Shown: positions 1 through 64,000 of the stretch, in pieces
How the letters are laid out: each line of letters begins with the position of its first letter
How positions within the stretch are numbered: the first letter of the stretch is position 1
IMG/VR virus record: IMGVR_UViG_3300031952_000001
Span: 62,001 to 126,000 of that record
DNA: 64,000 nt
Strand: one strand, 5' to 3'
Made by a program: the position numbers and the translations under genes
Notes under the pieces: generated by a model
Databases searched by the model: none
Seen by the model: the letters and a program-made list of their open reading frames with translations, nothing else
What the model was told of the DNA's origin: nothing

Positions 1-1
1 G

Positions 2-1462
2 TTCAACCGGCCGGACGGCAGCACGGGTTTCGCTTCGGTACTCTGCCCCCTCGGCACCAACAAGTACCTTCAGGAGTCCTTGGGACGCGGTCCGTTGTTC
101 GAGCAGCCCGTGCGTTGCGCCCACTGCGAGGAGTCGCAGCGTCAGTGGGATCTCTTCAACGCCCGGTGGGAGGCTCTCGGGATCGACAAGAAGGCTCTCT
201 CGTCGGACGGCTACCGGGACATGTGCACGCGGGATCCTGTCTTGGCGGTGACGAAGAGGGCTGCGAAAGACATCGGAGCTTGGGACAAGTATTTCTTGGC
301 GATTTTCGACCACGACAAGTTCGTGGGGGCGCGTCCCTTGGGTGAGGGCGACGATCCGGCCACGCTGCACCAGGCGTGGTTCGCTCCGAAGTCGGTGCAC
401 TCGAAGCTGCTCCGGCTGTTCGATGGCGGGGCTCAGTCTGGTGGGGCTCCGCAAGGACTTCGGTTCTTCGAGAACACTCAGGGCGGATTCCCGATCATCT
501 CCATCGTGAAGGACACGAGCAAGTGCAAGAAGAACAACCTGCGGGACACGGAGTACGATGCCGTGTTCAACAATCGGTTCTTCCAGTACCCGCCCGAGTG
601 GCTCGCGTACATCCAGAACTACGCCGCGTTGGTCGATCCGACGGAGACCCTGGTTCACCTTGTCACCTACGAGGAAGGGCTCCACTACGTCAGCCAGACG
701 AAGTCCTCGGGGAACGACTACCAGCAGGCGCAGCAGCAGATGACCGGCGGGGCAGCCCCTGGTGGGATGCCTCCGGGGATGGTCGGGGCCCCACAGGGAC
801 AGCCCCCGTATGGCGCTCCTCCGGGCAGCCCTCCGGCAGCCGGTTGGGCGGGCGCGACGGGGTACCCTCCGGTCGGGAACGCCGGCCAGATGCCCATGAT
901 GCCTCCTCCGGGAATGCCCGCTGGTCTGCCCCCCGGTGCGAACCCTCTGGGGGCTCCTCCGGGACAGCCTCCGATGGGACAGCCTCAGTACGGCCAGGCC
1001 CAGCCCCCGGCGCAGCAGATGCCCTACCAGGCCCCTCCGGGCCAGGCTCCTGGGCCGGCTCCGTACCCGGGCATGGCTCCGGTTCAGCAGGCTCCGGCTC
1101 CGCAGTATCCGGCGCAGCAGCAGTACAACCCAGCTCCTGGGCAGATGCCCCAGGGAATGCCTCCAGGAGCGCCCCCAGCGGCTCAGCAGCCTCCGCAGCA
1201 GTACGGGCAGCCCCAAGGTCAGATGCCCCCGGGGACGCCCCCCATGGTCGGTGGAGCCCCTCCGCAGGGGATGCCTCCGATGGCTCCGCCGCCCCAGCAG
1301 TCGTACGGTGGGGCTCCGGTGCCGAATCAGCCGCCGGCCGTTCCCCCTCCGGGCACGGTTCCGCCGATTGGGGTGGTGCCCGGCTTCGCTCCGCCGCCGC
1401 CCGACAGGGCTCCGACGCCACCCGCTGAGGGTGCTGGTGGTCCGCCGATGCGGCAATGGTAG
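2..1462 (+). CDS. 5'-truncated protein, possibly gp32-like ssDNA-binding protein, with a long Pro/Gly/Gln/Met-rich C-terminal tail
   Basis: Frame is open from the window start. A globular N-terminal part with Cys/His residues is followed by about 250 aa of low complexity. It lies directly upstream of recA. The SSB call rests mainly on context. Confidence 0.4.
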
Positions 1463-3795
1463 GAAGGGGGCCTCTCGTGGTGAAGGACAAAGAGAAGAAG
1501 GCCGCGGAATCTGTGGTCGAGCCGGCAGTGGACATTCTCCGCAAGATCCAGGCGGAGAAGGAAAGCCAGGTGTACGGGATCCAGATGCTGGAGGGCACGA
1601 AGATCGAAAACGTGCCACGGTCTTCTTCCGGCATCTTGAGCGTCGACATCGCTCTGGGGGGTGGGTATCCCTTGGGTCGTGTCGTTGAGATCTACGGATC
1701 TGAGGCCTCCGGGAAAACGACCCTCACCCTTCATGCCATCGCAGAGGTGAATCGCAAGGGTGGGACCGCGGCGATCATCGATCTGGAGAACGCCTTGGTC
1801 CCTGCGTACGGGAAGGTGCTGGGTGTCGACTGGTCGAAGACCTTGATCTCGCAACCCGATAACGCAGAGGTCGCGCTGAACCTGGTCGAGCACCTTTGCG
1901 GCCACATGAAGTCGGGCGACATGATCGTCGTGGATTCGGTGGCTGCGCTCACCCCCGAGGCTGAGATGAGCGGGGAGATGGGGGACTCGCACATGGGTCT
2001 CCAGGCGCGGCTCATGAGCCAGGCGCTGCGGAAGCTGACGCACATCGTTTCCACCTCTGGAATCATCCTGATCTTCATCAACCAGATTCGTTGTCTCCCC
2101 TTGGATTCGTTGATATTGCGCAATGGCGCTCTTTCCCGTTTGAAGGATCTTCGGATGGGTGACGTAGTACCCTACTGTTGTGAGTCCAGCACTACCGTTC
2201 AAGGTCTTCACATCGCCGGAGTTGTTCCCGGCAAGAAGTTACAGCCAAAGAATTGCCCACCTTTTAGTCTCAGTAACTTGCATTGGCAGCCTGTCGTGGA
2301 TTGTAGGGGGCAGGTTATTAACAAGCAAGGTTCCGACATTGCAGTGGGTGATTGGCTTATTCAGCCCCTCTTGAAGAAGAGCCAGCAACTTTCTGATGCT
2401 GCCGGCTATATCGACCTTTCCGATGTGATTCAGTCGGTGGGAGAGGCGTTGCCGTCTAACGCTGCCAAAGTGCAGCTTCCAAGAATTCTTGATGAAGACC
2501 TGGCATTCTTCCTTGGGTGTTGTTACTCAGACGGAAACTTATATCAGGATGTCGATAACAGCGACTATCGTATGCAATTTACAGAGAACAGTGTTGATCG
2601 TCACACTCTGATAAAAGACTCCTGTGAGAAAGTATTTCCAGGGCTGTCTTTTGTCTCTGAGAACAAGGTGGCTCTTTACGGGAAGGCTATTTTTCTATTT
2701 CTTAAAGGTCTTGGTTGCAAAGAGCACGGGTCTGAGAAAATCATTCCAGAAAGGATACTACAATCTCGGCGCAGCGTCGTTAGGGAGTTCTTGCGTGGTT
2801 CTTTGTTTGATTCTCATGGGTTCGATAGCCATGGTTTTATTTTTACGCATGAGAATCTTGAAGCGGCTTATGAGTTTTCTAAGGTTCTGTATTACTTTGG
2901 AGTTTCTGCGGATGTTCGTGATGGGTATCTCTACATCACCGGAGCCGATGCTTTGACTTTTTCTGAAATTATAGGGTTTTCTGAACAATATAAACTAAAG
3001 AAGTCTAAGTTGTTTATTGAGACCCCCAATGCTCGCGGTAAGTATGATGTCGTGCCTTTTGAACTTTCAGAGGCCATCTTCAAGTTGATAAAGACCCTGG
3101 GGGTAAAGGGTATCTCTGGTATCCCCTATTACAATTCTTTCAAGATGTGCTTATTCAAGAGGCTTAACACTTCCAGGTTAGGGTTGATCTCGTTTTTGCG
3201 GGAGATTCAAGAGAGTCCGACGCCGTACTCTGAAATCCAGAACTTTTTGGATTTACTTAGTGATAACAGATTCTACCAGATTGAGAGCTTGGAGGATACT
3301 GAGTTCGATGCTCTGGATGTAGAGACTGGTTCAGGTCTTTTTATATCGGATAGATTCTTGACGCATAATAGCAAGATTGGTGTAGTGTTCGGCAACCCAG
3401 AGGTAACTACCGGAGGGAACGCGCTCAAGTTCTACGCCTCTCAGCGCATCGAAGTGCGTGGCGGCACCAAGCTCAAAGGCGTCGGGGAGGGCTCTCCTCC
3501 GGTGGGCCAGATCACACACATCAAGGTGGTGAAGAACAAGGTCTCTATGCCGTTCAGGAACACCGATGTGGATTTGTACTACGGCTGGGGTTTCCTCCCG
3601 GCAGCGGACATCTTCGTGACCGGGAAGCGCTACGGTGTCATCGAGGCATCCGGATCCTGGTACTCGTTCAACGGTGAGCGCCTGGGGAACGGAGAGGTCG
3701 CTGCGAAGACATTCCTCGGTCAGAACAAGGAGATGCAGGAAGCCATCAAGAAAGCGGTCCTGGAGAAGGAAAATGCACCCGCAACCGCAGGTTGA
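1456..3795 (+). CDS. recA: RecA recombinase interrupted by an intein
   Basis: Walker [10 protein letters not shown], Walker [63 protein letters not shown]. Confidence 0.97.
2092..3369 (+). mobile_element. Intein with LAGLIDADG homing endonuclease (426 aa) in RecA
   Basis: Starts CLPLDS and ends FLTHN with a +1 Ser. LAGLIDADG-like blocks [10 protein letters not shown] and [14 protein letters not shown] is visibly more AT-rich than the exteins. Confidence 0.93.
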
Positions 3796-4054
3796 GAATA
3801 GGTACCGCGAGGTCGTGCGGGCGGCCCTGGAATGCCTCGGAGACGAGCTTCTGCTGGAGGACGCGGACGTGTTGTGTGAGTACCTCGTGCTGCGCTTCTT
3901 GAAGACGTCCCCGAGGGTCACCTCGGGGTCCTCTCTGGAGGACTCGCTCGTGGAGCTTCAGGAGTTCGTCCGGAAGCTCTACCCGGTGCTCCTCACGTTC
4001 GTGTCCATGGTCAACACGTCCGCGATGCCGCGGTCGGAAAGTGCCAGAGCATGA
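3773..4054 (+). CDS. hypothetical protein
   Basis: ATG overlaps the recA end and the stop overlaps the next ATG. Confidence 0.6.
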
Positions 4055-5178
4055 AGACCATCCGGTTCATAGCGTACGGAGACATCCACCACGACCGGAA
4101 GGCCGCCCGGTGCCTCACGATGCAGGATACTCTGGGGATCGAGCAGCAGGTGCACCAGCGTGTCGCCGAGGGCAAGTTCGACTTCTCGGTGTTCGTCGGG
4201 GACCGCTACCTGAAGCGTGAGCCTGAAGATGAGATCAAGGTTACCGCGGATCGTGCGCTCGCGTACTTCCTCTCGCAGCGTCCGAACGCTCCGCACTACC
4301 ACCTCGTGGGGAACCACGACTGGACGCGGAACAACCGGTCGTGGCACACGTCGGAGTCCTTGAGGTCGGTCCCGAACCTCTTCGTTCTGGACAAGCCTGG
4401 AACGCCGTTGTTTCCCGGGCGTGAGAACGATGACTACATCATTCATGCGCTCCCTGCGGATGCTCCGTTCGACGAGAAGATCTACCAGCCTACTCACGGG
4501 AAGCCCTTCTTCAACTTGTTCCTGTTCCACGGCATCGTGAAGGGCTCGTTGATGTCGGACACCTCGTCTCGGGTGTTCGACAACGGGATCGACATCGCGC
4601 AGCTCGACCGGGACTGGTGGGACTTCGTGATCGGAGGGGACATCCACGTTCCTCAAAAGATCCCATTCACGAACACCTCAGGGGGCTACACAGGCTCCGT
4701 CTTGCAGAGGACGCGCGCAGACGCTGACAAGCCCCGCGGGTGGATCGAGGTGACGGCCGTCTGGGACGATACGAAGTGGACGGTCACTACGGAGTTCCGA
4801 GCGACACGGAACTTCTTCCACCGGGAGATCTGGCAGGTCGGTCCAGAGACCCAGTACCCGGAGATCAAGATCAACGAGACCTACATCACCGACCAGGCTG
4901 TCGAGGTGAAGCTCGTAGGGAACCGGAAGGATGTCGACCGCGTGGCGGACGATCCTCGCTGGAAGAACTACAAGGACATCATGCTCGCGAGGAGCGTCGA
5001 CATCATCCGCGAGTACAAGGTCGAGAACGAGACCGCCATCGTGGACTTCAGTACCTCCCGCGGGGTGCTCGACGACCTGACGCTCTACATGCAGAGTGGG
5101 TTCGCAAACGTTGGAGGGCTGTCGCCTGACAGGATCAGCGCGATGGTGACGAAATTGAGGGAGGTTCAGAATGGTTGA
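4051..5178 (+). CDS. SbcD/Mre11 (T4 gp47-like) metallophosphoesterase nuclease
   Basis: GDIHH, FVGD, VGNHD, FHG, GDIHVPQ and YTGS motifs; close to an SbcC-like gene. Confidence 0.88.
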   Translation: MKTIRFIAYGDIHHDRKAARCLTMQDTLGIEQQVHQRVAEGKFDFSVFVGDRYLKREPEDEIKVTADRALAYFLSQRPNAPHYHLVGNHDWTRNNRSWHTSESLRSVPNLFVLDKPGTPLFPGRENDDYIIHALPADAPFDEKIYQPTHGKPFFNLFLFHGIVKGSLMSDTSSRVFDNGIDIAQLDRDWWDFVIGGDIHVPQKIPFTNTSGGYTGSVLQRTRADADKPRGWIEVTAVWDDTKWTVTTEFRATRNFFHREIWQVGPETQYPEIKINETYITDQAVEVKLVGNRKDVDRVADDPRWKNYKDIMLARSVDIIREYKVENETAIVDFSTSRGVLDDLTLYMQSGFANVGGLSPDRISAMVTKLREVQNG

Positions 5179-5476
5179 GCCCATGAAGAAGTGGAAGATC
5201 GTTTCGGACGGAACGAGCCACGGAACCAAGATCATCAGCCCCTCGGGTGAGATGGTGGGCCTGGTTCAGAAGCTCTCCATCTTCATCGAGTGCGGGGAGC
5301 CTTTCGTGAAGGCGGACATGTCGGTCATCCTTCCGCAGCTCGACGTGGAGGTTCTGGAATCCTCGTTCTCGAACAACCTGGCGGACTGCAAGAACTGTGA
5401 TCCCGTCTGTGACAACGGAGCTGAGGCCTTGAAGCGCTTCGCGGAGTGCCATGCCGAAGGCAAGAAGGAGGGCTGA
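5171..5476 (+). CDS. hypothetical protein
   Basis: Operon-coupled ORF. Confidence 0.65.
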   Translation: MVEPMKKWKIVSDGTSHGTKIISPSGEMVGLVQKLSIFIECGEPFVKADMSVILPQLDVEVLESSFSNNLADCKNCDPVCDNGAEALKRFAECHAEGKKEG

Positions 5477-5477
5477 G

Positions 5478-6119
5478 ATGGTAGACGTCATCAAGCCGTG
5501 GGCGCGCATCGAGGACGAGTTCGACGGGAACGAGATGCTGAAACGCATCGAGCGCGCGGGGCGCACCTGCTACAAGAGCGAAGACCGAATCACCGAGGAG
5601 AGTGCTCCGGCGTTCGTGAAGAAGATCAAAGCCATGGGGCACGAGTCCGTGCTCGAACACGAGAAGGTCACCGTTCGCATCGTCTGCGACCGCGGTGTCA
5701 CTCACGAGATCGTGCGTCATCGCCTCTGCGCTTTCAGCCAAGAGTCGACGCGGTACTGCGACTACCACAAGGCCGGTGAGATCCAGGTCATCGTTCCATG
5801 TTTCTGGAGAGATCCGAGCGACCCGGCGAAGAAGATCCCGAAAGCACAGGTCTGGTACGATTCCATGCTCGCGGCCGAGAAGGCGTACAACAAGCTACGT
5901 GAGTTAGGAGCATCTCCACAAGAAGCTCGCTCGGTGCTTCCTAACAGCCTCAAGACGGAGATTGTGGTGACGGCCGACCTGCGTGAGTGGCACCACATCT
6001 TCACGCTCCGCACGTCGAAGAAGGCGCACCCGCAGATGCGGGAGATCATGATCCCCCTGCTTGCAGAGTTCAAGAGTCGTATTCCCGTCGTCTTCGACGA
6101 CATCGTGGTGGAGGACTGA
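5478..6119 (+). CDS. thyX: FAD-dependent thymidylate synthase
   Basis: GHESVLEH, HEIVRHRLCAFSQESTRY (RHRx7S), EARSVLPNS, LREWHHIFTLR, AHPQMR. Confidence 0.96.
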   Translation: MVDVIKPWARIEDEFDGNEMLKRIERAGRTCYKSEDRITEESAPAFVKKIKAMGHESVLEHEKVTVRIVCDRGVTHEIVRHRLCAFSQESTRYCDYHKAGEIQVIVPCFWRDPSDPAKKIPKAQVWYDSMLAAEKAYNKLRELGASPQEARSVLPNSLKTEIVVTADLREWHHIFTLRTSKKAHPQMREIMIPLLAEFKSRIPVVFDDIVVED

Positions 6120-6120
6120 C

Positions 6121-6306
6121 ATGGCGAAGATCGTCGAGTACGTGTGCCCGAACGAGGCCTGCTGTGGATCCACGGTTGAAGAGATCTTCAACGACACGGA
6201 GAAGCAGCCCCAGGTTCACCCCGAGGCGGAGTGCGAGCACTGCAAAGGGCCGATGACGCGCGGGGACAATATCAAGAGCAACTGCCAGGTGTGGAAGAAC
6301 GTCTGA
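6121..6306 (+). CDS. small zinc-ribbon protein (FmdB-like)
   Basis: EYVCPNEAC ... ECEHCKG. Confidence 0.55.
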   Translation: MAKIVEYVCPNEACCGSTVEEIFNDTEKQPQVHPEAECEHCKGPMTRGDNIKSNCQVWKNV

Positions 6307-8366
6307 TGCTCGTCATCAAGTCAGCGAACCCTACTGGGTTGTTTTCGTACGGCCGGTCTCCGGACATCGACGTGCAGCGTCGTGGTCTCGTCAACCTCAT
6401 CGGGGTGAACGAGGACAAGGGTGGCGACTCGAACGGCGCGGGGAAGACCTCCCTCTTCAACGCTCTCTGCGAGGTGCTCTTCGGAGACAATCCAACTGGC
6501 GTAAATGGCAACGAAGTCGTGAACCAGGTCCTCAACGAGGGCTACGCCGGCAGGGTCATTTTCTCTTCTTGGGAAGGTGTCGACTACCGGGTGACCTACT
6601 GCCGCGGGTGGAAGGAAGACTACTACCCGGTCGACAACAACACGAAGACCTCCTACAAAGGCACCGCGCTGTTCTTCGACAAGCTCGAAGGCGCTCAATG
6701 GGTCGACTGCCGCGGCGCAACGATGGCGGAGACCCGTACACTTGTTCAGGTTGCTGTGGGAGTCACCTACAGCCGGTTCCTCTCCATCTCGTATCTGAGC
6801 CACCGGGTCGGTTCGACCTTCTTGAGGGGGACGAACAAGGACCGGATGGACATCATGGCCGGCATCACGGGCGTCGAGGATTGGGACGAGATCCTGGTCT
6901 CCGCTCGGGCGAAGAAGCTCGCCGTCGGCCAGGACATCTCGTCGGTGCAGCAGCGCATCGCCTACGACGAGGGTGCTCTGGAGCAGATGCGGAGCGCTCT
7001 CTCGCAGCTGAAGAACGCCGACTGGGGGCAGGTCCTCATCAAGTGCGATCTGGACACTGCATCGGCGCAGGACCAGCTCAAGCTCGCGGAGGACCACCGG
7101 CTGAAGCTCCAGAACGAGTGGGCAGCCCGGAAGATCACCCAGACGGAGGCGTACAACCGTTCGGGCTCGGGAGTCCTTTCCCAGGAGATCTCGGATCTGT
7201 CCGTCCAGCTGAGCGACCTCAAGAACCCCATGTTCGCGGATCCCTCGCTGCCGGAGTTCGACTTGTCGTTCGCTCAGCGGGTGGAGAACAAGCGCGGCGA
7301 GCGCGACATGGCTCTCGGGGAGCTGCGCGCCCTCGTCTCCGGCAAGGACCTCCGCAGCGTGGACAAGTGCCCGACCTGCGGGGCGACCATCTCGGCCAAG
7401 GCCAAGGCCTCTATCACGGAGAAGATCACTGTACTAGAGTCCAGGGCCTCCACCCTCGAAGTGGAGCTGAAGGCGCTCACGAAGGCCAAGAATGAAGAGG
7501 AGGAGCGCATCCGACAGGCTCGGGCTCTGCGTCATCGGGAGCGGTTGCAGCAGGCCATCTCGGTAGAGGCCCAGATCGCGGAGAAGAAGGCTCTCCTGCG
7601 GCAGAGCGCGCTGGAGTACGAGCGCATCACCGGGGAGATGCAGGCCCTGGAGGTCGAGGGTCGGAAGGCCCATGAGCTGTGCACGCAGTACACTCAGAGG
7701 ATCACTCAGATCGCGGCCTACAAGGATGACGTCGAGAAGCGCCTCGGGGAGATCCAGCGTGTGGAGCACAACGTCGCAGAGCGGGAGGAGGCCATCGTGA
7801 AGTCGAAGGCCTCCATCTCCGAGGCTCTGGAAGACGTCAAGGTGCTGGAGTGGATCATCTCCAACATCCCCTACATCAAGCTGCACCGCATGTCCGTGGC
7901 GATGACTCAGCTGTCGGAGAAGGTGAACCACTACCTGTCCGAGATGGGCGACACGATCCGGGTGAACATCACCTCCTTCGAGGAGAAGAAGGCGAAGAAG
8001 GGTGCCGGCGACATCAAGGACGCGCTCAAGTCCGAGGTCAAGGTCGAGGTGGTCGACGGGGAGAAGAACATCGATCCGAGGCTCTACTCGGATGGGGAGA
8101 CCTCGAAGATCTCCAACGCGGTGATCCGCTCTCTGCACGACATCGCCGTCCAGGCGGGGCACGGGTGCAACCTCGTGCTCCTCGACGAGATCTTCTCGTT
8201 CGTGGACGCGAACAACTCGCAGAAGCTCGCGGACAGCTTCAACGACGTGAGCACCGGGACCACGTTCATCACGGACAACTCGGGTCACGTTGAGGACTTG
8301 ATGGATTTCGATGAGGTCTGGATCGCCAGGAAGACTGGCGGCGTCACAACAATCGAGGTGCGATAA
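6306..8366 (+). CDS. SbcC/Rad50 (T4 gp46-like) SMC-family ATPase
   Basis: Walker A SNGAGKTS, coiled coils with a central CPTC zinc hook, signature variant YSDGE, Walker B LVLLDE. Confidence 0.9.
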   Translation: MLVIKSANPTGLFSYGRSPDIDVQRRGLVNLIGVNEDKGGDSNGAGKTSLFNALCEVLFGDNPTGVNGNEVVNQVLNEGYAGRVIFSSWEGVDYRVTYCRGWKEDYYPVDNNTKTSYKGTALFFDKLEGAQWVDCRGATMAETRTLVQVAVGVTYSRFLSISYLSHRVGSTFLRGTNKDRMDIMAGITGVEDWDEILVSARAKKLAVGQDISSVQQRIAYDEGALEQMRSALSQLKNADWGQVLIKCDLDTASAQDQLKLAEDHRLKLQNEWAARKITQTEAYNRSGSGVLSQEISDLSVQLSDLKNPMFADPSLPEFDLSFAQRVENKRGERDMALGELRALVSGKDLRSVDKCPTCGATISAKAKASITEKITVLESRASTLEVELKALTKAKNEEEERIRQARALRHRERLQQAISVEAQIAEKKALLRQSALEYERITGEMQALEVEGRKAHELCTQYTQRITQIAAYKDDVEKRLGEIQRVEHNVAEREEAIVKSKASISEALEDVKVLEWIISNIPYIKLHRMSVAMTQLSEKVNHYLSEMGDTIRVNITSFEEKKAKKGAGDIKDALKSEVKVEVVDGEKNIDPRLYSDGETSKISNAVIRSLHDIAVQAGHGCNLVLLDEIFSFVDANNSQKLADSFNDVSTGTTFITDNSGHVEDLMDFDEVWIARKTGGVTTIEVR

Positions 8367-8854
8367 TGTCCGATCAGGAAAACGACCAGCAGATCCCTCC
8401 TCCCGCGCCCACACTGTTCGAGGTGTTCCAGCAGCTCATGGGTGAGATCCCGCTCCCGAGCCCCCTCAGGGGCATGGAGCAGACAGTGATGATCATCGGG
8501 ACCTGCGGCGGGGGTCGTGGTGTCATCGGGAGTGTGCACGACTTCCCGGAGTTCCTGAATGACGTCTGGGTTCACTACCCACTCGCCTTCGGTGAGGTCA
8601 TCCAGAGAGACCCACGAGGTCAGCCTCTGGGGGTAGCCTTCTCTGCCGGCAGGATCTTCAACACACTCTCGTTGCCGAGGATGTCTCGGTTCAATTTCGA
8701 CTACCTCACCATCTTGAAGGCCGATTCCAACAAGGACAAGGAGGCCCGTCAGATCTACGAAGACGCCATGAAGGCGTACACGGTGGACGACGCTGGTCTC
8801 ATCATGGCTCCGCCGGGAGCGCTGTCGAACCTGAAGGACCTCGGCAGGCCATGA
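8366..8854 (+). CDS. hypothetical protein
   Basis: Operon-coupled ORF. Confidence 0.7.
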   Translation: MSDQENDQQIPPPAPTLFEVFQQLMGEIPLPSPLRGMEQTVMIIGTCGGGRGVIGSVHDFPEFLNDVWVHYPLAFGEVIQRDPRGQPLGVAFSAGRIFNTLSLPRMSRFNFDYLTILKADSNKDKEARQIYEDAMKAYTVDDAGLIMAPPGALSNLKDLGRP

Positions 8855-9099
8855 GCGGTCCGGCGAGCATGGCCCGCCGGGACAAGGCGGAGAAGAAGGC
8901 GAAGCGCGTCAGGGCGAACTCGATCAAGTACCAGGTCGACAACGGCGACATCGTCTTCCTGGAGGGGCCCTACGGTGGTAAGTACGCTTCGCAGGTCTTC
9001 CAGATGGGGGTCAAAGAACGGGACTACGTGATCAACAACTTGTGGTTCACGAACGATGAGAAGGTGATGGATATTCTTCGAAAATGGATGTGTCGGTAA
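8851..9099 (+). CDS. hypothetical protein
   Basis: ATGA overlap with the previous gene. Confidence 0.65.
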   Translation: MSGPASMARRDKAEKKAKRVRANSIKYQVDNGDIVFLEGPYGGKYASQVFQMGVKERDYVINNLWFTNDEKVMDILRKWMCR

Positions 9100-9599
9100 C
9101 AGAGCCTCGTCCCATCCGGATTCCCATCGAGGAGTACCGGTTCAAGATCCCCGGCAAGCCGTGGGTGCAGAAGAACAACCTTATCATCCGGTACAAGAAC
9201 CCCCGTGCGAAGTCGGGTCCGTTCATCGGCCACTCTGCCGAGATGTCTCACGCCAGGGAGCGCCTGGCGAACGAGATGTACTCGCAGTTCCAGCGCCAAG
9301 GTGGTAAGAGACCTCTCGACTTTCATGTGGAGGTCGACTTTGTTTTCTACGTGGCAAGGGGCCACGAGCCCGATCTGGACAACCTGCCGGCCATCGTCTG
9401 TGACGCAATGCAGGGCATCCAGGTGAAGGGCGCAGCAGGGGTCAAGGTCGCATCGGTCTTGCAGAACGACATCAGCATTCGCAAAGGAACGATCCTGAAG
9501 ATCGTGGAAGGAGACATTGACTATGTCGGAGAACCTCGAACAGAAATCATCGTCCGAAGATACCTCGGTGCCTGCTGCGGAATCGCTTCTCCCAGCTGA
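9084..9599 (+). CDS. RusA-like Holliday junction resolvase
   Basis: IPGKP, PDLDN..VCDAM and QND motifs. The usual Lys after DLDN is Ala here. Confidence 0.72.
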   Translation: MDVSVTEPRPIRIPIEEYRFKIPGKPWVQKNNLIIRYKNPRAKSGPFIGHSAEMSHARERLANEMYSQFQRQGGKRPLDFHVEVDFVFYVARGHEPDLDNLPAIVCDAMQGIQVKGAAGVKVASVLQNDISIRKGTILKIVEGDIDYVGEPRTEIIVRRYLGACCGIASPS

Positions 9600-10863
9600 G
9601 GAGGCCGCGCTCGCCCCTCCCGAGGAGTCCATCATCCCCGCCGACGCGGTGAGGATCGAGACTCCGGAGGCGGACGCGATGGTCGAGGAGAAGCTCCATG
9701 AGCCCATCATTGAACCGATGGCACCGCCCTACAGGGTGGTGTTGTGGTTCAAGTACGACGAGCTTCGGGAGGCCTTCGATCAGTTCTGGAAGGAGAACTC
9801 GAAGGCCATCATCGCGAACCTCGGTCTGAAGGGGAAGAAGGGCGCGGGGGGATCCATGCCCGGTGCCCAGGGTATGGCGGAGAAGCGGCTCCCCTTGAAG
9901 GCCTTGTACCAGCAGGTGCTCGTGGGCAAGATCCGGGAAAAGGTGCCGAACATCTTCTTCCTGGAGGGGTTCGAGCTGTTCAACTTCGAAAAGGGGCAGC
10001 GCCCGCACATGGTCTCCATCGTCTACTTCTACCCGAAGCTCACGCTGAAGCAGGAGATCAACTGGGCCTGCAAGAAGCCGAAGGAGCCCTCGCGGCAGGT
10101 GCAGTTCGAGGCCCGGCTCCGGGAGTTGCAGATGCAGTTCCGGAAGCTCGAAGACGATCCGGAGGGCGCGATCACGGAGCTGAGCAACATCCAGCTGGAC
10201 GTGATCGCGAGCATCGACGGGAAGCCCTACATCAACGGGACCCTCCAGCGTGCGTGGGTGGACATCTCTAGCATCCCGAAGGATCTGTCGGCGCAGTTGA
10301 TCGGCCACAAGGTCGGTGATCTCTTCGAGTGCGACTACCTGGCGAGCCCCCGCGACACGGAGAATGCCGGGAAGACCGTGCACGCGGCGATCAAGATTCA
10401 CAACCTCCAGAAGATCATCATTCCTCCGGTGGATGACGATCTGGCGAAGGACGCGGAGTTCGATGATCTGAAGGCCTTCGAGGCGCGCTTCCATCAGGAT
10501 TTCGATGGCTATGTTCGGAACATGCACAAGTCGGTGGTCGCCGATCATGTGATCGGCCACATCGTGCAGAATTCCGTGATCCCGCCGGTTCCCCAGGGCT
10601 GGCTCGACTCCGCGATCAAGGGGATGTCCGACTACCACCTTCGGAACTTCGGTGGGAACAAGAAGGCCGCGATGAAGGCCATCGGCGCTCAAACCGAAGC
10701 GGACTTCGTGCACCGTTTCACTGGTCAGGCGTACCGTGAGATGATGCAGGATCTGGCGACTCGGAAGTACGGGGAGCTGTTCAACGTGGCCCCCGGCTCC
10801 GATGAAATGTTCGAGAGCATGCTCGACAATGTTCGGTGGGTCAACGAGGAGGAAAAACCATGA
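9523..10863 (+). CDS. tig: trigger factor homologue (FKBP-type domain plus C-terminal domain)
   Basis: LDVIASIDGKPY..AQLIGHKVGD..AGKTVHAAIKIHNL..PPVDDDLAKDAEFDDLKAF follows the trigger factor pattern. The GFRxGxxP ribosome-binding loop is not recognisable. Confidence 0.75.
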   Translation: MSENLEQKSSSEDTSVPAAESLLPAEEAALAPPEESIIPADAVRIETPEADAMVEEKLHEPIIEPMAPPYRVVLWFKYDELREAFDQFWKENSKAIIANLGLKGKKGAGGSMPGAQGMAEKRLPLKALYQQVLVGKIREKVPNIFFLEGFELFNFEKGQRPHMVSIVYFYPKLTLKQEINWACKKPKEPSRQVQFEARLRELQMQFRKLEDDPEGAITELSNIQLDVIASIDGKPYINGTLQRAWVDISSIPKDLSAQLIGHKVGDLFECDYLASPRDTENAGKTVHAAIKIHNLQKIIIPPVDDDLAKDAEFDDLKAFEARFHQDFDGYVRNMHKSVVADHVIGHIVQNSVIPPVPQGWLDSAIKGMSDYHLRNFGGNKKAAMKAIGAQTEADFVHRFTGQAYREMMQDLATRKYGELFNVAPGSDEMFESMLDNVRWVNEEEKP

Positions 10864-11297
10864 CGCAGAAGCGTAGCTGGAGGGACTGGGCGATCAACTT
10901 TGTGCGGGAGACCAATGCGTGTGTCGGTGAGGTGCCGGCCACGGGCCTCCCTACGGACATGATGACCGAGGACGAGTTCAAGATGACGGTCAGTCACTCC
11001 CACAGCGCAGAGCACTGTCCGCACTTCCTGAACGAGAGGCTGGCGATCCCCGTGTCGCCCGACCTGCGGGAGATCCGCGGGATCGATGCTTCACCGATCA
11101 CGGAGGACGACGTCGCTCGCGGGAAGAAGACCTTCGTGAAGAGCGGGGAGCCCCTCAGCGCGGTGGATCGCCTCAAGCGGGCGCTTCACACCTACGTGGA
11201 CCTCATCGAGATCAAGGAGGGTGGGCGTCTCAGCGTGCCCCAGCAGCTGATGAAGTTCGAGGTGTTCCTCCACGAGTTTTTCGACGTTAAGGGGTAG
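10860..11297 (+). CDS. hypothetical protein
   Basis: Operon-coupled ORF. Confidence 0.65.
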   Translation: MTQKRSWRDWAINFVRETNACVGEVPATGLPTDMMTEDEFKMTVSHSHSAEHCPHFLNERLAIPVSPDLREIRGIDASPITEDDVARGKKTFVKSGEPLSAVDRLKRALHTYVDLIEIKEGGRLSVPQQLMKFEVFLHEFFDVKG

Positions 11298-11307
11298 CTG
11301 ATCGGCC

Positions 11308-12270
11308 ATGAACAAGTGCGATACCCCGTACTGCCCCCGGCTGATACCTTCGGCACGCCTGAAGCGCGCGACGAAGGAGGGGTACCACTTTTGTGATCGG
11401 TGCCGGGGTGAGCACTCGTACAGGGTTCTCGTTGCGCAGACGCAACACGGCATGCCGATCAAGGAGCTGCTCCTGGAGGCCAGCTCCTTCCAGTCGGCCG
11501 GCAGCATGGCGGACTACGTCGGGGTGAGCTTCGTCACGGTCTACCACTGGATCCTGCGCTACTACGACATGTCCTTCCAGGAGTTCCGCAGGAGGTACAT
11601 CTGCAAGAAGTCGTCTCGCGGTCAGTGCTACCACCTCGACCTCGGGCGGTCGACGTACAGCCGGAACGACTACGTGGTGAAGAAGATCAAGGCCAAGAGG
11701 TTCTGCGCGTGCCTCAACGCCCTGGAGCGGAACCTGATCATGACGAACGCTCCGCTGCACGTCATGCAGTCGGTGCTCCGGGGGAAGCCCAGGATCGAGA
11801 AGATCTCGGACGATGTCTTTGCCCTCGTGCCTGATCCGATCATGTTCATCTTGGAGCGCCCGGTGTACCTCGATCTGCACCAAGGCGTTCCAGCCAAGAA
11901 GTCCAAGAAGTCCAAGAAGCGCGATCACGTACAGAAAAAGAGACTCCCTCGGGTACCCGGAACCCTGAAATTCCGTGAAAAAGTCCTCACAGCCCTGCAT
12001 GCGCTTGGGGGCTCCGCAACCGTCGATACGATACGCTTCAGCATCCTGACTTGCGAGGGTGAACACCCCCGGGCGAACAACACGAGACGCCTGCTGTACC
12101 AGCACGCCGCGCTCTTCAAGCTCTCTTCGGACGACAGCAAAGTGATCGAGCTGACGGACTTCGGGATACAGGTGGCGGAGGCGCTGATCAAGGCCTCTGA
12201 GGTGGGCGGCGGTCCCGCGGTTGTTAAGGAGGACACGAAATTTAAAAAATCGAAAGGACCTGTCGTATAG
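11308..12270 (+). CDS. putative DNA-binding regulator (Zn-finger, HTH and a wHTH-like C-terminus)
   Basis: CDTPYC..CDRC; MADYVGVSFVTVYHWI looks like an HTH; C-terminal KVLTALHALGGSATVDTI. Confidence 0.45.
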   Translation: MNKCDTPYCPRLIPSARLKRATKEGYHFCDRCRGEHSYRVLVAQTQHGMPIKELLLEASSFQSAGSMADYVGVSFVTVYHWILRYYDMSFQEFRRRYICKKSSRGQCYHLDLGRSTYSRNDYVVKKIKAKRFCACLNALERNLIMTNAPLHVMQSVLRGKPRIEKISDDVFALVPDPIMFILERPVYLDLHQGVPAKKSKKSKKRDHVQKKRLPRVPGTLKFREKVLTALHALGGSATVDTIRFSILTCEGEHPRANNTRRLLYQHAALFKLSSDDSKVIELTDFGIQVAEALIKASEVGGGPAVVKEDTKFKKSKGPVV

Positions 12271-12280
12271 TAGACTCGTC

Positions 12281-12607
12281 ATGGGACCAGTTACGGAAAA
12301 ATTTCTACTGGACTTCATGGGGCACGCGAAGGCGCTGAGCCTCTACAGAGGCAAGCGTGCTTCGAACCCAGCGGAAAATCCGTACTGGATGAACCTCCTG
12401 GAGGGTGCGGCAAAGGCGTTGACTGTTGTTGCCATCGGGACCTTGGACTGGAAGCTCGGAGCGATTTCGAAGTTGCTTGAGTCCTGGCTCGATGATAAAC
12501 GTAGGGAGTATGCGGAAACGCAGAGAAAAACTGAGTACGGTTACAACGTGAACCTGATTCAGAACGTCCCTTCGAGTGACAGCAGCTGGAGCCACACGTA
12601 CTACTAG
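12281..12607 (+). CDS. hypothetical protein
   Basis: ORF filling the gap; relatively AT-rich. Confidence 0.55.
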   Translation: MGPVTEKFLLDFMGHAKALSLYRGKRASNPAENPYWMNLLEGAAKALTVVAIGTLDWKLGAISKLLESWLDDKRREYAETQRKTEYGYNVNLIQNVPSSDSSWSHTYY

Positions 12608-12618
12608 GGTACGGAGAG

Positions 12619-13470
12619 ATGACGATGAGAACGGAACGACGCATCGCTGATCACCACGAAGATCCTCGGGTCGCTCACCACCTGTGGGCCGCTGATGAGG
12701 ACGAGGGTGGCGTTCACGTCCGTCGCAACAGACAGGAGCCTGAGATGTTCCCTGGAGAGCCGAAGACCGCGAAGACCGCGGCGACGTTGTCGCAGAAGAT
12801 TGCGGCCGAGAAGTGCGTGGCCTGCCTGGGGCTGTTCGGTGCGGATCTGGTCGACGATCCGACCCTGAACAGTGACCTCCCTGTCGGGGTCGTGGGTCGC
12901 TTCAACGCGGCAGTTCGCGATGAAGGGGCTCCGAAGGTCCGTGACTGGGACGAGCTGCGCAGGGCGTTCGGGCCCGAGAAGATCGCGCACGCCCGGAAGG
13001 CCATCGGTCGCGGGATGCAGACCCGTCTGACTTCGAAGGCGTGGAACCTCCCGTTCCTGATGACGTCGGACATCCTGGACCAGTTCCCGAGCGTCCCTCT
13101 GGAGCGGGTGGCCCAGGCGGTCGAGTTCATCCGGTCGACTCCTCCCGATAGGCGGGTAGGGTCCACGATGGACTTCATCGCGCGTCGGGTGGCGAAGATC
13201 TTCGAGGAGTACAGCGATCCGAGTTCGCGCCGGCTCGCGGTCGACGAGAAGGCTTCGGCCTACTGGCAGTCCTACTACGGCCCATTCGGCAAGGAGCTGG
13301 TCCGTGAGGTGCAGAAGCGCGTCCGCGCCGACCTCGCCGGCATCTGGCTCCGGAAGAACGGGGTCGATGAGGTGGCGGCCGAATACTGGAGGAAGTATTT
13401 CGGTGAGTACGGAGACAAGTGGGTCACCGTGGTCCCGAAGAAGCTGTCCCCCTCGAACGCCAAGCGGTAG
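12619..13470 (+). CDS. hypothetical protein with two VDExAxxYWxxY[FY]Gx[FY]G modules
   Basis: Internal repeat shared with ORF 14556..18617. Confidence 0.7.
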   Translation: MTMRTERRIADHHEDPRVAHHLWAADEDEGGVHVRRNRQEPEMFPGEPKTAKTAATLSQKIAAEKCVACLGLFGADLVDDPTLNSDLPVGVVGRFNAAVRDEGAPKVRDWDELRRAFGPEKIAHARKAIGRGMQTRLTSKAWNLPFLMTSDILDQFPSVPLERVAQAVEFIRSTPPDRRVGSTMDFIARRVAKIFEEYSDPSSRRLAVDEKASAYWQSYYGPFGKELVREVQKRVRADLAGIWLRKNGVDEVAAEYWRKYFGEYGDKWVTVVPKKLSPSNAKR

Positions 13471-13472
13471 AA

Positions 13473-13817
13473 ATGCCGCTCGAAACCCCCGAAAATTTCC
13501 AGGAAATTCTGAAAGACTTCGTAGAGAAGCACGGTACCGGCAAGGCCAAGGGCCTCTCCGAGCTGCTGGCCCTCATGAAGAAGGCCAAGGCGAAGAAGCC
13601 TCCCGCAGCTCCTGAAGAGAAGAAGCCCGAGAACGACTGTCCTGAGGACGTTGAGGACTGTTCGGACGTCGTTAGTCCCTGTTGTAACGTTCCGGTATCG
13701 ACTGTCTTTGGAACTTTGCCTTTGAAGGTCAGTTGCAGGCAGTGCGGGAAGGAATACCTGCTGGGGGTGCTCATGAGGGGCCTTCTGAGGAAGTCGAAAA
13801 CGCCTGCCGTACTTTAG
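13473..13817 (+). CDS. hypothetical zinc-finger protein
   Basis: SPCCNVP ... CRQCGK. Confidence 0.6.
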   Translation: MPLETPENFQEILKDFVEKHGTGKAKGLSELLALMKKAKAKKPPAAPEEKKPENDCPEDVEDCSDVVSPCCNVPVSTVFGTLPLKVSCRQCGKEYLLGVLMRGLLRKSKTPAVL

Positions 13818-13874
13818 AACTTGGCAAAGACCTTGTGCTAGAGTTGCCTGCGAAGCTGAGATTCTTTGTAGACA

Positions 13875-14516
13875 ATGGAGAGGAAAATGAACCCATTCGG
13901 ACGCAACGTGTGCCAGGACCTCGCGGACCTCGCTGGACAGGACGTGCACGGCATCAACATGAGCCGACTTGCGGCTCGGTACTCCCAAGCCGCTGCCGAG
14001 CGCCACGCCCGGGATGAGGCCAACCAGGAAGAGTTCAACCTGAACCTTCCGATGGTGGAGATGGTCCAGAAGAGGATCGCGGAGCAGCTCGCTGCCGAGG
14101 CGGACGAGGTCAACGGCCACCTCCCCATCGCGTCCGTCTTCGATGCCTACCAGATCGTGAAGGCGCGGAAGGACGTGGACAAGGATCCGGGTCTGCGAGC
14201 GCTGTACGGGCACCTGGAGGCGATGTGGAAGAAGAACCGCTCGGCCTCCATCTCCGCGAACAGTTACCTCCGCCTCCACGATCACTACAAGAGCCGCTAC
14301 CCCAGGTCTGCCGCGGTGGAGGTGATCGAGGAGATCGGTCACAAGGGGTACGCCACGCTGCCGCTGTCCGATCTCACTCGCATCGCGTCGACCATCGAGA
14401 GCCAGGCGGACTTCGACAAGGCGATGATCTACTACGGGCTGGGTGGGCCGGCTCCGCATCAGGTGAAGGCGCGTCGGTACATCCTCGCGCTGCTGAACGG
14501 CGAGGACGCGGAGTAG
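13875..14516 (+). CDS. hypothetical protein
   Basis: Long ORF with genome-typical codon usage. Confidence 0.75.
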   Translation: MERKMNPFGRNVCQDLADLAGQDVHGINMSRLAARYSQAAAERHARDEANQEEFNLNLPMVEMVQKRIAEQLAAEADEVNGHLPIASVFDAYQIVKARKDVDKDPGLRALYGHLEAMWKKNRSASISANSYLRLHDHYKSRYPRSAAVEVIEEIGHKGYATLPLSDLTRIASTIESQADFDKAMIYYGLGGPAPHQVKARRYILALLNGEDAE

Positions 14517-14555
14517 TTCTTGGATTTCACGTCGTAGACGAAAAGGATAAGGAAC

Positions 14556-17500
14556 ATGCCGAACACGAGGACGCAAGGACACAAGGCCGACCGGCTTCAG
14601 CCCAAGAAGGTCGCGGAAGCTCTGTACCACGACGTGCCGGTGGAGCACCGGGGGTGGTTGATCCGCATCAACTCGAAGACGGACACCATCGAGGTGTTCC
14701 CCCCCAAGGGGGACACGCGGCATCAGGCGTTCGAGACCGACCTGTGCCACCTGGATCGGGCGGTCAGGGACTTCTGCAAGCTCGCGGACATGCCGATCCC
14801 CGGGGTGAACAAGCACCCCAAGGACCAGGTCAGTGTGGGCTCGCCTTCGAAGGTCCTCGGCCCCGACTCGTCCGTGGGTGAGGGCTGGAAGAACCCGAAG
14901 ATCAACGAGCGTCCGACCGGTCTGGATCAGAAGGGCACCTCGGCTCCGAACAAGAACCTCGGCGTCGACACCTCCAGCGAGAACGTTCCCCACTTCAATC
15001 CGCAGATCACCAAGCGCCCGAAGGATCCGGTCGGCCGCGGTGGGCTCCCGGACACGAGCCTCGGCGAGGACACCTCCAGCGCTCCGACGCACTGGAGGGA
15101 CCGGATCGTGAAGGTTCAGGAGGACGGCCGTACGGGTCGTCACGAGGCGCTCCACCCGGCCCAGAAGCCCCGCCGCGGCCCCGGCCAGCTCGGGTACGGC
15201 AAGGCCCAGATGGGTGAGGAAGCCGCTCCCATGGTGGACGGCTCCGGTCCGACGGACGGCATCATGGCGCGTCGTCGTCGCGCCGACTCCGATCCCTTCG
15301 ACGTCACCCCGGTCGAGGAGCCCGGCAAGAAGCTGAACAAGGGTGAGGATCCGTCCGATCCGGACGAGGTCATCTCCACCGAGCAGGGCGAGGGCGAGGA
15401 GCTGCGGACCGAGACGGAGGGCCAGCACGACAAGGAGGGCCGCTTCACGGACTCCTTCCAGTTCCCGAAGGTCGACGCTTCCGAAGCCTACCGCCAGATG
15501 ACGGCGAAGCGGCCGAGCGCGGAGCTTCTGAAGGACATCCTGGACCCGAAGAAGTGGGCCGCGGGGAACCTGATGGACCCCGCCGGCACCTTCGACGACT
15601 CCAACGAGCTGGAGCCCCTCCCTGACGAGGACATGCCGGGTCCGGTCGAGGACTCGGACGGTGGCTACTTCGAGCCGGACGCGGACGAGCTGGTCCTGTA
15701 CATCACGAACGACAACGACCTGTACGAGCGCAACCTCATGCCCATCGTCAAGAATCTCATGCGGAAGGTGAAGAACGGCACCTTCGACGAGACCCTTTCG
15801 GTCAAGCTCTGGGGGTACCTGGCGGAGGCCGGTGCGCAGAAGTACGCCAAGGAGATGGAGGGTTCCGTCCGCCCCATGCCATGGCACAAGCTCTTCCCGA
15901 CGTCGGTGAGGCAGCAGGCCGCGCAACAGCTGGCCGAGCACTACAACCCGGCTATTCTCGCCGGGGAGTTCGGCGACGTCTGGCCGAAGGCCGGTCAGGC
16001 AGCTCTTCCCGTCGAGGCCGATGGGGACGTCGAGGGTTGCTCCGATGGCAGCGCCAAGAAGGCTGTCCCGCCTTCCGGTGTCGACCAGGGCACGTTCCAA
16101 GGTGCCGAGGATGTCCCCCCGGGTGCGATGCCTGTGAGGGGCCGCCGTCAGGCAGGTCCCCGCCTCCGCGAGAACTGGGGTGCGGCCGGCGAGTATGGCC
16201 GTGATCTCGAAGCCGAGTCCGGTGAGGAGCTGCACGCTCTGACGCTGGCGCTCGGAGGGCAGGAGGTCGACTGGACTCCGTTCCGTCCGACCATGCCAGC
16301 TGGTGGGGAGGTCGAAGAGGGCGAGGAGCAGAAGAGCACCCAGCCTGAGGGCCCGAAGGCTCAAGGTGCAGGGGTTCCGGCCCCCGCGCCGGCAGCTCCG
16401 ATGACCGCTCGGATGCGTGAGGAGGTCGCGGGGAGGGGCCTGGGTTTTTTTAGCCAACGGGCCCCCTCCAAGGATGCCAGGCTCGACCCCAACGGCTTCA
16501 TGCAGCCGGACATCCAGAAGGGGACTTGGATCATTCTCGAAGGGGACAATCATGGAGAAGTGATCCCTGCGGATCTCGTCGACATGACAGAAGTTCAGGA
16601 GATGCAGCGGGTTCTCGCTGAGGATCCGAACGAGGTCATCGATCTGAAGGGTACCGATCTCGGTCAGTACACCGAGAACAACCAGCTGTACTCCATCGAG
16701 ATCAAGGATGGCTTCGGTGCCCGCTTGAGCGCTCCGGGCTACATGGATGCGACCGAGTGGGCGGTCTTCGACACCGAAGAGGAGGCGATGGCCTACCTCG
16801 AAGAGACCTACGGTGACGACGACTTCGAGGAGGAAGAAGAGGGTGAAGAGCACCTCGCTTCTCGTACCGCAGGTCCCGCCGACTTCATCGATCCGAACGA
16901 GCCCAAGCCCCAGGGCAATCCGACGGACGAGTTCCTCCACTCCGAGGGCAACCCCCCGGTCGACGAGGGTCAGCAGATGGGTGCTGGCAGTCCGGTCAAG
17001 CAGGGTCGCCGTCGCGCTCAGATGGGGAAGGGCGTGTACGAGGTTGTCGTCGGCAATATCGGTTCAGTCTATTACGGGAGCGATGAGCAAGAAGCCCATG
17101 ATGACTTCGTGGAGTACGTGGACCAGTCCAAGAGTGGTTACGGTCGAGCAAGTGGTGAGGACGTCACACTATTCTTGGATGGAGAGATCATCGAAGAGCA
17201 TCTGGGTGAGGTGAATCCAGAAGAGCAGTCGGGGGCTGGTCTTGGAACCGGTGGTGGTCCCGAGAAGCGGGTAAACTGGACGGATGAAGGCCAGGGCCCC
17301 TACCGCAACAAGAACTCACGCCGTCAGGCCGGCGGGTTCTACGAGGACGACGAGGTACCGGCTGGCGCTGGGGGGTCTTCCCAGAGCGTTGCGGACAACT
17401 ACATCAACGGCAACTGGGAAGACGTCATCAACGCCATCCAGGGGAACGTCAAGCTGGCCTTCGATGTTCTCGAAATGCTCCCTCCGGAAGCTCACGACGA

Positions 17501-18617
17501 GTACATCGAGTTCGTGAAGAAGGTCGCCTCGAAAGAGGCGGTCGACGAGAAGGCCAAGGACTACTGGGGTGGCTACTTCGGCGAGTACGGCAAGGACCTG
17601 ACCGAGGAGAAGAAGCTCACGAAGCCGCCGTCGGGTGGGTCCAAGAAGAAGGAAGACCCGAAGGAGGCTCGTCGGCAGGCCATGCTGAGGGCTCGGAAGC
17701 TCGCCCAGGCCGCGGCCCCGATAGCCCAGCCAGCTCCTCCGGCACTGTCACCGACCAACCCTCCGGCGAGTGGCGCAGCCCCGGCCGCCCCCGGCGCTCC
17801 CGCGGCTCCCAAGCCGGCCCCAGGCGCTCCTGGAGCGGCTCCTGGAGCGGCCCCGATGACCACCAAAGCGCCTCCGAGTCCCATGCCCGCGGGCTCGGGT
17901 GACGCCGGGTTGCAGACTCTCGGCTGGACGGCCGAGGAGATCAGCCTGATGGACGAGGAGGACAAGAAGAAGATCCTCCAGATCAAGCTCTCGAAGCCGG
18001 GTTCGGGCTCCAAGCCGAAGACGCCAGGCTCTGATTCCAAGGCTCCGGCAGGTCCGGGAGGCCCTGGGGGTGGTGGCAGCGGTCCCGTAGCGCCCACCAT
18101 CCCACCGTCGCCCCTCGCGCCGACCCCGGGCAACGTTCCGGCAGGTGCGACTCCGGCCCCGGGCGCTCCGAAACCGACCGCGGCTGTTCAGCAGCGTCTC
18201 GCGGCCATGATCCTGAAGAAGGTGGAGCGCCGCCGGGCGATCCGCGCCCAGGTCACTCCGCCGGGGTCGGCCGATCCGAACATGACGCCCCCGGTGGGCA
18301 CTTCCACGGCTGCCCAGCCAGGGGCTCCGGTTGCCGGCCCTACGGCCGGTCCGGGCAAGAGCGCCCCGGGTGCTGCTGCCACTCCTCCGAAGGCTCCTCC
18401 TCCGGGCGGTGAGGGCTCCGCAGACCAGAAGGCATTCGACATCCTCCAGGCGGTGCAGCAGGCTCCCGTGTCCGCCGCGTCTCCGGAGCAGGTTCTGAGC
18501 GCGAAGGTGTCGGAATTGGCTCGACGACTGCTCACTGAAATTGGTATGACGACCAGTGATGCAAAGCAGTTGTTCGGGATCCCGTCTGACGGCGGGCTGG
18601 ACAAGCTCTTCCAGTAA
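14556..18617 (+). CDS. 1353-aa acidic/Pro-rich multi-module protein (putative virion cargo polyprotein)
   Basis: Globular-looking modules separated by RR[QR]A/KAQ junctions; Pro/Ala/Gly-rich C-terminus. Confidence 0.75.
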   Translation: MPNTRTQGHKADRLQPKKVAEALYHDVPVEHRGWLIRINSKTDTIEVFPPKGDTRHQAFETDLCHLDRAVRDFCKLADMPIPGVNKHPKDQVSVGSPSKVLGPDSSVGEGWKNPKINERPTGLDQKGTSAPNKNLGVDTSSENVPHFNPQITKRPKDPVGRGGLPDTSLGEDTSSAPTHWRDRIVKVQEDGRTGRHEALHPAQKPRRGPGQLGYGKAQMGEEAAPMVDGSGPTDGIMARRRRADSDPFDVTPVEEPGKKLNKGEDPSDPDEVISTEQGEGEELRTETEGQHDKEGRFTDSFQFPKVDASEAYRQMTAKRPSAELLKDILDPKKWAAGNLMDPAGTFDDSNELEPLPDEDMPGPVEDSDGGYFEPDADELVLYITNDNDLYERNLMPIVKNLMRKVKNGTFDETLSVKLWGYLAEAGAQKYAKEMEGSVRPMPWHKLFPTSVRQQAAQQLAEHYNPAILAGEFGDVWPKAGQAALPVEADGDVEGCSDGSAKKAVPPSGVDQGTFQGAEDVPPGAMPVRGRRQAGPRLRENWGAAGEYGRDLEAESGEELHALTLALGGQEVDWTPFRPTMPAGGEVEEGEEQKSTQPEGPKAQGAGVPAPAPAAPMTARMREEVAGRGLGFFSQRAPSKDARLDPNGFMQPDIQKGTWIILEGDNHGEVIPADLVDMTEVQEMQRVLAEDPNEVIDLKGTDLGQYTENNQLYSIEIKDGFGARLSAPGYMDATEWAVFDTEEEAMAYLEETYGDDDFEEEEEGEEHLASRTAGPADFIDPNEPKPQGNPTDEFLHSEGNPPVDEGQQMGAGSPVKQGRRRAQMGKGVYEVVVGNIGSVYYGSDEQEAHDDFVEYVDQSKSGYGRASGEDVTLFLDGEIIEEHLGEVNPEEQSGAGLGTGGGPEKRVNWTDEGQGPYRNKNSRRQAGGFYEDDEVPAGAGGSSQSVADNYINGNWEDVINAIQGNVKLAFDVLEMLPPEAHDEYIEFVKKVASKEAVDEKAKDYWGGYFGEYGKDLTEEKKLTKPPSGGSKKKEDPKEARRQAMLRARKLAQAAAPIAQPAPPALSPTNPPASGAAPAAPGAPAAPKPAPGAPGAAPGAAPMTTKAPPSPMPAGSGDAGLQTLGWTAEEISLMDEEDKKKILQIKLSKPGSGSKPKTPGSDSKAPAGPGGPGGGGSGPVAPTIPPSPLAPTPGNVPAGATPAPGAPKPTAAVQQRLAAMILKKVERRRAIRAQVTPPGSADPNMTPPVGTSTAAQPGAPVAGPTAGPGKSAPGAAATPPKAPPPGGEGSADQKAFDILQAVQQAPVSAASPEQVLSAKVSELARRLLTEIGMTTSDAKQLFGIPSDGGLDKLFQ

Positions 18618-18627
18618 AGGAGTAGTC

Positions 18628-19176
18628 ATGGAGTCATTCGTTCTTCAGAATACCGGTCGAGGGCAGATCGCCTTCATGCTCAACCCTCCAGTCCACATGG
18701 AGGAGGGGATGCCGAAACACAAGAGGCGCAAGGCTCTCCGCGAGAACGTGCAGAGCATCGTGATCCCCCAGGCCGGCTCCGTCGACCTGGTGGAGAAGAC
18801 GGGCCTCTCGGTGAAGGTCTTGCGGCAGCTGCCCGAGATCCTCACCATTCTGCGCAACCCGAACGTGCGGTGGGTCGAGGATGTGAACGCACCGACCACT
18901 CCTCCAGCCGAGCCGAAGCCTGCGCCGCTACCTCCGGTGGAAGCTCCAAAGCCAGTTCCTGTTCCGGTCGAGCCCGAGCCCGCCCGTGAGGTGGTCGTTC
19001 CGCCTCCGCCGGCTCCGGTTGTGGAAGCGCCTCCGGCTCCGGAGCCCGAGAAGGCTCCAGAGGCTCCCCCGGCAGCGATGCCGGCCGGTCTGCCTCCGGG
19101 AGCGTCCCCAGAGCCGGTTCGTACGGGCAAGACCAAGGGTGGGTACAACAAGGCAAAAGGGAACTCGAAGCCCTAG
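18628..19176 (+). CDS. hypothetical protein with Pro-rich tail
   Basis: SD AAGGAG before ATG 18628. Confidence 0.7.
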   Translation: MESFVLQNTGRGQIAFMLNPPVHMEEGMPKHKRRKALRENVQSIVIPQAGSVDLVEKTGLSVKVLRQLPEILTILRNPNVRWVEDVNAPTTPPAEPKPAPLPPVEAPKPVPVPVEPEPAREVVVPPPPAPVVEAPPAPEPEKAPEAPPAAMPAGLPPGASPEPVRTGKTKGGYNKAKGNSKP

Positions 19177-19188
19177 TGGAGGTTCCTT

Positions 19189-19800
19189 TTGCTCGTCAAG
19201 CTCAACACCCGTGCTTTCGTGGACGACTTCGGGCTCCTCGTCGAGGGGCCCGAGCCTTTCATCCACATGTACGAGTCCGGTGTCGTGCGGGTGACCTCGG
19301 GCATGAAGATCATCCCGGTCGTGAAGGTCAAAGGCCGGTGGGTGGAGAAGGACGCCAAGCTCACTTGTGAGGTGGCCGACACCCACGAGAAGAAGATCCG
19401 CGGCTTGCAGATGCACACGGCCCTGGGGCGGAACAGAGGTCTGTTCTTCCCGTACGCAGGACCCACCGACGTCACCTTCCACCAAGGCACGGTCCCCTTC
19501 CCACTCGACATCATGTTCATCCGGGAGGGTTCCGTGATCCAGATCGAGCGCAACACGAAGGTGGGCGGTTCTGATCGGTGGTCCTGCAAGGGGTGCGACA
19601 GCGTGATCGAGGTGACCGCCGGATTCTGCGAGGACAAGAAGATCAACGTAGACGATCAGCTCATCTTCTTCGCCTACTCCGATCAGGACATCCAGGCCTA
19701 CGAGGCGGACAGGGTCGCGATCCAGAACGAGGAAGTGATCAACCCGAGCGAGTGCATCGCCAGCCTGGCGAGCGCGATAGTGGGTGGTGAAATTGACTGA
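19189..19800 (+). CDS. DUF192-family domain protein
   Basis: CEVADT..IRGLQ..RGLFF..TFHQGTVPFPLDIMFI..SVIEVTAG. Confidence 0.75.
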   Translation: MLVKLNTRAFVDDFGLLVEGPEPFIHMYESGVVRVTSGMKIIPVVKVKGRWVEKDAKLTCEVADTHEKKIRGLQMHTALGRNRGLFFPYAGPTDVTFHQGTVPFPLDIMFIREGSVIQIERNTKVGGSDRWSCKGCDSVIEVTAGFCEDKKINVDDQLIFFAYSDQDIQAYEADRVAIQNEEVINPSECIASLASAIVGGEID

Positions 19801-20167
19801 CAAGCTCCCAGATACGCTGTTCGGCTACATCCTGTACTTCGACGGTTCGGTGATGCGGGCTCTCTCTGATCGCAACACCGCAGAGAGCGTCTGGGAGGCG
19901 GTGTTCTCGGCGCGGGCGAAGCCGAGATCGATCATCAAGTTCTGGAACCCACCGAACGGTGGGAAGTACACGGACATCTGGGTGGACGCGACCAAGGTGA
20001 TCGCGGTGCGTACCGCTGACGAAGAGATCTCGATAGCGCAGCCCAATCTGGAGTTGCAGCGCAGGGCCGATCAGCAGCGGCGTGAGGCCCAGCATGCAGC
20101 CCAGCGGGGCGGTCGCGTGACCATAGGGCAGGAAGCCATCCCTCATGGGGCTGGTAGAAAAAGGTAG
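19784..20167 (+). CDS. hypothetical protein
   Basis: Operon-coupled ORF. Confidence 0.6.
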   Translation: MVKLTDKLPDTLFGYILYFDGSVMRALSDRNTAESVWEAVFSARAKPRSIIKFWNPPNGGKYTDIWVDATKVIAVRTADEEISIAQPNLELQRRADQQRREAQHAAQRGGRVTIGQEAIPHGAGRKR

Positions 20168-20173
20168 GGGACG

Positions 20174-23100
20174 ATGTCGAAGTTCAACCAGCTGATGGAA
20201 AAAGAGCACGTTCGGAACCACCCGATGTTCCGAGGCTTCGATGATCGCCTCAAGGCGGCTCGCGAGAGGCTGAGCCGGAAGTCTGCCGCCCCCGATCTGA
20301 GGGACGTCTTCTCCTCCCAGAAGGCGGTGGGTCTCGGGACGAACGACCGCTCGGTGCGGGCGTACATCCAGGAGGCCGCCCTGTCGGCGCGCTCGGTGCT
20401 CGACATGTGCGAGTTCCCGATGCTGCCGCAGATCTCGTTCAACAACGTGAAGAGTGTCAAGATGGCCGCCCACGACGACAGCCAGGTCGTCGATGCGGAG
20501 ATCCTCTTCAACGTGCGCATCTGCACGAAGTCGGGAGCGATCCGGCAGGCGCTCATCCCCGTGGTCGTGTCCCGAGGCGTGGTCGTGCCGCCGTCGACCC
20601 TCATCTACGATCAGCAGATGAAGGTGATCGCGCAGAGCACCATCGACGAGATCGTCCAGCGGAACACCTCCTACCAGCTGCCGCCGATGCGCCGGATGTA
20701 CGATCCGCCGCTGCGCGGCGAGGAGCTGGATCGCGCCGCGTCCGAGCGGAACACGCTGGGCTGGATGCCGCGCGAGGTGGTCACGGACGGGATGGGGATC
20801 CGGCACAGCCGGCGTGAGGCCGCCTTCGAGTCCTACGCAATGAGTCTCACGGGCCAGGACCAGACCAACCCAGGCACGCCGAGCAGCCTGGCCGGTCAGC
20901 CTCCGGCCGGCGTCACGCAGAGTGACGCCACGCAGCTCTCGAACCCTGCGACGGATCCAACCATGGCTGGTGTTCCCGGTGGGGAGAAGACCCCCTACGG
21001 CCAGTACGCCGAGTCGGGGAGCGCGACGGACAGCTTGTACCGGCAGATCCTGGCGCAGCCGACGATCATGCAGCAGGTCCAGGACATCCTGACCCCCTCG
21101 CGGGAGACCCTCATTGACAACATCTCGCAGATGATCAGTCCGATGATGTCGGTGCTCGGTCTCCGGACGGAAGATGTCGAGTGGGACTTCCTGCTCGACG
21201 ACCTGAAGGCCGGGCTCGGCGGGACGACCGCCTCGAAGATCGGCAAGGCCGAGGTCCGCAAGGTCGCGCTCATGATCGCCGAGTACGCGACCGGCCGGCG
21301 CAGGTTCGGCCGGAGGCGGGCGGCAGCTGACACTGCGACCGCGCTCGCTGAGATGACGACCTACCTCCAGAGCGCGCAGGACACCTTCAAGCCGGACGAG
21401 CTGGCCTACTACCAGCAGATCGCGCAGGAGGCCCAGTCCGCGCTCCAGGGCGGCGACGAGCAGACGGCGAGGGACCTCCTGGTGGAGCTGGAGAACGCCT
21501 TCTCCTTCACCGACGTCCCGCAGGAGCAGGAGGTCCCGACCGACTACTGGCAGACCTTCACTGCGAACTGCAAGAAGCTCGCGCAGCAAACCAACCTCGT
21601 GAAGGAGCTGGAGGTCGACGAGGACGACAACCGGCCGATGAAGCGGTACATGCCGGCCGGGTACGATCTCGTGCTCGAAGACATGGTCAAGGCGGAAGAG
21701 GGCGGGCTGGACACGTTCCCGCGGCCGTACTCGCACATCGAGCGGAACTACATCCTCCGCAGGTACCCGACCTGCTCCCGGGACAAGTGGCTGCCGCACC
21801 TCATCAACGACGGCTTCGCGCTGAACCCGTACGGCAAGGGCCCGAACCGTGGTCGGCCGGTGCGGGAGGGCTCGAAGAAGGCAGGGCAAGCTCCCAACAT
21901 CATCGCCAACCTGGGGGATGTGAACTACATCGATTACGGCGGCCTCCTCATCGTGGACAACGGGGGTGGCCCGCAGGGCTGGCTTATCGAGGTGGACGAT
22001 TCCGACAGTGGTGGTGGTTGGCAGTGGGAGAAGACCGCGAAGTGGATGCTCTACAGGTTCGACATCGAGAAGTTCAAGATCGCCACCGACGAAAGCGGTT
22101 CGTATCTGGTTCCTGACTCCTACCAGCCCGAGTGGGGCCCCGCGTCGAAGTACGAGGAGTGGTTCGCGGACAAGCTGGGCGACGTAGCCGGTAGCTCGGG
22201 GTTGCCTGACCAGGACTTGATCTCAGATCTGACTTCAGATGATCCTGTGGTGCGCGGCGGGGCCTACAGAGAAATCATCGGCTACTTCGGTGCTCACGAG
22301 TTTGATTCGTACCCGGAGACGTACAACGCCAAGGAGATTCATGCGCTCTTTGGCGAGGAGTACCACGGCGGCGAAGACGAAGAGCTGGAAGAGGAGCCCG
22401 AGGAAGGCTTCGGCGAGGAGCCCGAGGCCCCCATCGAGCCCAAGCTCTCGCGGTCGGCTCAGATGGACGACGAGGGCGAGGAAGAGTCCTGGGAGCCGAA
22501 CGTCCGGGCGAAGAAGGACCTCAGGACTTCCGATGGAGACCGCATCAAGGCGGGCACCGGAGGGTTCCTGATGTGGGCTCGGGGGGACATGATCGAAGTG
22601 CTGGTCCCGCCCTCGATCCAGGACTCCTTCAAGCGGGAGGACTGGGAGGACATCGGTCCGGTGTCTCCGCGGTCCGCTCAGAACGAACCGTACCCGGGGA
22701 TGGCTGTTTCTATGGCTGTGGGCCAGGCCAAGCAATCCGGGGGCTCCGAAGAGGATGCGCTTCGGATTGCCCTGGAGAGCCCCGTGCTGAAAGGGGTACC
22801 TCGGGATCAGGTTGCCGAGATGATCCGTAAGGAGTGGTCCTGGGAGCCGAAATCTTCCACCCCTTCGACGGGGGGTCCTGGTTCCTTGGACGACGAGTTC
22901 GAGGAAGAGGATGAGATCGATCCGAACCTCAACCCCGTCATCTATCTCGACAACATGGATCACGAAGATGGGATGGTCACGGTGCACATCGCTGACCCCC
23001 GCGCAGGGGAGTTCGCGGAGAATGATCAGAGCATCCAGGGCTCCAACTGGGAGTCCGATGGTCCGGACTTCGCGTACGCGATCATCATGGACTCCCCGAC

Positions 23101-23203
23101 GCTCGTGGAAGACCTGAAGAAGGACGGGTACAACGTCAACGACGACGAATACTACCCGATGACAGCAGAGGAGCTTCAAGCTCTCGACCCCATGAACAGG
23201 TAG
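20174..23203 (+). CDS. 1009-aa multi-module acidic protein (putative virion cargo polyprotein)
   Basis: Junctions RREAA, RRRAAA, KKLAQ and RSAQ (twice). Confidence 0.75.
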   Translation: MSKFNQLMEKEHVRNHPMFRGFDDRLKAARERLSRKSAAPDLRDVFSSQKAVGLGTNDRSVRAYIQEAALSARSVLDMCEFPMLPQISFNNVKSVKMAAHDDSQVVDAEILFNVRICTKSGAIRQALIPVVVSRGVVVPPSTLIYDQQMKVIAQSTIDEIVQRNTSYQLPPMRRMYDPPLRGEELDRAASERNTLGWMPREVVTDGMGIRHSRREAAFESYAMSLTGQDQTNPGTPSSLAGQPPAGVTQSDATQLSNPATDPTMAGVPGGEKTPYGQYAESGSATDSLYRQILAQPTIMQQVQDILTPSRETLIDNISQMISPMMSVLGLRTEDVEWDFLLDDLKAGLGGTTASKIGKAEVRKVALMIAEYATGRRRFGRRRAAADTATALAEMTTYLQSAQDTFKPDELAYYQQIAQEAQSALQGGDEQTARDLLVELENAFSFTDVPQEQEVPTDYWQTFTANCKKLAQQTNLVKELEVDEDDNRPMKRYMPAGYDLVLEDMVKAEEGGLDTFPRPYSHIERNYILRRYPTCSRDKWLPHLINDGFALNPYGKGPNRGRPVREGSKKAGQAPNIIANLGDVNYIDYGGLLIVDNGGGPQGWLIEVDDSDSGGGWQWEKTAKWMLYRFDIEKFKIATDESGSYLVPDSYQPEWGPASKYEEWFADKLGDVAGSSGLPDQDLISDLTSDDPVVRGGAYREIIGYFGAHEFDSYPETYNAKEIHALFGEEYHGGEDEELEEEPEEGFGEEPEAPIEPKLSRSAQMDDEGEEESWEPNVRAKKDLRTSDGDRIKAGTGGFLMWARGDMIEVLVPPSIQDSFKREDWEDIGPVSPRSAQNEPYPGMAVSMAVGQAKQSGGSEEDALRIALESPVLKGVPRDQVAEMIRKEWSWEPKSSTPSTGGPGSLDDEFEEEDEIDPNLNPVIYLDNMDHEDGMVTVHIADPRAGEFAENDQSIQGSNWESDGPDFAYAIIMDSPTLVEDLKKDGYNVNDDEYYPMTAEELQALDPMNR

Positions 23204-23206
23204 GTC

Positions 23207-23464
23207 ATGAAGCTCGGCCTCAACAGCGCTGCTCTGAGACGGGTCGCCCAGGCTCTTCGCTTGGGCCAGGCCGCCGAGCAGCAAGGCCTCGATTGGAGGG
23301 ACCTCCAGGACCTCTCCGTCGAGGTCACCGCCGCGGTCGAGCAGCAGGACCTGCGCCGGCTCATGGAGGCCGTCGAGGACATGACGAGCCTCATACTCTC
23401 CAACATCCAGATGCCGGCGGAGACGGACGTCAGCGGGGCCTTCCCTCGTACAGGGAGCAGGTAG
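23207..23464 (+). CDS. small protein with the shared N-terminal leader
   Basis: MKLGLNSAALRRVAQ. Confidence 0.65.
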   Translation: MKLGLNSAALRRVAQALRLGQAAEQQGLDWRDLQDLSVEVTAAVEQQDLRRLMEAVEDMTSLILSNIQMPAETDVSGAFPRTGSR

Positions 23465-24502
23465 ATGCTCTCTATCGGCATTCAGGATCAGGGTCTTTTT
23501 CGTCTTGCGCGGAAGATGGGGATGGGGTTCCTCGCGGATCCGCCGATCCCCTACGGTGAGAAGTACAAGGGCGTCATCGAGTATCCAGGCTTCCACACGA
23601 CCAAGGACTTCGACATCGCAGCTGCCTACGCCGGCCAGAGGGTGTACTACTCGTACACGAGCCAGGACGAGGACGGCACCCACTACGTCACGGACTACCC
23701 CGTGGTCGTGGCGCTCAACATGGCCGGGCACCACGCTGTGACCGACTACGACGCCATCGAGATGGTGAAGCCGGGGCTCATGACCGCCCTGGGTGAGATC
23801 GTGAAGGGCGGGTACGGCGAAGACGGCCTGACGGAAGACTCTACCGATGATGAGATCCGGAATGCTGCCGACCACTACACGGAGATGGCAGGCGATTCCG
23901 AGAGGGATCAGCAGGACGATCCCATAGGGTACATCACGGAGGATGCGTTCTCTCACTTCGGGAATGCCCTTTGCATGATCCAGGAGGACGAGAGGTTCCC
24001 GGATGCCGTGCGCCTCTTCATGCAGACCGGGGAGTTCCCGGACGAGCTTCTGATCGAGGCGACGAATCAGTTCCGCTACGAAGAGGATGTGAATGAGAAG
24101 CGTGTCGTAGGTGTCTGGTACCTGACCCCCATGGCAGGGGAGGCCGTTACCTATGACGCTCAAGAGACCGACGAAGGGGATGAGAACAGCGAAGTTTCTA
24201 TCGATTCTCGGTGGCCTGGGTTCGATGTGCCTTTCGAAGATGACCTGATGGGAGGGATGGAGAGTTTCAACTCTCAGCAGGTCTACGAAGGTGAGGCTTC
24301 TGGGATCCAGGAGGAAGGCCCCCAGCTCCCTCTGTTCACTCCTGAGCAGCTCCCGCCACCAGAGCCTGACATCCAGTACCACGGGACCACATACCTGAGA
24401 CTCCTTCAGGCGGCCCCCTTCTTGGCTGATATACTGCCGGTACCTCCAAGCCCTCCGTTCCGAGCGGAGGAGCAGGAGATGTCCCAGGCGGTTGGAGAGT
24501 AG
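23465..24502 (+). CDS. putative circularly permuted ADP-ribosyltransferase-fold protein with the shared leader
   Basis: GFHTTKDFDIAAAYA near the N-terminus and YHGTT near the C-terminus. Confidence 0.45.
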   Translation: MLSIGIQDQGLFRLARKMGMGFLADPPIPYGEKYKGVIEYPGFHTTKDFDIAAAYAGQRVYYSYTSQDEDGTHYVTDYPVVVALNMAGHHAVTDYDAIEMVKPGLMTALGEIVKGGYGEDGLTEDSTDDEIRNAADHYTEMAGDSERDQQDDPIGYITEDAFSHFGNALCMIQEDERFPDAVRLFMQTGEFPDELLIEATNQFRYEEDVNEKRVVGVWYLTPMAGEAVTYDAQETDEGDENSEVSIDSRWPGFDVPFEDDLMGGMESFNSQQVYEGEASGIQEEGPQLPLFTPEQLPPPEPDIQYHGTTYLRLLQAAPFLADILPVPPSPPFRAEEQEMSQAVGE

Positions 24503-24503
24503 A

Positions 24504-25928
24504 ATGAGCACCGATTCCTTCACGACCATGATCCGCGGGTTCGACGTGACGGTCGAAGCCGCTGAGTCCTCGGATACCTACAAGGTCCACGTCGTCGAGG
24601 GTGGCGGTGTTCCCTGGACGGTGGAGCTTCCGATCAACCTGGAGAACTTCGAAGGTCAGGAAGATGATGACGTCGATGGTTCCAACGAGCTGCTGACCCT
24701 GGTGGCCGAGGCGGCTGTGGACTTGTTCGAATCTTCCCGCGATACCCTGGGGCAGGGTGCCGGTGCGTTGGAGGTTGCTGCAATGAAGAAGACTCAAGGT
24801 ACGATCACGGCGTGCGGCAGCGAGTGGCAGGACTACTACCTCCAGCTCAAGGGCACCACCTTCGAGGGCAAGGCCGAGGAGCTGGTCAAGCAGTGGCTCG
24901 ACCTCAACCTCAACGAGCCCGAGTGGGAGGACAAGACCAAGGACCTCCGCAAGGAGAAGCAGAAGCTCATCTACGAGCTGAACCTGCTGGAGCTGGAGCT
25001 GCTCAAGAACAGCCCCGAGCAGCAGATGCTCATCATCATGGCGGGTCGCAAGAGGGCCTACCTGAACGACATCGAGATCCCACTCTACCTGGACATCTTT
25101 GCAGGTAGCCCGCAGGAGGCCGAGGCCGTCAACATCATGAAGGGGATCCTCGACATCGACGAGCGCATCCAGAGCACCAACGACACCTGCGAGGGGTGGG
25201 ACGAGCACTGGAAGCAGGTGGAGTCCATAGAGATGCAGCTCCAGGACCTCATCCTCACCTCGGTGCAGGAGCACGCGATCCACACCCCCTCGGGCGCAGC
25301 CGGCGCTCCGAACATGGCGAACGACATCGCCGAGCTGATGGAGGGGATCGATCTGCACGCGCCGCTGTCGGCTCGCAAGAGGGCACAGCTGCTGGCTGAC
25401 GACGGGTTCGAGAGCGTAGAGCGGTTCGGTCCGGACGAGAGTGCCGATCCCTATGAGGATGGATACCAGGCGGGTCTGAAAGGATCTTCTCCTGCGGACA
25501 ACCCCTACCGTGGCGATTCTGGGGGTTTCGATCAGTGGGTGGAAGGCCTCAACGACGCGAGAAGCAAGAAGCGGTCTCGCCGCGCCTTCGAGGAGTTCGA
25601 AACTGCCGAGGACCGCGAGACCGAGGGCGGCGAGATCCGGCACGACCTCGACACCGGCTGCATCGACCCCGAGGACTACAAGTTCGAGCCGAACCAGAAG
25701 GTGACGCTCAACAAGAAGCTGGAACTCATGATCGGCGGCGGCGTGCCCAAGGACTACGCCAAGGGCACCTCGTGCGTGGTCGAGTCTCGCTACGACGGCG
25801 AGGGAGACTTCTACTACGTCCGCTTCGAGGACGGCCAGATGGCCCGAGTCCTCTTCAGCGACCTCACGGGAGGGAAGAAGAAAGAGTCCTCTTTCTTCGG
25901 CTACATGGAAGGCCTGCTGGAGGCGTAG
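24504..25928 (+). CDS. acidic multi-module hypothetical protein
   Basis: Long ORF; RKRAQ junction; SH3/KOW-like C-terminal segment. Confidence 0.7.
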   Translation: MSTDSFTTMIRGFDVTVEAAESSDTYKVHVVEGGGVPWTVELPINLENFEGQEDDDVDGSNELLTLVAEAAVDLFESSRDTLGQGAGALEVAAMKKTQGTITACGSEWQDYYLQLKGTTFEGKAEELVKQWLDLNLNEPEWEDKTKDLRKEKQKLIYELNLLELELLKNSPEQQMLIIMAGRKRAYLNDIEIPLYLDIFAGSPQEAEAVNIMKGILDIDERIQSTNDTCEGWDEHWKQVESIEMQLQDLILTSVQEHAIHTPSGAAGAPNMANDIAELMEGIDLHAPLSARKRAQLLADDGFESVERFGPDESADPYEDGYQAGLKGSSPADNPYRGDSGGFDQWVEGLNDARSKKRSRRAFEEFETAEDRETEGGEIRHDLDTGCIDPEDYKFEPNQKVTLNKKLELMIGGGVPKDYAKGTSCVVESRYDGEGDFYYVRFEDGQMARVLFSDLTGGKKKESSFFGYMEGLLEA

Positions 25929-25929
25929 C

Positions 25930-26244
25930 ATGCTGGCGTTCGGCATCACCGACTCTGGGCTCCTTCGTCTGTCGCAGCTCTTGGCTCCTGCCGCGGAGCA
26001 GGAGAGTGCTCAAAACCCTCAAGTCGAGATCTACTGGTGGGAGGAGGACAACCCCCTCGAAGGCGGTTGGGTCTGGCACTTCGTAGGGGTAGACGAGCTT
26101 GTACATCCCATCGAAGGCAAGCTGGGCAAGAATCCTTCTGCGGATGACGAGGACCTGAAGTTCGAAGCCACCATGGATCCGGAGTTTCCTGGCGGCGACG
26201 TTCGGTTCGTGGTAGACCGGGACAACACTCCGATCTTCGGGTAG
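25930..26244 (+). CDS. small protein with the shared N-terminal leader
   Basis: MLAFGITDSGLLRLSQ. Confidence 0.65.
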   Translation: MLAFGITDSGLLRLSQLLAPAAEQESAQNPQVEIYWWEEDNPLEGGWVWHFVGVDELVHPIEGKLGKNPSADDEDLKFEATMDPEFPGGDVRFVVDRDNTPIFG

Positions 26245-26250
26245 GACACC

Positions 26251-26466
26251 ATGACGAGACACTTCATAGGACTCCTGATCGTGACCGCCTTCTTGACCCT
26301 CCTGTTCTTCCACGGCTGCACCAACCCCATGGTGCCCCTCGTGCAGGCGAAGTACCCCGAGTGCCAGCTCATCTCCTACGACGAGCTGGGCGGGGGCTAC
26401 CTCGAAGCGAAGCTCCAGTGTGGCCCCGTGATCAAGGTCGTCAAGATGCGGGATAGTCGCCAGTAG
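26251..26466 (+). CDS. putative lipoprotein
   Basis: Hydrophobic N-terminus ending FFHG-C. Confidence 0.5.
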   Translation: MTRHFIGLLIVTAFLTLLFFHGCTNPMVPLVQAKYPECQLISYDELGGGYLEAKLQCGPVIKVVKMRDSRQ

Positions 26467-26469
26467 ACA

Positions 26470-26865
26470 ATGTTCGAGACCTACCAGCTGGACCAGCGGC
26501 AGTCCCTCCCTTTGGAGTCCAAGATCCGCCTGGCGATGATGCGCATCAAGGCTTGGCACGATCACTGGGACGGCGAGGGCCTGGTGGTCGTCGACAACGG
26601 CTCCTTGGCCTCAAAGGTACTTGTACACTTGTCCAGTGAGTTGGACCCGGGCATCCCGAGCATCTACCCCAACGACAGGTCTCCCGCCTACCACCCTATC
26701 GTGCCTTTCATGGTGGGTGGCGACCTGGAGAGCAAGAGGGATTGGCTGAAGAACGGATGCAACTCCCTGGGCTCTGAATGCCCTCAGTGCCGGCCGCTCA
26801 GTGTGTGGCTGGACGAAGACATCCACAAGTACGTTGTCGAAGTCATGGGGAAATCGGACGTGTGA
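26470..26865 (+). CDS. internally deleted PAPS-reductase-family-like protein
   Basis: N-terminal QRQSLPLESKI..RIKAW and C-terminal GCN..RPLSVWLDEDI; SGGKDS is degenerate. Confidence 0.5.
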   Translation: MFETYQLDQRQSLPLESKIRLAMMRIKAWHDHWDGEGLVVVDNGSLASKVLVHLSSELDPGIPSIYPNDRSPAYHPIVPFMVGGDLESKRDWLKNGCNSLGSECPQCRPLSVWLDEDIHKYVVEVMGKSDV

Positions 26866-26869
26866 CCTC

Positions 26870-26898
26870 TTGACATCCTGCTTAGGCATGTTTATATT
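26870..26898 (+). promoter_or_regulatory. sigma70-type promoter
   Basis: TTGACA-N17-TATATT. Confidence 0.7.
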
Positions 26899-26938
26899 GC
26901 GAAGGCAGGGGCATCATGCCCGGGAAGAGAGGGACGAG

Positions 26939-27406
26939 ATGGCACGGAAGGTGAAAGTCGAGATCAGCGAGGACGGGAAGGTTCTGGAGTCGGCGGTAGC
27001 GCTCAGCTGGATGGCGTTCCTGAACGGGAAGTGGACGAAGGAGCGCCCGGAGCGTCCGGGCAAGTACGTCATTGCCAACCGGGCCGGCCGGGTCACGGGC
27101 GAGGTGTTCGTCTTCTACGACGCCGAGACCAAGGAGCTGACGGCGCGGGTGCGCGACGGCGCGCTGTGCACGATCAAGGAGCTGGACGGGGAGCACATCT
27201 GGTGGTGGTCCCGGGCCATGCCCCAGCTGATGCCGGCCGCGGTGCCGAGGAAGCTGGGAGAGCGCGTGACCGAGGAAGACGTGTTCGGCACGCCCTCGGA
27301 GATCGAGAACCACCGCAAGTGGCTCCAGCAGCGCGAGAAGAACTACCGGGAGTCCGGGAGATCGCACCTGGTGGCCGTTCCGGAGGCGGGTCCTGAACTC
27401 AATTAG
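26939..27406 (+). CDS. hypothetical protein
   Basis: Follows the promoter; SD GAGAGGG. Confidence 0.7.
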   Translation: MARKVKVEISEDGKVLESAVALSWMAFLNGKWTKERPERPGKYVIANRAGRVTGEVFVFYDAETKELTARVRDGALCTIKELDGEHIWWWSRAMPQLMPAAVPRKLGERVTEEDVFGTPSEIENHRKWLQQREKNYRESGRSHLVAVPEAGPELN

Positions 27407-27432
27407 ACAGCTCGGCCCGCTCGACTTCTATG

Positions 27433-27546
27433 GGGTCCTGCGGTTGGAGACGGCTCCGACGCTGTTCTACCCGCCGTACGCCGCAGGACCCTCACCACAG
27501 ACCTGCCACAAGTTCGTGTATGCTATACACCCACATTACGGGTGGG
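27433..27546 (+). ncRNA. candidate structured RNA or leader
   Basis: Perfect 11-bp stem 27433-27443/27481-27491 plus two further hairpins in a 190-nt intergenic gap. Confidence 0.35.
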
Positions 27547-27600
27547 CGAGTGATAGCCCTCCCGAGAAGAGCACCTTCAAACAAGAGGAGAAGAAGATCG

Positions 27601-27786
27601 ATGGGGAAGCAGATAACTCACGAAAGTCGTCCCACCGGTCCGCGGGCCGCTAAGATCGCGTGGACCTACTTTGAGAGCACCTACGGGATGCCGCCGATGC
27701 AGCTGCACTTCGACGTGATGGCTCGTCAGTGGGTGGGGACGTACGAAGACGAGGAGCACAGGATGCCGGCTGAGGAGCCGGCCTGA
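27601..27786 (+). CDS. hypothetical protein
   Basis: SD GAGGAG upstream. Confidence 0.55.
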   Translation: MGKQITHESRPTGPRAAKIAWTYFESTYGMPPMQLHFDVMARQWVGTYEDEEHRMPAEEPA

Positions 27787-27793
27787 GGGGCAC

Positions 27794-28015
27794 ATGCAAA
27801 AAGGCACTTCCCATCAGACGATCTACTTGCTGACCTTCGAGGAGGTCATCGAACTCATCAAGGCGCACATCGAGGAGCAGGAGAAGAAGCCTCTCAGCGT
27901 ACCCTTGAACGTGAACATCAACCCCGACAAGAAGATGTTCGAGGTCACCGAGGGGGTCCGCCTCATCAAGATCGATGGGCCCTCTCAGATGTCAGGTGGG
28001 GGGAATCTCAACTGA
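27794..28015 (+). CDS. hypothetical protein
   Basis: Operon-coupled ORF. Confidence 0.6.
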   Translation: MQKGTSHQTIYLLTFEEVIELIKAHIEEQEKKPLSVPLNVNINPDKKMFEVTEGVRLIKIDGPSQMSGGGNLN

Positions 28016-28350
28016 TGCACCCTGGTGAGGCACGGGTCGGAGGGTTCGTGTACTTCCCCGTCGAGGGCACTCGGGACGGGGAGGCCGTGGTCCGCATCGC
28101 CCGTGCTCAGGTCGAGTGCATCATCTTCCCGGGCACCACGAACGAGAGCTACAGCCTGATCGAGCTGTCGTCGGAGGGCAAGTCCAAGGCCTACGAGCTG
28201 AAGCCGGCGGACTGCTACTCGACCGCCGAGGCCGCCCGGAAGGATCAGATCCTGGGGATCTACGTCGAGCTGGAGGTTCTGCGGAGCAAGCTCCAGGCAC
28301 TCGGGGACCACTCCCTGACCGATAGTCGCTGGGGCAGGAGGGGCCAATGA
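28015..28350 (+). CDS. hypothetical protein
   Basis: Operon-coupled ORF. Confidence 0.6.
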   Translation: MHPGEARVGGFVYFPVEGTRDGEAVVRIARAQVECIIFPGTTNESYSLIELSSEGKSKAYELKPADCYSTAEAARKDQILGIYVELEVLRSKLQALGDHSLTDSRWGRRGQ

Positions 28351-28480
28351 CCTACAATCTCGTTCTTCTGGGTGTGGTATTGATCATCCTGGGCCGCTGG
28401 GTGTACATTACATTCAGCCACACCCACCGCATGCGCCTGGCCTTGCTGGGCCTGGAGGAAGCACTGGAGAGGAGCGCACT

Positions 28481-29023
28481 TTGGGACAACTCTACAAGCC
28501 ATTCTGGAAAGTCGATCACTACGACGCTCATGACATCCCCGAGGGAGCCGCTTTCTGTATCGAAGGCTTCCGACGGCGGATCCGATTCGAGGTCGAAGGT
28601 GGTTCGTCTGGTGCGAGCATCCGGATCATCGAATCGAAGCTGAAGAAGAAGGTCCCCGATCCGGTCTTCTTCTGGCAGGTCGGCAAGGGCGTTCGTCACG
28701 AGATGCCTGAGCTGGCGGTGGTCCGTTTCAAGATCGATCCGCTCGTGGCCTGCATGCTGATGATGACGGGCCCGTTCGCCGTTCTGGAGTTCTACCGAAG
28801 GCAGAGCCCGAAGAAGGGCAAGGACGTCGTGGTCTCCACAACGGGTCCGGGAGACCAGGGGGTCCTTCTCGCGATCCCGTACCACAAGGGCTTCAAGACC
28901 ATCCGGTCTATGGCCTGGTGCCTGGACGACCCCAGGCTCGATGCCGTCGAGAAGGAAGTCAAGAAGGGGAAGACCTGGAAGCCGGTCGAGCAGCCGGATC
29001 CGTTCGTCTTCGTGGAGGACTGA
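28481..29023 (+). CDS. hypothetical protein
   Basis: TTG start after GAGGAG; overlaps ORF 28347..28643. Confidence 0.6.
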   Translation: MGQLYKPFWKVDHYDAHDIPEGAAFCIEGFRRRIRFEVEGGSSGASIRIIESKLKKKVPDPVFFWQVGKGVRHEMPELAVVRFKIDPLVACMLMMTGPFAVLEFYRRQSPKKGKDVVVSTTGPGDQGVLLAIPYHKGFKTIRSMAWCLDDPRLDAVEKEVKKGKTWKPVEQPDPFVFVED

Positions 29024-29024
29024 C

Positions 29025-29228
29025 ATGGCAAAGTGCGCGCAGTGTGGCAAGGAGTTTCCCTGGTACCAGCTGTTCCCCAGGAAGAAGGACGGACGGGACA
29101 TCTGTACAGTATGCAGGACACCCCCGATCCGGAGCCAGAAGGAGATCAGAGTCTCCCCACGGAGGCAGATGACTCAGGCGGACGTCGACCTTCAGGTGCT
29201 CGCCAACGAGATGGACAGGGAGGCGTAG
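29025..29228 (+). CDS. small zinc-finger protein
   Basis: CAQC ... CTVC. Confidence 0.6.
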   Translation: MAKCAQCGKEFPWYQLFPRKKDGRDICTVCRTPPIRSQKEIRVSPRRQMTQADVDLQVLANEMDREA

Positions 29229-29483
29229 ATGGAAGAGGCTTACGCAGAAGACAGTGCTCCGGAGCCCGAGAACTCCACCCCCATGATCCGTCAAGTCATC
29301 GACTGTCCGCGGTGTAACCGCCGCGGTCTGATGGAGGTCCCGGACATCCAGGACTGGGCGGAGTACACCTGCCTGAAGTGCGGGTACACCGTGAAGGAGC
29401 ACTCGTGGAGTGCTCGGGACGCCGTCCGCAGGCTGGTCAAGGCGGTCCACGATCAGGCCCGCAAGAACAGGATCTCCGCATGA
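29229..29483 (+). CDS. small zinc-finger protein
   Basis: CPRC ... CLKC. Confidence 0.6.
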   Translation: MEEAYAEDSAPEPENSTPMIRQVIDCPRCNRRGLMEVPDIQDWAEYTCLKCGYTVKEHSWSARDAVRRLVKAVHDQARKNRISA

Positions 29484-29761
29484 GCGACGAGCACAACCTT
29501 GCGGTGCCGTTCACGGTGCGCTGCGGGCACCTGGTCTGCGCGTTCAAGAGCCCCAAGGTCGGCCGTTTGGTCCTGTGCGAGCACTACAGCCACCGCAGCA
29601 AGCAGATCGGGCACTGCTCCCTTACAGGGGAGCGCCTCATCGTGAGGGCGAACCTCGATGGAATCCCTATAGCGAAGCGCGGCTGGAGGTGCCTGGAGGG
29701 TGAGCACCTCTGGGAGAAACTTCAGAGTTCCGACTTCGCCAGTGATACAGTAGCTCCCTGA
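29480..29761 (+). CDS. small Cys/His-rich protein
   Basis: ATGA overlap with the previous gene. Confidence 0.55.
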   Translation: MSDEHNLAVPFTVRCGHLVCAFKSPKVGRLVLCEHYSHRSKQIGHCSLTGERLIVRANLDGIPIAKRGWRCLEGEHLWEKLQSSDFASDTVAP

Positions 29762-29769
29762 AAGAGAGG

Positions 29770-30288
29770 ATGACGACCATGCCGAAGAAGAAGACCACCA
29801 TACCGCCGGACGGGCCCGATCTCACGCCGGTTGTAGAGACCCCAGCTCCGGTTCTGCACGAGAGGAACTACCCCAGGGGGCCCGCCTTCATGCGGGTCAA
29901 CGTGAAGGTCCTAGCGGAGGACGGTGAGACGCTCCTCCGCACCGAGGTCTGCGATGTCTATCTGGAGTGCGACTGCTCCTACAAGGAGTCCGAGCTGGAG
30001 GCTATTGGCAGTTCTGCTGAAGCCGCTCGCTTCTTCGTGTGGAGCACGGGTTTGGACAAGCTGATTGCCCCCCCTGAAGGGACCCACCCGGAGCAGACTC
30101 TCAAGGCCATTCAGCGGCAGACGATCCGAGTTCCTGTTCCCGGGGAGGCCATCTCCTTGGAGGAGGCTCGAAGGCGGGATCTCGGCAATGAGGACTTCAG
30201 CCCGCGCTTTGCGAAGCGTAAGGATGACATGGAGTCTCATAAGAGGCCCAAGCCAGCCCCCAACCCGTTCATCCCACCCGCAGAATAG
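29770..30288 (+). CDS. hypothetical protein
   Basis: SD GAGAGG. Confidence 0.6.
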   Translation: MTTMPKKKTTIPPDGPDLTPVVETPAPVLHERNYPRGPAFMRVNVKVLAEDGETLLRTEVCDVYLECDCSYKESELEAIGSSAEAARFFVWSTGLDKLIAPPEGTHPEQTLKAIQRQTIRVPVPGEAISLEEARRRDLGNEDFSPRFAKRKDDMESHKRPKPAPNPFIPPAE

Positions 30289-30291
30289 CCC

Positions 30292-30319
30292 TTGACAGCC
30301 GGAATCTCATGTATATATT
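30292..30319 (+). promoter_or_regulatory. sigma70-type promoter
   Basis: TTGACA-N16-TATATT. Confidence 0.7.
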
Positions 30320-30341
30320 AGAGGTGGCTAGGAGGGACACC

Positions 30342-30893
30342 ATGAGAACCATTTTTCTTGCCTGTATCGCGATTGGATCGTGCCTGTTCGTGGACTCTTT
30401 GGATGCCCAGTGCTGCCGGGTCCAGCTGGCTGTGAGCGGCCAGAACCAGAACGTGGTCGGGATCATCGTCGGCATGTCGGAGGCCAACGCCACGCCCGGC
30501 AAGGTCGTGGCTGTGGCAGAGGGTGCGGCCAAAGGGGCAACGTGCGTCGACTACACGTTCCTGAAGGACGCGCGGGGCAAGATGACCGAGTGCAAGTACG
30601 ACTGCTACCTCATCTTCGGAGGGGCCGTCTGCCGGGAGAACATCTGCGACTACGTGATCTGTAATGAGCCACTTGGTAGCTATTGCTCAAACCCAACGGG
30701 CCCGAATCCCGGGAAGTTGCTCACGATGGCGAGCGGCGGCATCTGCGATCCGACCGGAGATTTCGCCCCGATTCCCGGGGAGTGCTACTACCCGGAGATC
30801 GAGATCGACTGCGGGAGCGCTGAGGCCTGCGTGACTGTTGGTTGGGGGAGAGACTTCTGTCGGGTTCTTCCACCGAAGAAAGATCGTCGGTAG
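30342..30893 (+). CDS. secreted Cys-rich protein
   Basis: Signal peptide ending SLDA-Q; 14 Cys in the mature part. Confidence 0.6.
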   Translation: MRTIFLACIAIGSCLFVDSLDAQCCRVQLAVSGQNQNVVGIIVGMSEANATPGKVVAVAEGAAKGATCVDYTFLKDARGKMTECKYDCYLIFGGAVCRENICDYVICNEPLGSYCSNPTGPNPGKLLTMASGGICDPTGDFAPIPGECYYPEIEIDCGSAEACVTVGWGRDFCRVLPPKKDRR

Positions 30894-30984
30894 GGATGAG
30901 GGCGCTCTCGCCTGGTTCAGAGACGTCCCCCCTGAGCTTGGGAGTGCCTTCTTCCGTGCCGACGACGAAGGGTTGAGGATCTGC

Positions 30985-31683
30985 ATGGCTAAAAACATTG
31001 CGAAGGGCGGCCGAGACAACTACCCAACACCCCAGATCTACGCGGACTGGGCCATCGAGCGGGCACTCGGGCTGATGCCTGGCACTCCGAACCCCGTCCT
31101 TGGCTTGGAGCCCGGGTGTGGAGCCACGGCACCCTTCCTGTCGGCCTTGGTCGACCAAGCTCCTGCGAGGGGTGTCGGGGTCGAGTCGGAGGTCTGGGTG
31201 CCGAAGCTCTCCGCCGTGACGGGGGAGAACCTGAAGATCCGGATGGGGACCGACTTCTTGGACCCCTCGTGCGATCACCTCTGGATGCCGGAGCCCGACA
31301 CGAAGTTTTTCCTCATCGCGACGAACCCTCCCTTCTCTCTCTGCGAGGAGTTCATGGACAAGTCCCTGAGGCTCCTGCACCCGATGGGGGTCATGGTGTT
31401 CCTGCTCCGCATGGCGATCATGGGTTCAAAGAAGCGGCTGGACTTCTGGAAGAAGCACATGCCTCTGGAGATCGCCCACTTCGTCCGCAGGATCAGCTTC
31501 GACGGCACGAGCACGGACTACGCCGAGTATGCCTGCTTCTTCTGGGCCGGCGAGGAGCTGGAGGACATGTGGCACCGCCACCGCGGCAGCTGCTCGACAG
31601 CGTTCTATCTGGTGAACAATGTGATGGAGAGTGTCAACGAGAAGGGCTGCCTGGAGGAGATCGGGGCACCACCGTTTGTATGA
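30985..31683 (+). CDS. N6-adenine DNA methyltransferase (orphan)
   Basis: DNYPTP, LEPGCG (SAM-binding), TNPPF (catalytic), YACFFW. Confidence 0.85.
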   Translation: MAKNIAKGGRDNYPTPQIYADWAIERALGLMPGTPNPVLGLEPGCGATAPFLSALVDQAPARGVGVESEVWVPKLSAVTGENLKIRMGTDFLDPSCDHLWMPEPDTKFFLIATNPPFSLCEEFMDKSLRLLHPMGVMVFLLRMAIMGSKKRLDFWKKHMPLEIAHFVRRISFDGTSTDYAEYACFFWAGEELEDMWHRHRGSCSTAFYLVNNVMESVNEKGCLEEIGAPPFV

Positions 31684-31701
31684 GAAACCATAGGAGGAAA
31701 C

Positions 31702-31989
31702 ATGTCAGTTGAAGCGTTGGGGAAGAAGAAGATCGAAGAGATCATCCAGCTGCGAAGCAAGGGCAAGACGATCTCGGAGACGGCGTGGACGCTCGGGATC
31801 GCCCCGTGGCATGTCGCGTACATCTCCAGGTTCCTGAAGCTGTGCGTGACGGCCGAGGAGTTCCAGTGGATCGAGGAGGAGGCCGAGGCCAACAACTTCG
31901 GCACGGTGGGCGAGTTCGTCATGGACGTGTTCAACCGGACCTACGAGGAGTTCTACAAGAAGGCTCCGCGCAAGAAGAAGTCCGCCTGA
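31702..31989 (+). CDS. small HTH protein
   Basis: LRSKGKTISETAWTLGI. Confidence 0.55.
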   Translation: MSVEALGKKKIEEIIQLRSKGKTISETAWTLGIAPWHVAYISRFLKLCVTAEEFQWIEEEAEANNFGTVGEFVMDVFNRTYEEFYKKAPRKKKSA

Positions 31990-32708
31990 TGGGAAAGAAG
32001 GCCGCCAAGAGAGACCCTTCTGTAGTTGTTGGGTATGTGCGGGTTTCGATGGACCGTCAGAAACTAGGACCTGTGGTCCAGAGAAAGATTCTGGCTGGGT
32101 GGTGCGTCTTGCGAGGTTTGCATCTTGCTGCGGTATTTACGGACAAGGGTGTTTCTGGAGGGCTCCAGGTAGACCAGAGACCAGGGTTACAAGAGGCCCT
32201 CGTTGCGGTACGGGCTTATAATGCTGGCACCCTTCTTGTTGCTAGCCGGGATCGTCTTTCCCGCGACATCGTAACTGCTACGATGATTGAGAGAGGCTTG
32301 AATCGTTCGGGCACCTCTATTGTATCAGCAGATGGCCTTGGCAACGGAGACAGCCCTGCGGAGGTGTTCATTCGTACGGTTGTGAATGGCATGGCGCAGT
32401 ATGGACGTGCTGTTATATCTGAAAGAACCCGCGCCGCTCTGAGATTGAAGGTCTCTCGTGGAGAGAAGACGGGTGGTGCCGCCCCTTATGGATACCAGTT
32501 AGCAAGAGACGAAATTCATCTCGTTCAAATGAAGGAGGAGATGAAAGTAATTGCGAGGATACAAAAACTTCATAAAGAGGGGCTTTCGATTCGAAGAATT
32601 GCAGACTTACTGACTGAAGAAGAGACTCCTAGTCGAGGACATCGGTGGCATCGTACCACGGTTGAGCGTTTGCTCAACCGAGACGATAGGAAGAGGGATG
32701 GTGCCTGA
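31989..32708 (+). CDS. serine recombinase (resolvase catalytic domain plus short recombinase/HTH domain)
   Basis: GYVRVS, DKGVSG, RPGL, SRDRLSR, ISERTRAAL, GGAAPYGY; AT-richer DNA. Confidence 0.88.
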   Translation: MGKKAAKRDPSVVVGYVRVSMDRQKLGPVVQRKILAGWCVLRGLHLAAVFTDKGVSGGLQVDQRPGLQEALVAVRAYNAGTLLVASRDRLSRDIVTATMIERGLNRSGTSIVSADGLGNGDSPAEVFIRTVVNGMAQYGRAVISERTRAALRLKVSRGEKTGGAAPYGYQLARDEIHLVQMKEEMKVIARIQKLHKEGLSIRRIADLLTEEETPSRGHRWHRTTVERLLNRDDRKRDGA

Positions 32709-33076
32709 TGGACAAGCCTCCCGTCACCTACGACAAGCCTCTCTGGAGGCAGCTCGACCCCGAGCGTGCGAAGGCCTACGATGCCCTCCCGGAGGAGCAG
32801 CGGCAGAAGCTCAACGAGGCGGCTGCGAAGACCTTGGAGACCTCCGTCTTCGATGTCCTCGATCCCGACTTCTTCGGCGACGAGGAGGTCGACGACGAGA
32901 ACGACGAGAACACCTTCCAGTGCTCGGAGTGCGGAGACGATGATCCGTCCTCTCTCAAGAACTGCGAGGTGTGCGGGGGTTTGATCTGTCCCACATGTAG
33001 GTCTACGAACCGCCTTCGCGTCTTATGCACCGGATGCGATCCAGACTGCCTGGACTCATGCAGGGATAACGATTAG
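32708..33076 (+). CDS. acidic Cys-rich hypothetical protein
   Basis: Several CxxC motifs. Confidence 0.6.
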   Translation: MDKPPVTYDKPLWRQLDPERAKAYDALPEEQRQKLNEAAAKTLETSVFDVLDPDFFGDEEVDDENDENTFQCSECGDDDPSSLKNCEVCGGLICPTCRSTNRLRVLCTGCDPDCLDSCRDND

Positions 33077-33182
33077 TCTTTTCGGTGGAGTCTGTCGGGT
33101 GTAGGGGCTTCTAGCTCAAAATTTCCGAGAAGCTCGAAGGGTGTGGTATGATCCCCGGTACCGTTATGGAGAGGAGGTTTGG

Positions 33183-34334
33183 ATGTTACCTAGAATTCTC
33201 ATAACGTTCGTTCTGTTCGGGATGGCGTCGTTGACGGTCAGCGAAGCCGCATTGAGCGAGGCCGCTCCCGACGCGCCGTCCGGGCTGACGGCCGAGGAGC
33301 AGACCACCTTTGAGTCGATGATCGAGCAGGTGAACGTCACCGAGGCCGTGGAGGAGCCAGGAAACGAGGAGGAGAGCGCTGAGGCAGTGGTATTGGAGGG
33401 CCTGGAGCCCGTCGTGGTGCCCGACAGCGTGAACGTGACCTTGGAGACTGTGTGGGAGAAGTCCCCGGACGACATGCCCCTCCTGGACCGGCTGGTGAAG
33501 GGTGTCCTGAGGGCCCGGACCCTCCCGTTCGAGAAAGACAAGGATGGGAAGAAGAAGCCTCCGAAGTTCTACTGGGAGAGTGGCGGGGTGCCGATCCCCG
33601 AGGAAGAGATGATCCCGCTGGCGACTCAGTGGGCCGCAACCTTCCTGGCTTCTGTGGAGGAGGTGAAGAAGCACACCGGTATCCAGCTCCCTCTCTGGGG
33701 AGCCTTTGCGACCCTGGCGAACGAGGGTGGCTTCTACGGGTGCAGTCTGAACTTCGAGGCCCGCAAGTGGGCATCCACGCACTCCTGCAAGAAGCTGACG
33801 ACCGAGACCTGGCACGGGAAGACCGTGCGACGGAAGATCGAGACGAAGCTCGTCGACAAGTTCCGCCAGACCTACACATGTGAGGAAGTGTGGGACATTA
33901 TCCACGACCCCCACTACAAGGACGCCAAGGTCGAGGTGAAGGGTCGGGACGGCAAGATGAAGTGGGTGAAGCTCGCGAACAAGGCCGACGGCGGTCCCTG
34001 GCAACAGAGGTTCAGTGTCAAGACGATGACCCGGGAGCGGTTCGATCTGCTCATGTCCATGCAGCCGGGGGTGTACATCGGCGCGGAGGAGATGGCCCGT
34101 AGGTCAATATCCTACATGCCTCGGTTCAAGGCCAAGGAGCCCCACCCAAGGCCTTGGATGCTCTGGCCGGGTTGGAACCCTTACACGAGCAGGGCGTTCT
34201 CGTACGATTCCAAGATCACGATGATAGCTCGTCTCCTCGGGGCCAGAAAGACCGAGATCGAGCGGGGGGCCTTGGTACCCGACCCCAGGGAGAAGCGCCG
34301 GCAAGAGTACGAGGCTCGGAAGGCCCAGCACTAA
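33183..34334 (+). CDS. exported protein, possibly lysozyme/SLT-like
   Basis: Signal peptide; ATLANEGGF (possible catalytic Glu) and DGGPWQ resemble SLT motifs I and II. Confidence 0.35.
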   Translation: MLPRILITFVLFGMASLTVSEAALSEAAPDAPSGLTAEEQTTFESMIEQVNVTEAVEEPGNEEESAEAVVLEGLEPVVVPDSVNVTLETVWEKSPDDMPLLDRLVKGVLRARTLPFEKDKDGKKKPPKFYWESGGVPIPEEEMIPLATQWAATFLASVEEVKKHTGIQLPLWGAFATLANEGGFYGCSLNFEARKWASTHSCKKLTTETWHGKTVRRKIETKLVDKFRQTYTCEEVWDIIHDPHYKDAKVEVKGRDGKMKWVKLANKADGGPWQQRFSVKTMTRERFDLLMSMQPGVYIGAEEMARRSISYMPRFKAKEPHPRPWMLWPGWNPYTSRAFSYDSKITMIARLLGARKTEIERGALVPDPREKRRQEYEARKAQH

Positions 34335-34408
34335 CTTTAGAAATCCTCCGCCTCTCAGTGCTATACTCTGGCGGGTTATCAATCTAACAGAACGCAGCGG
34401 GACAGAAC

Positions 34409-35593
34409 ATGATCCGCACCTGCAAAGTGAAGCTCGGTCGTGCGCCAAAACAGGAGGCGAAGCTCACTTACGTTTTGGGTCTCTGTTGTGACCTCTACAA
34501 CGCAGCTCTCCAGCAGCGACGGGATGCCTGGGCTAAGCAGAAGGTCTCGCTTTCGTACTATGCGCAGACCAAGGAACTCACTCAGCTCCGTGCAGATGAT
34601 GAGGAGTACCGGCGGCTGCCGGCTCAGATGACTCGCATGACGTCACTATACCGCGTAGATAGGGCCTTTCAGGGGTTTTGCGGACGGTGTAGACGCGGTG
34701 AGAATCCCGGCTTCCCTCGGTTCCGCAGCCGAGATCGTTTCTCTACTTTGATGTTCTCTACGCAGGATTGGCGCATCAAGGGCAAGAGCCTGATATTGAA
34801 GAACGATGCAGATCCTATTGTCTTGCAAATGCGTAACACGATTCATCATGAGGGCCAGATCAAAGGTCTTCGTGTTGTCCGAAGTGCAACGCGATGGTGG
34901 GCGCATTTTCTTGTGGATGTAGGCCCTACCCCAGCTGTAAAGAAGTCCGATCACGGCGTCGGGATCGACGTTGGTCTTCGAACTTTCGCGACTCTGTCCG
35001 ACGGTAACGTCGTCGAACATCCGCGGTTCTTGAAGCAGAGCCTGGAGCAGCTGAAGTCGGTCCAGCAGGAGCTGAGCCGGAAGAAGAGGGGCTCCAAGAA
35101 CCGCGCGAAGGCGAAGCTCGTCGTCGCGCGGGTACACGAGAAGATCGCGAATCGTCGTCGAGACTTCGTACATCAGACCGTGTCCTCCTTGGTGAAGAAG
35201 TACGACGGGTTTGCGCTGGAGAAGCTCGACGTTTGCGCCATGACAAGCACGGAGCGCAAAGTCGAGGGTTTGGACAAGAAGCAATCTCGTGGTCTCCGAA
35301 GGGGGATCATGGACTCTGGCTGGTCTCTGTTCGGTGCACACCTGGCCTCCAAAGCGGAAGAAGCTGGGCTGCCGGTTGTGCACGTCGATCCGAAAGGCAC
35401 TTCGCAGAGATGTTCGGCTTGCGGAACCATAGTGCGAAAAACACTTCGGGACCGTGTGCACGAATGCTTTGCCTGTGGTCTCGTGCTGGATCGGGATGAG
35501 AACGCAGCCAGGAACATCTACGACCTGGGGCTCAGGTCGGCGTCCGGAAGCGCAGCAACAGCTAGTTGTGCTGAAGGCGCGGAGGTTCTGTGA
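34409..35593 (+). CDS. tnpB: TnpB RNA-guided endonuclease (IS200/IS605 family), no TnpA
   Basis: LYNAAL, PRFRS, RuvC residues GIDVG, FALEKL and DRDENAARNI, zinc finger CSAC/CFAC. Confidence 0.93.
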   Translation: MIRTCKVKLGRAPKQEAKLTYVLGLCCDLYNAALQQRRDAWAKQKVSLSYYAQTKELTQLRADDEEYRRLPAQMTRMTSLYRVDRAFQGFCGRCRRGENPGFPRFRSRDRFSTLMFSTQDWRIKGKSLILKNDADPIVLQMRNTIHHEGQIKGLRVVRSATRWWAHFLVDVGPTPAVKKSDHGVGIDVGLRTFATLSDGNVVEHPRFLKQSLEQLKSVQQELSRKKRGSKNRAKAKLVVARVHEKIANRRRDFVHQTVSSLVKKYDGFALEKLDVCAMTSTERKVEGLDKKQSRGLRRGIMDSGWSLFGAHLASKAEEAGLPVVHVDPKGTSQRCSACGTIVRKTLRDRVHECFACGLVLDRDENAARNIYDLGLRSASGSAATASCAEGAEVL

Positions 35594-35603
35594 AATGGGA
35601 ACT

Positions 35604-36119
35604 ATGTCTCGCGTGTACAAAGGGATCTCTGGTTCAGCTCTCGGTCGGGTGGCTTCTGCCATGGGGTTGTCCACACGCACTTTCCGCCGAGGTCGCGTTG
35701 CCCATCGGATCACGGCGATGGGGGACCCCGAGCTGACGGAGCTGGGAGGGAACGGGGTCAACCTGACCATCCGCTCCGCCGAGCACCCCGAGTTCCCGCC
35801 GCTCAACCCCAACCAGGTGGACATGCCGAACCCCAGGGATCACTACGTCGTCGTGGAGGACACGGCGAACGGTCCGTGGGTCACGGCCGGCGGTATCATG
35901 GTCTCCGTGTACCAGGTGGAAGACGACGGGACAATCGTTCAGGAGATCCCAGGGGACTTCGCCCCCGAGTACGACGACTACCTGGAGACCATGGAAGAGC
36001 CTGTAGGCCAGGGTGAGGACTGGGCGCGGGTTCTCGACTACTTCAACCTGGACGTGGCCGACATCGACCGCTGGAAGAACGAGGTTCTGGACAGCCTCAA
36101 GACGGGGCGGAGCTTTTAA
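35604..36119 (+). CDS. acidic protein with the shared leader
   Basis: MSRVYKGISGSALGRVA (an alternative ATG lies at 35595). Confidence 0.65.
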   Translation: MSRVYKGISGSALGRVASAMGLSTRTFRRGRVAHRITAMGDPELTELGGNGVNLTIRSAEHPEFPPLNPNQVDMPNPRDHYVVVEDTANGPWVTAGGIMVSVYQVEDDGTIVQEIPGDFAPEYDDYLETMEEPVGQGEDWARVLDYFNLDVADIDRWKNEVLDSLKTGRSF

Positions 36120-36216
36120 GAACCCCAGGCAAGGTCGAGTAAACTGGTGGTCCATGCAGCTGACAGCGAAATCATCTCGAAAGACGGCCCGTCCGTACGG
36201 CGGTAGGCGGAAGCAC

Positions 36217-36783
36217 ATGAATCGATACCAGGAAACCCTTTGCAAGTACGCTCAAGATCTGTCAACGGAGACCGTCACTCCAAGCTCCCAGACCGACTCC
36301 TCGACGATGGATCCCTCCCAGCTCCAGCCGGGGCAGCCGGTCTACTCCCCCGAGGGCAAGGAGTTCGTGGTCCTGAACAACCCCGCGGGGGAGTCGCAGA
36401 AGGTGGTCATGCCTTCGGATCAGCAGGGTTCACAGCTCCCGCAAGGGGTGACGACCCTTGACGATACTGAGCTGTCGACGGAGTACACACTCTCATCCCC
36501 CTCTACCGAGACAAAGATCCAGTCCTCTCGCAAGAGGGCCGCGGAGCACATGAACCTGCCGTCCGGGTACGCGAAGAGCATCTCGACCGGCGAGGGCAAG
36601 AAGACGGAGACGGCCGGCCTGAGGATCGGACAAGAGGGCTACGTCGACATCATGACCTCGATCCAGGACATGGTCGAGGCCGGGTACGACACGGTCGACG
36701 TGGTCTTGAACATTGGCGAGCTGTACCCCCGGGACCTCGGTGAAAGGGTCCTGGAGGAAGCTCGCGAAAGAGGGATACTCTGA
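36217..36783 (+). CDS. hypothetical protein
   Basis: RKRAA junction; acidic. Confidence 0.65.
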   Translation: MNRYQETLCKYAQDLSTETVTPSSQTDSSTMDPSQLQPGQPVYSPEGKEFVVLNNPAGESQKVVMPSDQQGSQLPQGVTTLDDTELSTEYTLSSPSTETKIQSSRKRAAEHMNLPSGYAKSISTGEGKKTETAGLRIGQEGYVDIMTSIQDMVEAGYDTVDVVLNIGELYPRDLGERVLEEARERGIL

Positions 36784-37256
36784 TGCGTAAAGGGATCTCG
36801 GATCAAGGGCTGAAGAGACTTTCCGCTGCCGTCAGGAAGAACGGCTGGAATCCTGCGAACCCCCACTGGGATCCTTCCAAGGAGCCTTCCAAAGAGCAGT
36901 GGAAAGAGATCGACGAGGGCCGTCGGAAGAACGCTCCGCCTGAGCCGGGGGAGGGGAAGGGGCATCTCTCTCAAGGTTCTACTATTCGTCTTGAGAGCGG
37001 AGACTTTGGGTGGGACTTCCTCATCGTCAACGAGGACACTGGAGAAGACATTCTCATCCAGACGGACTGGGACTACCCCGGGGTTGCGACTACGTTCGGG
37101 TGGCCTGGTCACGAGCACGATTCTACCGATGGAACCATCGACTGTCCCGAATGTGGCAAGAGCGCGATGGAAATGATCAACGAAGCCCGGGAGTGGCTCA
37201 GTGATCACATTGGGGACGTTGCCGAGGACCCTGGGTACTTCGGCGGGGACGAGTAG
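36783..37256 (+). CDS. acidic protein with the shared leader
   Basis: MRKGISDQGLKRLSA. Confidence 0.7.
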   Translation: MRKGISDQGLKRLSAAVRKNGWNPANPHWDPSKEPSKEQWKEIDEGRRKNAPPEPGEGKGHLSQGSTIRLESGDFGWDFLIVNEDTGEDILIQTDWDYPGVATTFGWPGHEHDSTDGTIDCPECGKSAMEMINEAREWLSDHIGDVAEDPGYFGGDE

Positions 37257-37270
37257 GAAGGAACTTCAAG

Positions 37271-38932
37271 ATGCGTAAAGGCATTGTGGACGATGGGTAC
37301 GGCAGGATCGCTGGGAGCGTTCTGAAGAAGACTGCCTTGATGGAGGACGAGTACGCCCAGGATCTCGCTGAGAAGCTCGTCGGCAACTGGCAGAAGTTCG
37401 AGTCGTTCGGGTGGGGCAGCCAGCCCGAGGAGAACCCGGAGAACTGGACCATCGTCTACACCTCGAACAGGGACTCGGGGCTCACCGATCAGGCGAACGC
37501 TGCGGCCATCGAGGAGATCATGGGCCAGTTCCCCGAGGACCAGGTCGTGGCGGAGAGCCACGGGCACTGGGCTGTCGGTCATGTGGACGGCTACTCGATC
37601 CGTGTGTACGAGCCCGACGGTACCCTCACCCCGGCGTTCAAGGCGTGGTCTGAGATCCAGACGTCCTTGGAGAACTACCCTGTTCTCGATGAGAGCAAAT
37701 ACTCTGAGATGGAGTACGAAGCCTCTCTCAAAAACTGTGCGCAGGCTGTCGCGCACTACATGAACCGCCATCCCGACGAGAGGGTGCAGGACTTCTACAC
37801 GGATGCGGATGATGAGCAGCTTGGGGCGGAGTTCTACCAGTGGGCTTCCGATTCAGGGGTCGACACTTCCAGCAGCGACGATCAAGGGTACTACCCTGAC
37901 GACAGCGACATCGAGGAGTGGGTTCAGGAGGTCATCGTCCCAAAGCTCCGTGCGTGGGAGCCCGGTGAGGAAGGCTACGAAGAACCCGATCCCCTCGCGG
38001 AGGGCTTCGCCACGGGTCCCGTGCCCGTAGACCCCCGACAGACCTCGCTCCCCTTCAAGGGTGGCCGGCGCAGGGCCCAGGCAGCCCCACAGCTCCCCTC
38101 GGACGAGGAGGAGCTGAACCCCGACGAGATGGAGGAGATGTCCCCTACGCCGGAGCAGCAGGGCCTGGAGAAGTTCGACTGGAACGACTACATCTGGGGT
38201 CCGTTCCGCAAGAAGCCCGGTCTGCGTCTCAGGGCCCAGATGAGCACTCAGGACGACGCCATCGTACGGATGGTCGAGCAGGAGGATGCCCGTCTGGTGA
38301 AGTACCGCGGCGGGTTCGCACTCGTTCCGGTCGACGGTTACGCCTATCCGGTCGATCAGGCCGGCGCGGAGCTGGCGCTCGCTCACGGGGCCGAGGACTA
38401 CACCCAGCCGAAGCAGAAGGCTGGTGCAAGGGAGGTAGGAATGTACAAAGGGGTTCCGGACGAGGGCCTGGAGAGGCTCGCAAGGATCTTCAAGGCGCAG
38501 TCGGATCCGGGCGTGAGCCCCGCCGGCCCGCTTCCCGGTGATGAGGATCTGGACGAGGCCGAGTCCGAGGGGGAGGCCGAGGAGCGCGGAGAGATGATCT
38601 CCCCCGAGCAAGCTCTGTCAAAGGCGAAGGAGCTGTGGGACGAGGACACCGCGGCGCACATCGTCTCTGCCCAGGGTCAGAAGGGGTACGATGCCTGGTT
38701 CATTGAGGCCGAAGTCTTCGTCCCGAGCGAGGAGATGGCGGACTTCCTTCAGTTCATCGAAGCTCCGGGTCTGGAGGAGTGGAAGGACGCTCTGTACGAG
38801 GCTTACGACGATCAGCCCGGTGTCGAGGGCAACCCTGGTCGGTGGGCTCATACTAGCTCCGTGAGCAACGTCATCGAGGAGAGCAACGGCATCAGGTTCA
38901 CGCTGACCTACAGCGCGTTCATGGACATCTGA
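37271..38932 (+). CDS. multi-module acidic protein with the shared leader and an internal second leader/start at 38441
   Basis: MRKGIVDDGYGRIA; RRRAQ and RLRAQ junctions; internal MYKGVPDEGLERLA. Confidence 0.75.
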   Translation: MRKGIVDDGYGRIAGSVLKKTALMEDEYAQDLAEKLVGNWQKFESFGWGSQPEENPENWTIVYTSNRDSGLTDQANAAAIEEIMGQFPEDQVVAESHGHWAVGHVDGYSIRVYEPDGTLTPAFKAWSEIQTSLENYPVLDESKYSEMEYEASLKNCAQAVAHYMNRHPDERVQDFYTDADDEQLGAEFYQWASDSGVDTSSSDDQGYYPDDSDIEEWVQEVIVPKLRAWEPGEEGYEEPDPLAEGFATGPVPVDPRQTSLPFKGGRRRAQAAPQLPSDEEELNPDEMEEMSPTPEQQGLEKFDWNDYIWGPFRKKPGLRLRAQMSTQDDAIVRMVEQEDARLVKYRGGFALVPVDGYAYPVDQAGAELALAHGAEDYTQPKQKAGAREVGMYKGVPDEGLERLARIFKAQSDPGVSPAGPLPGDEDLDEAESEGEAEERGEMISPEQALSKAKELWDEDTAAHIVSAQGQKGYDAWFIEAEVFVPSEEMADFLQFIEAPGLEEWKDALYEAYDDQPGVEGNPGRWAHTSSVSNVIEESNGIRFTLTYSAFMDI

Positions 38933-38942
38933 GGAGTCGATC

Positions 38943-39260
38943 ATGAAGATGCACAGAGGCGTTTCGGACGAGGGGCTGAGAAGGGTTGCCCTGAGCCTCA
39001 CGGACGAACCCGCCTACATCCCGGACATCCAGCCCGACACCCGGGAGGAGGACTTCAGCGACATCCAGGAGGGCTTGGAGCGGTACGAAGAGTACCTGCG
39101 GGCCTCCTTGGCAGCGATCCAGACCATCGATTTCGAGGCTATCGAGGGGGCTGCGAACGGTTCGAACCCCAGGACGCTGACCGAAGCCATCAGGGCTCTC
39201 AGAGAGAGTTCTGAAGGGATGCAAGGTCTCCTGCACAACATCGACGTTTTCGGAGCCTAA
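38943..39260 (+). CDS. acidic protein with the shared leader
   Basis: MKMHRGVSDEGLRRVA. Confidence 0.7.
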   Translation: MKMHRGVSDEGLRRVALSLTDEPAYIPDIQPDTREEDFSDIQEGLERYEEYLRASLAAIQTIDFEAIEGAANGSNPRTLTEAIRALRESSEGMQGLLHNIDVFGA

Positions 39261-39275
39261 GATCTATCTAACCTC

Positions 39276-39304
39276 TTGACATCTCGCTCATCCAGCCCTA
39301 TATA
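39276..39304 (+). promoter_or_regulatory. promoter for the tmRNA/tRNA cluster
   Basis: TTGACA-N17-TATATA about 40 nt upstream of tmRNA. Confidence 0.55.
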
Positions 39305-39344
39305 GGTAGCTGCTCCGCTCATTGACAATTCGGTAGTCTATCAT

Positions 39345-39713
39345 GGGCCGGAAAGGTTTCGACAGCGGATGTGACGGTGTTCACTGCGTGTACCGCTTGT
39401 AAGTCAGCGGTTTAAAACGACTTTCAACAGACAAATGCCGATGCAGATGTCATCCCCTTCCCGAAGATGGCCGTTCCGTCGCTCCAGCGAGAGGCGGCTT
39501 AGGGAACGTCGGACGTGCGAGGTGCTCGTAACTCGCACGGCCGGCGCAATTCGAGACGAGCAACCCACGGTTTGACAGGTCGCACCGAGAAGCAGCCTGG
39601 ACCCTGGGAGTGCAGTCGTGCGGCACTCTCTGAGACCTTCAGCGCGACCACACACGTAACGAAGTGAACGCTCGACTCTACTGGACGGGGTTTCGATACC
39701 CCCCGGTCCACCA
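39345..39713 (+). ncRNA. ssrA: tmRNA (transfer-messenger RNA)
   Basis: 5' GGGCCGGAAAGGTTTCGAC; 3' GACGGGGTTTCGATACCCC-CCGGTCC-ACCA; acceptor stem with G3.U wobble; tag ORF 39437-39502 reads ADADVIPFPKMAVPSLQREAA*. Confidence 0.92.
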
Positions 39714-39733
39714 CTAATGTACAGAGGTGTGTA

Positions 39734-40105
39734 ATGTCCTATAAAAACGAAGACGAACAGAGAGCCTATCAGAAGGCATGGGTGAAGAAGCGCAGGGCCG
39801 ACTGGATCAGGTCTCATGGGTTGTGCTCGAAGTGCGGATCTTCTGAGAAGCTGAATGTCCATCATGTGGACAAGAAGCAGAAAGTGGACCACAAAGTGTG
39901 GTCGTGGAGTGAAGTTCGTCGTGAGGAGGAATTGAGCAAGTGCGTGGTTCTTTGCGTTGCATGTCATGCCCGCCTTCATGGAGACGAAGTTCCGGAACCA
40001 CCCCATGGCACGATGATTCGGTACAAGAGCAAACGGCATCCGTGCAGGTGTGTTCTCTGTAGAGAAGCCAATACAGCCTACGAGAGTGTTCGTAGACCTC
40101 GATGA
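39734..40105 (+). CDS. HNH endonuclease
   Basis: CSKC..NVHHVD..CVVLCVACHARLH; AT-richer DNA. Confidence 0.85.
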   Translation: MSYKNEDEQRAYQKAWVKKRRADWIRSHGLCSKCGSSEKLNVHHVDKKQKVDHKVWSWSEVRREEELSKCVVLCVACHARLHGDEVPEPPHGTMIRYKSKRHPCRCVLCREANTAYESVRRPR

Positions 40106-40192
40106 TTTCGTTGTTGGCAGCAGCAGGTCAAAGGCTCGGTAACGTCGTGCGCTCACAGGACGGGTCAAGAAGGGACGCACGGGACCAATCAT

Positions 40193-40264
40193 TGCGGGGT
40201 GGTCAAGTGGCAAGACACCAGGTTCATACCCTGGAGACCGTGGGTTCGAATCCCATCCCCGCTA
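40193..40264 (+). tRNA. tRNA-Met (CAT), 1:72 mismatch
   Basis: Anticodon arm CCAGG-TTCATAC-CCTGG; T arm GTGGG-TTCGAAT-CCCAT; CCA not encoded. Confidence 0.9.
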
Positions 40265-40267
40265 CTA

Positions 40268-40415
40268 GGCCGACCAGTCCGAGGGGTGAGGTTGTGCAGT
40301 TCCGTCTCACTGCACAGGGTGACCGGTTTCCGGGAACCCGTGGAAGAGGGGCTCTGGGTCCAGAGTGAACGGATGTGACCTGGGTATGCCGTGTAGGGCT
40401 GGTTGGCCTTTTTTT
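40268..40415 (+). ncRNA. unassigned structured RNA closed by a 13-bp stem and followed by a T-tract
   Basis: GGCCGACCAGTCC (40268-40280) pairs with GGGCTGGTTGGCC (40396-40408); three internal hairpins. Confidence 0.55.
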
Positions 40416-40433
40416 AATACCGAGGTGATTGTC

Positions 40434-41045
40434 ATGGTGCATTCTCTACGAGAACAGGCCGTCACCCTTCGAGAGAAGGGTCTTTCTTATTCCGAGATAA
40501 GAGATCGTCTAGGCATCGCAAGAAGTACCCTTAGCTACATGCTGAAAGATATTGTTCTTACGGAAAAACAGAAGAAACGATTAGAAAAGAAGAAGAAAGA
40601 CGGACAGAAAGTTTTGCGGGCTTGGTCCGAGACTCAACCTCCAGAGGTCCTAGCAGCTGTTAGCTCCCGTGGAGGGAAAGTGTGCCAGGAGCGTCATTCG
40701 GAGGCTCTTCGTAAGCACTTGTCCTTGGGTTGGAAGGCTGCCATGCTGACTTATCGAAAGGATGAGCTGCCTATTAAAATTTCTTTAGAAAAAATCTATA
40801 ATAGAGTTTTTTCCAAAGAACTGATAGGTAGGCGGGCCATAGACTTCGCATGTAAAGATCTTCTTATAGAACACACATCAGACCCCACCCACGGAGTGTT
40901 TGATCTCGTTAGGAGGTTTGAAGACGTTGTTTCTGATCCTCGCAAGAAGATAGCCTATCTGGATGTTTCCAAAATAGGTCCTTCTACTAGGAAACGGTTG
41001 GAGAACCTCGGCGTCCTGGTTTTAGATTTTCGGGCACTGGCCTAA
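40434..41045 (+). CDS. HTH plus PD-(D/E)xK-like putative homing endonuclease
   Basis: LREKGLSYSEIRDRLGIARSTLS; IDFACKDLLIE; AT-rich; stop codon lies inside tRNA-Pro. Confidence 0.5.
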   Translation: MVHSLREQAVTLREKGLSYSEIRDRLGIARSTLSYMLKDIVLTEKQKKRLEKKKKDGQKVLRAWSETQPPEVLAAVSSRGGKVCQERHSEALRKHLSLGWKAAMLTYRKDELPIKISLEKIYNRVFSKELIGRRAIDFACKDLLIEHTSDPTHGVFDLVRRFEDVVSDPRKKIAYLDVSKIGPSTRKRLENLGVLVLDFRALA

Positions 41046-41104
41046 CCTGGTAAGGCACATGCTTTGGGTGCATGGGATTCAGGGTTCAAATCCCTGGTGT
41101 CCGA
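41031..41104 (+). tRNA. tRNA-Pro (TGG)
   Basis: Acceptor CGGGCAC/GTGTCCG; anticodon arm CATGC-TTTGGGT-GCATG; T arm CAGGG-TTCAAAT-CCCTG. Confidence 0.93.
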
Positions 41105-41136
41105 CCCAAATGATCTCAAACCGCTCATTTTCCCTC

Positions 41137-41164
41137 TTGACAACCTCCCTCTAGTGGATAGACT
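41137..41164 (+). promoter_or_regulatory. early-type promoter
   Basis: TTGACA-N16-TAGACT. Confidence 0.65.
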
Positions 41165-41185
41165 GTGCCCGAGTAGGAGGTCCTC

Positions 41186-41416
41186 ATGAAGAACTTCGTC
41201 GTGGTGGTGTGGGCCTTTGGGAGCGGAGCGAAGGTGAAGTTCCACTTCATCTCCGAAGAGCACCCGGTCAAGGCCATCATCAAGGGCGTCGAGACGCCTG
41301 ACGTGTGGGACGACATGCTCGCGGAGTACCCCTGCACCGATGAGGGGCTGGAGCAGCTGATCTCGTACTACAGCGACGGCGATGTCATGGTGGCTGCGTC
41401 CGAGCTGCCGCACTGA
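41186..41416 (+). CDS. hypothetical protein
   Basis: SD AGGAGG. Confidence 0.7.
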   Translation: MKNFVVVVWAFGSGAKVKFHFISEEHPVKAIIKGVETPDVWDDMLAEYPCTDEGLEQLISYYSDGDVMVAASELPH

Positions 41417-41422
41417 GGGCTC

Positions 41423-41896
41423 ATGAGCTACGAAGGGTACATAGTCTACTACTGCGAGAACGGCCACAAGGTCGACATCAGGGACTGCTACGAAGGGGGC
41501 GACGAGGATCTTGTCTGTGAGGTCTGTGGATCGAAGGAGATGGTTAGGGACCACGTCGATCAGACGAACGGCTGCTGCTGCTCGCAGATTCCCGAGAAGT
41601 TCCGTCCGTGTCCTTGCCACGAGAAGGACCTGAAGCAGCTCGGGTGGGACTCGTTCGAGTGCAACTACTGCAAAGGGGGTGGTATTGCAGAGCGCATCAT
41701 TCACTACTACCCTGAGGACTGCGAGTGCAAGGGTGGGGATCCTGCGTGTCGCAAGTGCCACGGCACGGGGCAGAAGCACGAGCCCTCTACTTGGGATAAC
41801 ACTACGCACTGTACGCCTTGTAGGGGCACAGGGAAGCTCTGGGAAGAGCGTTACGACATCACCCCTCTGAGGAGAGGGAAGAAGGACACGAGGTAG
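41423..41896 (+). CDS. protein with DnaJ-type CxxCxGxG zinc-finger repeats
   Basis: CNYCKGGG, CRKCHGTG, CTPCRGTG. Confidence 0.65.
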   Translation: MSYEGYIVYYCENGHKVDIRDCYEGGDEDLVCEVCGSKEMVRDHVDQTNGCCCSQIPEKFRPCPCHEKDLKQLGWDSFECNYCKGGGIAERIIHYYPEDCECKGGDPACRKCHGTGQKHEPSTWDNTTHCTPCRGTGKLWEERYDITPLRRGKKDTR

Positions 41897-41899
41897 ACC

Positions 41900-42370
41900 A
41901 TGGAGAAGAATCAGCGTCAGTGCGACATCCTGAACACCCAGACGGGCAAGTGGGAGCCGGCGGAGTTCGAGGCCATCAAGAGGGGGTCGGTCTTCCGGCT
42001 GTTCGATCCCCCCGGTCCCGGGCGCGTCGAGTTCGGCGTTCCGAACCTCGCGCTCGCGGACGCCACGAAGACCTCCGAGGGGGTCGGCACCGTGAACTGC
42101 GAGCAGCTCAACTGGACGGGGGATGACTCCCCCACGCCTGTCGACTTCGCCACGGTCATCCGTGAGCTGAAGGCGTTCCCGGGGAAGAAGTTCCGCAGGG
42201 CCGGCTGGAACGGCAAGGGTATGTGGATCGCCCTCCAGAAGCCGGACGTGAACTCGAAGATGACCCTGCCGTACATCTTCATGAAGACCGCCCAAGGCGA
42301 TCTCGTTCCGTGGCTCGCCAGCCAGACGGACATGCTCGGAGAGGACTACGAAGAGGTCATCGAGCCCTAG
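41900..42370 (+). CDS. DUF2829 / Tad2-like anti-defence sponge domain fused to an unknown N-terminal domain
   Basis: DFATVI..GKKFRRAGWNGKGMWI..PYIFMKTAQGDLVPWLASQTDMLGEDY. Confidence 0.75.
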   Translation: MEKNQRQCDILNTQTGKWEPAEFEAIKRGSVFRLFDPPGPGRVEFGVPNLALADATKTSEGVGTVNCEQLNWTGDDSPTPVDFATVIRELKAFPGKKFRRAGWNGKGMWIALQKPDVNSKMTLPYIFMKTAQGDLVPWLASQTDMLGEDYEEVIEP

Positions 42371-42423
42371 AGATCTTGTGATAGGATCTCCCTCACCATT
42401 CTCTGCCCAAAGGGAGGCATCCA

Positions 42424-43146
42424 ATGCGTCTCATACACGTCAGCGATCTGCACATCAAGGCCCTCCCGAGGGAGAACAAGGCGGTCCGCGAAAAGCTGCA
42501 CGGGGCTCTAAAGCTCGTCGGCTCGACCGATAAGCTCGTCATCACGGGCGACATCACCGACGATGGCTTGGAGAGCCAGTACGCACAAGCCTTGGAGATG
42601 CTCCTGCCGTTCAAGGGGCGCATCGTCATGTGCCCGGGGAACCACGACTACGGTCTCCTGGGCTCCTTCTTCGATGTCAAGTCCGCGAGGCGCTGGTACC
42701 GGCTCTGCGAGGATCTGGAGGTCCACGACCTCACCGAGCTGAAGGTCGACGGGTTCGTGGTCGGGCAGATCCTGGCTCTGGACACTTGTCTGGGTCACGG
42801 AAGCATCATCGATTTCTCCCAGGGCCGGGTTGGGTTCTGGCAGCGGCGTGAGCTGAAGAAGTTCCTCGCGCGGACGTACAAGAGCCGGATGGTCAGCATC
42901 GTCATCATGCACCACACTCCCTTCTACGCGGAGTGGTTCTGCCGTCTCCAGGACGCCAAGAAGTTCTTCGATACGGTGCTCGGCCAGGCGGACTACGTCC
43001 TGATGGGTCACGAGCACAAGGAGAAGCGATCCCACTACCCGATGAAGGAGCCCGAGGAGAGAGCCATCACGCAGTTCTACTGTGCAGGTGCCTTGTTCCA
43101 GGACAAGACCAGCCCCACCATCATCCATCTGCACGACGCTCGATGA
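42424..43146 (+). CDS. calcineurin-like metallophosphoesterase (CpdA/Icc-like)
   Basis: SDLH, TGDITD, PGNHD, MHH, GHEH. Confidence 0.85.
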   Translation: MRLIHVSDLHIKALPRENKAVREKLHGALKLVGSTDKLVITGDITDDGLESQYAQALEMLLPFKGRIVMCPGNHDYGLLGSFFDVKSARRWYRLCEDLEVHDLTELKVDGFVVGQILALDTCLGHGSIIDFSQGRVGFWQRRELKKFLARTYKSRMVSIVIMHHTPFYAEWFCRLQDAKKFFDTVLGQADYVLMGHEHKEKRSHYPMKEPEERAITQFYCAGALFQDKTSPTIIHLHDAR

Positions 43147-43153
43147 TTGCCTC

Positions 43154-43181
43154 TTGACTTTCCCCCAGGCATACCTATAGT
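43154..43181 (+). promoter_or_regulatory. early-type promoter
   Basis: TTGACT-N16-TATAGT. Confidence 0.7.
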
Positions 43182-43224
43182 GTGAAACCTAGCTGCGTAT
43201 AGCTACAACATCCGGAGGGACGAG

Positions 43225-43800
43225 ATGAACGAGAAGACGGGGAAGACCGAGAAGGCCGAAGAGAAGGTGATCGCTGCCAAGTCCGAGGGCTCGCCCAAGG
43301 CTACCCTGGGGGATGTCGCGGAGGTGGTGCCGCTGAAGCATCTGGAGGCAGAGAAAGATCTGCACGCGATCACTCTCAACCTCTTGAAGAAGGCCGAGAC
43401 CGAGCTGGCGGCGGCGAAGTCCATCGTGTCCGACCGGGACGAGGTGATCAAGGCTCACGACAAGATCTTTCGCGAAGTCGAAGACATCCGCAACCTGGCG
43501 GTCAAGGAGACCTGCGAGGCGAAGAGCAAGCTCGTGGTCGCCAACAAGGTCATCGAGAGCCTGAAGACGGACATTGAGAACCTCAAGCTCGACGTGGAGA
43601 GGAGGAGGAGCAAGGTCAAGCTGGCTACGGCGATGGCGGTGGAGTACCGGAGAGAGTCCGCGAAGCTGCACGCCCGGCTCACCTCCGAGGGCATCCCGCT
43701 GGAGCCGCTGTCCGAGGAGCCCGTTCTCGACGAGGAGGAGTACCCCGTCGAGGAGGGCACGATGCCGGTGCTAGAGGCCCAGGTAGTCGTGCCCGAGTAG
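43225..43800 (+). CDS. coiled-coil protein
   Basis: Heptad-rich K/E sequence. Confidence 0.7.
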   Translation: MNEKTGKTEKAEEKVIAAKSEGSPKATLGDVAEVVPLKHLEAEKDLHAITLNLLKKAETELAAAKSIVSDRDEVIKAHDKIFREVEDIRNLAVKETCEAKSKLVVANKVIESLKTDIENLKLDVERRRSKVKLATAMAVEYRRESAKLHARLTSEGIPLEPLSEEPVLDEEEYPVEEGTMPVLEAQVVVPE

Positions 43801-43803
43801 CCG

Positions 43804-44037
43804 GTGATCCACCTCAAGGAACAGCTCTCCCCGAAGAAGGGTGGCGAGGACTCCTGGATCTGCGGCCGGTGCTTCTTCTGCGGGGCCCCAACACGCTACT
43901 GGCACGAGAAGACCTCGACCCCGGTGTGCCTGCCATGTGGCAATAAGCGCCTCGTGGTGGAGCTGCCAGAGCCCTCAGAACCGATCCAGAGGTTGAAGCC
44001 GCAGGAGCGGCTCAAGGAGCGTCGAAAGACCTCTTGA
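43804..44037 (+). CDS. small zinc-finger protein
   Basis: CFFC ... CLPC. Confidence 0.5.
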   Translation: MIHLKEQLSPKKGGEDSWICGRCFFCGAPTRYWHEKTSTPVCLPCGNKRLVVELPEPSEPIQRLKPQERLKERRKTS

Positions 44038-44061
44038 CTTCTCAACAGGGCTGGCTATAGT
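44034..44061 (+). promoter_or_regulatory. early-type promoter
   Basis: TTGACT-N16-TATAGT. Confidence 0.7.
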
Positions 44062-44083
44062 TCGGAGAGAGCATGGAGGAATC

Positions 44084-44362
44084 ATGACGACCAAGTACGA
44101 GGAGGCGCAGAAGCGCGTCACCGAGAAGAACCCTTGCGGGCTGACTCTGAGGCAGCGTCTGAAGGTTTGGTTCTGGGGGACGCGAGTGGGTGTTGCCCTC
44201 CATGCTCTGATGGGCAGGCCCACGGCGTACAAGCTGACCGTTCAAGGCACCTTGTGCCTCAAGTCGAACTCTTTGATAGTAGGCTGTAGGATCTACCCTC
44301 CGCTAGACCTCCCGAGGCTGATCGGCCCTACTTCGGAGTGCATGGAGCTTCGCCGTGGCTGA
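44084..44362 (+). CDS. hypothetical protein
   Basis: SD GGAG downstream of the promoter. Confidence 0.6.
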   Translation: MTTKYEEAQKRVTEKNPCGLTLRQRLKVWFWGTRVGVALHALMGRPTAYKLTVQGTLCLKSNSLIVGCRIYPPLDLPRLIGPTSECMELRRG

Positions 44363-44771
44363 GGTGTGCCCACTCTGCGGGGAGAACCTGGAGCCTGGGG
44401 GTGCAGCTCGCCGGGCTGGATGGAAGGTCTGCACCCACCACCGCATTCTGATCATGGCTTCGAAGTACGAGACCCGGTGCAACGAGTGCATGGGCCGGAT
44501 CATGCTGGGCGAGGAGATCCTGCTCTGGAAGGATGGCGAGGGTGGGAGCTGGGTGGTGCTGCACAAGAAGGAGCGCTGCAAAGGCGCAGTGAACTTCGTG
44601 GAGAACGCCCCTGCCGGTCCCTGGGCCACGCTGTACCTGGTTCCAGGAGCACCGACCGAGGTCGTGAAGGCGGCCTACCGTGCGCTGGCGCAGAAGTACC
44701 ATCCCGACCACGGAGGAGACACAGCCAAGATGCAGGCGCTCAATGCGGCGATGGGGAAGCTGGTGAAGTAG
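44355..44771 (+). CDS. zinc-finger plus C-terminal J-domain protein
   Basis: CPLC/CNEC; LYLVPGAPTEVVKAAYRALAQKYHPDHGG (HPD motif). Confidence 0.8.
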   Translation: MAEVCPLCGENLEPGGAARRAGWKVCTHHRILIMASKYETRCNECMGRIMLGEEILLWKDGEGGSWVVLHKKERCKGAVNFVENAPAGPWATLYLVPGAPTEVVKAAYRALAQKYHPDHGGDTAKMQALNAAMGKLVK

Positions 44772-44987
44772 ATGGACAAGCCGAAGACCCAGGTCGAGGA
44801 AGCCAAGGAGCAGATCAATGCGCTCGTGCACGAAGCACTCGGTCTCGATCCTGCTTTGAATCCCTACGCAGAGGTGGGTAAGGTTTTGGCTGACAACTAC
44901 ATCGCTCGGCGGGATGCGTATCGGAAGTTCCAGGAAGATCTGCACAAGATTTTCAATAAGATGGGGATCCCCGAGGAGAAGAAGTAG
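44772..44987 (+). CDS. hypothetical protein
   Basis: Operon-coupled ORF. Confidence 0.6.
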   Translation: MDKPKTQVEEAKEQINALVHEALGLDPALNPYAEVGKVLADNYIARRDAYRKFQEDLHKIFNKMGIPEEKK

Positions 44988-45416
44988 ATGTCGATCATCT
45001 GGGTATTCACTATCGCGTGCATCATCCTCTTCGGTGGAGGCTTCATCTGGGGCTTTGTCGTGCGTGGTTGGGAGGTGAAGAAGCTGGAGAAGAAGTACGA
45101 TGACTACTTCCAGCTCTCCATTGCGCGCATGTGTGATACCGACGATGAACTGCATTGCTACCGTGAGGACGCCGTTCGACTCTGGAACGAGGTCATCAAG
45201 TACGACAAGACCATCCCGTCGAGAGGACAGGTCTGGATCGACAAGGCGACGTCACGAAGCGGCAGGCCGCGTTCACAGGTGGAAGTCATTTGCGCGTTAC
45301 TGGATTGGATGAGAGAGGGAGTGGACGAATACGTTTGTTCCGAGCCAAGGTATATTGGCTCAATTCCTCCGAGGGTTGAGCTACCCTGTACACCTAAAAA
45401 GAAGGAGGCGAAATGA
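44988..45416 (+). CDS. membrane-anchored hypothetical protein
   Basis: N-terminal transmembrane helix. Confidence 0.6.
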   Translation: MSIIWVFTIACIILFGGGFIWGFVVRGWEVKKLEKKYDDYFQLSIARMCDTDDELHCYREDAVRLWNEVIKYDKTIPSRGQVWIDKATSRSGRPRSQVEVICALLDWMREGVDEYVCSEPRYIGSIPPRVELPCTPKKKEAK

Positions 45417-45697
45417 AGCCGTACACCTGGAAAAAGATCGCAGAGGCGTCGAAGGCGGAGAAGAAGCTCATCGTCGAAACGTACGGGTTGCTCGGGGCGG
45501 TCGCCATCGAGCTATCTCATGCGATGACTGGCGCTTTGCTGGTGGACAGCATGACGGCTTGCGCGGTTCACAAGCATCTTCGCCTCTGCGGACTCTGTGT
45601 ATTCGAAACTCAGAGTTGCGACTATGAAGGCGCGAGGAAGAACAACTGGATCAAGTGGTACGCCGAGCTGCACAAGGCCTCCAGGAAGAAGAAGTGA
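45413..45697 (+). CDS. hypothetical protein
   Basis: ATGA overlap. Confidence 0.6.
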   Translation: MKPYTWKKIAEASKAEKKLIVETYGLLGAVAIELSHAMTGALLVDSMTACAVHKHLRLCGLCVFETQSCDYEGARKNNWIKWYAELHKASRKKK

Positions 45698-46494
45698 GCA
45701 CCGACCGGCGCAAAGCCCTGATCGAGAAGATCCGCCTCCTCTTCAACAGAGCGGAGCGCGCGGTCATCGATGCAGACGACCCAGCTTCCGTAGACCATGA
45801 AGCTCAGCTCGCGCTGGAGACGGCGCGTCGGCTGATGCTCCAACACGGCATCGAGGAGTCGGAGCTGGAGGGTACCACCGTCCGTCGAGGAACCCCTGCC
45901 GAAGGCAGCGCTTTGACGGTTACATTGTCAATGTCCAAGCCGGCGAAGTGGGTGCTGTCCCTGGCGGTCGTCATCGCGGACTACTTCTCATGCAAGGCGA
46001 TCTACATCCCAGCCACGAAGAAGCTGAAGGGTGAGATCATCTTCTGCGGTGTCAACATAGGCATCGAGGCCTCCGCGTATGCCTTCGACTCCGTCCTGAA
46101 CCAGATCCGGGTGCTCTCCAAGAAGTACAAAGTGGACAATCGGAGTTGGGAATACTCTAGGCTCCTGCAACTCCGCTTCCGCACCTGGGAGGAGTACAGG
46201 GCCAAGGCCAAGTCCGAATACTGCTTCGGCATCGTGGTGGGGCTCAACGCTCGGCTGGAGGAACTGCGAAAGCAGGAAGCCGCTACTCCCGAGGACGCGC
46301 CCACCACGGCGTTGGCGATCTCGTACTCGACGGTCGCGGATGAGATCGCGCTGATGGTTGATCCCGATCTGTCGGAGTTACTACCTCCACCTCCGATGTG
46401 GACGGGGAACAAGCACCTCCAGGCCGGGATAGAAGACTCGAAGGATGTCCATATCACCCGGGGGCTCGGGGCTCCTGAGGAGGAGACCAAGTGA
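45694..46494 (+). CDS. DUF2786-like domain protein
   Basis: LIEKIRLL..HEAQLALETARRLMLQHGI. Confidence 0.65.
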   Translation: MSTDRRKALIEKIRLLFNRAERAVIDADDPASVDHEAQLALETARRLMLQHGIEESELEGTTVRRGTPAEGSALTVTLSMSKPAKWVLSLAVVIADYFSCKAIYIPATKKLKGEIIFCGVNIGIEASAYAFDSVLNQIRVLSKKYKVDNRSWEYSRLLQLRFRTWEEYRAKAKSEYCFGIVVGLNARLEELRKQEAATPEDAPTTALAISYSTVADEIALMVDPDLSELLPPPPMWTGNKHLQAGIEDSKDVHITRGLGAPEEETK

Positions 46495-46871
46495 AGTTCC
46501 GAGTCCTCAAGCCGGTGGCCTCCGAGTGGGTCGAGTCCGAGGGATCCGTCGAGGACGCCATCCAAGGCCATCATGCAGACGCTCCGGAGAACTTCGCTCA
46601 CGGTGACGGCAGCACGTACCGGATTTATCTCTCCGAGGAAGAGAGCACTGAGGATGTTCGCGAGATCATGAGCTTGAGGCTCTACGAGACCGAGGACGGG
46701 CAGAAGCTCATCTCGACCATCTACCACACAGGGATCTTCCGACAGGGTGGTTTCAAGGACAAGCCTCTAAGAGACCGTACCATTCAGAAGATCTGTGAGG
46801 AGTTGGGTACGACACGAGAGAAGCTGTTCGCTCGTAACCCTGGAGAAGAAAAATACAGGTGGTCGAAATGA
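46491..46871 (+). CDS. hypothetical protein
   Basis: GTGA overlap. Confidence 0.6.
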   Translation: MKFRVLKPVASEWVESEGSVEDAIQGHHADAPENFAHGDGSTYRIYLSEEESTEDVREIMSLRLYETEDGQKLISTIYHTGIFRQGGFKDKPLRDRTIQKICEELGTTREKLFARNPGEEKYRWSK

Positions 46872-47449
46872 ATGCTCTCCTTCTCATCCTGGCCTTCGCC
46901 CTGTTCCAGCCCACCGACACGGTGGTCTTCGTGGGGGACAGCATCACGGCCGGGTACTACCCTGAGATCGCGGCCAAGGCCTTGCACACGCCGCTGTACC
47001 GGTACGCGGTGCAGGGGGCACGGATCAAGCGGATCCACAAGCTGGTCGACAAGGCGCTCGCGAGGAGGCCCACCTACGTGGTGCTGTACGCCGGTCTCAA
47101 CGACTGCGCGGATGCGAATTCGGATCCCTACATCGTCTTCAACAGGCTTGAACGTCTGGTGCGGAAGATCGAGTTCTCAGACTCGACGCCCGTCGTAGTG
47201 AAGCACCACGGATGGTTCGGGGAGCCGAAGTCGTGGCATGGTTCTGCCTGCTCGTACCTGCTCAACTCGATGATGGAGTCGCGCTGGGAGGGCTACATCC
47301 GCATGGTCGACACCCGGTATCTCGCGGACCAGGAAGACACCCTGCTCAAGGAGTACGACGCCGGGGATGGGCTACACCTCAACTACCGGGGTCACAAGGC
47401 TCTTGCCGAGATGGTGGTCGACGAGCTGAGGAAGAAGGGTGGCAGGTAG
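46868..47449 (+). CDS. SGNH/GDSL hydrolase with signal peptide
   Basis: FVGDSIT, GARI, AGLND, DGLHLN. Confidence 0.85.
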   Translation: MNALLLILAFALFQPTDTVVFVGDSITAGYYPEIAAKALHTPLYRYAVQGARIKRIHKLVDKALARRPTYVVLYAGLNDCADANSDPYIVFNRLERLVRKIEFSDSTPVVVKHHGWFGEPKSWHGSACSYLLNSMMESRWEGYIRMVDTRYLADQEDTLLKEYDAGDGLHLNYRGHKALAEMVVDELRKKGGR

Positions 47450-47699
47450 TTTGGAACTGGATTGCTTCAACCTTGATCGTCTTGTAGTCCTGGAGTACCT
47501 CTGGAGGAATAGAGGTGAATGGCGTACGGGCTTTTCTGTGGTCACCTGGTGGCAGTCCAGGTGCCTCATGAAGCACATGACCGGCTCTAACGGTGAGCGC
47601 CCCATTTTCCCTGGGTGTTGGCTCGTACGGATTCACTCTGATCCTCACATAGAGTGCTGGCCTGCTTCGGAGCGCTTCTTTCGGAAGCATGCTGCATAA
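47439..47699 (+). CDS. hypothetical protein
   Basis: Short ORF filling the gap before a promoter. Confidence 0.4.
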   Translation: MAGSLELDCFNLDRLVVLEYLWRNRGEWRTGFSVVTWWQSRCLMKHMTGSNGERPIFPGCWLVRIHSDPHIECWPASERFFRKHAA

Positions 47700-47713
47700 G
47701 GGGTTGAGAGGTC

Positions 47714-47741
47714 TTGACACTTCGCAAGTGATGGTTAGATT
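47714..47741 (+). promoter_or_regulatory. early-type promoter
   Basis: TTGACA-N16-TAGATT. Confidence 0.7.
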
Positions 47742-47758
47742 GGCCGTGGAGGGTTCAG

Positions 47759-48073
47759 ATGGTTAAAGCTGCGGGCAGGATGCACGGGTCCTTCGAGGAG
47801 CGGATGTTGAACAACCTGGAGAAGAGCACCAAGAAGAAGCGGTCGGGTGGGAAGCTCACGCGACAGCAGGTGATCCGCGCGCTGAAACGTCTCGAACGGG
47901 GCTGGCCCGAAGACCTATGGATCTTCGCAGCGGATTCGCAGTTGCATTTGATGGAGAAAAAAGACGGCTCCCACGCAATGACGGACAAGGAATCTCATTG
48001 GGGGGAGGGCGTCGATAGAGTGTTCATAGTTGATAGTTTTGATGGCATCGACGCTTCTGGAGGAGACTGGTAA
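47759..48073 (+). CDS. hypothetical protein
   Basis: First gene after the promoter. Confidence 0.6.
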   Translation: MVKAAGRMHGSFEERMLNNLEKSTKKKRSGGKLTRQQVIRALKRLERGWPEDLWIFAADSQLHLMEKKDGSHAMTDKESHWGEGVDRVFIVDSFDGIDASGGDW

Positions 48074-48075
48074 CC

Positions 48076-48990
48076 ATGCGTGAGGCCTTCATCACAGGCA
48101 AGGATTTCAAGAGGGATGCTCTTGAGATCATCGAGCGGTGCAACGAGATCCTGAACGAGTTCGCCGCTCAGGGCATAGACCTGTCCTTGCGCGGTCTCTA
48201 CTACAGGCTCGTCGCCCGGGGGTACATCCCCAACACCGACCAGAGCTACAAGCGCATCGGCAACATCGTGAGCGATGCTCGGCTCGCCGGCCTGATCGAC
48301 TGGGACCGCATCATCGACCGCGTCCGCGAGACCGTGACCCCGTCGCACTGGGAGAGCCCGGCCGAGATCGTTCGGGTAGCTGCCCGGCAGTTCGCCATCG
48401 ATAAGTGGGAGAACCAGCCGACACGGGTCGAGGTGATCGCTGAGAAGGATGCTGTTTCCAGCATCTTGGAGCCGGTGTGCCGCGAGCTGGACATCCCATA
48501 CACCGCGAACCGTGGGTACGCCTCCTCGTCCTTGATGTACCAGCGGGGCAAGGCCCTCGGGAAGATCCTGCGTGGAAGCCTGGAGAGGGGCGGTGGTCAG
48601 CACGTCCTGGTGCTCTACTTCGGCGACCACGATCCGAGTGGACTCGATATGGACAGGGACGTCGAGGATCGCCTTAGGCAGTTCGCGAAAACCAGTCAAT
48701 GCACTCACGAGCTGAAGGTGGTTCGGCTCGCGCTGACCTGGCCGCAGATCGAGGAGTACGAGCCCCCGGCGAACCCGGCCAAAGTCACAGACTCTCGCGC
48801 TGCCTCGTACATCACTCGGCATGGCGACGAGTCGTGGGAGCTGGACGCTCTGGACCCCATAGTCCTGAGTAATCTGGTGCGGAAGCACGTCCTGGAGGTC
48901 CGGGACGAGGAGCTGTGGGACGAGGCCGTAGAGCGCGAAAACGAGATGCGCAGCAAGCTGGGTGCAGCCATCGAGGCCATGGAGGACTAG
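48076..48990 (+). CDS. Topo VI-A/Spo11-like (Mini-A type) wHTH-Toprim protein
   Basis: LSLRGLYYRL (candidate catalytic Tyr), VIAEKDA, YFGDHDPSG, WELDAL. Confidence 0.7.
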   Translation: MREAFITGKDFKRDALEIIERCNEILNEFAAQGIDLSLRGLYYRLVARGYIPNTDQSYKRIGNIVSDARLAGLIDWDRIIDRVRETVTPSHWESPAEIVRVAARQFAIDKWENQPTRVEVIAEKDAVSSILEPVCRELDIPYTANRGYASSSLMYQRGKALGKILRGSLERGGGQHVLVLYFGDHDPSGLDMDRDVEDRLRQFAKTSQCTHELKVVRLALTWPQIEEYEPPANPAKVTDSRAASYITRHGDESWELDALDPIVLSNLVRKHVLEVRDEELWDEAVERENEMRSKLGAAIEAMED

Positions 48991-48991
48991 G

Positions 48992-49417
48992 ATGAGCCAC
49001 CCCGACGAACCGAGGTTCAACTACCCGCCGTGCCCTACTTGCGGAGGTAAGCAGGTTCGCATGAGCGCAACCGTTGCCAATCCGATCTGCCCGGTCTGCA
49101 TGCTCGACCAGGCCAAGTTCAAGGCTCTCGGAATCCCCAAGGAGGTTCTCGAAGAGGATACCCCGGCAGCGATTGCCCGAGAGTACGAGCAAAGGAAGGG
49201 TAGGATGCCCGTCTACCTGGAAGTCAAGCGCATCACCATCGTCCGCTCCGGGACGGACAAGGTGATCCTGCATGTCGGTCTCCCTGAGGGCTGCTACCCG
49301 TTCAAGGGGGATGCCTCGGTGACCATGGACGTGGCGCAGGGAAACGGAGTGGCCTACTGCCTGGATCACTTCCCTGGCGTACCCATCGAGGATCTGACTC
49401 ATCTGAAGGAGGGCTAA
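48992..49417 (+). CDS. zinc-finger hypothetical protein
   Basis: CPTC ... CPVC. Confidence 0.6.
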   Translation: MSHPDEPRFNYPPCPTCGGKQVRMSATVANPICPVCMLDQAKFKALGIPKEVLEEDTPAAIAREYEQRKGRMPVYLEVKRITIVRSGTDKVILHVGLPEGCYPFKGDASVTMDVAQGNGVAYCLDHFPGVPIEDLTHLKEG

Positions 49418-49418
49418 G

Positions 49419-49769
49419 ATGTCGAACGTGTTGATTCTCGAAGCGTCTGTGATCAAGGAGCACCTCAAGGACTTCAAGGGCGATCTGAAGGAGAAGCTGC
49501 GCTTCGCGATGCAGGAAGCTCACAAGGGTGTGGTCGGCATCGCGATCCTCTCTCCCGACGAGAAGTTCCGGGCTGCGGTCGCGGCTACGATCCTGGCCTC
49601 CGAGGGTGAGGAGAAGGAGCGCCTGGAGTGGGAGTCGAAGTGCCTCCAAGCCTTGTCCGCCGGGATAAGTGGCCTTCCGGTGAACATAGGGTTCGTTCTG
49701 GAGGAGGGTACATCACGGGGGTGGGAGCCTCTGGGCTTCCTGGCTCTCTGGAGAGAGGTGGTGGGGTAG
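49419..49769 (+). CDS. hypothetical protein
   Basis: Operon-coupled ORF. Confidence 0.6.
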   Translation: MSNVLILEASVIKEHLKDFKGDLKEKLRFAMQEAHKGVVGIAILSPDEKFRAAVAATILASEGEEKERLEWESKCLQALSAGISGLPVNIGFVLEEGTSRGWEPLGFLALWREVVG

Positions 49770-49771
49770 GC

Positions 49772-49954
49772 ATGGAAAAAGACTGCACCCACTGCAAGCC
49801 CAGCGTCTGCCCTCTCTGCCAGGGCTGGGGTGAGGTACGCGATCCCAACCGAGCCGCAGGGCTCCAAGGCTCCTACCAGACGGACAAGAAGGTGGTCTGC
49901 CCGGCGTGTACCGGTACCGGAGTTGTCTGGCCTCCGTGTTCAGAAGGATGTTAG
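49772..49954 (+). CDS. DnaJ-type zinc-finger mini-protein
   Basis: CPLCQGWG, CPACTGTG. Confidence 0.6.
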   Translation: MEKDCTHCKPSVCPLCQGWGEVRDPNRAAGLQGSYQTDKKVVCPACTGTGVVWPPCSEGC

Positions 49955-49962
49955 ATCACCTC

Positions 49963-49990
49963 TTGACTCACTGAGTAGTATGGTTACATT
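49963..49990 (+). promoter_or_regulatory. early-type promoter
   Basis: TTGACT-N16-TACATT. Confidence 0.75.
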
Positions 49991-50021
49991 GGGGTTGTGG
50001 CCGAGTGCAAGGAGGTCTGCG

Positions 50022-50420
50022 GTGGCTGAGATGTTCGATATTGAGGATGTTGTGCCCTCCACGCCGGAGGAGCTTCGCCGTCAGGAGATCGACGAGCTGA
50101 AGGCTGGCTGGGCCTCGGACCCTTGTTTCGACATCGAGGATACCGAGGGCTTCGAGGATGTCCGAGAGGAGCTGGACAGCTTCCGTGTCGAGATGGAATA
50201 CAAGTGGGCGGAAGAGAAGGAAACCAGGCTCCGCCATTTGGCAAAGAAGTTCGGGTTCAACCTCGTAGGGGATGGGTTGTATGAGGGGGACACCCCCACC
50301 CACGTCATCCCCAGGATGTTCGCTTCGGAAATGGAGAAGCTCCTCGACCGCATCAATGGTCTGGAGGACAGGCTCGAACGGGTTGAGAACAGGATCGACG
50401 GTATAGAGGGGAACGACTAG
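50022..50420 (+). CDS. acidic hypothetical protein
   Basis: SD GGAGGT before GTG. Confidence 0.6.
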   Translation: MAEMFDIEDVVPSTPEELRRQEIDELKAGWASDPCFDIEDTEGFEDVREELDSFRVEMEYKWAEEKETRLRHLAKKFGFNLVGDGLYEGDTPTHVIPRMFASEMEKLLDRINGLEDRLERVENRIDGIEGND

Positions 50421-50687
50421 ATGGGCACGAACTACTACATCGGTGACCTCACGGTAGATGATGACGAGGATGACCCCAAGTTCCACATCGGGAAGGTGTG
50501 TACCCTTCATGAAGGACGGCTGCACTTCGTCTGGGCGCAGCGGATGACCAAGGCCCTCAAGGCTCGGATCGCGGAGAAGGGGGTCCTTGATGACTGCGGT
50601 AGGCGCTACAACGAAGCGGAGTTCCGTGACGTGCTCAACGATTGCCACACTTCCGACTTCAATAGTGCCGGCAAGAAGTTCTGCTGA
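50421..50687 (+). CDS. hypothetical protein
   Basis: MGTNYY..FHIGK start; operon-coupled. Confidence 0.65.
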   Translation: MGTNYYIGDLTVDDDEDDPKFHIGKVCTLHEGRLHFVWAQRMTKALKARIAEKGVLDDCGRRYNEAEFRDVLNDCHTSDFNSAGKKFC

Positions 50688-50753
50688 CCTCTTGACTTCC
50701 TAACAAACAGTGGCTATATAGTTCAGCAGGGCTCGCACTATCAAGGAGAGGGC

Positions 50754-51530
50754 ATGGCAACGAAGAAAAAGACGACCAAGAAGGACAAGGGGTTGCTCTC
50801 GGAGATCCTGCGGGATGACCGGGACAAGGAGATCGAGGTCCTGAAGGAGGAGGTCGAGCGGGTGAGCCTCGCCAACTTGGATCTCGACCGACGCCTCCAG
50901 TCCATGACGGGAGCCTGGACCGTCAGCAATCAAGATCGGCGTCAGGAGTGCGAAGACCACACCGCGGCCTTGCGCCGGCTCAACACCAACCACGCCGAGG
51001 CGACCCAGAAGAACCAGGAGCTGCTGGACTCCAAGAACCGAGAGATCGCCAAGCTGAGGGAGCGCATCAAGGCGTACGAGAGCTGGGTGAGCAGCATCCG
51101 GAGGCTGGACCTTATGATGCTCCCGGCGGAGTCGGCTCTCTCCCACACGGACATGTCGTTGAGCCTGCTCATTTCGTCTCTGAAGGGTGCGACCTTGGAG
51201 CAGGCGATGCAGGATCTCGGGTACATCGAGACGGTGTTCGGCTTCGAGGCTCCCAGGACCTCCAAGTTCATCGTTCATCTCACGAAGACGGACGGGCTCT
51301 ACAAGAGCGTGGAGGGATCGCAGCGTCAGCCTTCCTCGACCCAGATCTACGCGATCAAGGAGTTGCGCCAACATCTCAATATCGGGCTGAAGGACGCCAA
51401 GGAGATCACGGACACCCTCTACGAGGGGAAGCCCAGCGAGATCGAGTTCTCCAGCCGCGAGGGCGCGGAGAAGGTGGCGGAAGCCCTGCGGATCTGCGGG
51501 TACTTCTACGTCGCCATCATCGAGAGGTAG
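50754..51530 (+). CDS. coiled-coil protein with a C-terminal ribosomal protein bL12 (L7/L12) CTD-like domain
   Basis: IYAIKELRQHLNIGLKDAKEITD..SREGAEKVAEALR. Confidence 0.65.
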   Translation: MATKKKTTKKDKGLLSEILRDDRDKEIEVLKEEVERVSLANLDLDRRLQSMTGAWTVSNQDRRQECEDHTAALRRLNTNHAEATQKNQELLDSKNREIAKLRERIKAYESWVSSIRRLDLMMLPAESALSHTDMSLSLLISSLKGATLEQAMQDLGYIETVFGFEAPRTSKFIVHLTKTDGLYKSVEGSQRQPSSTQIYAIKELRQHLNIGLKDAKEITDTLYEGKPSEIEFSSREGAEKVAEALRICGYFYVAIIER

Positions 51531-51533
51531 GAC

Positions 51534-52364
51534 ATGCTCAAGAAGATAGTACCCATCGAGCGTTCGCAGAAAGGCGGACTCCCCGGGGAGACTGTCGAGC
51601 GTCACCCGTCGTTCGGGCTGGTGGGGTTGTTCAAGACCTGCGGATCTCAGCCGCTCTTCGGGAGCCCGTTGGAGGTCAACAACGGCTACGTCACCATCAA
51701 GATCAGCCACGGGGAGAAGATCCACTCGGGGCACGGGTACGACCGGTACTTCCCCCGCAACACCGTCGTCGAGGTCATGATCAGCGAGGCCCAGTTCGCT
51801 CAGCTCATCACGAGCTGGAACTCGGGCGAGGGCGTTCCCTGCACGTTCGACTTCATCGCCCCTGGTGGCGAGGGAAGCGTGCCGGGCTGGCCGGACGACG
51901 ACTACGTCTCCGACACCGAGCAGGTCCGCAACGAGTTCAAGGACCGGATCTCCGACGTGAAGAAGAAGGTCGAGACCGCGATCACCTCGATGAACGCGAT
52001 CCTGGGGAAGAAGGGCGCGCTCACGATTGCGGAGAAGGATTCGATCCGAGAGGGCATGATCGCCCTCTCCCGGCTCCTCGACGACTCCGCCCCCTTCATG
52101 GCCGAGCAGTTCGTCGAGGTGACCGAGAAGGTCGTCCAGAAGGCCATGACCGAGATCGATGCCTTCGTCACCAAGGTCGCCGTCCACACGGGCCTGGAGA
52201 GCCTGAAGAAGATGGAGGTCTCGGGGCTGAAGCTCGCGGATGGTAGCACACCGAAGAGACTCTCGACGGGGGATCTGGAACTCGATGAGAACCTCATGTA
52301 CAGGCACGTCGACAAGGTCACGTCCGCCGATCCCGAGCAGGGCTGGGAGGACGACGATGCGTGA
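51534..52364 (+). CDS. hypothetical protein
   Basis: Long ORF with typical codon usage. Confidence 0.7.
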   Translation: MLKKIVPIERSQKGGLPGETVERHPSFGLVGLFKTCGSQPLFGSPLEVNNGYVTIKISHGEKIHSGHGYDRYFPRNTVVEVMISEAQFAQLITSWNSGEGVPCTFDFIAPGGEGSVPGWPDDDYVSDTEQVRNEFKDRISDVKKKVETAITSMNAILGKKGALTIAEKDSIREGMIALSRLLDDSAPFMAEQFVEVTEKVVQKAMTEIDAFVTKVAVHTGLESLKKMEVSGLKLADGSTPKRLSTGDLELDENLMYRHVDKVTSADPEQGWEDDDA

Positions 52365-52719
52365 CGAACGGAAGTGTAGCTGCGGCGGGATCGACATCGG
52401 GGTCGGTGTGATGCACGAGCCGATCTGCGAGCTGAATGACGCGGGGTGGATACACAAGCTGGAAGAGGACATCAGAGACCTAGAGGGTAGGGGTAGTTCC
52501 GGTCGAACCGTCTTCATCGTCTCTCGCCACAAGTGCACGACTCCGGACGGTGACCACCTCTTCGAGATCCAAGGTGTGTTCACCTCCGAGGAGAAGGCCA
52601 TCGCGGCTTGCCGTGACGAGAACTACGGCTACGGACCCGAGGTGCTCGACCAGGAGCTTCCGCACGAGAGCACTCCCTGGCCGGGCTACGTTTACCCGCA
52701 CGCGCCCAAGGTCGATTAG
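52357..52719 (+). CDS. hypothetical protein
   Basis: Overlaps the previous stop. Confidence 0.6.
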   Translation: MRDERKCSCGGIDIGVGVMHEPICELNDAGWIHKLEEDIRDLEGRGSSGRTVFIVSRHKCTTPDGDHLFEIQGVFTSEEKAIAACRDENYGYGPEVLDQELPHESTPWPGYVYPHAPKVD

Positions 52720-52722
52720 CAC

Positions 52723-52750
52723 TTGACAGCGCCTCCCAGGTGGTTACATT
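52723..52750 (+). promoter_or_regulatory. early-type promoter driving a non-coding transcript
   Basis: TTGACA-N16-TACATT. Confidence 0.75.
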
Positions 52751-52755
52751 TAACA

Positions 52756-52917
52756 CTGAACGGAGCGCAGAGACATCACGCTCCAACAGGACCAGGGCAC
52801 CTGTTCAGAATGCCCTAAGGGCTTCGGCCCTGTCACTGAGGAGGCCGGAATAGTCACCCGGCCACTACCCTCGGCCCCTGGCGGTGTTCTCCTTGTCGCC
52901 GCCGGGGGCCATTTTTA
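52756..52917 (+). ncRNA. unassigned ~160-nt structured RNA with a possible pseudoknot and its own terminator
   Basis: Five helices, a C(UUCG)G tetraloop, no ORF between promoter and terminator. Confidence 0.6.
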
Positions 52918-52918
52918 T
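52873..52918 (+). terminator. intrinsic terminator
   Basis: 12-bp stem GGCCCCTGGCGG/CCGCCGGGGGCC followed by ATTTTTAT. Confidence 0.7.
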
Positions 52919-52932
52919 GAATCCAAAGTCCG

Positions 52933-53430
52933 ATGTGGTATAAAAAGGCCATGCGCGGCATCCCCCCAGAAGGTTTCGTCCGTCTCGCCAGGTTCGTGGC
53001 GCAGCTCGACGAACAGCTCTCGATAGAGTGGACGTCGCCGGATCTCTCCGACGAGGTGGATGAGTACACAGAGAACCCTTGGAACCAGGTGTACATGAAA
53101 GGCAGGGGGATCGAGCTGGGGAGCGCCGACGAGGTGATCGAGTTCCTGAGCACCGGAGCCATGACCCCATTCTCCGCTGATCAGCTCCCCCAAGTCGAGA
53201 ACGTGACCTTGGGTGGGGAAGCCTTTGCCTCTGAGATAGAAGATCCTGGATACCGGGAGTCCTTCGACTCGATGGAGGAGGAGCTGTCGACGAAGGGGTC
53301 CATCACCCTCCCGGCTCCGATCCTGTTGAAGCTCGGGGGTGCCTACTACTGCTTTGCGGGAAACCGGCGGATCAACCTGGCCTTCAAGTATGATCTCCCC
53401 TTGGAGGTCTGGCTCGTTGAGGTTCCATGA
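52933..53430 (+). CDS. acidic protein, possibly ParB/Srx-like fold
   Basis: PAPILL..YYCFAGNRRINLA. Confidence 0.4.
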   Translation: MWYKKAMRGIPPEGFVRLARFVAQLDEQLSIEWTSPDLSDEVDEYTENPWNQVYMKGRGIELGSADEVIEFLSTGAMTPFSADQLPQVENVTLGGEAFASEIEDPGYRESFDSMEEELSTKGSITLPAPILLKLGGAYYCFAGNRRINLAFKYDLPLEVWLVEVP

Positions 53431-53612
53431 ACCGCGAGGATGATGATCCCACTCGTCCGATTACGTTAATCCCCAGACCCCGCTGCGCCAAGCCTCCAGA
53501 GTCCCCCTGCGCCTTCAAGGACGAGGAGGGGTTCTGCTCTAAAAGATATACCACTTGCCGATGGAAAGCTCTCTCGAACCCTCCATCTAGGTCGAAACGC
53601 GATCAATCCTGA
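53427..53612 (+). CDS. small Cys-rich hypothetical protein
   Basis: ATGA overlap; last + strand gene before the strand switch. Confidence 0.45.
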   Translation: MNREDDDPTRPITLIPRPRCAKPPESPCAFKDEEGFCSKRYTTCRWKALSNPPSRSKRDQS

Positions 53613-53697
53613 GCCCTCCAGGAGCCGTTCTAAGGCCCTGCCGGCGTTCAGGCTGTCCGAGTGCGGGTTTTTGGTCGAAAGGCTTAGAGGGGCTGCG

Positions 53698-53907
53698 TCA
53701 GGAGTTCCTGTGCCGGGTAGCGTTGTACTCCTCCCAAGCGGTCGAGAATTCTGAGTAGTTTTCCCAGACTGCGTAGAGGTGGCCGCACTTGGGGCAGAAC
53801 TTGTTCTGATCTTCGGGCTTGGTCCAGAAAGACGAGTGCGGACCCGGGTGATCTTCCCAATGGTATCCGCAACTTAGACAGCGGAGCTTGGCGAGCTTCT
53901 CCTTCAA
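53698..53907 (-). CDS. small zinc-ribbon protein
   Basis: CLSC ... CPKC; SD GGAGG before TTG. Confidence 0.65.
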   Translation of the reverse strand: MKEKLAKLRCLSCGYHWEDHPGPHSSFWTKPEDQNKFCPKCGHLYAVWENYSEFSTAWEEYNATRHRNS

Positions 53908-53916
53908 GGACCTCCC

Positions 53917-54228
53917 TCAGTGCCCGTAATTGAAGCCGTACCTGAACCTTCGAATCTTGTCACCGTCTTCGTGGTCTGTGAACGTGAACTCACGTCCAAA
54001 GCTGCCTCAACAGCCCTCGGCGGCGATCTCCTTGTAGGCCTCCATCTCTTTCTCGTTCCCCACCTCCGCGAGGCGAAAGTGGCTGGTGCACGCATAGCCC
54101 TCCCGGTGGACCTTGGCGATCCGGGCGGTTAAGAAGTCCGCGAGCTTTGGGTTCTTGTACCGCTTGAAGATCCACTCCCAGGTGGGACCGAGGTAGGAGT
54201 CCCGGTCGAAGCTCTCCTTGCGGCTCAT
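53917..54228 (-). CDS. candidate selenoprotein (UGA at 54009-54007 read as Sec; ...AEGC-U-GSF...GFNYGH)
   Basis: Reading through the TGA gives 29 more sense codons ending at the next gene's SD; a SECIS-like hairpin follows the UGA. Confidence 0.65.
53976..54001 (-). promoter_or_regulatory. bacterial SECIS-like hairpin
   Basis: mRNA UGA-GGCAGCUUU-GGACGUG-AGUU-CACGUUC: 7-bp stem, apical loop 16 nt after the UGA, G at loop position 2. Confidence 0.55.
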
Positions 54229-54231
54229 GGT

Positions 54232-54426
54232 TTAGACCTTCTCATCGCCGGGAACCGCCACGCCCGCCTTGATGATCTCCAGGCAACGTTCGTAGGTGCA
54301 CCTCTGGAGTCCGCAACAGAACGTGCACCAAGGGTTCCTCGAAACCTCCTTGGATCTGTAGCGGCAGGTCTTGGCCTCTTTCCGCCAGTCCAGGACAGCC
54401 TTGCCGTACTTTCGTTTCGGGATCAT
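54232..54426 (-). CDS. small Cys-rich protein
   Basis: Operon-coupled ORF. Confidence 0.55.
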   Translation of the reverse strand: MIPKRKYGKAVLDWRKEAKTCRYRSKEVSRNPWCTFCCGLQRCTYERCLEIIKAGVAVPGDEKV

Positions 54427-54429
54427 CGT

Positions 54430-55038
54430 TCACCTCACTTGGCCCCTGCCGGTACCGTTGCAGTCGGGGCAGGTCGTGTACCCCGGAGTCACGCAGCATT
54501 CGATCCCCGGGAGAGATGCTCCTTGCGCCCCGTAGGCCTGTCCGCTTCCCTTGCATCGAGGACAGCTCCGGTAGTAGACGTCGAGGTCCTCATCGCCCAG
54601 CTCTTCCCGTAGCCGCGCGTTTTCGGTTTCCAGGGAGGCCAGTGACTTCTCACCGAGCCGAGCTGCCGCCTGGAGCGCCTCGATTCGGGATTCCCGGAGA
54701 CGCATTCCCGCTATGGCAGAATTGAGTTCTCTTTGGGCGAGTTCCAGAGAGAGGCTGATCTCTGCCGTCATCGCACGCGCAGCGGCGAGGACGTGCTCCG
54801 CAGCCTCACCGATAGTCTCGTTGTCGTCCGCCGCCAGCGCAGACCGGGCTTCCTCGATCTGCGTTTTGCAAGCCATGAGGTCATCGAAGACGAGGTCCCG
54901 CTCCTCTTGGATCTGCTTGATCTCGGCCTTGTACTGGGCCTCGATCTCGTGGATCGCGATCCACACCCGACCTTGAGGGACGGTTGTGCCGTACAGAAGA
55001 TCCGTGATCCTGTTTCTGATCTCGTTGAGGTCCATCAT
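54430..55038 (-). CDS. coiled-coil protein with a C-terminal DnaJ-type zinc finger
   Basis: CPRCKGSG, CPDCNGTG. Confidence 0.7.
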   Translation of the reverse strand: MMDLNEIRNRITDLLYGTTVPQGRVWIAIHEIEAQYKAEIKQIQEERDLVFDDLMACKTQIEEARSALAADDNETIGEAAEHVLAAARAMTAEISLSLELAQRELNSAIAGMRLRESRIEALQAAARLGEKSLASLETENARLREELGDEDLDVYYRSCPRCKGSGQAYGAQGASLPGIECCVTPGYTTCPDCNGTGRGQVR

Positions 55039-55289
55039 CCCACCTTCTTTGCCTTGCCCCAGCAGTCGTCACACAGTTCGAAAAGCTCGTCGTCGCACCC
55101 GTAGCACCACCCGACCGTGCGCCCACAACCCGGGCACACGAACGTCCCGCCGCAGTCGTGGCCCCCGGGCCGGAACCTGCCCTTCTTGTCCCTCTCGGGC
55201 GGGACGAACGGGGTGAGCAGGTAGCGTCGATAGTAGCAGCCCGGCTGATGAATGGCTTGAGGCACTAGCCGTTTCCCTTCTCCATCAAT
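55035..55289 (-). CDS. small Cys-rich protein (start uncertain)
   Basis: CPGC..WCYGC..LCDDC; 3' part of track ORF 55035..55445. Confidence 0.45.
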   Translation of the reverse strand: MDGEGKRLVPQAIHQPGCYYRRYLLTPFVPPERDKKGRFRPGGHDCGGTFVCPGCGRTVGWCYGCDDELFELCDDCWGKAKKVG

Positions 55290-55572
55290 CCACCTCCTTC
55301 GGCACCGTGCGGAACGCCTCGCAGAAGTTCTCGTAATCGACCGTGTTGTCGCCCGTACCGCTCGGGAGCTGCCGCAGCCGGTTGATGGCGTCCTCGAACG
55401 TCGTGGTGTACGAGCACCACTCGTCGTAGAGGCGCACGACACCATCCTTCATGAGATCCTCGGTGCAGCAGACGCAGGTCGGCCCCATGTCACCGAACCC
55501 CATCCCCACCCTGTTGAGCTGCCGCGTTAGTTCGTCCCGGAGCTTCTCTCGCTGCGATCTGATTTCTCCCAC
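55285..55572 (-). CDS. hypothetical protein
   Basis: Operon-coupled ORF. Confidence 0.6.
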   Translation of the reverse strand: MGEIRSQREKLRDELTRQLNRVGMGFGDMGPTCVCCTEDLMKDGVVRLYDEWCSYTTTFEDAINRLRQLPSGTGDNTVDYENFCEAFRTVPKEVD

Positions 55573-55581
55573 AGTGCCCTC

Positions 55582-55767
55582 CTACAGATCCAGCAGCTCG
55601 TCGAGGGCTGCCTTCACGTCCGGGTGCTTCGGGCACTCGGGGTTGAAACAGGCCTTGCCGGTCGGCTCGTTCGGATCGAGCCCCTTCTCGGAGCACTCCT
55701 TGGCCGTGTAGGCATCCCGGATGTAGAGCGTCGTCAGCTTCCCTCCGCAGCGGTCACAGTTCTTCAT
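55582..55767 (-). CDS. small zinc-finger protein
   Basis: CDRC ... CFNPEC. Confidence 0.6.
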   Translation of the reverse strand: MKNCDRCGGKLTTLYIRDAYTAKECSEKGLDPNEPTGKACFNPECPKHPDVKAALDELLDL

Positions 55768-55770
55768 GGT

Positions 55771-55992
55771 CTACTCCTCGTCCTCGTGATTGTCGCCGTA
55801 GCGGTCCTCATCGTATTCATCGTCATCGGGACCCTCATCGTCATCGGGACCCTCATCGTCATCGGGACCCTCATCGTCATCGGGACCCTCATCGTCATCG
55901 GGACCCTCATCGTCATCGGGACCCTCATCGTCATCGGGGCCCTCATCGTCATCGGGGCCCTCATCGTCATCGGGACGTTTGTAGATGTCCAT
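55771..55992 (-). CDS. 73-aa hyper-acidic repeat protein (PDDDEG)x8-PDDDEY
   Basis: SD AGGAG; first gene after promoter 56040-56067. Confidence 0.7.
   Translation of the reverse strand: MDIYKRPDDDEGPDDDEGPDDDEGPDDDEGPDDDEGPDDDEGPDDDEGPDDDEGPDDDEYDEDRYGDNHEDEE
55813..55974. repeat. 18-bp tandem repeat (8 full copies plus 1 degenerate)
   Basis: Unit [AG]CCCTCATCGTCATCGGG, head to tail with no spacers. Confidence 0.97.
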
Positions 55993-56039
55993 GATCTTCT
56001 CCTTGTTCAGCGAGGGTCAGCTCGCTTCTCCTACTTGGG

Positions 56040-56067
56040 AATATAACTACTATAGTGAGGCTGTCAA
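56040..56067 (-). promoter_or_regulatory. early-type promoter
   Basis: TTGACA-N16-TATATT. Confidence 0.75.
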
Positions 56068-56070
56068 GAG

Positions 56071-56340
56071 CTAACCGCAGAAATCCTGCATGAACTTCGA
56101 GCGCCTCGAAGCGTAGGCTTGCGCTAGCTCGTACACGTAAGCATTTGCGTACTCGGGACCGTGCTTGTCTGTGAGGAGTTTTCTCAGTTGGTTCAGTGCC
56201 GTGGAGACGGAGTCACTCCCGGAGAACGACCGCGCCATGAGCATCATGAAGACCTTGAATTCCGGGGGCACATTGACCCCGGGAGACTTTACGACCGGCT
56301 CACTTGGTCTTGTGGAGTCGGTCAAGCAGGGCTTTTTCAT
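56071..56340 (-). CDS. hypothetical protein
   Basis: ORF ends just before a promoter. Confidence 0.5.
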   Translation of the reverse strand: MKKPCLTDSTRPSEPVVKSPGVNVPPEFKVFMMLMARSFSGSDSVSTALNQLRKLLTDKHGPEYANAYVYELAQAYASRRSKFMQDFCG

Positions 56341-56608
56341 CCTTCAGTTCCTCCGGTGTCGGGACGTGGCAAGTGCGCCTATACGTGTTCAAATTGCAGT
56401 TGCAACCCGCGCCGAATGCGAGATAGAATTTCATACGCTCTTTCACCTTCGTATCGGGCTCTTCGACGTACTTTCCGCACACCCACCGAGTGCCGTCCCA
56501 CAAGAGGTGCGGGCACCCGTGCCACGCTGCCCAATCTTCGAGCTGGTAGAAACTGCACGGACTTTTGCGGCAACAAAATCCGCAACCTATACACTCGTTC
56601 GATTTCAT
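56300..56608 (-). CDS. YkgJ-like cysteine-cluster protein
   Basis: CIGCGFCCRKSPC..CPHL..CGKY. Confidence 0.6.
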   Translation of the reverse strand: MKSNECIGCGFCCRKSPCSFYQLEDWAAWHGCPHLLWDGTRWVCGKYVEEPDTKVKERMKFYLAFGAGCNCNLNTYRRTCHVPTPEELKDEKALLDRLHKTK

Positions 56609-56844
56609 TCTTGCACTTCGACTTCATACTCTTCTATGATGTGGGCGTTGATAAGAACCCATGCCGTACTTCTGATATCCGACGAACCCCGGCGGAGGTA
56701 ATATTCTCTAACCCAACGGAATGCCGGAGCCCATTGTCCGTCTATGAGTGCGAGCTGGCAGTCGTCGGGGAGCCCGAGCTTCTCTGCTCTTTCTAAGAGG
56801 TCGTCTCCTTGGACGATACGGTGCATCTTGACTTTCAAAGTCAC
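56605..56844 (-). CDS. hypothetical protein
   Basis: Overlap-coupled ORF. Confidence 0.55.
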   Translation of the reverse strand: MTLKVKMHRIVQGDDLLERAEKLGLPDDCQLALIDGQWAPAFRWVREYYLRRGSSDIRSTAWVLINAHIIEEYEVEVQE

Positions 56845-56999
56845 TTTGCTCTCGTCGGCTGGAGGTTGAGGACGTCACCCAATTTCGGCAACCAGGATCG
56901 TACCCTCTTCTCGACCGGCTCTACCGGCTCGATCTCCTCGACCAGCTCTTCGAGCGCCAGCTTGTCACTCTTCGCACGTCGTTTCTTCTCGGTGTCCAC
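56841..56999 (-). CDS. 52-aa hypothetical protein (not in the ORF track)
   Basis: SD AGGAGG, GTG start, MDTEKKRRAK...; follows promoter 57017-57044. Confidence 0.55.
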   Translation of the reverse strand: MDTEKKRRAKSDKLALEELVEEIEPVEPVEKRVRSWLPKLGDVLNLQPTRAK

Positions 57000-57016
57000 G
57001 CTGTCCTCCTACCTGG

Positions 57017-57044
57017 AATGTAACCACTCGGGAGAGGCTGTCAA
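57017..57044 (-). promoter_or_regulatory. early-type promoter
   Basis: TTGACA-N16-TACATT. Confidence 0.8.
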
Positions 57045-57050
57045 GGGCTA

Positions 57051-57272
57051 CTACCAGGAAAGAATACCCACCTTGCGCGTGCCCTCTCCGTCACTCACGT
57101 CGTCCATTGGGAATCCGTCATTTACCCAGCCTTTATCGGACTCCCTACGAAGGCTCTGTACCTCACAGGAATGCTTCCCTGCATGACCGGCTTTCCGTGT
57201 GCAATAGAACTCCACGAGGGCATCGGGGCCTATCGATGCATTCTTTACGAATTGGTCGCGGCACAGTTTCAT
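57051..57272 (-). CDS. hypothetical protein
   Basis: Operon-coupled ORF. Confidence 0.5.
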   Translation of the reverse strand: MKLCRDQFVKNASIGPDALVEFYCTRKAGHAGKHSCEVQSLRRESDKGWVNDGFPMDDVSDGEGTRKVGILSW

Positions 57273-57514
57273 TTCAGCCCCCTATCTGCCCCGACGAACA
57301 GACCCATTGCTGCCGCCATGACCAGCCGCGCGTTGGCTCGCTTCTTGTCCTTCTCGTGCCACACCTTCCGCTGGGATTCCTTCTCCTCTTCGGTCAGGCC
57401 CTCCCACCACTTGCGCGCGTCTTCTCTCTTGGCCTCCTCGGCGGCGGCCTTGCGCGCGATGCTCTGAGCTGCACGCTCCTCTCGGGTTGCCGCTCGACGT
57501 CGCGCCTCGCCCAT
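57269..57514 (-). CDS. basic hypothetical protein
   Basis: MGEARRR start; operon-coupled. Confidence 0.6.
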   Translation of the reverse strand: MGEARRRAATREERAAQSIARKAAAEEAKREDARKWWEGLTEEEKESQRKVWHEKDKKRANARLVMAAAMGLFVGADRGLK

Positions 57515-57518
57515 CGGT

Positions 57519-57794
57519 CTACCTCACCGCGTTGCCGGTCTTCGTGAACCGGACCTTCTCCAGAGCCACGAGCACGTCTCCCAGCTCCCGCCGGGCCATC
57601 TCCATGACGCGGATCGCCTCGGCTACCTGCGCCTCGTCGGTCGCGCCCTCGTCGAACGTGTCCTTGACCTCCCGGGCGATGAAGAGTGCCAGCGTGTCCC
57701 CCAGGCTGCCCTCGTCGCCTTCCTCGAAGGACGCCTTCACCAGCCCGTCCGGGTATCCCTCGTCCACGATCTCGATCAGCTTGTTCAGGTCCAT
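57519..57794 (-). CDS. acidic hypothetical protein
   Basis: SD AGGAG; follows a promoter. Confidence 0.7.
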   Translation of the reverse strand: MDLNKLIEIVDEGYPDGLVKASFEEGDEGSLGDTLALFIAREVKDTFDEGATDEAQVAEAIRVMEMARRELGDVLVALEKVRFTKTGNAVR

Positions 57795-57843
57795 GTTCGT
57801 CTCCTTGTTCAGTGCGAGTAGTCACCCCGCATTTCCTTCTACC

Positions 57844-57871
57844 AATGTAACCATGCCTGTCGGGGAGTCAA
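57844..57871 (-). promoter_or_regulatory. early-type promoter with a leader hairpin (loop GTGACTA)
   Basis: TTGACT-N16-TACATT; hairpin at 57814-57830. Confidence 0.8.
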
Positions 57872-57889
57872 GGGCCGGGTCGGTCGATT

Positions 57890-58642
57890 CTACTGTCCCT
57901 CGTAGGAGTACATCTCGGCCTCGGAAGCGAGGTTCGAACGGAACTCCTCGCGCTTCTCGTCGATGGCCTCGACGACCTTCTCCTCGAACTCCTCGGGAGT
58001 GAGCCCCTGCTCGACGTAGCTCTCGGTCAGCTCGGTGTACCACCAAGCCTCGTCGGCTACGGGGTCGGGGCACTGGAGATCTTTCTTGTCCCTCTCGGCG
58101 TTCTCCTTGGCCTCCGCGCGCAGTCGGGTCATGACCTCTTCGGTCAGCTCCTTCAGGTGCACGTCGTCGATGTCGAGTGTCTCCAGGGCCTCCTCCCGCC
58201 AGGTGTCCTCGTCGAAGTCCCTGTCGGTGCCGTCCAGGCTGTCCGCGCATTCCCGGCACCCGTCCGCCCGCTCCTGGAGCATCTCGCCCGTGCTGCCCTG
58301 CTGGAGCCCTTCGGGCATGTTGTTCAGCTTCTCCTCGCAGTCGTCCGCGAGCGAGTTGTACTCTTCCACGAGGTTCTCGATCTCGCTCACCAGCTCGTCC
58401 AGATCCGTGATGTTCGTCAGCTCGGACACCCGGTCGTTCAGATCGTAGACCTGCGACAGGAACTCCGAGTTCGTCTTGTCCGACGCCTTGAAGTCGCAAT
58501 CCCCATGGGTGCAACGGATCTTCCGACCACCGAACTTGATCTTGAGCCACCGGTAGGGATCGCCCTTTCTGATTTCGACCCCGCACTTCCCGCAGGTGCC
58601 CTGGTCCTTCTGAGCCTTCGCGACGTGGTTGATCTTCGGCAT
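57890..58642 (-). CDS. zinc-finger plus acidic coiled-coil protein
   Basis: CGKC..CTHGDC; very acidic C-terminal half. Confidence 0.75.
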   Translation of the reverse strand: MPKINHVAKAQKDQGTCGKCGVEIRKGDPYRWLKIKFGGRKIRCTHGDCDFKASDKTNSEFLSQVYDLNDRVSELTNITDLDELVSEIENLVEEYNSLADDCEEKLNNMPEGLQQGSTGEMLQERADGCRECADSLDGTDRDFDEDTWREEALETLDIDDVHLKELTEEVMTRLRAEAKENAERDKKDLQCPDPVADEAWWYTELTESYVEQGLTPEEFEEKVVEAIDEKREEFRSNLASEAEMYSYEGQ

Positions 58643-58643
58643 C

Positions 58644-58856
58644 TCAATCCTCCTCCGGCTCTCCCGCTACCGGCAACCCGAACAAGAATCCCGGACCGTT
58701 GCCTTCCTCATCGCGCGACACCTCGATGACGAACTCCTCACCCTCCTTGGTTCGCACGGTGAACCGGGGGAACTCCGCACCCCCGTCCACATCCACAATC
58801 GTCGCCCCTTCGAGCTGGGCATAGTACCTCTTGTAGAACTCGCTCCTGCGGTGCAT
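58644..58856 (-). CDS. hypothetical protein
   Basis: SD GGAGG; follows a promoter. Confidence 0.65.
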   Translation of the reverse strand: MHRRSEFYKRYYAQLEGATIVDVDGGAEFPRFTVRTKEGEEFVIEVSRDEEGNGPGFLFGLPVAGEPEED

Positions 58857-58890
58857 CTCAGTCCTCCAGGTTCTCTTCTTGCCTACCCCT

Positions 58891-58918
58891 AATGTAACCA
58901 TCCCTAGCAGGGAGTCAA
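58891..58918 (-). promoter_or_regulatory. early-type promoter
   Basis: TTGACT-N16-TACATT. Confidence 0.8.
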
Positions 58919-58922
58919 GGGG

Positions 58923-59159
58923 CTATTTGTACTTCGTGGTGAGGGCGCGGAGCGCCTCCTGCCCACACAGGGAGATCCGGCTCGCCCACATGCCGACCAG
59001 GCTCTCGGCGGCGCTCGCCGCGTGCTGTAGGTAGGTCGCCTCGTCGTATGCCTCTATGTACCGATCCTCTTCGGTCGTCGCCGCGAGCGCCCTGTCGTGT
59101 GCGAGACGCGCCCGCTCCCGGTACATCTCATACGTCTCCTCGTGCGTCGTGACGGGCAT
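58923..59159 (-). CDS. hypothetical protein
   Basis: SD GGAGG before MPVTT. Confidence 0.55.
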   Translation of the reverse strand: MPVTTHEETYEMYRERARLAHDRALAATTEEDRYIEAYDEATYLQHAASAAESLVGMWASRISLCGQEALRALTTKYK

Positions 59160-59160
59160 C

Positions 59161-59373
59161 TCAGTCCTCCTCGCCGCTCTCGACGATGTCTTCGATGCGG
59201 AAGGTGGCGGTCCACTCCTTGCCGCAGTCGTGGCACTCGACGGTGACCTTCTTGACGTCGTCCTCGTCGGCACTGTCCTCGACCGTGTGCTCCCAGGTGT
59301 TGTACTTCCCGCAGTACGGGCACTTCGATCCGCCGCTCGCCAGGCACTCGTCTTTGAAGTTCATCTTCAACAT
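59161..59373 (-). CDS. small zinc-ribbon protein
   Basis: CPYC ... CHDC. Confidence 0.65.
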   Translation of the reverse strand: MLKMNFKDECLASGGSKCPYCGKYNTWEHTVEDSADEDDVKKVTVECHDCGKEWTATFRIEDIVESGEED

Positions 59374-59392
59374 GTTCGTTTCTCCTGCTTGG

Positions 59393-59420
59393 AATGTAAC
59401 CACTAGGGAGAGACTGTCAA
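59393..59420 (-). promoter_or_regulatory. early-type promoter
   Basis: TTGACA-N16-TACATT. Confidence 0.8.
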
Positions 59421-59605
59421 GAGGTGTGGTTCTTAATCTCTTCTACCGCCCACAACCTGTCGAGGAGGTCATCCTCGTACTGTGGATCTTCATGGATCTC
59501 GGATTCGCCCTTCTCGGCTTTGTATCGGGCTTTGTTTGCGTCTTCGGCTTCGACGAGGACACGCTGCCGCCAGATCTCCTTTTTCGTCACTATGAAGAGT
59601 GGCAC
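59417..59605 (-). CDS. hypothetical protein
   Basis: GTG start; 3' part of track ORF 59417..60175. Confidence 0.5.
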   Translation of the reverse strand: MPLFIVTKKEIWRQRVLVEAEDANKARYKAEKGESEIHEDPQYEDDLLDRLWAVEEIKNHTS

Positions 59606-59823
59606 TAGACGCCCGTCTCCAGGTGCTCTTCCTGGTTCGGATCGTCCTCTTCGAGGGCGAACTGCGCATCCTTCAAGAGATCGAGGGCGGCCTTGAGTGC
59701 CTCGTCGGCGCACTGGGTAGAGTTGTCCTCGACCTTGAGCCCGTCCCGGACCTCGTCGAGCTTCTGAGACAGCCTCCAGATCTTGTCCGCGAGCATCTGC
59801 CTGTCGGTCATCGGCTTGCCCAT
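59605..59823 (-). CDS. acidic hypothetical protein
   Basis: Operon-coupled ORF. Confidence 0.6.
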   Translation of the reverse strand: MGKPMTDRQMLADKIWRLSQKLDEVRDGLKVEDNSTQCADEALKAALDLLKDAQFALEEDDPNQEEHLETGV

Positions 59824-59832
59824 GACGCCCTC

Positions 59833-60384
59833 CTACCTCTCCGTGAAGACGACCTTCGAAGTCTTCTTCTGCTTGGCCTTGTTCGGGGTCGTGAGGACGA
59901 ACTCCTTGCCTCTCCTCTTGAATGTCATCCCGTCCTCGAAGGGCATCTCGGTGCGGAGCATCCCGGTCTTGCCCGTGCCCTTGGGGTCGTCTCCCGCCGT
60001 CCACATGGACGTGAGGGTGAACTTCTGGTCGTGCAGGGTGTCGCCCATCTGCCTCGGGATGCCGTAGACGCCGCGCACGGATGAATCCCTCTTGTACGTG
60101 AACCGCACGGCGAACCCCGTTCGCAGGTGGAAGAGCACCGCGTTGATCCTGTCGGCGGTCGTCTTCGTGATCCACCCGCCGGAATTCACCACGACCGACA
60201 TGACCGCGTAACCCGCCTTGTTCAGGTACAGCTTCACGACGTCCGTCGTGTGGTACCGGACCGCGATCATGAGCCCCTCGTTCTCCAGGCCGAGAACCTC
60301 GACCTTCGTCACCTTGGGGTAGCCCCCCAGAGCCCGCCGGATCTCCTTCTTCAGCTCGTTCGCGACCTTCATTCTCGCGTCCAT
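59833..60384 (-). CDS. hypothetical protein
   Basis: SD GGGAGG; VRYHTTDVV..NSGGWITKTTADRIN. Confidence 0.7.
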   Translation of the reverse strand: MDARMKVANELKKEIRRALGGYPKVTKVEVLGLENEGLMIAVRYHTTDVVKLYLNKAGYAVMSVVVNSGGWITKTTADRINAVLFHLRTGFAVRFTYKRDSSVRGVYGIPRQMGDTLHDQKFTLTSMWTAGDDPKGTGKTGMLRTEMPFEDGMTFKRRGKEFVLTTPNKAKQKKTSKVVFTER

Positions 60385-60418
60385 GATGTCCCTCCCGTTG
60401 TTCTTCTCGCCTATCCCC

Positions 60419-60446
60419 AATGTAACCATCGGGGAGCGGCTGTCAA
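60419..60446 (-). promoter_or_regulatory. early-type promoter (copy 1 of a duplicated cassette)
   Basis: TTGACA-N16-TACATT, identical to 60729-60756. Confidence 0.8.
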
Positions 60447-60449
60447 GTG

Positions 60450-60695
60450 CTACTCGTCGAGATCGTTCCCCTCGTCATCGAGACTGAGGAACTCGGGGTC
60501 GGAACCCTGCGCGATAAGCTCTTTCACCATTTCCGGCCCGGTGAGGCATTCCTCTTTCTCTCGCCGAACCACCCCGGAAGCCTCACCTTCGGAGATCTCG
60601 TGCGCGATACTGCTCAGGTTGCTCCTGGTGAAAGGGCCTTCGGTCAACACCTCGACCATGTAGGTCGTTTTGTAGAACTTGCGGTCGCTCGCCAT
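60450..60695 (-). CDS. acidic protein, paralogue of 62278..62532
   Basis: RKFYK..IAHEISEG..SGVV..KELIAQGSDPEF. Confidence 0.75.
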   Translation of the reverse strand: MASDRKFYKTTYMVEVLTEGPFTRSNLSSIAHEISEGEASGVVRREKEECLTGPEMVKELIAQGSDPEFLSLDDEGNDLDE

Positions 60696-60728
60696 GTTGT
60701 CCTCCCGTTGTTCTCTTTGCCTACCCCC

Positions 60729-60756
60729 AATGTAACCATCGGGGAGCGGCTGTCAA
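60729..60756 (-). promoter_or_regulatory. early-type promoter (copy 2 of the duplicated cassette)
   Basis: TTGACA-N16-TACATT. Confidence 0.8.
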
Positions 60757-60759
60757 GTG

Positions 60760-61251
60760 CTAGGCGGCGCGTTTCCTCGACAGCTCCATCCCGTACAGCT
60801 CAAGCCACGACGTGAGGCACTCCAGGCTGGTCGTGGACGCGGCGCATTCCCGCGCGATGGTCTTACAGGTGTCGTCGTCCAGGTTCTTCCCGGAGTCGTC
60901 TAGGAGCTTCCCCAAGGGGTCCGGGTCGTTCATGTCCACGATCCAGTAGTGACCGTCGAGCGTGTCTTTGCACGCCGCTAGATCGTCATGAAGGTTCGAA
61001 CCGGTGATCTGCTCGATTCCGTCCCGGAGCGTACCGCGCTCGTGGGTGCCCGGATTGGACCCTTCCCACAGGTCGTTGATCTGATCGTACAGCTCGGCCC
61101 ACCGGGCGTCGAACGCCTGTCGCTGCTCGGCCTCGGCCTGGCGCTTCTCACGCTCGGCCTTGCGGCGCTCGTCGGCGATCCGCCGCTCCTCGTCGCGGCG
61201 AAGCTCCTCGGCCCGGTCCAGCTCGATCTGGGCTTTCGTTCGGCGTGCCAT
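60760..61251 (-). CDS. hypothetical protein
   Basis: Operon-coupled ORF. Confidence 0.65.
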   Translation of the reverse strand: MARRTKAQIELDRAEELRRDEERRIADERRKAEREKRQAEAEQRQAFDARWAELYDQINDLWEGSNPGTHERGTLRDGIEQITGSNLHDDLAACKDTLDGHYWIVDMNDPDPLGKLLDDSGKNLDDDTCKTIARECAASTTSLECLTSWLELYGMELSRKRAA

Positions 61252-61252
61252 G

Positions 61253-61705
61253 CTAGGCCCCCTTCTCGACCGGCTTTCCGACCAGACAATCCCATGTCTC
61301 GGAGTTGCAGACGAGGTACTCGATGTGCTCCTCCATGACCTCTTCGTAAAGCCTCTGCGCCTCTTCGGGGTCGTCTGCCTTGGGGCGCGGCTCGACCGTG
61401 TAGGGGTGCCCCTTGATCCTGCCGTCGAAGTATTCGACGCGCGGCTCCTCGCGGTTCGCTTCCCGGAGGTACTCGTCCACCGCTTCCAGCTCTTCGTCGG
61501 TCAGGTCGCGCGTCGTGGTGAACGTGTGGCCGATGTAGTAGCACTCCTTGTTCGCTTGGAACGAGCAAATATGCACGTCCAGGTTCGCGTCGAAGAGGTG
61601 CGCCGAGAAGATCCGGTCCACACCGTCCGGGATGCCGTTGTAGAACTCCGTCTCATCGTCGATGAAGATCCGCAGATCCATCGGGATTTTCGTCTTCTCG
61701 TCCAT
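61253..61705 (-). CDS. acidic hypothetical protein
   Basis: SD AGGAG; follows a promoter. Confidence 0.7.
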   Translation of the reverse strand: MDEKTKIPMDLRIFIDDETEFYNGIPDGVDRIFSAHLFDANLDVHICSFQANKECYYIGHTFTTTRDLTDEELEAVDEYLREANREEPRVEYFDGRIKGHPYTVEPRPKADDPEEAQRLYEEVMEEHIEYLVCNSETWDCLVGKPVEKGA

Positions 61706-61752
61706 CGGGTTCTCCTTGTCGTTGCCGGCGGGTAGTCATCCCGCCTATCCCC

Positions 61753-61780
61753 AATGTAACCACCCCTAGCGGGCTGTCAA
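61753..61780 (-). promoter_or_regulatory. early-type promoter with a leader hairpin (loop ATGACTA)
   Basis: TTGACA-N16-TACATT; hairpin at 61728-61744. Confidence 0.8.
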
Positions 61781-61796
61781 GGGGTTGCGCGGTCTT

Positions 61797-62051
61797 TTAG
61801 TCCCCGTACAGGTGATTGAGCCGCTTGACGGCTGACTTCGACAGGCGACCGTTCCGCGCCGCGAAAGACCTCTCGTCGGGCCACAGATCGTCTGCGTAGA
61901 TGTCGAAATCGGAATCCCAACACGCGCGAATGAGCTTGATCGTCTCCTCGACCGAGAGATCGTCGAACACCTCCTCGTTCGTGGAATTCGCCACCTCGAC
62001 GAGCCGACGAAGGAACTCGATCCCGGTTTCTTCCTGTTTCTTCTCGGTCAT
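61797..62051 (-). CDS. hypothetical protein
   Basis: SD GGAGGG. Confidence 0.65.
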   Translation of the reverse strand: MTEKKQEETGIEFLRRLVEVANSTNEEVFDDLSVEETIKLIRACWDSDFDIYADDLWPDERSFAARNGRLSKSAVKRLNHLYGD

Positions 62052-62060
62052 GTTGCCCTC

Positions 62061-62276
62061 CTAGTCGCCCTCGTCGGGGAGCGGAATGCCGCCGATCTCG
62101 AAGTAGGACACGGCGAGCACCTTCCCGTTCCCGTTGTCGAACTCGGTGCACATCTTGGGGTTGTAGCCCTCGGGTGCGACGATGATCAGGTTCAGCCCAC
62201 CTTCGTCGACTCCGATCACGTCGTCCCCGTCCCACCCGGACAAGTACATTCGAAGCTCTTTCACCGTGCACGCCAT
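62061..62276 (-). CDS. hypothetical protein
   Basis: SD GGAGG. Confidence 0.6.
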   Translation of the reverse strand: MACTVKELRMYLSGWDGDDVIGVDEGGLNLIIVAPEGYNPKMCTEFDNGNGKVLAVSYFEIGGIPLPDEGD

Positions 62277-62277
62277 C

Positions 62278-62532
62278 TCAGACCTCCTCGGTATCTTCGC
62301 CGTTCTCGGTTATCTGGAAGAACTCGGGATCGGACCCCTGCGCGACCAGCTCTTTCGCCATTTTAGAGGCGGTCAGGATCTTTTCCCCTTCGTCGATGAC
62401 GACCCCTGAACAGTGGCCCTCGCTCATCTCGTAAGCGATGGTTTCCAGGCTCAGATCGTCTCGAAGCGGCTCCTCACTCAGAAGCTCGATCTTGTAGGTC
62501 CGCTTGTAGAACTTGCGTTTGCTCTTCGCCAT
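62278..62532 (-). CDS. acidic protein, paralogue of 60450..60695
   Basis: RKFYK..IAYEMSEG..SGVV..KELVAQGSDPEF. Confidence 0.75.
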   Translation of the reverse strand: MAKSKRKFYKRTYKIELLSEEPLRDDLSLETIAYEMSEGHCSGVVIDEGEKILTASKMAKELVAQGSDPEFFQITENGEDTEEV

Positions 62533-62541
62533 GTCGTCCTC

Positions 62542-62760
62542 CTAGTCGTCCTCGTCGTCGAGGGGGGAGAGCTGACCGACGATCTCTGCGATCCAACGCA
62601 GACCCCCATTATCCGCGAGATATTCGAATTGCCCCTCGGGGCCGCTGTTGTTGATCGTCGCAGCCTCTTCGTTTTTGAGATCGCGCACGTACTCGTCGAG
62701 CGCGCCCTCGGATAGTTTCAGAGCCCGCTGTCGCAGAGCTTCTTTTCTGTCGTTGTTCAT
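62542..62760 (-). CDS. hypothetical protein
   Basis: SD AGGAG; follows a promoter. Confidence 0.65.
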   Translation of the reverse strand: MNNDRKEALRQRALKLSEGALDEYVRDLKNEEAATINNSGPEGQFEYLADNGGLRWIAEIVGQLSPLDDEDD

Positions 62761-62805
62761 CGTCTTCTCCTTGTTGTGAGTCGGGTAGTCATCCCGCCTT
62801 GCCCC

Positions 62806-62866
62806 AATGTAACACAGGCAAATCGGCGGTCAAGGGGCTTGACTCTCTTTTCCCGGTGGTTACATT
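62806..62866. promoter_or_regulatory. back-to-back divergent promoter pair
   Basis: Minus strand TTGACC-N16-TACATT (62833-62806); plus strand TTGACT-N16-TACATT (62839-62866). Confidence 0.8.
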
Positions 62867-62905
62867 TCCCGCTAGGCAGGGCAACGACCAAACGAGGAGG
62901 ACGAC

Positions 62906-63349
62906 ATGGCGGTCAACTGGACAGCGAAACCGGTTCTCACGGACGAGATGGACGAGGGTTTCCGTGTGGTAACGGTGGACGGGGTCAAGCTCAAGTGGTC
63001 GGGCACGCTAGACGTCCCGGATCTAGGAGAGCAAATCCACGTCACGTTCAACGGGTTCGGTCGTGGGTTCGTGCGCGGCTACTGCTACATGGACGGGTTC
63101 GCCGCGCTGCTCGTCGAGCCGGAGAAGTTGCCCGATTGGTACGTCAAGCAGTCAAAGACAACGCACTACAAGCCGGAAATGCCCATGAAGATCATCACCG
63201 TCTTCGGAATCGAATTCAAGACCGTAGATGATCCCTTCCGGTGCCGGTACGACGACTGCTCGAAGGGATACCCGGTCGCCACGGACGACGAACACGTAAC
63301 TTGCCCCGCGTGTCGGAAGGATATGGGCCTGCCTCCCTTGACAGCCTGA
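62906..63349 (+). CDS. hypothetical protein with a C-terminal zinc ribbon
   Basis: SD GAGGAGG; CRYDDC..CPAC. Confidence 0.7.
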   Translation: MAVNWTAKPVLTDEMDEGFRVVTVDGVKLKWSGTLDVPDLGEQIHVTFNGFGRGFVRGYCYMDGFAALLVEPEKLPDWYVKQSKTTHYKPEMPMKIITVFGIEFKTVDDPFRCRYDDCSKGYPVATDDEHVTCPACRKDMGLPPLTA

Positions 63350-63365
63350 AACCGGTGGTTACATT
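63338..63365 (+). promoter_or_regulatory. early-type promoter
   Basis: TTGACA-N16-TACATT. Confidence 0.8.
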
Positions 63366-63399
63366 GGGTAGCAGGGACAGCGAACAACGGGAGGGCAAC

Positions 63400-63639
63400 A
63401 TGGCAACACAGGTCATCGTGAAGAAAAAGAAGTTGTCGGACGGTTCCGAGGTGTTCAACGTTGTGCTCGTGTTCCCCCTTGGTGGTCGTGTGACGTGCCA
63501 CATGGACAGCGAGAAGTCGGCGGAAGATCTGGAATTCCAGTTCAACCGGATTTTCGATCCTGAGAAGACCGGGATACCCACCTTCGGGAAGGCGAACGGG
63601 ATCATCGAAATTTGGGTCGACGGCGACGACTTCAAGTAG
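63400..63639 (+). CDS. hypothetical protein
   Basis: SD GGGAGGG. Confidence 0.65.
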   Translation: MATQVIVKKKKLSDGSEVFNVVLVFPLGGRVTCHMDSEKSAEDLEFQFNRIFDPEKTGIPTFGKANGIIEIWVDGDDFK

Positions 63640-63645
63640 AAGCCC

Positions 63646-63673
63646 TTGACAGCCTGAAACCGGTAGTTACATT
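63646..63673 (+). promoter_or_regulatory. early-type promoter
   Basis: TTGACA-N16-TACATT; spacer nearly identical to that of 63338. Confidence 0.8.
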
Positions 63674-63709
63674 CCCAGCCAGGGGAAACGAACAACCGAG
63701 GAGGACCGC

Positions 63710-64000
63710 ATGAGCATCGGGGAGAAGGGCACGCTTCCGGCCGAAGTCGTCAACGATATGAAGAAGTCGGCACTCATGGGCGGCATGGTGCCCAAGTCGT
63801 TCGTCGAGTACCACCTGGCGCTCGCCAAGCGGGCGCTTCCGGCCCTGGTGAGCCGGTTCAGGGTCGAGATCGTGACGACGTTCGTCAAGTCGGGCGGGTG
63901 GTTCGACGGCATGAACAACCTGCGCGCGATCCTTCGGAAGTCGGACAACACGCTTCTGGAGATCGTGTGGTACGCATCGGACGGATCGGGCTACTGGATG
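63710..64000 (+). CDS. hypothetical protein, 3'-truncated by the window edge
   Basis: SD GAGGAGG; frame MSIGEKG... is open to the end. Confidence 0.65.
   Translation, partial: MSIGEKGTLPAEVVNDMKKSALMGGMVPKSFVEYHLALAKRALPALVSRFRVEIVTTFVKSGGWFDGMNNLRAILRKSDNTLLEIVWYASDGSGYWM

Follow-up and report, generated by a model that had tools for sequence, protein, structure and literature searches.

The locus at 52723-52916 (+) of an uncultured 212-kb phage raises the question of whether a phage-encoded RNA of about 160 nt base-pairs with the leaders of several of the phage's own early operons. The window analysed here is a stretch of 64,000 nucleotides, positions 62,001 to 126,000 of the IMG/VR record IMGVR_UViG_3300031952_000001. 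The first-pass annotation, made from the sequence alone, had noticed three minus-strand early leaders with a hairpin loop RUGACUA between promoter and SD, and a complementary loop in an ncRNA, with up to 9 nt of complementarity to the 57.8-kb leader. It inferred a kissing-loop regulon and considered TAGTCAYCCNG as a protein-binding site to be the alternative. We find that this observation is correct, with all four elements present where they had been placed. The interpretation is supported in part. Its central idea, one small RNA pairing with several early leaders, has much stronger sequence support than was given for it, however, the kissing contact is probably the minor one, the stronger half of the match was missed, and the set of leaders has at least five members, not three.

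The ncRNA unit possesses its own transcription signals. The promoter at 52723-52750 (+) consists of TTGACA, a 16-nt spacer and TACATT, is preceded by GGT, and belongs to the same class as the 21 early promoters of the genome. The RNA itself spans 52757-52916 (+), where the 5' end is inferred from the -10 box and the 3' end from the U-tract. It folds into four stem-loops plus a terminator (z = -4.5), and no ORF of 40 aa or more lies on this strand. The sequence AAUAGUCAC (52849-52857) forms the loop of hairpin 3 at 52843-52863, closed by the 6-bp stem GGCCGG/CCGGCC, with an unpaired probability of about 1. The intrinsic terminator at 52873-52916 has a 14-bp stem, a U-tract and a 10-nt loop UUCUCCUUGU (52887-52896), which is an anti-SD sequence, also with an unpaired probability of about 1. 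The opening energies of the two loops are 0.01 and 0.38 kcal/mol.

By nhmmer the RNA is found in one copy in each of the two complete genomes, that of this phage (G000) and that of a relative (G001). It is 159/160 identical between them, while both flanks, including the flanking genes, and the promoter sequence are unrelated. A promoter is kept in G001 and in the related loci L028, L030 and L040, although the flanking sequence differs. Six homologues from related uncultured phages keep the fold with 8 compensatory pairs, and the stem of hairpin 3 covaries. UAGUCA in loop 3 and UCCUUGUC in the terminator loop stay invariant in all six. There is no cultured relative, and a scan of 52700-52960 against Rfam at E <= 10 returned only two weak unrelated hits.

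The three leaders on the minus strand share one design, in which each hairpin lies 6-14 nt after the -10 box of a TTGAC-N17-TACATT promoter and 8-13 nt before the SD. The 57.8-kb leader (57792-57871) has its promoter at 57844-57871, the hairpin GCGGG/CUCGC with one G.U pair at 57814-57830 (within the hairpin feature 57813-57831), the loop GUGACUA at 57819-57825, ACAAGGAGA at 57800-57808 and the ATG of a 91-aa ORF at 57792-57794. This module is conserved before the same gene in the 7 related loci that hold its homologue (G001, L028, L029, L030, L031, L035 and L036). The 61.7-kb leader (61703-61780) has its promoter at 61753-61780, the 6-bp stem GGCGGG/CCCGCC at 61727-61745, the loop AUGACUA at 61733-61739, a 13-nt complement of the ncRNA, CGACAAGGAGAAC, at 61709-61721 and the ATG of a 150-aa ORF at 61703-61705. 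The 62.8-kb leader (62758-62833) has its promoter at 62806-62833, only a 4-bp stem CGGG/CCCG at 62782-62796, the loop AUGACUA at 62786-62792, ACAAGGAGAA at 62765-62774 and the ATG of a 72-aa ORF at 62758-62760. A fourth leader of the same design, overlooked before, lies at 55990-56067 (-), with the promoter at 56040-56067, a hairpin at 56009-56026 with the loop CUGACC, ACAAGGAGAA at 55997-56006 and the ATG of a 73-aa ORF at 55990-55992. A fifth is located at genome position 129.5 kb.

Is the loop-loop match more than chance? RTGACTA alone is not enriched, with 7 occurrences in the window against 6 expected. A genome-wide count of RTGACTA hairpins had been set beforehand as a check: of 14 copies in the 212-kb genome only 3 form the loop of a hairpin with a stem of 4 bp or more, and all three are these leaders. 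A 9-nt loop holds the exact 6-mer complement with probability 0.0006-0.003. The loop-loop match is 4-9 nt long in the five G000 leaders, at -3.8 to -8.3 kcal/mol, and the opening energy of the leader loops is 2.4 kcal/mol or less. The 9-nt complementarity GGGUGACUA with the 57.8-kb leader exists, however, it runs into both stems and is not conserved, because the G001 orthologue has the loop CUGACUA with the same ncRNA, and the 7th to 9th base pairs are lost there. The conserved core is 6 nt (UGACUA:UAGUCA), is short and AU-rich, and falls to 4-5 nt in some conserved leaders (CUGACC, CCGACUA, GUGACUC). The kissing loops are co-conserved but do not covary, because the ncRNA core never changes.

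The motif TAGTCAYCCNG occurs 4 times in the window against 0.17 expected, with all four copies reading the same way on the + strand and lying just downstream of promoters. This could point to a double-stranded DNA site, or an inverted repeat, bound by a phage repressor or another DNA-binding protein, as in operators or the asymmetric stoperators of Cluster A mycobacteriophages. We consider this very unlikely, and the protein-binding DNA motif is not supported. In relatives only 5-6 bases are kept, and only TAGTCA or GAC is conserved rather than 13 bp or more as DNA, and the YCCNG part changes in step with the opposite stem arm, which is the signature of an RNA stem and not of a protein-DNA contact. 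In the leaders the motif always has the same orientation relative to transcription, while the ncRNA copy has the opposite one. The second complementarity, at the SD, has no DNA-site explanation.

This second complementarity is the stronger one. The terminator loop UUCUCCUUGU is a perfect complement of the extended Shine-Dalgarno ACAAGGAGA(A) that follows every one of these hairpins. The match extends over 10 nt in the 56.0-kb leader, 9, 13 and 10 nt in the 57.8-, 61.7- and 62.8-kb leaders, and 12 nt in the leader at 129.5 kb, with duplex energies of -13.8 to -22.6 kcal/mol and an opening energy of the SDs of 1.5 kcal/mol or less. In 5000 dinucleotide shuffles of the ncRNA none reaches 13 nt and three reach 12 nt. 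Of eight ACAAGGAG sites that precede a start codon in G000, five carry the upstream hairpin, and of seven non-self ACAAGGAGAA sites, four are these leaders, while hairpin-less early leaders use GGGAGG or GAGGAGG SDs. We note that any strong SD pairs with a CUCCUU loop, and that duplex energies with hairpin-less leaders (-6 to -17.6 kcal/mol) overlap those of the tagged leaders. The tagged leaders are also paralogous cassettes, so five targets are not five independent observations. The two sites lie in the opposite order on the sRNA and the mRNA, so they cannot form one continuous duplex, and a 10-nt loop cannot pair along its whole length without strain.

The matches are kept in diverged relatives. 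The leaders of L028, L030, L031, L035 and L036 keep the NUGAC(UA) hairpin plus ACAAGGAG, with stem covariation (GCGGG/CCCGC, GCGAG/CUCGC, GACGAG/CUCGUC, GGGCGG/CCGCCC). The terminator loop matches over 8-14 nt across the SD in G000, G001, L028 and L030, and each phage's own ncRNA matches its own leaders at least as well as a foreign one does. The L030 ncRNA matches its own leader over 14 nt, against 10-11 nt for foreign ncRNAs, and the G000/G001 leaders match their own ncRNA over 9-13 nt, against 8-9 nt with the L030 ncRNA. In L038 the loop reads AUCCUUGUC, which costs one pair with GGAG.

The leader hairpin might instead be a stand-alone RNA element, either a 5'-proximal stabiliser against 5'-end-dependent RNases or the binding site of a phage RNA-binding protein, such as a boxB/nut-like antiterminator or a translational regulator. 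In this case its complementarity to loop 3 would be coincidence and the ncRNA would act, if at all, only through its anti-SD loop. We regard this as the least improbable of the alternatives, although still unlikely. The hairpins begin within about 0-8 nt of the expected transcription start, the position of known 5' stabilisers, and only GAC is strictly invariant in the leader loops, which suits a protein contact as well as a kiss. The lack of covariation with the ncRNA loop and the occurrence of some GACUA hairpins in G001 together with a different SD, AGGGAGG, point the same way. However, the one other invariant apical loop of the same ncRNA is the exact complement of the commonest leader loop core (p about 0.001-0.01), the match is kept in diverged phages, and the hairpin is tightly linked to the SD variant that matches the ncRNA. 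No candidate RNA-binding protein was identified, since the early proteins have no Pfam or PHROG hits.

The ncRNA also carries an invariant 5' block CACUGAACGGAG at 52754-52765 (+), which has the same sense as the linker plus SD of the 57.8-kb leader. This points to descent from a leader, and the complementarity may be a relic of a gene that arose from rearranged, inverted pieces of an early leader and now serves as a structural, decoy or host-directed RNA without regulating the leaders. An anti-SD loop would also pair with many host mRNAs. We find this reading doubtful. A relic should decay, whereas here the two complementary loop cores are the invariant unpaired segments while stems and other loops change, and the leaders keep the matching bases ACA upstream of the SD core in every relative.

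Hence, we suggest, as somewhat more likely than not, that the unit encodes a free-standing, trans-acting antisense small RNA of the phage with two contact sites. A subset of early operons carries a two-part tag in the 5' leader, a promoter-proximal hairpin with the loop NUGAC(UA) followed 8-14 nt later by the extended ribosome-binding site ACAAGGAG(A), and the sRNA presents the complements of both parts in two open loops. We propose that the hairpin-3 loop kisses the leader loop, giving fast and specific docking, and that the terminator loop then pairs with the SD and the three bases upstream of it. This would block 30S binding and shut off translation of the first gene of each tagged operon, perhaps with later mRNA decay. 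Being driven by the same strong promoter type as its targets, the sRNA would accumulate during early infection and act as a delayed brake. The transcription signals, the conserved fold, the accessibility of both loops and both target sites, the complementarity, its conservation in relatives and its statistical excess are shown here, by computation only, while it is inferred that the RNA is made, that it binds and regulates the leaders, that the effect is repression and that it has a role in timing.

The same pairing might also have the opposite sign, when the ncRNA protects or activates the tagged mRNAs, for example by shielding them from a phage or host endoribonuclease that cuts at GGAG-type SDs, as T4 RegB does, or couples them to a later release. 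Production from the same promoter class and at the same time as its targets would be unusual for a pure repressor, and the pairing evidence is the same. We consider activation very unlikely, as the SD and the 5-8-nt spacer before the ATG are free in the leaders, so there is nothing to unmask, and pairing over the SD blocks 30S binding in all characterised cases (PMC2837412, PMC2946933).

A wider, and at present doubtful, possibility is that phages of high-GC hosts use a general address-tag system. A subset of non-structural operons would carry an extended SD motif, here with a 5' hairpin, and a single phage RNA displaying the antisense of that tag in a hairpin loop would switch the whole set off, or on, post-transcriptionally. 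If so, the same logic could explain the start-associated sequences (SAS) of Cluster K mycobacteriophages, whose role has been unknown since 2011. Their only reverse-strand SAS copy, a possible partner, sits in the apical loop of a conserved, covarying hairpin in the gene 92-93 gap, where late transcription is reported to start.

Among known systems, the sequence features of the unit fit those of a trans-encoded sRNA that occludes the RBS: its own promoter and terminator, conserved single-stranded seeds, and complementarity to the translation-initiation regions of its predicted targets that is kept in relatives. Two-site complexes that mask the SD are known. The c4 antisense RNA of phages P1 and P7, acting on the icd/ant leader from the immunity region, is likewise a phage small RNA that controls phage genes, presents complementary sequences in loops, pairs at two sites including the ribosome-binding site and blocks translation (PMC12197685). 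c4 is processed out of the same transcript it regulates and serves lysogenic immunity with a single target operon. The RNA here has its own promoter and terminator, lies on the opposite strand from its four in-window targets and 3-10 kb away, and has at least five predicted target operons. The phage shows no tyrosine integrase, and there is no sequence or structure homology to the c4 family in the Rfam scan.

Staphylococcus aureus RNAIII binds coa (and rot) mRNA in a bipartite complex, where one contact masks the SD and suffices for repression, the second is a loop-loop kiss, and Hfq is not needed (PMC2837412). RNAIII is, however, a bacterial quorum-sensing regulator with C-rich loops, and its kiss lies downstream in the coding region, whereas here it would involve a 5'-proximal hairpin upstream of the SD, with the anti-SD in the terminator loop. 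In the OxyS-fhlA complex of E. coli two sRNA stem-loops contact two mRNA sites, one sequestering the RBS and the other increasing efficiency (PMC2946933). OxyS is a host sRNA assisted by Hfq, its second site is in the coding sequence, and it has one such target rather than a family of tagged leaders.

Compared with the kissing antisense systems of the CopA/CopT, RNA I/RNA II and Sok/hok type, complementary apical loops of 6-7 nt are present on both partners in most leaders (UGACUA with UAGUCA, both open), with a weaker match of 4-5 nt in the CUGACC and CCGACUA leaders. The recognition loops of such systems carry a YUNR U-turn motif. The ncRNA loop starts with CUAG in L028, L030, L038 and L040 but with AUAG in G000 and G001, and the leaders read CUGA in most orthologues but AUGA or GUGA in G000. 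The partners here are not cis-encoded and fully complementary, as they lie at separate loci with complementarity limited to two short blocks. The lambda N/boxB (nut) hairpins also lie in the 5' part of early transcripts and have a conserved loop. boxB is read by an arginine-rich peptide, has a GNRA-like pentaloop and is paired with boxA. Here there is a complementary RNA and a loop of 5-9 nt, no boxA-like repeat is evident next to the hairpin, and no N-like protein was identified among the early proteins, which have no family hits, although an N-like peptide cannot be excluded.

Finally, the start-associated sequences (SAS/ESAS) of Cluster K mycobacteriophages also extend beyond the SD and sit a few bases before the start codon of a subset of non-structural genes, often with an upstream inverted repeat, and their function is still unknown (PMC3203893, PMC11373665). 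They occur in 13-19 copies, ESAS is now read as a promoter with an operator-like repeat, and no RNA partner has been proposed. The 13-bp SAS motif is GGGATAGGAGCCC whereas the motif here is ACAAGGAG(A), so that the design is analogous but the sequence is not shared.

The DNA analysed here belongs to a 211,982-bp IMG/VR virus record (G000) and covers its bases 62001-126000, with 60% G+C. At the DNA level no cultured phage is similar to it, and conserved proteins reach only about 25% identity: megablast against cultured phages gave no match, blastn gave only a 200-bp, 68% match to Cluster D mycobacteriophages, and tblastn with the SbcC-like protein found only relatives at about 25% identity. The phage encodes a tmRNA with the tag peptide ADADVIPFPKMAVPSLQREAA, a tRNA-Met and a tRNA-Pro (window positions 39345-39713, 40193-40265 and 41030-41108). 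It also encodes a 779-aa RecA (1456-3795, plus strand) with the core domain at residues 39-212, the C-terminal domain at 719-771 and about 500 residues inserted between them in an intein-like manner.

The genome has 21 almost identical strong promoters of the form TTGAC-N14-(G)GTTACATT. Nineteen of them cluster at 111.9-129.2 kb of the genome, which is 49.9-67.2 kb in window coordinates, and those of the window itself lie at 49963-63673, including a back-to-back divergent pair at 62806-62833 (minus) and 62839-62866 (plus). They drive divergent arrays of small ORFs without known families, and this stretch is the early region of the phage. The leaders behind these promoters fall into two related cassette types, one with a hairpin and ACAAGGAG and the other with GAACAACGGGAGG.

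The observation made in the first-pass annotation is correct as it was written. Three minus-strand leaders have a hairpin whose 7-nt loop is GUGACUA or AUGACUA, located 6-14 nt after the -10 box and 8-13 nt before the SD, with stems of 5-6, 6 and 4 bp. On the plus strand a promoter of the same class (52723-52750) is followed by about 160 nt without an ORF and by a 14-bp terminator with a U-tract. The ends of this putative transcript are inferred from the consensus signals. The RNA folds far better than its shuffled versions (z = -4.5) and shows AAUAGUCAC as the loop of a 6-bp hairpin with the unpaired probability of about 1. As a bare word RTGACTA is not enriched; however, only three of its 14 copies in the genome form the loop of a hairpin with a stem of 4 bp or more, and they are exactly these leaders. 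The longer word TAGTCAYCCNG occurs 4 times against 0.17 expected. A scan for any hairpin with GAC in the loop was far too unspecific, and only its promoter-proximal hits were used.

The alignment of the ncRNA homologues revealed a second invariant unpaired block, CUCCUUGUC, which had been missed in the first-pass annotation. It is located in the 10-nt loop of the terminator hairpin (UUCUCCUUGU, 52887-52896) and is the exact complement of the extended SD that follows each hairpin. The match comprises 13 nt in the 61.7-kb leader (CGACAAGGAGAAC), 10 nt in the 62.8-kb leader (ACAAGGAGAA) and 9 nt in the 57.8-kb leader (ACAAGGAGA). The search of the genome for ACAAGGAG found two more leaders of the same build, one in the window at 56.0 kb (hairpin loop CUGACC, 10-nt SD match) and the other at genome position 129.5 kb (loop CCGACUA, 12-nt match). 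Of eight ACAAGGAG sites that precede a start codon in the genome, five have the hairpin, and of seven non-self ACAAGGAGAA sites, four are these leaders. Early leaders without the hairpin use other SDs, such as GGGAGG or GAGGAGG.

In 5000 dinucleotide-preserving shuffles of the ncRNA the longest complement to the five leaders never reached 13 nt and reached 12 nt three times, although it should be kept in mind that the target leaders are paralogues. The chance that a 9-nt loop holds the exact 6-mer complement of the leader loop core is 0.0006-0.003. The two matches lie in different loops and against different leader elements, and together they are far beyond coincidence. Both ncRNA loops cost almost nothing to open (0.01 and 0.38 kcal/mol), and the leader loops and the SDs are also open (2.4 and 1.5 kcal/mol at most). 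Duplex energies are -13.8 to -22.6 kcal/mol for the SD contact and -3.8 to -8.3 kcal/mol for the loop-loop contact.

An exact-pattern scan identified a second complete phage, G001 (205,564 bp), the ncRNA of which is 159/160 identical, although the promoter sequence and both flanks are unrelated. The DNA on both sides of the ncRNA (51528-52722 and 52916-53583) has no counterpart in G001, and a search for related loci with the two genes flanking the ncRNA found nothing, since the flanks are not conserved. The RNA is therefore a conserved island among variable accessory genes. The downstream ORF (52933-53430) seems to have its own TGGTATAAA-type -10 box very close to its start. A promoter-pattern scan of viral sequences returned only G001 and one chance hit (L027), and the terminator pattern found only G001 in viral contigs and nothing in prokaryote genomes. 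A metagenome scan returned the window's own contig (L032) and two hits at 38% GC from gut metagenomes (L033 and L034), which, inspected only at the match, were taken to be due to chance.

Further diverged relatives were obtained by protein searches with early genes followed by contig look-ups (contigs L028, L029, L030, L031, L035, L036, L038 and L040). One of them, L036 (Ga0315294_10283944), occurs in the same metagenome as the phage studied here; its 91-aa gene is 64% identical and its leader loop is CCGACUA, so related phages co-occur. Six ncRNA homologues, a small set of about four distinct types, align with 8 compensatory pairs. Hairpin 3 changes its stem (GGCCGG/CCGGCC, GGUCGGU/ACCGACC, GUCCGGU/ACCGGAC) and its flanking loop bases, but UAGUCA never changes, and the terminator loop keeps UCCUUGUC in all six. 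All five homologues with an intact 5' end keep a promoter. nhmmer finds one copy per genome, and no Rfam family matches. We also considered a pseudoknot between loop 3 (UAGU) and the downstream ACUA, but rejected it because ACUAC is not conserved in L030 or L038. The invariant 5' block of the ncRNA, CACUGAACGGAG (52754-52765), has no complementary site in the genome. It has the same sense as the linker plus SD of the 57.8-kb leader, which hints that the sRNA gene descends from a leader.

The leaders of these phages keep the module. Their stems covary (GCGGG/CCCGC, GCGGG/CUCGC, GCGAG/CUCGC, GACGAG/CUCGUC, GGGCGG/CCGCCC), the loops read A/G/C-UGACUA in most, with the variants CCGACUA, GUGACU(C), UGACU and CUGACC, and the SD is ACAAGGAG throughout. 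The stems were read directly, as the MAFFT alignment of the leaders places gaps inside the loops of the short-loop variants and was thus not used for pair counting. Stem covariation around a conserved asymmetric loop is the signature of an RNA hairpin, not of a protein-bound DNA palindrome. The YCCNG part of the motif TAGTCAYCCNG, proposed in the first-pass annotation as an alternative protein-binding site, is simply the stem and is not kept in the relatives. In addition, two leaders of G001 at 78.09 and 78.39 kb (18094-18130 and 18392-18428 of its segment L015) keep a GACUA-loop hairpin but have the SD ACAGGGAGG, which would pair with the ncRNA loop only through two G.U pairs. They may be weaker or escaped targets.

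The kissing core shows co-conservation only. The ncRNA 6-mer is invariant, and the extra pairs that give 7-9 nt in G000 are absent in G001, whose orthologous leader has CUGACUA with the same ncRNA. At the SD contact there is a modest lineage-specific fit. The L030 ncRNA matches its own leader over 14 nt (GCGAGGACAAGGAG), whereas foreign ncRNAs match that leader over 10-11 nt; the G000/G001 leaders match their own ncRNA over 9-13 nt, but the L030 ncRNA over only 8-9 nt. This is suggestive and not a formal test.

Hence, we suggest that the RNA is most likely a trans-acting antisense sRNA with two contacts. In this view, the terminator loop pairs with the SD and the ACA upstream of it and so blocks ribosome binding, while the hairpin-3 loop kisses the 5' hairpin of the leader. 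The earlier interpretation, a kissing-loop regulon in which one sRNA controls several early operons, is supported in part. A CUCCUU loop can pair with any strong SD, and the duplex energies with untagged leaders overlap those of the tagged ones, so that energy alone does not separate the two groups. The kiss is therefore a plausible source of specificity and speed. We consider the SD pairing more likely than not, whereas the kiss remains tentative, with the chances slightly against it. The two contacts lie in opposite order on the two RNAs, so they must form as two separate helices, as in the RNAIII-coa and OxyS-fhlA complexes (PMC2837412, PMC2946933). Repression is the expected sign, because the SDs are predicted to be free in the unbound leaders. 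The sRNA shares the early promoter type, so the simplest role is a delayed shut-off of a subset of early genes. All the evidence is computational: the transcription signals, the fold, the open loops, the complementarity and its conservation are read from sequence, whereas the expression of the RNA, its binding to the leaders, the repression and the role in timing are inferred.

An immunity role like that of P1 c4 is less likely, because no tyrosine integrase is present. The only recombinase-domain hit sits next to a TnpB gene: at 31785-35593 (plus strand) a TnpB-like gene (OrfB_IS605 plus the Cas12f-like TNB domain, 34409-35593) lies near an ORF with a serine-recombinase ‘Recombinase’ domain (about 32535). 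This may be an IS607-type element inside the phage.

A possible parallel was found in Cluster K mycobacteriophages. In Adephagia (JF704105, 58590-58740; locus L042:8590-8740, also loci L043-L047) the only reverse-strand copy of the start-associated sequence (SAS) lies in the unannotated gap between genes 92 and 93, where late transcription is reported to start (PMC11373665). On the transcribed strand it forms the 10-nt apical loop CCUCCUAUCC of a long hairpin (z = -6.5), which complements the SAS core over 10 nt. The element is present in 131 Cluster K phages, and five diverged copies show 6 compensatory pairs, with the loop unchanged in four of them. However, DarthP has a changed loop although its 15 SAS are unchanged, so there is no covariation. 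The hairpin may be an anti-SAS RNA element. This lead is unproven, but it suggests that the anti-tag-loop design may be more general and gives a testable idea for a motif whose role has been open since 2011.

Most known phage-encoded sRNAs target host genes, or act as cis-antisense or immunity RNAs on one phage operon (review PMC12197685). A free-standing phage sRNA governing a regulon of five or more of its own early operons, recognised through a modular leader tag of hairpin loop plus extended SD, would be different. It would be an RNA-level counterpart of the protein translational repressors of early genes, such as T4 RegA, and a clean, Hfq-independent model for how a short kiss gives specificity to an otherwise promiscuous anti-SD loop. 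The system is also small and accessible in vitro with synthetic RNAs, although the phage is uncultured. The mechanism itself is known, the RNA family is new, and the architecture, a free-standing phage sRNA with a regulon of its own early operons marked by a modular leader tag, is new for a phage as far as the review and our searches show.

The closest phage precedent is the c4 RNA of P1/P7, in which loops complementary to the target leader, including its RBS, also block translation (PMC12197685). c4 is not homologous to the RNA described here. It is also processed from its own target transcript and has a single known target. The closest mechanistic precedents are RNAIII-coa/rot and OxyS-fhlA. 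The leader tag resembles the SAS/ESAS motifs of Cluster K mycobacteriophages in design but not in sequence (PMC3203893).

Follow-up and report, generated by a model that had tools for sequence, protein, structure and literature searches.

Does the TGA triplet that follows the 73rd codon of a small gene in an uncultured 212-kb sediment phage terminate translation, or is it read as selenocysteine (Sec)? The gene lies in the 64-kb window, the whole stretch of 64,000 nucleotides that was analysed, which is part of a 211,982-bp contig from a sediment metagenome also present in IMG/VR. On the minus strand an ATG at 54228 opens a 73-codon ORF (54228-54010) ending KEIAAEGC, with TGT at 54012-54010, which is followed by TGA at 54009-54007, by 29 in-frame sense codons, GSFGREFTFTDHEDGDKIRRFRYGFNYGH (54006-53920), and by a second TGA at 53919-53917. 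The complete gene as proposed (53917-54228) therefore comprises 103 sense positions, with UGA at codon 74, plus the terminal TGA. The Shine-Dalgarno-like GGGAGG at 53916-53911 and the TTG start, at 53907, of a 69-aa zinc-ribbon-like protein (53698-53907, minus strand) come directly after, while upstream a 64-aa Cys-rich small protein (54232-54426, minus strand) has its stop 3 nt before the ATG. Without the extension there is a 99-nt unassigned gap. Downstream of the UGA the mRNA folds as UGGACGUG-AGUU-CACGUUCA (53998-53979), with the loop at 53990-53987, 16 nt between the UGA and the loop, G at loop position 2 followed by U, and an energy of −9.2 kcal/mol. An earlier note, made from the sequence alone, had described this locus as a candidate phage-encoded selenoprotein gene with an in-frame UGA in a Gly-Cys-Sec-Gly context and a SECIS-like hairpin, and everything that it observed is present. 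An open 29-codon frame is not in itself more than chance would give, but the comparative evidence described below is far beyond chance and shows that the UGA very probably encodes Sec.

The simplest alternative, that the stop is real and the 29 codons are a decaying remnant, or that the TGA is a nonsense mutation or an assembly error, draws on the fact that all gene callers report a 73-aa protein. The TGA, however, is present in 14 independent contigs, from different samples and from JGI, ENA and Logan assemblies, that encode the identical 73-aa ORF, and contigs of three independent runs placed on the window show many differences elsewhere but none at 54007-54009. A protein search with the 73-aa piece found homologues that are 82% (P0002) and 73% (P0003) identical and are also called as exactly 73 aa; their DNA displays TGA at the same codon, then 29 codons that translate to a conserved peptide (for example GVVEREFTFTDHEDGGKVRRFKYGFNHGH), and a stop at the same position. 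The same arrangement is found in two further variants, the contigs L014, at 93% identity, and L040 (protein P0037). In total, six variants of this phage clade (73-100% identical in four of them; identity was not measured for the contigs L007 and L040) and two distant lineages (contigs L018 and L022, about 42% identical) retain TGA at the same codon together with the downstream frame, length and motif. The UGA is thus conserved in nine distinct sequences from three deep lineages (the window, L007, L014, L001, L004, L040, L018 and L022). The note had stated that homologues ending at the UGA, or a TGA confined to this genome, would count against its reading, and neither was observed. A genuine stop with a remnant or an error behind it is very unlikely, being already contradicted by these comparisons.

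The extension evolves as coding sequence. Across five lineages 20 of its 29 residues are invariant, and synonymous and non-synonymous codon differences occur in similar proportions before and after the UGA. Nucleotide identity to relatives is 0.80-1.00 before the UGA and 0.79-0.95 after it, and falls to 0.13-0.23 immediately after the second stop in lineages with a different downstream gene; the contig of one run also breaks exactly at 53919. These data show that the mosaic boundary, and hence the end of the evolutionary unit, lies after the second stop and not the first. That second stop (53919-53917) is TGA in the window, L014 and L040, and TAG in L001, L004 and L007.

Alignment of Cys to the UGA in homologues had been put forward by the note as a test of its reading, and the homologues found here satisfy it. 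An exhaustive HMMER search of 1.84 billion representative proteins, using the profile of the N-terminal pieces, returned full-length proteins of 100-109 aa (P0004 and P0008-P0012) that read GCCG (DCCD in P0004) and end in GFNYGH, and two 74-aa ‘truncated' proteins, P0006 and P0007, that end in GC. The contigs of the latter two, from phages of 50% and 42% G+C that share about 42% identity with the window protein, again read GC-TGA-G(F/S)...FTD...GFNYGH-stop. Widening the family gave 27 alignable Cys forms, in which R52, C73, C74, G98, G102 and H103 are invariant and G72, G75, D78 and N100 nearly so; the window gene carries R52, C73, U74, G98, N100, G102 and H103. All 27 have Cys-Cys where the UGA genes have Cys-UGA, as do five further distinct sequences read from eight IMG/VR contigs, some of which are the C-terminal domain of larger proteins. 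An hhalign comparison places the N-terminal piece of the window protein on positions 1-73 of the family profile (E 4.5e-22) and the 29-aa piece on positions 76-98 (E 7e-11), leaving exactly the Cys-Gly positions 74-75 for UGA-GGC. The small phage proteins with GCCG...GFNYGH that the note had named as the would-be Cys homologues do exist. Several UGA-bearing sequences, Cys in the homologues and conservation past the UGA together form the standard comparative signature of a selenoprotein gene (criteria as used in PMC1088965). Other searches for relatives were unproductive. DNA searches of GenBank phages gave no match to the window locus, L018 or L022; a protein-pattern search of GTDB genomes found no relative and a Sec-specific DNA pattern only a chance hit (L031); and Sec-specific patterns in IMG/VR returned only the two clade contigs, chance hits (L025 and L026) and Cys forms in which TGAGG lies out of frame (L032-L039).

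A second rival is that the UGA is read by a phage-encoded suppressor tRNA or under a reassigned code, as Trp or Gly, used by the phage or its host. Some large phages recode stop codons and carry suppressor tRNAs, and this phage carries tRNAs and a tmRNA. In a crude GC3-based call of 95 genes in the window, however, 40 end in TGA, 43 in TAG and 12 in TAA, the TGA stops often overlap the start of the next gene, and genes of 700-1,350 codons contain no in-frame TGA. No other TGA-terminated gene has a coding-like in-frame continuation that fills a gap. TGA is also a common stop in L004 and the commonest in L018 and L022. No tRNA with anticodon UCA was found in the window, although two thirds of the phage genome were not examined, and Trp or Gly would in any case replace an invariant Cys. 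The criteria for a genome in which UGA is reassigned are not fulfilled in the window or in the relatives examined, and this rival is very unlikely. As UGA is an ordinary stop that also terminates this same gene, the recoding is local and context-dependent.

The bacterial SECIS model given in a 2026 review (PMC13188914) requires an apical loop of 3-9 nt, a stem of 4-16 bp, G in the first two loop positions, usually followed by G or U, 16-37 nt between the UGA and the loop, and a free energy of −7.5 kcal/mol or lower. All six Sec sequences of the window clade fit it strictly, with a 7-8 bp stem, the loop AGUU, a spacing of 16 nt and energies of −7.6 to −9.2 kcal/mol. The note had named an unconserved hairpin as a ground for rejecting its proposal, but the seven core pairs form in all seven clade sequences, the three variable 5′-arm positions showing one-sided wobble changes only between G.U, A-U and C-G/U.G. 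The four hairpin codons with invariant amino acids are codon-invariant in 4 of 4 cases, compared with 15 of 37 elsewhere (p=0.04). The hairpin alone is only moderately unusual, as one passing the strict model occurs in 21 of 2,000 dinucleotide shuffles (1%), after 4 of the 39 other TGA stops in this GC-rich window (about 10%) and in 0 of 8 Cys-form controls. There is no two-sided compensatory change in the core pairs, column shuffles score as high as the real alignment, the fold z-scores (−0.4 to −1.6) are unremarkable, and an Rfam search of the locus by E-value returned no SECIS family. The hairpin is built from conserved codons (R-E-F-T-F) and persists, weakened to −5.7 kcal/mol, in the Cys form L027, and it could therefore be partly a by-product of the protein sequence. 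A small alternative hairpin, GGCUGU-UGAG-GCAGCU, which puts the UGA in its loop, was rejected as it is not conserved in L004. Of the two distant UGA lineages, L018 has no hairpin below −4 kcal/mol, while L022 has a −9.5 kcal/mol hairpin 20 nt downstream but with G at loop position 3. Whether a consensus SECIS is a property of these UGA genes is thus left undecided by the observations. BSepDB, however, reports that 12.6% of bacterial selenoprotein entries lack a canonical element (PMC13326102), so the distant lineages weaken the case but do not refute it.

The window encodes a tmRNA, tRNA-Met and tRNA-Pro, but ARAGORN and Rfam found no tRNA-Sec in it, and a Pfam search of its 86 predicted proteins of at least 70 aa found no SelA, SelB or SelD, in agreement with the note's statement that no sel gene lies in the window. 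The remaining 148 kb of the phage were not searched and, as the runs are all sediment metagenomes from which no host was identified, the presence of selA, selB, selC and selD in the translating cell was not examined. This absence, together with the lack of covariation in the hairpin and of any SECIS-like structure in L018, speaks for a third rival, programmed or leaky read-through by an ordinary near-cognate tRNA (Trp, Cys or Arg), which would give a major 73-aa and a minor 103-aa product without selenium. A conserved UGA with a conserved extension is also the signature of programmed read-through. Against this view, Trp or Arg would replace a residue that is Cys in all 27 aligned homologues and the five further sequences, and the 73-aa product, which lacks two of the three β-strands and four invariant residues, is unlikely to be the main functional form. 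Bacterial UGA read-through is mainly by tRNA-Trp. A UGA paired with Cys in homologues is the accepted criterion for Sec (PMC1088965). Ordinary read-through is therefore considered unlikely, though less so than the other two rivals.

In a maximum-likelihood tree the window clade is (L004,(P0004-Cys,(L001,(L014,(window,L007))))), with support 96/99, while L018 and L022 pair together with support 94/65. The Cys form P0004 is thus nested inside the Sec clade, and the tree requires at least two Sec/Cys changes. The nested Cys form differs by TGA to TGT, has DCCD in place of GCUG and retains the weakened hairpin, which fits a Sec-to-Cys reversion.

The protein belongs to an uncharacterised family, seen so far only in phage contigs, with the core motif DNFRVAE..Y..G-C-C-G-F.D...GFNYGH-COOH. 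Searches of Pfam, NCBIfam, PDB sequence profiles and the ESM Atlas gave no informative hit, and there is a weak to moderate match to phrog_33577, of unknown function (E 8.6e-4 for the N-terminal piece and 1.3e-7 for the closest Cys form). Cys forms with the GCCG...G[FC]N[YF]GH core occur in Pseudomonas phages PPSC2 and UNO-G1W1, Edwardsiella phage vB_EpM_ZHS and Erythrobacter phage XM05; all are annotated as hypothetical and none carries the UGA. An AlphaFold2 model of the closest Cys homologue, built with the family alignment, is confident (pLDDT 89) and displays an α-α-β-α-β-β fold, in which the 73-aa piece corresponds to two helices, the first strand and a helix ending in Gly-Cys, and the 29-codon extension to the β2-β3 hairpin, carrying the conserved G, N, G and H. 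Foldseek found no significant PDB match, and the only match in BFVD is the PPSC2 family member. The Cys-Cys/Sec pair lies at the junction of helix 3 and strand 2, and as strand 2 pairs with strand 3, the pair should sit beside the invariant C-terminal Gly-His; this is inferred from the secondary-structure topology rather than from model coordinates. The genomic neighbours are small, often Cys-rich or zinc-ribbon proteins, and in other phages include a Lar-like restriction-alleviation protein, a ProQ-C-like protein, a DNA methylase and a LexA-like repressor, which suggests an early or accessory region but no specific function.

As the note had stated for the mammalian enzyme, GCUG is the active-site motif of animal thioredoxin reductase (PMC8914392), where, as in TGR, the vicinal Cys-Sec can form a selenenylsulfide. 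In the phage protein, by contrast, the tetrapeptide is internal, at residues 72-75 of 103 and at a helix-to-strand junction, and is not at the penultimate position of a flexible tail; there is no flavoprotein domain and no sequence or fold relationship. The protein is therefore not a thioredoxin reductase of the high-molecular-weight type, and the resemblance, which is one of motif only, is a lead for the chemistry and not evidence of membership. The most likely chemistry, by inference only, is a redox-active Cys-Sec selenenylsulfide/selenolthiol centre, with a metal-binding site made of Cys, Sec, His and Asp as the alternative.

The gene resembles bacterial selenoprotein genes with a SECIS hairpin in the coding region just after the UGA, such as formate dehydrogenase fdhF and the families catalogued in BSepDB (PMC13326102), in its UGA paired with Cys in homologues, its coding conservation past the UGA and, in the window clade, its small stem-loop. 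It differs in being carried by a phage, in having no Sec machinery beside it in the window and in that two of the three lineages lack a canonical SECIS. The known viral selenoproteins are the glutathione peroxidases of two animal poxviruses, molluscum contagiosum virus and fowlpox virus (PMC8310308, PMC1802603), which also rely on the host's insertion machinery and, in fowlpox, have the SECIS within the coding region. Those are host-derived genes with eukaryotic SECIS elements, whereas this is a phage-specific family with a bacterial-type element whose Sec and Cys forms have interchanged within phage lineages. The note knew of no characterised phage selenoprotein family and had asked for a literature check. 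In the literature searched no paper contains phrases such as ‘phage selenoprotein', although it is not excluded that the family hides among unnamed families from marine metagenomes, such as the ‘hypothetical protein GOS_A/B' selenoproteins of PMC2398784, with which it was not compared. The reviews and databases of prokaryotic selenoproteomes that were read (2005-2026) do not mention phages, and the 2026 review and the BSepDB paper, which covers 111 families, mention neither phages nor viruses.

The note's interpretation is supported, as every computational test that it named came out in favour, with the reservations on covariation, the distant lineages and the host given above. What the analysis itself demonstrates is the conservation of the UGA, the continuation of frame, length, C-terminal motif and coding-type substitution past it, its alignment with an invariant Cys in more than 30 homologues, the normal use of UGA as a stop elsewhere in the phage and the retention throughout the clade of a hairpin that fits the bacterial consensus. 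That codon 74 encodes Sec in a phage-specific protein is, on this basis, very likely, although selenium incorporation was not assayed. The mechanism rests on inference: during infection the host's SelB carrying Sec-tRNA(Sec) would bind the hairpin on the phage mRNA and deliver Sec at the UGA, the phage depending on the host's selA, selB, selC and selD, as none is seen in the window. This borrowing of host machinery is the default inference and was not tested, nor was the hairpin tested functionally. When decoding fails, for example when selenium is scarce, a 73-residue fragment would result that is probably inactive. The mechanism is the known bacterial one, while the carrier, the family and the internal GCUG centre are, as far as can be told, new.

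A further reading, judged somewhat more likely than not, is that this is the first selenoprotein family of bacteriophages, in which an invariant vicinal Cys-Cys has become Cys-Sec in at least two or three phage lineages and has reverted to Cys at least once, and which is decoded by hijacking the host's SelB/tRNA-Sec system through a SECIS embedded in the phage mRNA. If so, Sec use would mark these phages as infecting selenium-utilising hosts, and expression of the full-length protein would depend on selenium supply. A phage-borne Sec gene would show that phages can exploit the host's recoding machinery, that a conserved Sec-UGA could serve as a host-range marker, because the host must carry selABCD, and that routine phage annotation systematically truncates such genes, every database entry for this gene being the 73-aa fragment. 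The recurrence of Gly-Cys-Sec-Gly, otherwise known from animal thioredoxin reductase, is a possible case of convergent selenium chemistry. The Sec/Cys pair also points to the catalytic residue of a widespread, wholly uncharacterised phage protein family, whose function, which is probably redox, thereby becomes testable.

The Sec gene, the gene in which the in-frame UGA is proposed to encode selenocysteine, is located in a run of small minus-strand genes that are rich in CxxC pairs (window 53698-53907, 54232-54426 and 54430-55038, all on the minus strand). The products of these genes gave weak zinc-ribbon-like hits against Pfam, and the 202-aa ORF in this group ends with CPRC...CPDC motifs. A mosaic breakpoint lies exactly after the second stop codon of the Sec gene (window 53917-53919 and just downstream; L007:3310 onward, where L007 is a contig carrying a variant of the gene from the same phage clade). 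The window and L007 are 100% and 95% identical within the gene and 23% identical after it. The zinc-ribbon gene at 53698-53907 is absent from L007-L009, L001 and L004, which are contigs bearing related loci. In L040 (529-858), a newly found Sec lineage, the gene is followed by an ORF that resembles the N-terminal DNA-binding part of a LexA-type repressor, although this resemblance was judged by eye only.

Elsewhere in the window a RecA-like ORF of 779 aa is encoded at 1456-3795 on the plus strand. The Pfam RecA domain was located at residues 39-212 and RecA_C at residues 719-771, and thus about 500 residues are inserted between the two, which may represent an intein or another inserted domain. 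A TnpB-type ORF, also on the plus strand (34409-35593), lies inside the phage genome and contains OrfB_IS605 (E 1e-29) and the Cas12f1-like TNB domain (E 7e-21). The phage also encodes a tmRNA (39345-39713, plus strand), which was identified with Rfam model RF00023 at 82 bits and for which ARAGORN gave the tag peptide ADADVIPFPKMAVPSLQREAA. The tmRNA lies next to tRNA-Met(CAT) and tRNA-Pro(TGG), at 40193-40265 and 41030-41108, respectively, both on the plus strand. A Pfam scan of a batch of 86 ORFs from the window, which were not individually located, revealed ThyX (E 2e-47), a Tad2-like anti-Thoeris domain (E 7e-21), DUF192, a GDSL lipase, DUF7168 and two metallophosphatases, while most of the ORFs were not assigned to any family.

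The GCCG...GFNYGH module also occurs as the C-terminal domain of larger phage proteins, ranging from 150 to more than 300 aa, in L035 and L037 (IMG/VR contigs of 168,874 and 129,634 bp) and in the proteins P0020, P0021, P0028 and P0031, the N-terminal parts of which have no Pfam match. In one Cys-form lineage the gene appears to be split into an N-terminal and a C-terminal ORF (proteins P0030, 49 aa, and P0027, 43 aa, from the same contigs). As the break is upstream of the CC pair, this is a different interruption from the UGA. The Cys form P0004, encoded by contig L027 (502-813), is nested inside the Sec clade, and has TGT in place of TGA and DCCD in place of GCUG. This gene keeps a weakened copy of the hairpin (GAGUGUG-AGUU-CACGUUC), and P0004 is an apparent Sec-to-Cys reversion.

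What the first reader, a model, noticed from the sequence alone, without database searches (positions are those of the whole stretch)
55771..55992. Hyper-acidic (PDDDEG)n mini-protein from an 18-bp tandem repeat: candidate DNA mimic with tunable length
Seen: 73 aa, more than half Asp/Glu, nine near-perfect repeats, strong SD, first gene behind a consensus promoter. Known: Ocr and several anti-CRISPRs are acidic DNA mimics. Inference: a polyanionic decoy whose length can vary by slippage, acting as a contingency locus.
Basis: partly seen in the sequence, partly recalled or inferred. Interest (0 to 1): 0.6.

Follow-up and report, generated by a model that had tools for sequence, protein, structure and literature searches.

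The report
Variable acidic-repeat mini-gene of a phage
A tiny early gene of an uncultured 212-kb sediment phage encodes a floppy, extremely acidic peptide built from a six-residue repeat, and near-identical strains carry 9, 8 or 2 copies or lack the gene; whether it is a nucleic-acid decoy, a translation leader or a newborn gene with no role yet is untested.

Summary
ORF 55771-55992 (-) encodes 73 aa: MDIYKR, 8.9 PDDDEG units from an 18-bp array, and an acidic tail. It has 45 Asp/Glu and a net charge of about -42. It sits behind an 11/12 sigma70-like promoter and an AAGGAG Shine-Dalgarno.

The window belongs to a 211,982-bp IMG/VR jumbo phage from sediment. The ORF is the first cistron of the last unit in a leftward early arm driven by a repeated promoter cassette. 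This arm is a mosaic hot spot among strains.

Near-identical strains carry 73-aa (9 copies), 67-aa (8 copies) and 31-aa (2 copies) alleles. Others lack the cistron, with the same leader feeding the next Zn-ribbon gene directly. So length polymorphism is real and the gene is dispensable.

It has no homologues or family. Two predictors call it disordered, so it is not an Ocr-like rigid DNA mimic.

My best guess (about 0.35) is a trans-acting flexible polyanionic decoy, like the acidic middle domain of SPO1 Gp44. The rivals are a young ORFan with neutral slippage (about 0.35) and a cis-acting DE/P-rich leader prone to ribosome destabilization (about 0.15). No RNA or protein evidence exists.

The parts
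56040..56067 (-). Sigma70-like early promoter (TTGACA, 16 nt, TATATT). It is the last member of the leftward cluster of a repeated promoter cassette.
   Evidence: 11 of 12 matches; family of about 36 sites, 8 on the - strand between window 61780 and 56067; cassette conserved in L004, L007 and L012.
56009..56026 (-). 6-bp hairpin in the 47-nt leader.
   Evidence: centroid structure. The pairing is kept in the 82% relative L012 through a change on both sides. The energy is not better than shuffles (z = -0.3).
55999..56004 (-). Shine-Dalgarno AAGGAG, 6 nt before the ATG. In strain L007 the same motif serves the Zn-ribbon gene directly.
55771..55992 (-). Acidic mini-ORF of 73 aa (stop included in the coordinates): 45 D/E, net charge about -42, predicted disordered.
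55817..55976 (-). 18-bp tandem array, 8.9 copies, coding PDDDEG. The first two units end in GGC, the next six in GGT.
55774..55779 (-). GAGGAG, the last two codons of the acidic ORF, which also serves as the Shine-Dalgarno of the next gene. The stop TAG is at 55771-55773 and the next ATG at 55765-55767.
55582..55767 (-). Downstream 61-aa Zn-ribbon mini-protein (CxxC...CxxxxC), the second cistron. It is present in all strains.
56071..56340 (-). Upstream 89-aa gene that ends just before the promoter. It was used as the anchor for finding alleles.

Best explanation
Shown. This is a canonical-looking but lineage-restricted and dispensable first cistron of one sigma70-type early transcription unit. 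It lies in the hyperplastic (mosaic) early region of an uncultured 212-kb sediment phage. It encodes a peptide that is almost entirely a PDDDEG hexapeptide array, predicted to be an intrinsically disordered polyanion. The array changes by gain or loss of whole 18-bp units. The likely cause is replication slippage or unequal recombination, and the phage encodes RecA/UvsX-like and SbcCD-like proteins. Sister strains therefore carry 9, 8 or 2 copies, and other strains have no such cistron.

Inferred. It is transcribed at once after infection by host RNA polymerase and translated. The product acts in trans as a flexible electrostatic decoy, a single-strand-like nucleic-acid mimic, for cationic nucleic-acid-binding host proteins. 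Candidates are RNA polymerase, nucleoid proteins, and restriction or other DNA-sensing defences. Charge and avidity would scale with copy number (about -14 for 2 copies, about -42 for 9). It would work like the disordered acidic middle domain of SPO1 Gp44, not like the rigid B-DNA mimic Ocr.
For: - Expression signals and frame.
- Early context: a repeated promoter cassette in divergent leftward and rightward clusters, and an arm of small ORFans.
- Mosaic hot spot among strains that are 94-100% identical.
- Allele series: 31 aa in L004 and in run X3, where one contig skips exactly 126 bp; 67 aa in ENA ERZ27247989; ORF absent in L007, SRR9617604 and ERZ27247687.
- Extreme and unique acidity.
- Disorder predictions.
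- A precedent for a disordered, 57% D/E, repeat-containing phage early domain that binds RNAP beta and beta' and is proposed to mimic ssDNA (PMC8208478).
- DNA-mimic anti-defence proteins are small, acidic and broad in spectrum (10.1101/2025.06.06.658234; T7 gp5.9).
- All three nucleotide variants inside the ORF are synonymous in this frame.
Against: - There is no evidence of transcription or translation; no RNA run holds the locus.
- A strain with 100% identical upstream DNA lacks the cistron, so it is not needed.
- Copy number differs freely among near-identical genomes, which fits weak or no constraint.
- There are no homologues beyond its own alleles among 5.8 billion and 1.84 billion proteins, so purifying selection cannot be tested.
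- Codon use is off the genome norm: GC3 is 0.60 against 0.81, and GAT is 59% against 32%.
- It has no anchoring or DNA-binding domain such as Gp44 has.
- DE/P-rich sequence starting at codon 7 is the class that aborts translation in E. coli (10.1101/2021.02.02.429294), so little full-length product may be made.
Confidence: 0.35

Rival explanations
1. It is a young ORFan or proto-gene with no selected function. A short GAY/GAR-rich open frame sits between a conserved promoter-leader cassette and the Zn-ribbon gene. It was inflated by neutral slippage of an 18-bp unit. It may be translated, but copy number drifts.
For: - It is absent from a strain with 100% identical upstream sequence, and from the 79-82% relatives L012 and L013, which carry other cargo behind the same or a similar cassette.
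- The 9, 8 and 2-copy alleles occur in otherwise near-identical DNA.
- Units are 98% identical, so the expansion is very recent.
- No homologues exist anywhere.
- Codon use is atypical.
- ORFans next to repeated promoter cassettes are typical of phage hyperplastic regions (PMC2839356).
Against: - The expression signals are perfect, and the stop is placed so that its last codons form the next gene's Shine-Dalgarno.
- The ORF-bearing allele recurs in several assemblies.
- All observed substitutions are synonymous, but there are only three.
Confidence: 0.35
2. It is a cis-acting leader ORF. The DE/P-rich nascent chain, which starts at codon 7 while the exit tunnel is nearly empty, destabilizes the ribosome (intrinsic ribosome destabilization, as in MgtL). 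The fraction of ribosomes that reach the stop 3 nt before the Zn-ribbon ATG would set downstream expression. That fraction could depend on Mg2+ or on ribosome state, and repeat number would tune it.
For: - PDDDEG units begin at residue 7, preceded by only six residues, and contain the small residue Gly.
- In E. coli, N-terminal DE/P-rich segments with small residues induce abortion, and risk is maximal at N-termini (10.1101/2021.02.02.429294).
- The stop and restart spacing is 3 nt, and the next Shine-Dalgarno lies inside the last codons.
- The predicted long-range pairing of the two start regions is the same in both alleles.
Against: - The Zn-ribbon gene is expressed from the same Shine-Dalgarno without any leader ORF in strain L007, so the leader is not needed.
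- No attenuator or terminator was found, and the folds are no better than shuffles (z = -0.7 and -0.4).
- The bulky residues I, Y, K and R before the motif counteract destabilization according to the same paper.
- Leader peptides are normally conserved; this one is not.
Confidence: 0.15
3. It is a DNA- or RNA-level element rather than a coding one, for example an array of 18-bp protein-binding sites (iteron-like) or a structured leader.
For: The array is tandem, head to tail, and lies just downstream of a promoter.
Against: - No other copy of the unit occurs in the genome.
- Sister strains have only two copies or none.
- The RNA fold is not exceptional.
- Rfam gives only sub-threshold chance hits.
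- Start, frame and stop are kept in every allele, whose sizes differ by multiples of 6 aa.
Confidence: 0.05
4. The copy number is an assembly artefact. The array exists, but '9' (or 8 versus 9) reflects short-read mis-assembly.
For: - k=31 contigs of runs X1 and X2 break at the array.
- The depth of the repeat unitig relative to the flanks is 2.3x and 3.2x, against 5.1x expected for 9 copies. That suggests about 6-7 copies or mixtures.
- No raw reads were available.
Against: - The pure periodic stretch is 122 bp, which 150-bp reads and large-k assemblers can span.
- The 2-copy allele is seen in two assemblies and the absent allele in three or more.
- An independent ENA assembly gives 8 copies.
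Confidence: 0.05

Closest known systems
SPO1 Gp44, acidic middle domain (residues 56-122)
   Same: Both are phage early or host-takeover products. Each has a disordered stretch with more than 55% Asp/Glu, no basic residues and internal repeats. The Gp44 domain is proposed to act as a flexible ssDNA mimic that binds RNAP (PMC8208478).
   Different: Gp44 is a 27-kDa three-domain protein with a folded DNA-binding N-domain. Here the polyanion is the whole protein. There is no sequence homology, and the function here is untested.
T7 Ocr (gp0.3) and ArdA-type structured DNA mimics
   Same: Both are first-expressed early genes and strongly acidic, and counter-defence is a candidate role.
   Different: Ocr is a folded dimer that displays carboxylates in B-DNA geometry. 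This peptide is predicted to lack any fold and has no Pfam or PHROGs match.
T7 gp5.9 (52-aa acidic RecBCD and MukBEF inhibitor)
   Same: Both are very small acidic phage proteins. gp5.9 acts by DNA mimicry (PMC9836394, PMC7617805).
   Different: gp5.9 is folded and non-repetitive. There is no homology.
MgtL-type DE/P-rich leader peptides (intrinsic ribosome destabilization)
   Same: Both are short upstream ORFs with acidic and proline-rich codons near the N-terminus, directly ahead of another gene.
   Different: MgtL is 17 aa, conserved, and coupled to an attenuator. Here no attenuator was found, and the ORF is dispensable and variable.
ORFans flanked by promoter-early stem-loop cassettes (PeSLs) in T4-type hyperplastic regions
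   Same: Both show repeated strong sigma70-like early promoter cassettes. Insertions, deletions and replacements of small ORFans between close relatives have boundaries at the cassette (PMC2839356; here).
   Different: This is a different phage lineage and a different cassette sequence. The hairpin lies in the leader, not in a terminator upstream of the promoter. Mini-circles were not examined.
Bacterial contingency loci and coding VNTRs
   Same: Both have a tandem repeat in a gene with copy-number polymorphism in natural populations.
   Different: The unit here is 18 bp and in frame, so there is no phase (on/off) switching. It is in a phage, and no mutation rate or selection has been shown.
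D/E-stretch hypothetical proteins of actinophages (e.g. Ilzat gp35)
   Same: These are phage ORFs with Asp/Glu runs that annotators have speculated mimic nucleic-acid charge (PMC5897797).
   Different: Those lie among DNA-metabolism genes and are conserved between phages. No hexapeptide VNTR is reported, and they are equally untested.

Membership tests
Ocr/ArdA-type structured DNA mimic | Large net negative charge. | tested here: met
   45 D/E against 3 K/R, charge about -42.
Ocr/ArdA-type structured DNA mimic | Stable fold that arrays carboxylates like the phosphates of B-DNA. | tested here: not met
   The AF2 single-sequence model has no secondary structure, pTM 0.12 and pLDDT about 62. The ESM Atlas model of the same sequence has pLDDT 0.23 and pTM 0.07. 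These are predictions only.
Ocr/ArdA-type structured DNA mimic | Sequence or profile homology to the Ocr or ArdA families. | tested here: not met
   No Pfam or PHROGs family matched, and no related proteins were found.
Ocr/ArdA-type structured DNA mimic | Binds and inhibits type I restriction-modification or BREX. | not testable with these tools
   This needs biochemistry, and the host is unknown.
Flexible polyanionic mimic (Gp44 middle-domain type) | Disordered stretch with more than 50% D/E and no basic residues. | tested here: met
   Residues 7-59 are 67% D/E with no K, R or H. Disorder is predicted.
Flexible polyanionic mimic (Gp44 middle-domain type) | Attached folded domain that brings it to DNA or RNAP. 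| tested here: not met
   Only 6 N-terminal and 14 C-terminal non-repeat residues exist, and there is no domain hit.
Flexible polyanionic mimic (Gp44 middle-domain type) | Binds RNAP or another nucleic-acid-binding protein. | not testable with these tools
   No complex prediction was run, because no partner can be named without the host.
Anti-CRISPR DNA mimics (AcrIIA4 or AcrIF2 type) | Homology to a known Acr, or an adjacent Aca-type HTH regulator. | tested here: not met
   There are no family hits, and the neighbours are Zn-ribbon and Cys-rich ORFans without an HTH.
Contingency locus (phase-variable simple-sequence repeat) | Tandem repeat with copy-number polymorphism among close relatives. 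| tested here: met
   9, 8 and 2 copies, and absence.
Contingency locus (phase-variable simple-sequence repeat) | Repeat changes switch expression on and off, by frameshift or promoter spacing. | tested here: not met
   The 18-bp unit is in frame and downstream of the promoter and Shine-Dalgarno. All alleles keep start, frame and stop.
Contingency locus (phase-variable simple-sequence repeat) | Raised mutation rate and selection on variants. | not testable with these tools
   Only assembled contigs were available, not raw reads.
IRD leader peptide (MgtL-like) | DE/P-rich codons within about the first 12 residues of a short upstream ORF. | tested here: met
   PDDDEGPDDDEG runs from residue 7, and the stop is 3 nt before the next ATG.
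IRD leader peptide (MgtL-like) | RNA switch or attenuator that couples abortion to downstream expression. | tested here: inconclusive
   The predicted pairing of the two start regions is not better than shuffles. No terminator-like site lies on the - strand.
IRD leader peptide (MgtL-like) | Conserved together with the regulated gene. | tested here: not met
   The Zn-ribbon gene occurs without the leader in L007-type strains.
PeSL-like mobile regulatory cassette (context, not the ORF) | Repeated strong sigma70-like early promoters in a region rich in ORFans that varies between close relatives. | tested here: met
PeSL-like mobile regulatory cassette (context, not the ORF) | Terminator stem-loop as part of the cassette. 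| tested here: inconclusive
   Only a 6-bp leader hairpin downstream of the promoter was seen. No terminator-like site was found on the - strand in 54.5-57.5 kb.

The most novel reading that the evidence does not exclude
A free-standing, length-tunable disordered polyanion is a phage early effector. Its hexapeptide copy number, and so its charge and avidity, would be under diversifying selection in natural populations as an arms-race dial against host nucleic-acid-binding defences or RNAP. That would make it a protein-level VNTR counter-defence gene, born recently by repeat expansion at a mobile promoter cassette.
Probability: 0.12. Interest if true: 0.75.

Novelty: new variant of a known kind. 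Interest (0 to 1): 0.35.

Why it matters
If the peptide is made and active, it would be the simplest nucleic-acid mimic yet seen. It would be pure charge on a flexible chain, with nature supplying a ready allelic series (0, 2, 8, 9 units) for dose-response tests.

If it is neutral, it is a clean snapshot of how a phage ORFan can be born and inflated by slippage beside a mobile promoter cassette.

If it acts in cis, it would extend ribosome-destabilizing acidic leaders to phage early operons.

All three outcomes can be tested cheaply with synthetic peptides and reporter fusions. At present nothing shows function, so the finding is a curiosity with a well-documented polymorphism rather than a discovery.

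Tried and rejected
- **Megablast, 4 kb against 50,697 phage records:** no match.
- **Exact two-unit DNA pattern in IMG/VR:** no match.
- **Word search with the 73-aa protein:** 4,937 candidates, none at E <= 0.01. That tool sees only proteins of 40-128 aa.
- **Full phmmer against 1.84 billion representatives:** 16 hits. All are unrelated periodic low-complexity proteins (GP-periodic repeats, several of them basic) except the 31-aa allele. One 112-aa protein (P0016) has PDDD[AV]G repeats but lies on a 2-kb contig with overlapping gene calls. I treat it as convergent.
- **tblastn of the 31-aa allele against phages:** one search was one base off (wrong frame) and is void. The corrected one search found nothing, but BLAST's low-complexity filter masks most of the query.
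- **ESM Atlas 'by structure' neighbours:** meaningless, because the model is disordered.
- **Rfam:** only sub-threshold hits. The C/D-box models are triggered by the GATGA of the repeat, and Mu-gpT-DE scored 20 bits against a threshold of 49.
- **PADLOC:** nothing relevant.
- **Antisense 140-aa 'LIVIGT' ORF (55624-56046, +) and the MTMRVP frame:** by-products of the repeat. They have no Shine-Dalgarno or promoter, and the repeat variants are non-synonymous there.
- **Paralogues or dispersed copies of the unit in the genome:** none.
- **The 77%-identical Zn-ribbon relative P0002:** its contig starts 78 nt upstream of the gene and no DNA could be fetched, so it is uninformative.
- **Depth-based copy numbers for X1 and X2 (about 6 and 7):** rough only.
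- **Complex prediction:** not used, because no partner can be named.
Read laying was given 1,201 letters.

Full report
**Observation.**
The - strand ORF at 55771..55992 encodes 73 residues: MDIYKR, eight full PDDDEG units, PDDDE, and a 14-residue acidic tail. Tandem Repeats Finder reports an 18-bp unit at 55817-55976 with 8.9 copies, 98% matches and score 306. This is the strongest short-period array in the whole genome. Asp+Glu make up 45 of 73 residues, net charge is about -42 and pI about 4.05.

A promoter-like site (TTGACA, 16 nt, TATATT; 11 of 12) lies at 56067..56040 on the same strand. The surrounding 3 kb holds 3 such sites against 0.8 expected from shuffles. AAGGAG sits 6 nt before the ATG. 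The stop TAG is 3 nt before the ATG of the next gene, a 61-aa Zn-ribbon protein. The last two codons, GAGGAG, are that gene's Shine-Dalgarno.

**Where it lies.**
The window is bases 62001-126000 of a 211,982-bp IMG/VR virus record rated complete. It is the same as metagenome contig Ga0315294_10000012. The runs that hold it are sediment or freshwater metagenomes, and none is RNA. The phage encodes a RecA/UvsX-like protein, SbcCD-like nucleases, a TnpB-like protein, a tmRNA and two tRNAs.

A conserved sigma70-like cassette (CTTGACAGCC ... GGTGGTTACATT) occurs about 36 times in the genome. Eight copies point leftward between window 61780 and 56067, and at least eight point rightward from 62839 onward. 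This is the picture of a divergent early region read by host RNA polymerase. The acidic ORF is the first cistron behind the last leftward cassette. Its 62% D+E is unique among first cistrons; the next highest has 28%. Its neighbours are small Cys-rich or Zn-ribbon ORFans without family assignment.

**Relatives and alleles.**
- **2-copy allele.** A second phage genome (IMGVR_UViG_3300036761_001580, 205,564 bp; L004) has the same promoter, leader, start, tail and stop. It carries only two units, giving a 31-aa product. The alignment shows a clean 126-bp (7-unit) difference plus one synonymous change. Run X3 carries this allele on a 21-kb contig that skips exactly 55816 to 55943. The exact 31-aa protein is on record from two assemblies.
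- **8-copy allele.** Gene tables around the identical upstream 89-aa gene show a 67-aa allele, one unit shorter than the window's, on a 26,941-bp ENA contig.
- **Contigs that break in the array.** One ENA contig ends inside the array. In X1 and X2 the k=31 contigs also break at the array. The repeat unitig is 2.3x and 3.2x as deep as the flanks, against 5.1x expected for nine copies. This hints at about 6-7 copies or mixtures, but it is only a rough measure.
- **Absent allele.** A third strain (Ga0315278_10001927, L007) is 100% identical over the 598 nt upstream, through the AAGGAG. It then goes after 9 nt straight into the Zn-ribbon ATG, so the acidic cistron is absent. The same arrangement is seen in a Logan contig and an ENA contig. 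It is not a simple excision product, because the junction and the first codons of the Zn-ribbon gene also differ.
- **More distant relatives.** Relatives whose upstream gene is 79-82% identical carry entirely different first genes. In L012 the cargo follows the same cassette, the same leader hairpin (kept through a change on both sides) and the same CTGAACAAGGAG motif.

The whole leftward arm is a patchwork of matching and non-matching blocks among strains that are 94-100% identical. This resembles the hyperplastic regions of T4-type phages, where ORFans are shuffled at promoter cassettes (PMC2839356).

**What the product would be.**
No family in Pfam, PHROGs or PADLOC matches. The word search found nothing. 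A full HMMER pass over 1.84 billion representatives returned only its own 31-aa allele plus unrelated periodic low-complexity proteins. The genome has no paralogue and no other copy of the unit.

AlphaFold2 gives no secondary structure (pTM 0.12). The ESM Atlas model of the identical sequence has pLDDT 0.23. The peptide is therefore best described as an intrinsically disordered polyanion, not a folded DNA-shaped protein.

**Mechanism.**
Three readings survive.

(a) *Trans-acting decoy.* An early, abundant, flexible polyanion could soak up cationic nucleic-acid-binding proteins. The nearest precedent is the disordered middle domain of SPO1 Gp44. That domain is 57% D/E, has no basic residues, contains internal repeats, binds RNAP beta and beta', and is proposed to mimic ssDNA (PMC8208478). 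Small acidic mimics such as Ocr and gp5.9 act broadly. The position as first early cistron in a variable accessory arm fits this reading, and so does the charge. Nothing else supports it.

(b) *Neutral proto-gene.* The evidence here is dispensability, free variation in copy number, near-identity of the units, orphan status, and codon use off the genome norm (GC3 0.60 against 0.81). Together these fit an ORF that arose and was inflated recently without selection.

(c) *Cis-acting leader.* In E. coli, DE/P-rich nascent chains with small residues near the N-terminus destabilize the ribosome and abort translation. MgtL exploits this for regulation (10.1101/2021.02.02.429294). This ORF starts such a sequence at codon 7 and ends 3 nt before the next start codon. 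Against this reading, the downstream gene works without the leader in L007, no attenuator is evident, and the predicted folds are no better than shuffles.

I put (a) and (b) at about 0.35 each and (c) at about 0.15. A DNA- or RNA-level element and a copy-number artefact get about 0.05 each. I commit to (a) as the working mechanism because it is the only one that explains why a complete set of expression signals is kept around the ORF in several strains. The margin over (b) is thin.

**Comparison with known systems.**
It is not a member of the Ocr/ArdA, gp5.9 or anti-CRISPR mimic families, having neither homology nor a predicted fold. It may work like the Gp44 acidic domain but lacks that protein's anchoring domain. 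It is not a contingency locus in the classical sense, because the unit is in frame and cannot switch the gene off. It is a coding VNTR with documented natural polymorphism. The context matches PeSL-type cassette-mediated ORFan turnover. I found no paper that mentions the repeat.

**Verdict.**
The feature is real and its length polymorphism is well documented, but its function is unproven. 'DNA mimic' is possible only in the loose, flexible sense. 'Contingency locus' is not supported. Interest is moderate to low until expression or binding is shown.

Read laying received 1,201 letters. Only table 11 was used.

Noticed in passing
window 39345-39713 (+), 40193-40265 (+), 41030-41108 (+): A phage-borne tmRNA (Rfam RF00023, 82 bits; ARAGORN gives a 21-residue tag peptide) lies next to tRNA-Met(CAT) and tRNA-Pro(TGG).
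   Followed up: partly
window 1456-3795 (+): The RecA/UvsX-like ORF is 779 aa. The RecA core (residues 39-212) and RecA_C (residues 719-771) are separated by about 500 residues. GC drops to 0.50 in 2001-4000. This is probably an intein or homing-element insertion.
   Followed up: no
window 34409-35593 (+): A TnpB-like protein (OrfB_IS605 plus a Cas12f1-like TNB domain; phrog_506 E 1.6e-86) sits inside the phage genome.
   Followed up: no
window 56067-61780 (-) and 62839-64000 (+), continuing to genome 129186: A conserved sigma70-like promoter cassette (CTTGACAGCC ... GGTGGTTACATT, spacer 16) forms divergent clusters around window 62.3 kb. About 36 such sites occur genome-wide.
   Followed up: partly
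window 53580-62000 (-): The leftward early arm is a mosaic hot spot. Among strains that are 94-100% identical, whole blocks are missing or replaced (for example window 56596-57535 against L007, and 57854-59157 against L004).
   Followed up: partly
window 53698-53907, 54430-55038, 55035-55445, 55582-55767, 56300-56608 (all -): There is a run of Cys-rich or Zn-ribbon mini-proteins. The 69-aa one has a weak hit to Lar-like restriction alleviation protein (phrog_6422, E 4.7e-4). The 202-aa one is a coiled coil with a DnaJ-like CXXCXGXG end.
   Followed up: no
window 56009-56026 (-); L012:3315-3331: The leader hairpin behind the cassette keeps its pairing in an 82% relative through a change on both sides (GCGAG/CTCGC against GCGGG/CCCGC). 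Its energy is not exceptional.
   Followed up: partly
genome G000:C1:39009-39500 (outside the window): A second perfect repeat, (TCGGAC)x14, encodes an (SD)n linker in a lipoprotein-like ORF (signal peptide ending in ...FAGC). It lies right behind another cassette-type promoter at genome 38937.
   Followed up: partly
window 55765-55992 (-): The two start regions (acidic ORF and Zn-ribbon gene) are partly complementary (CATGG, TCTAC and GTCC segments) and pair in the predicted mRNA fold of both alleles. The folds are not better than shuffles.
   Followed up: partly
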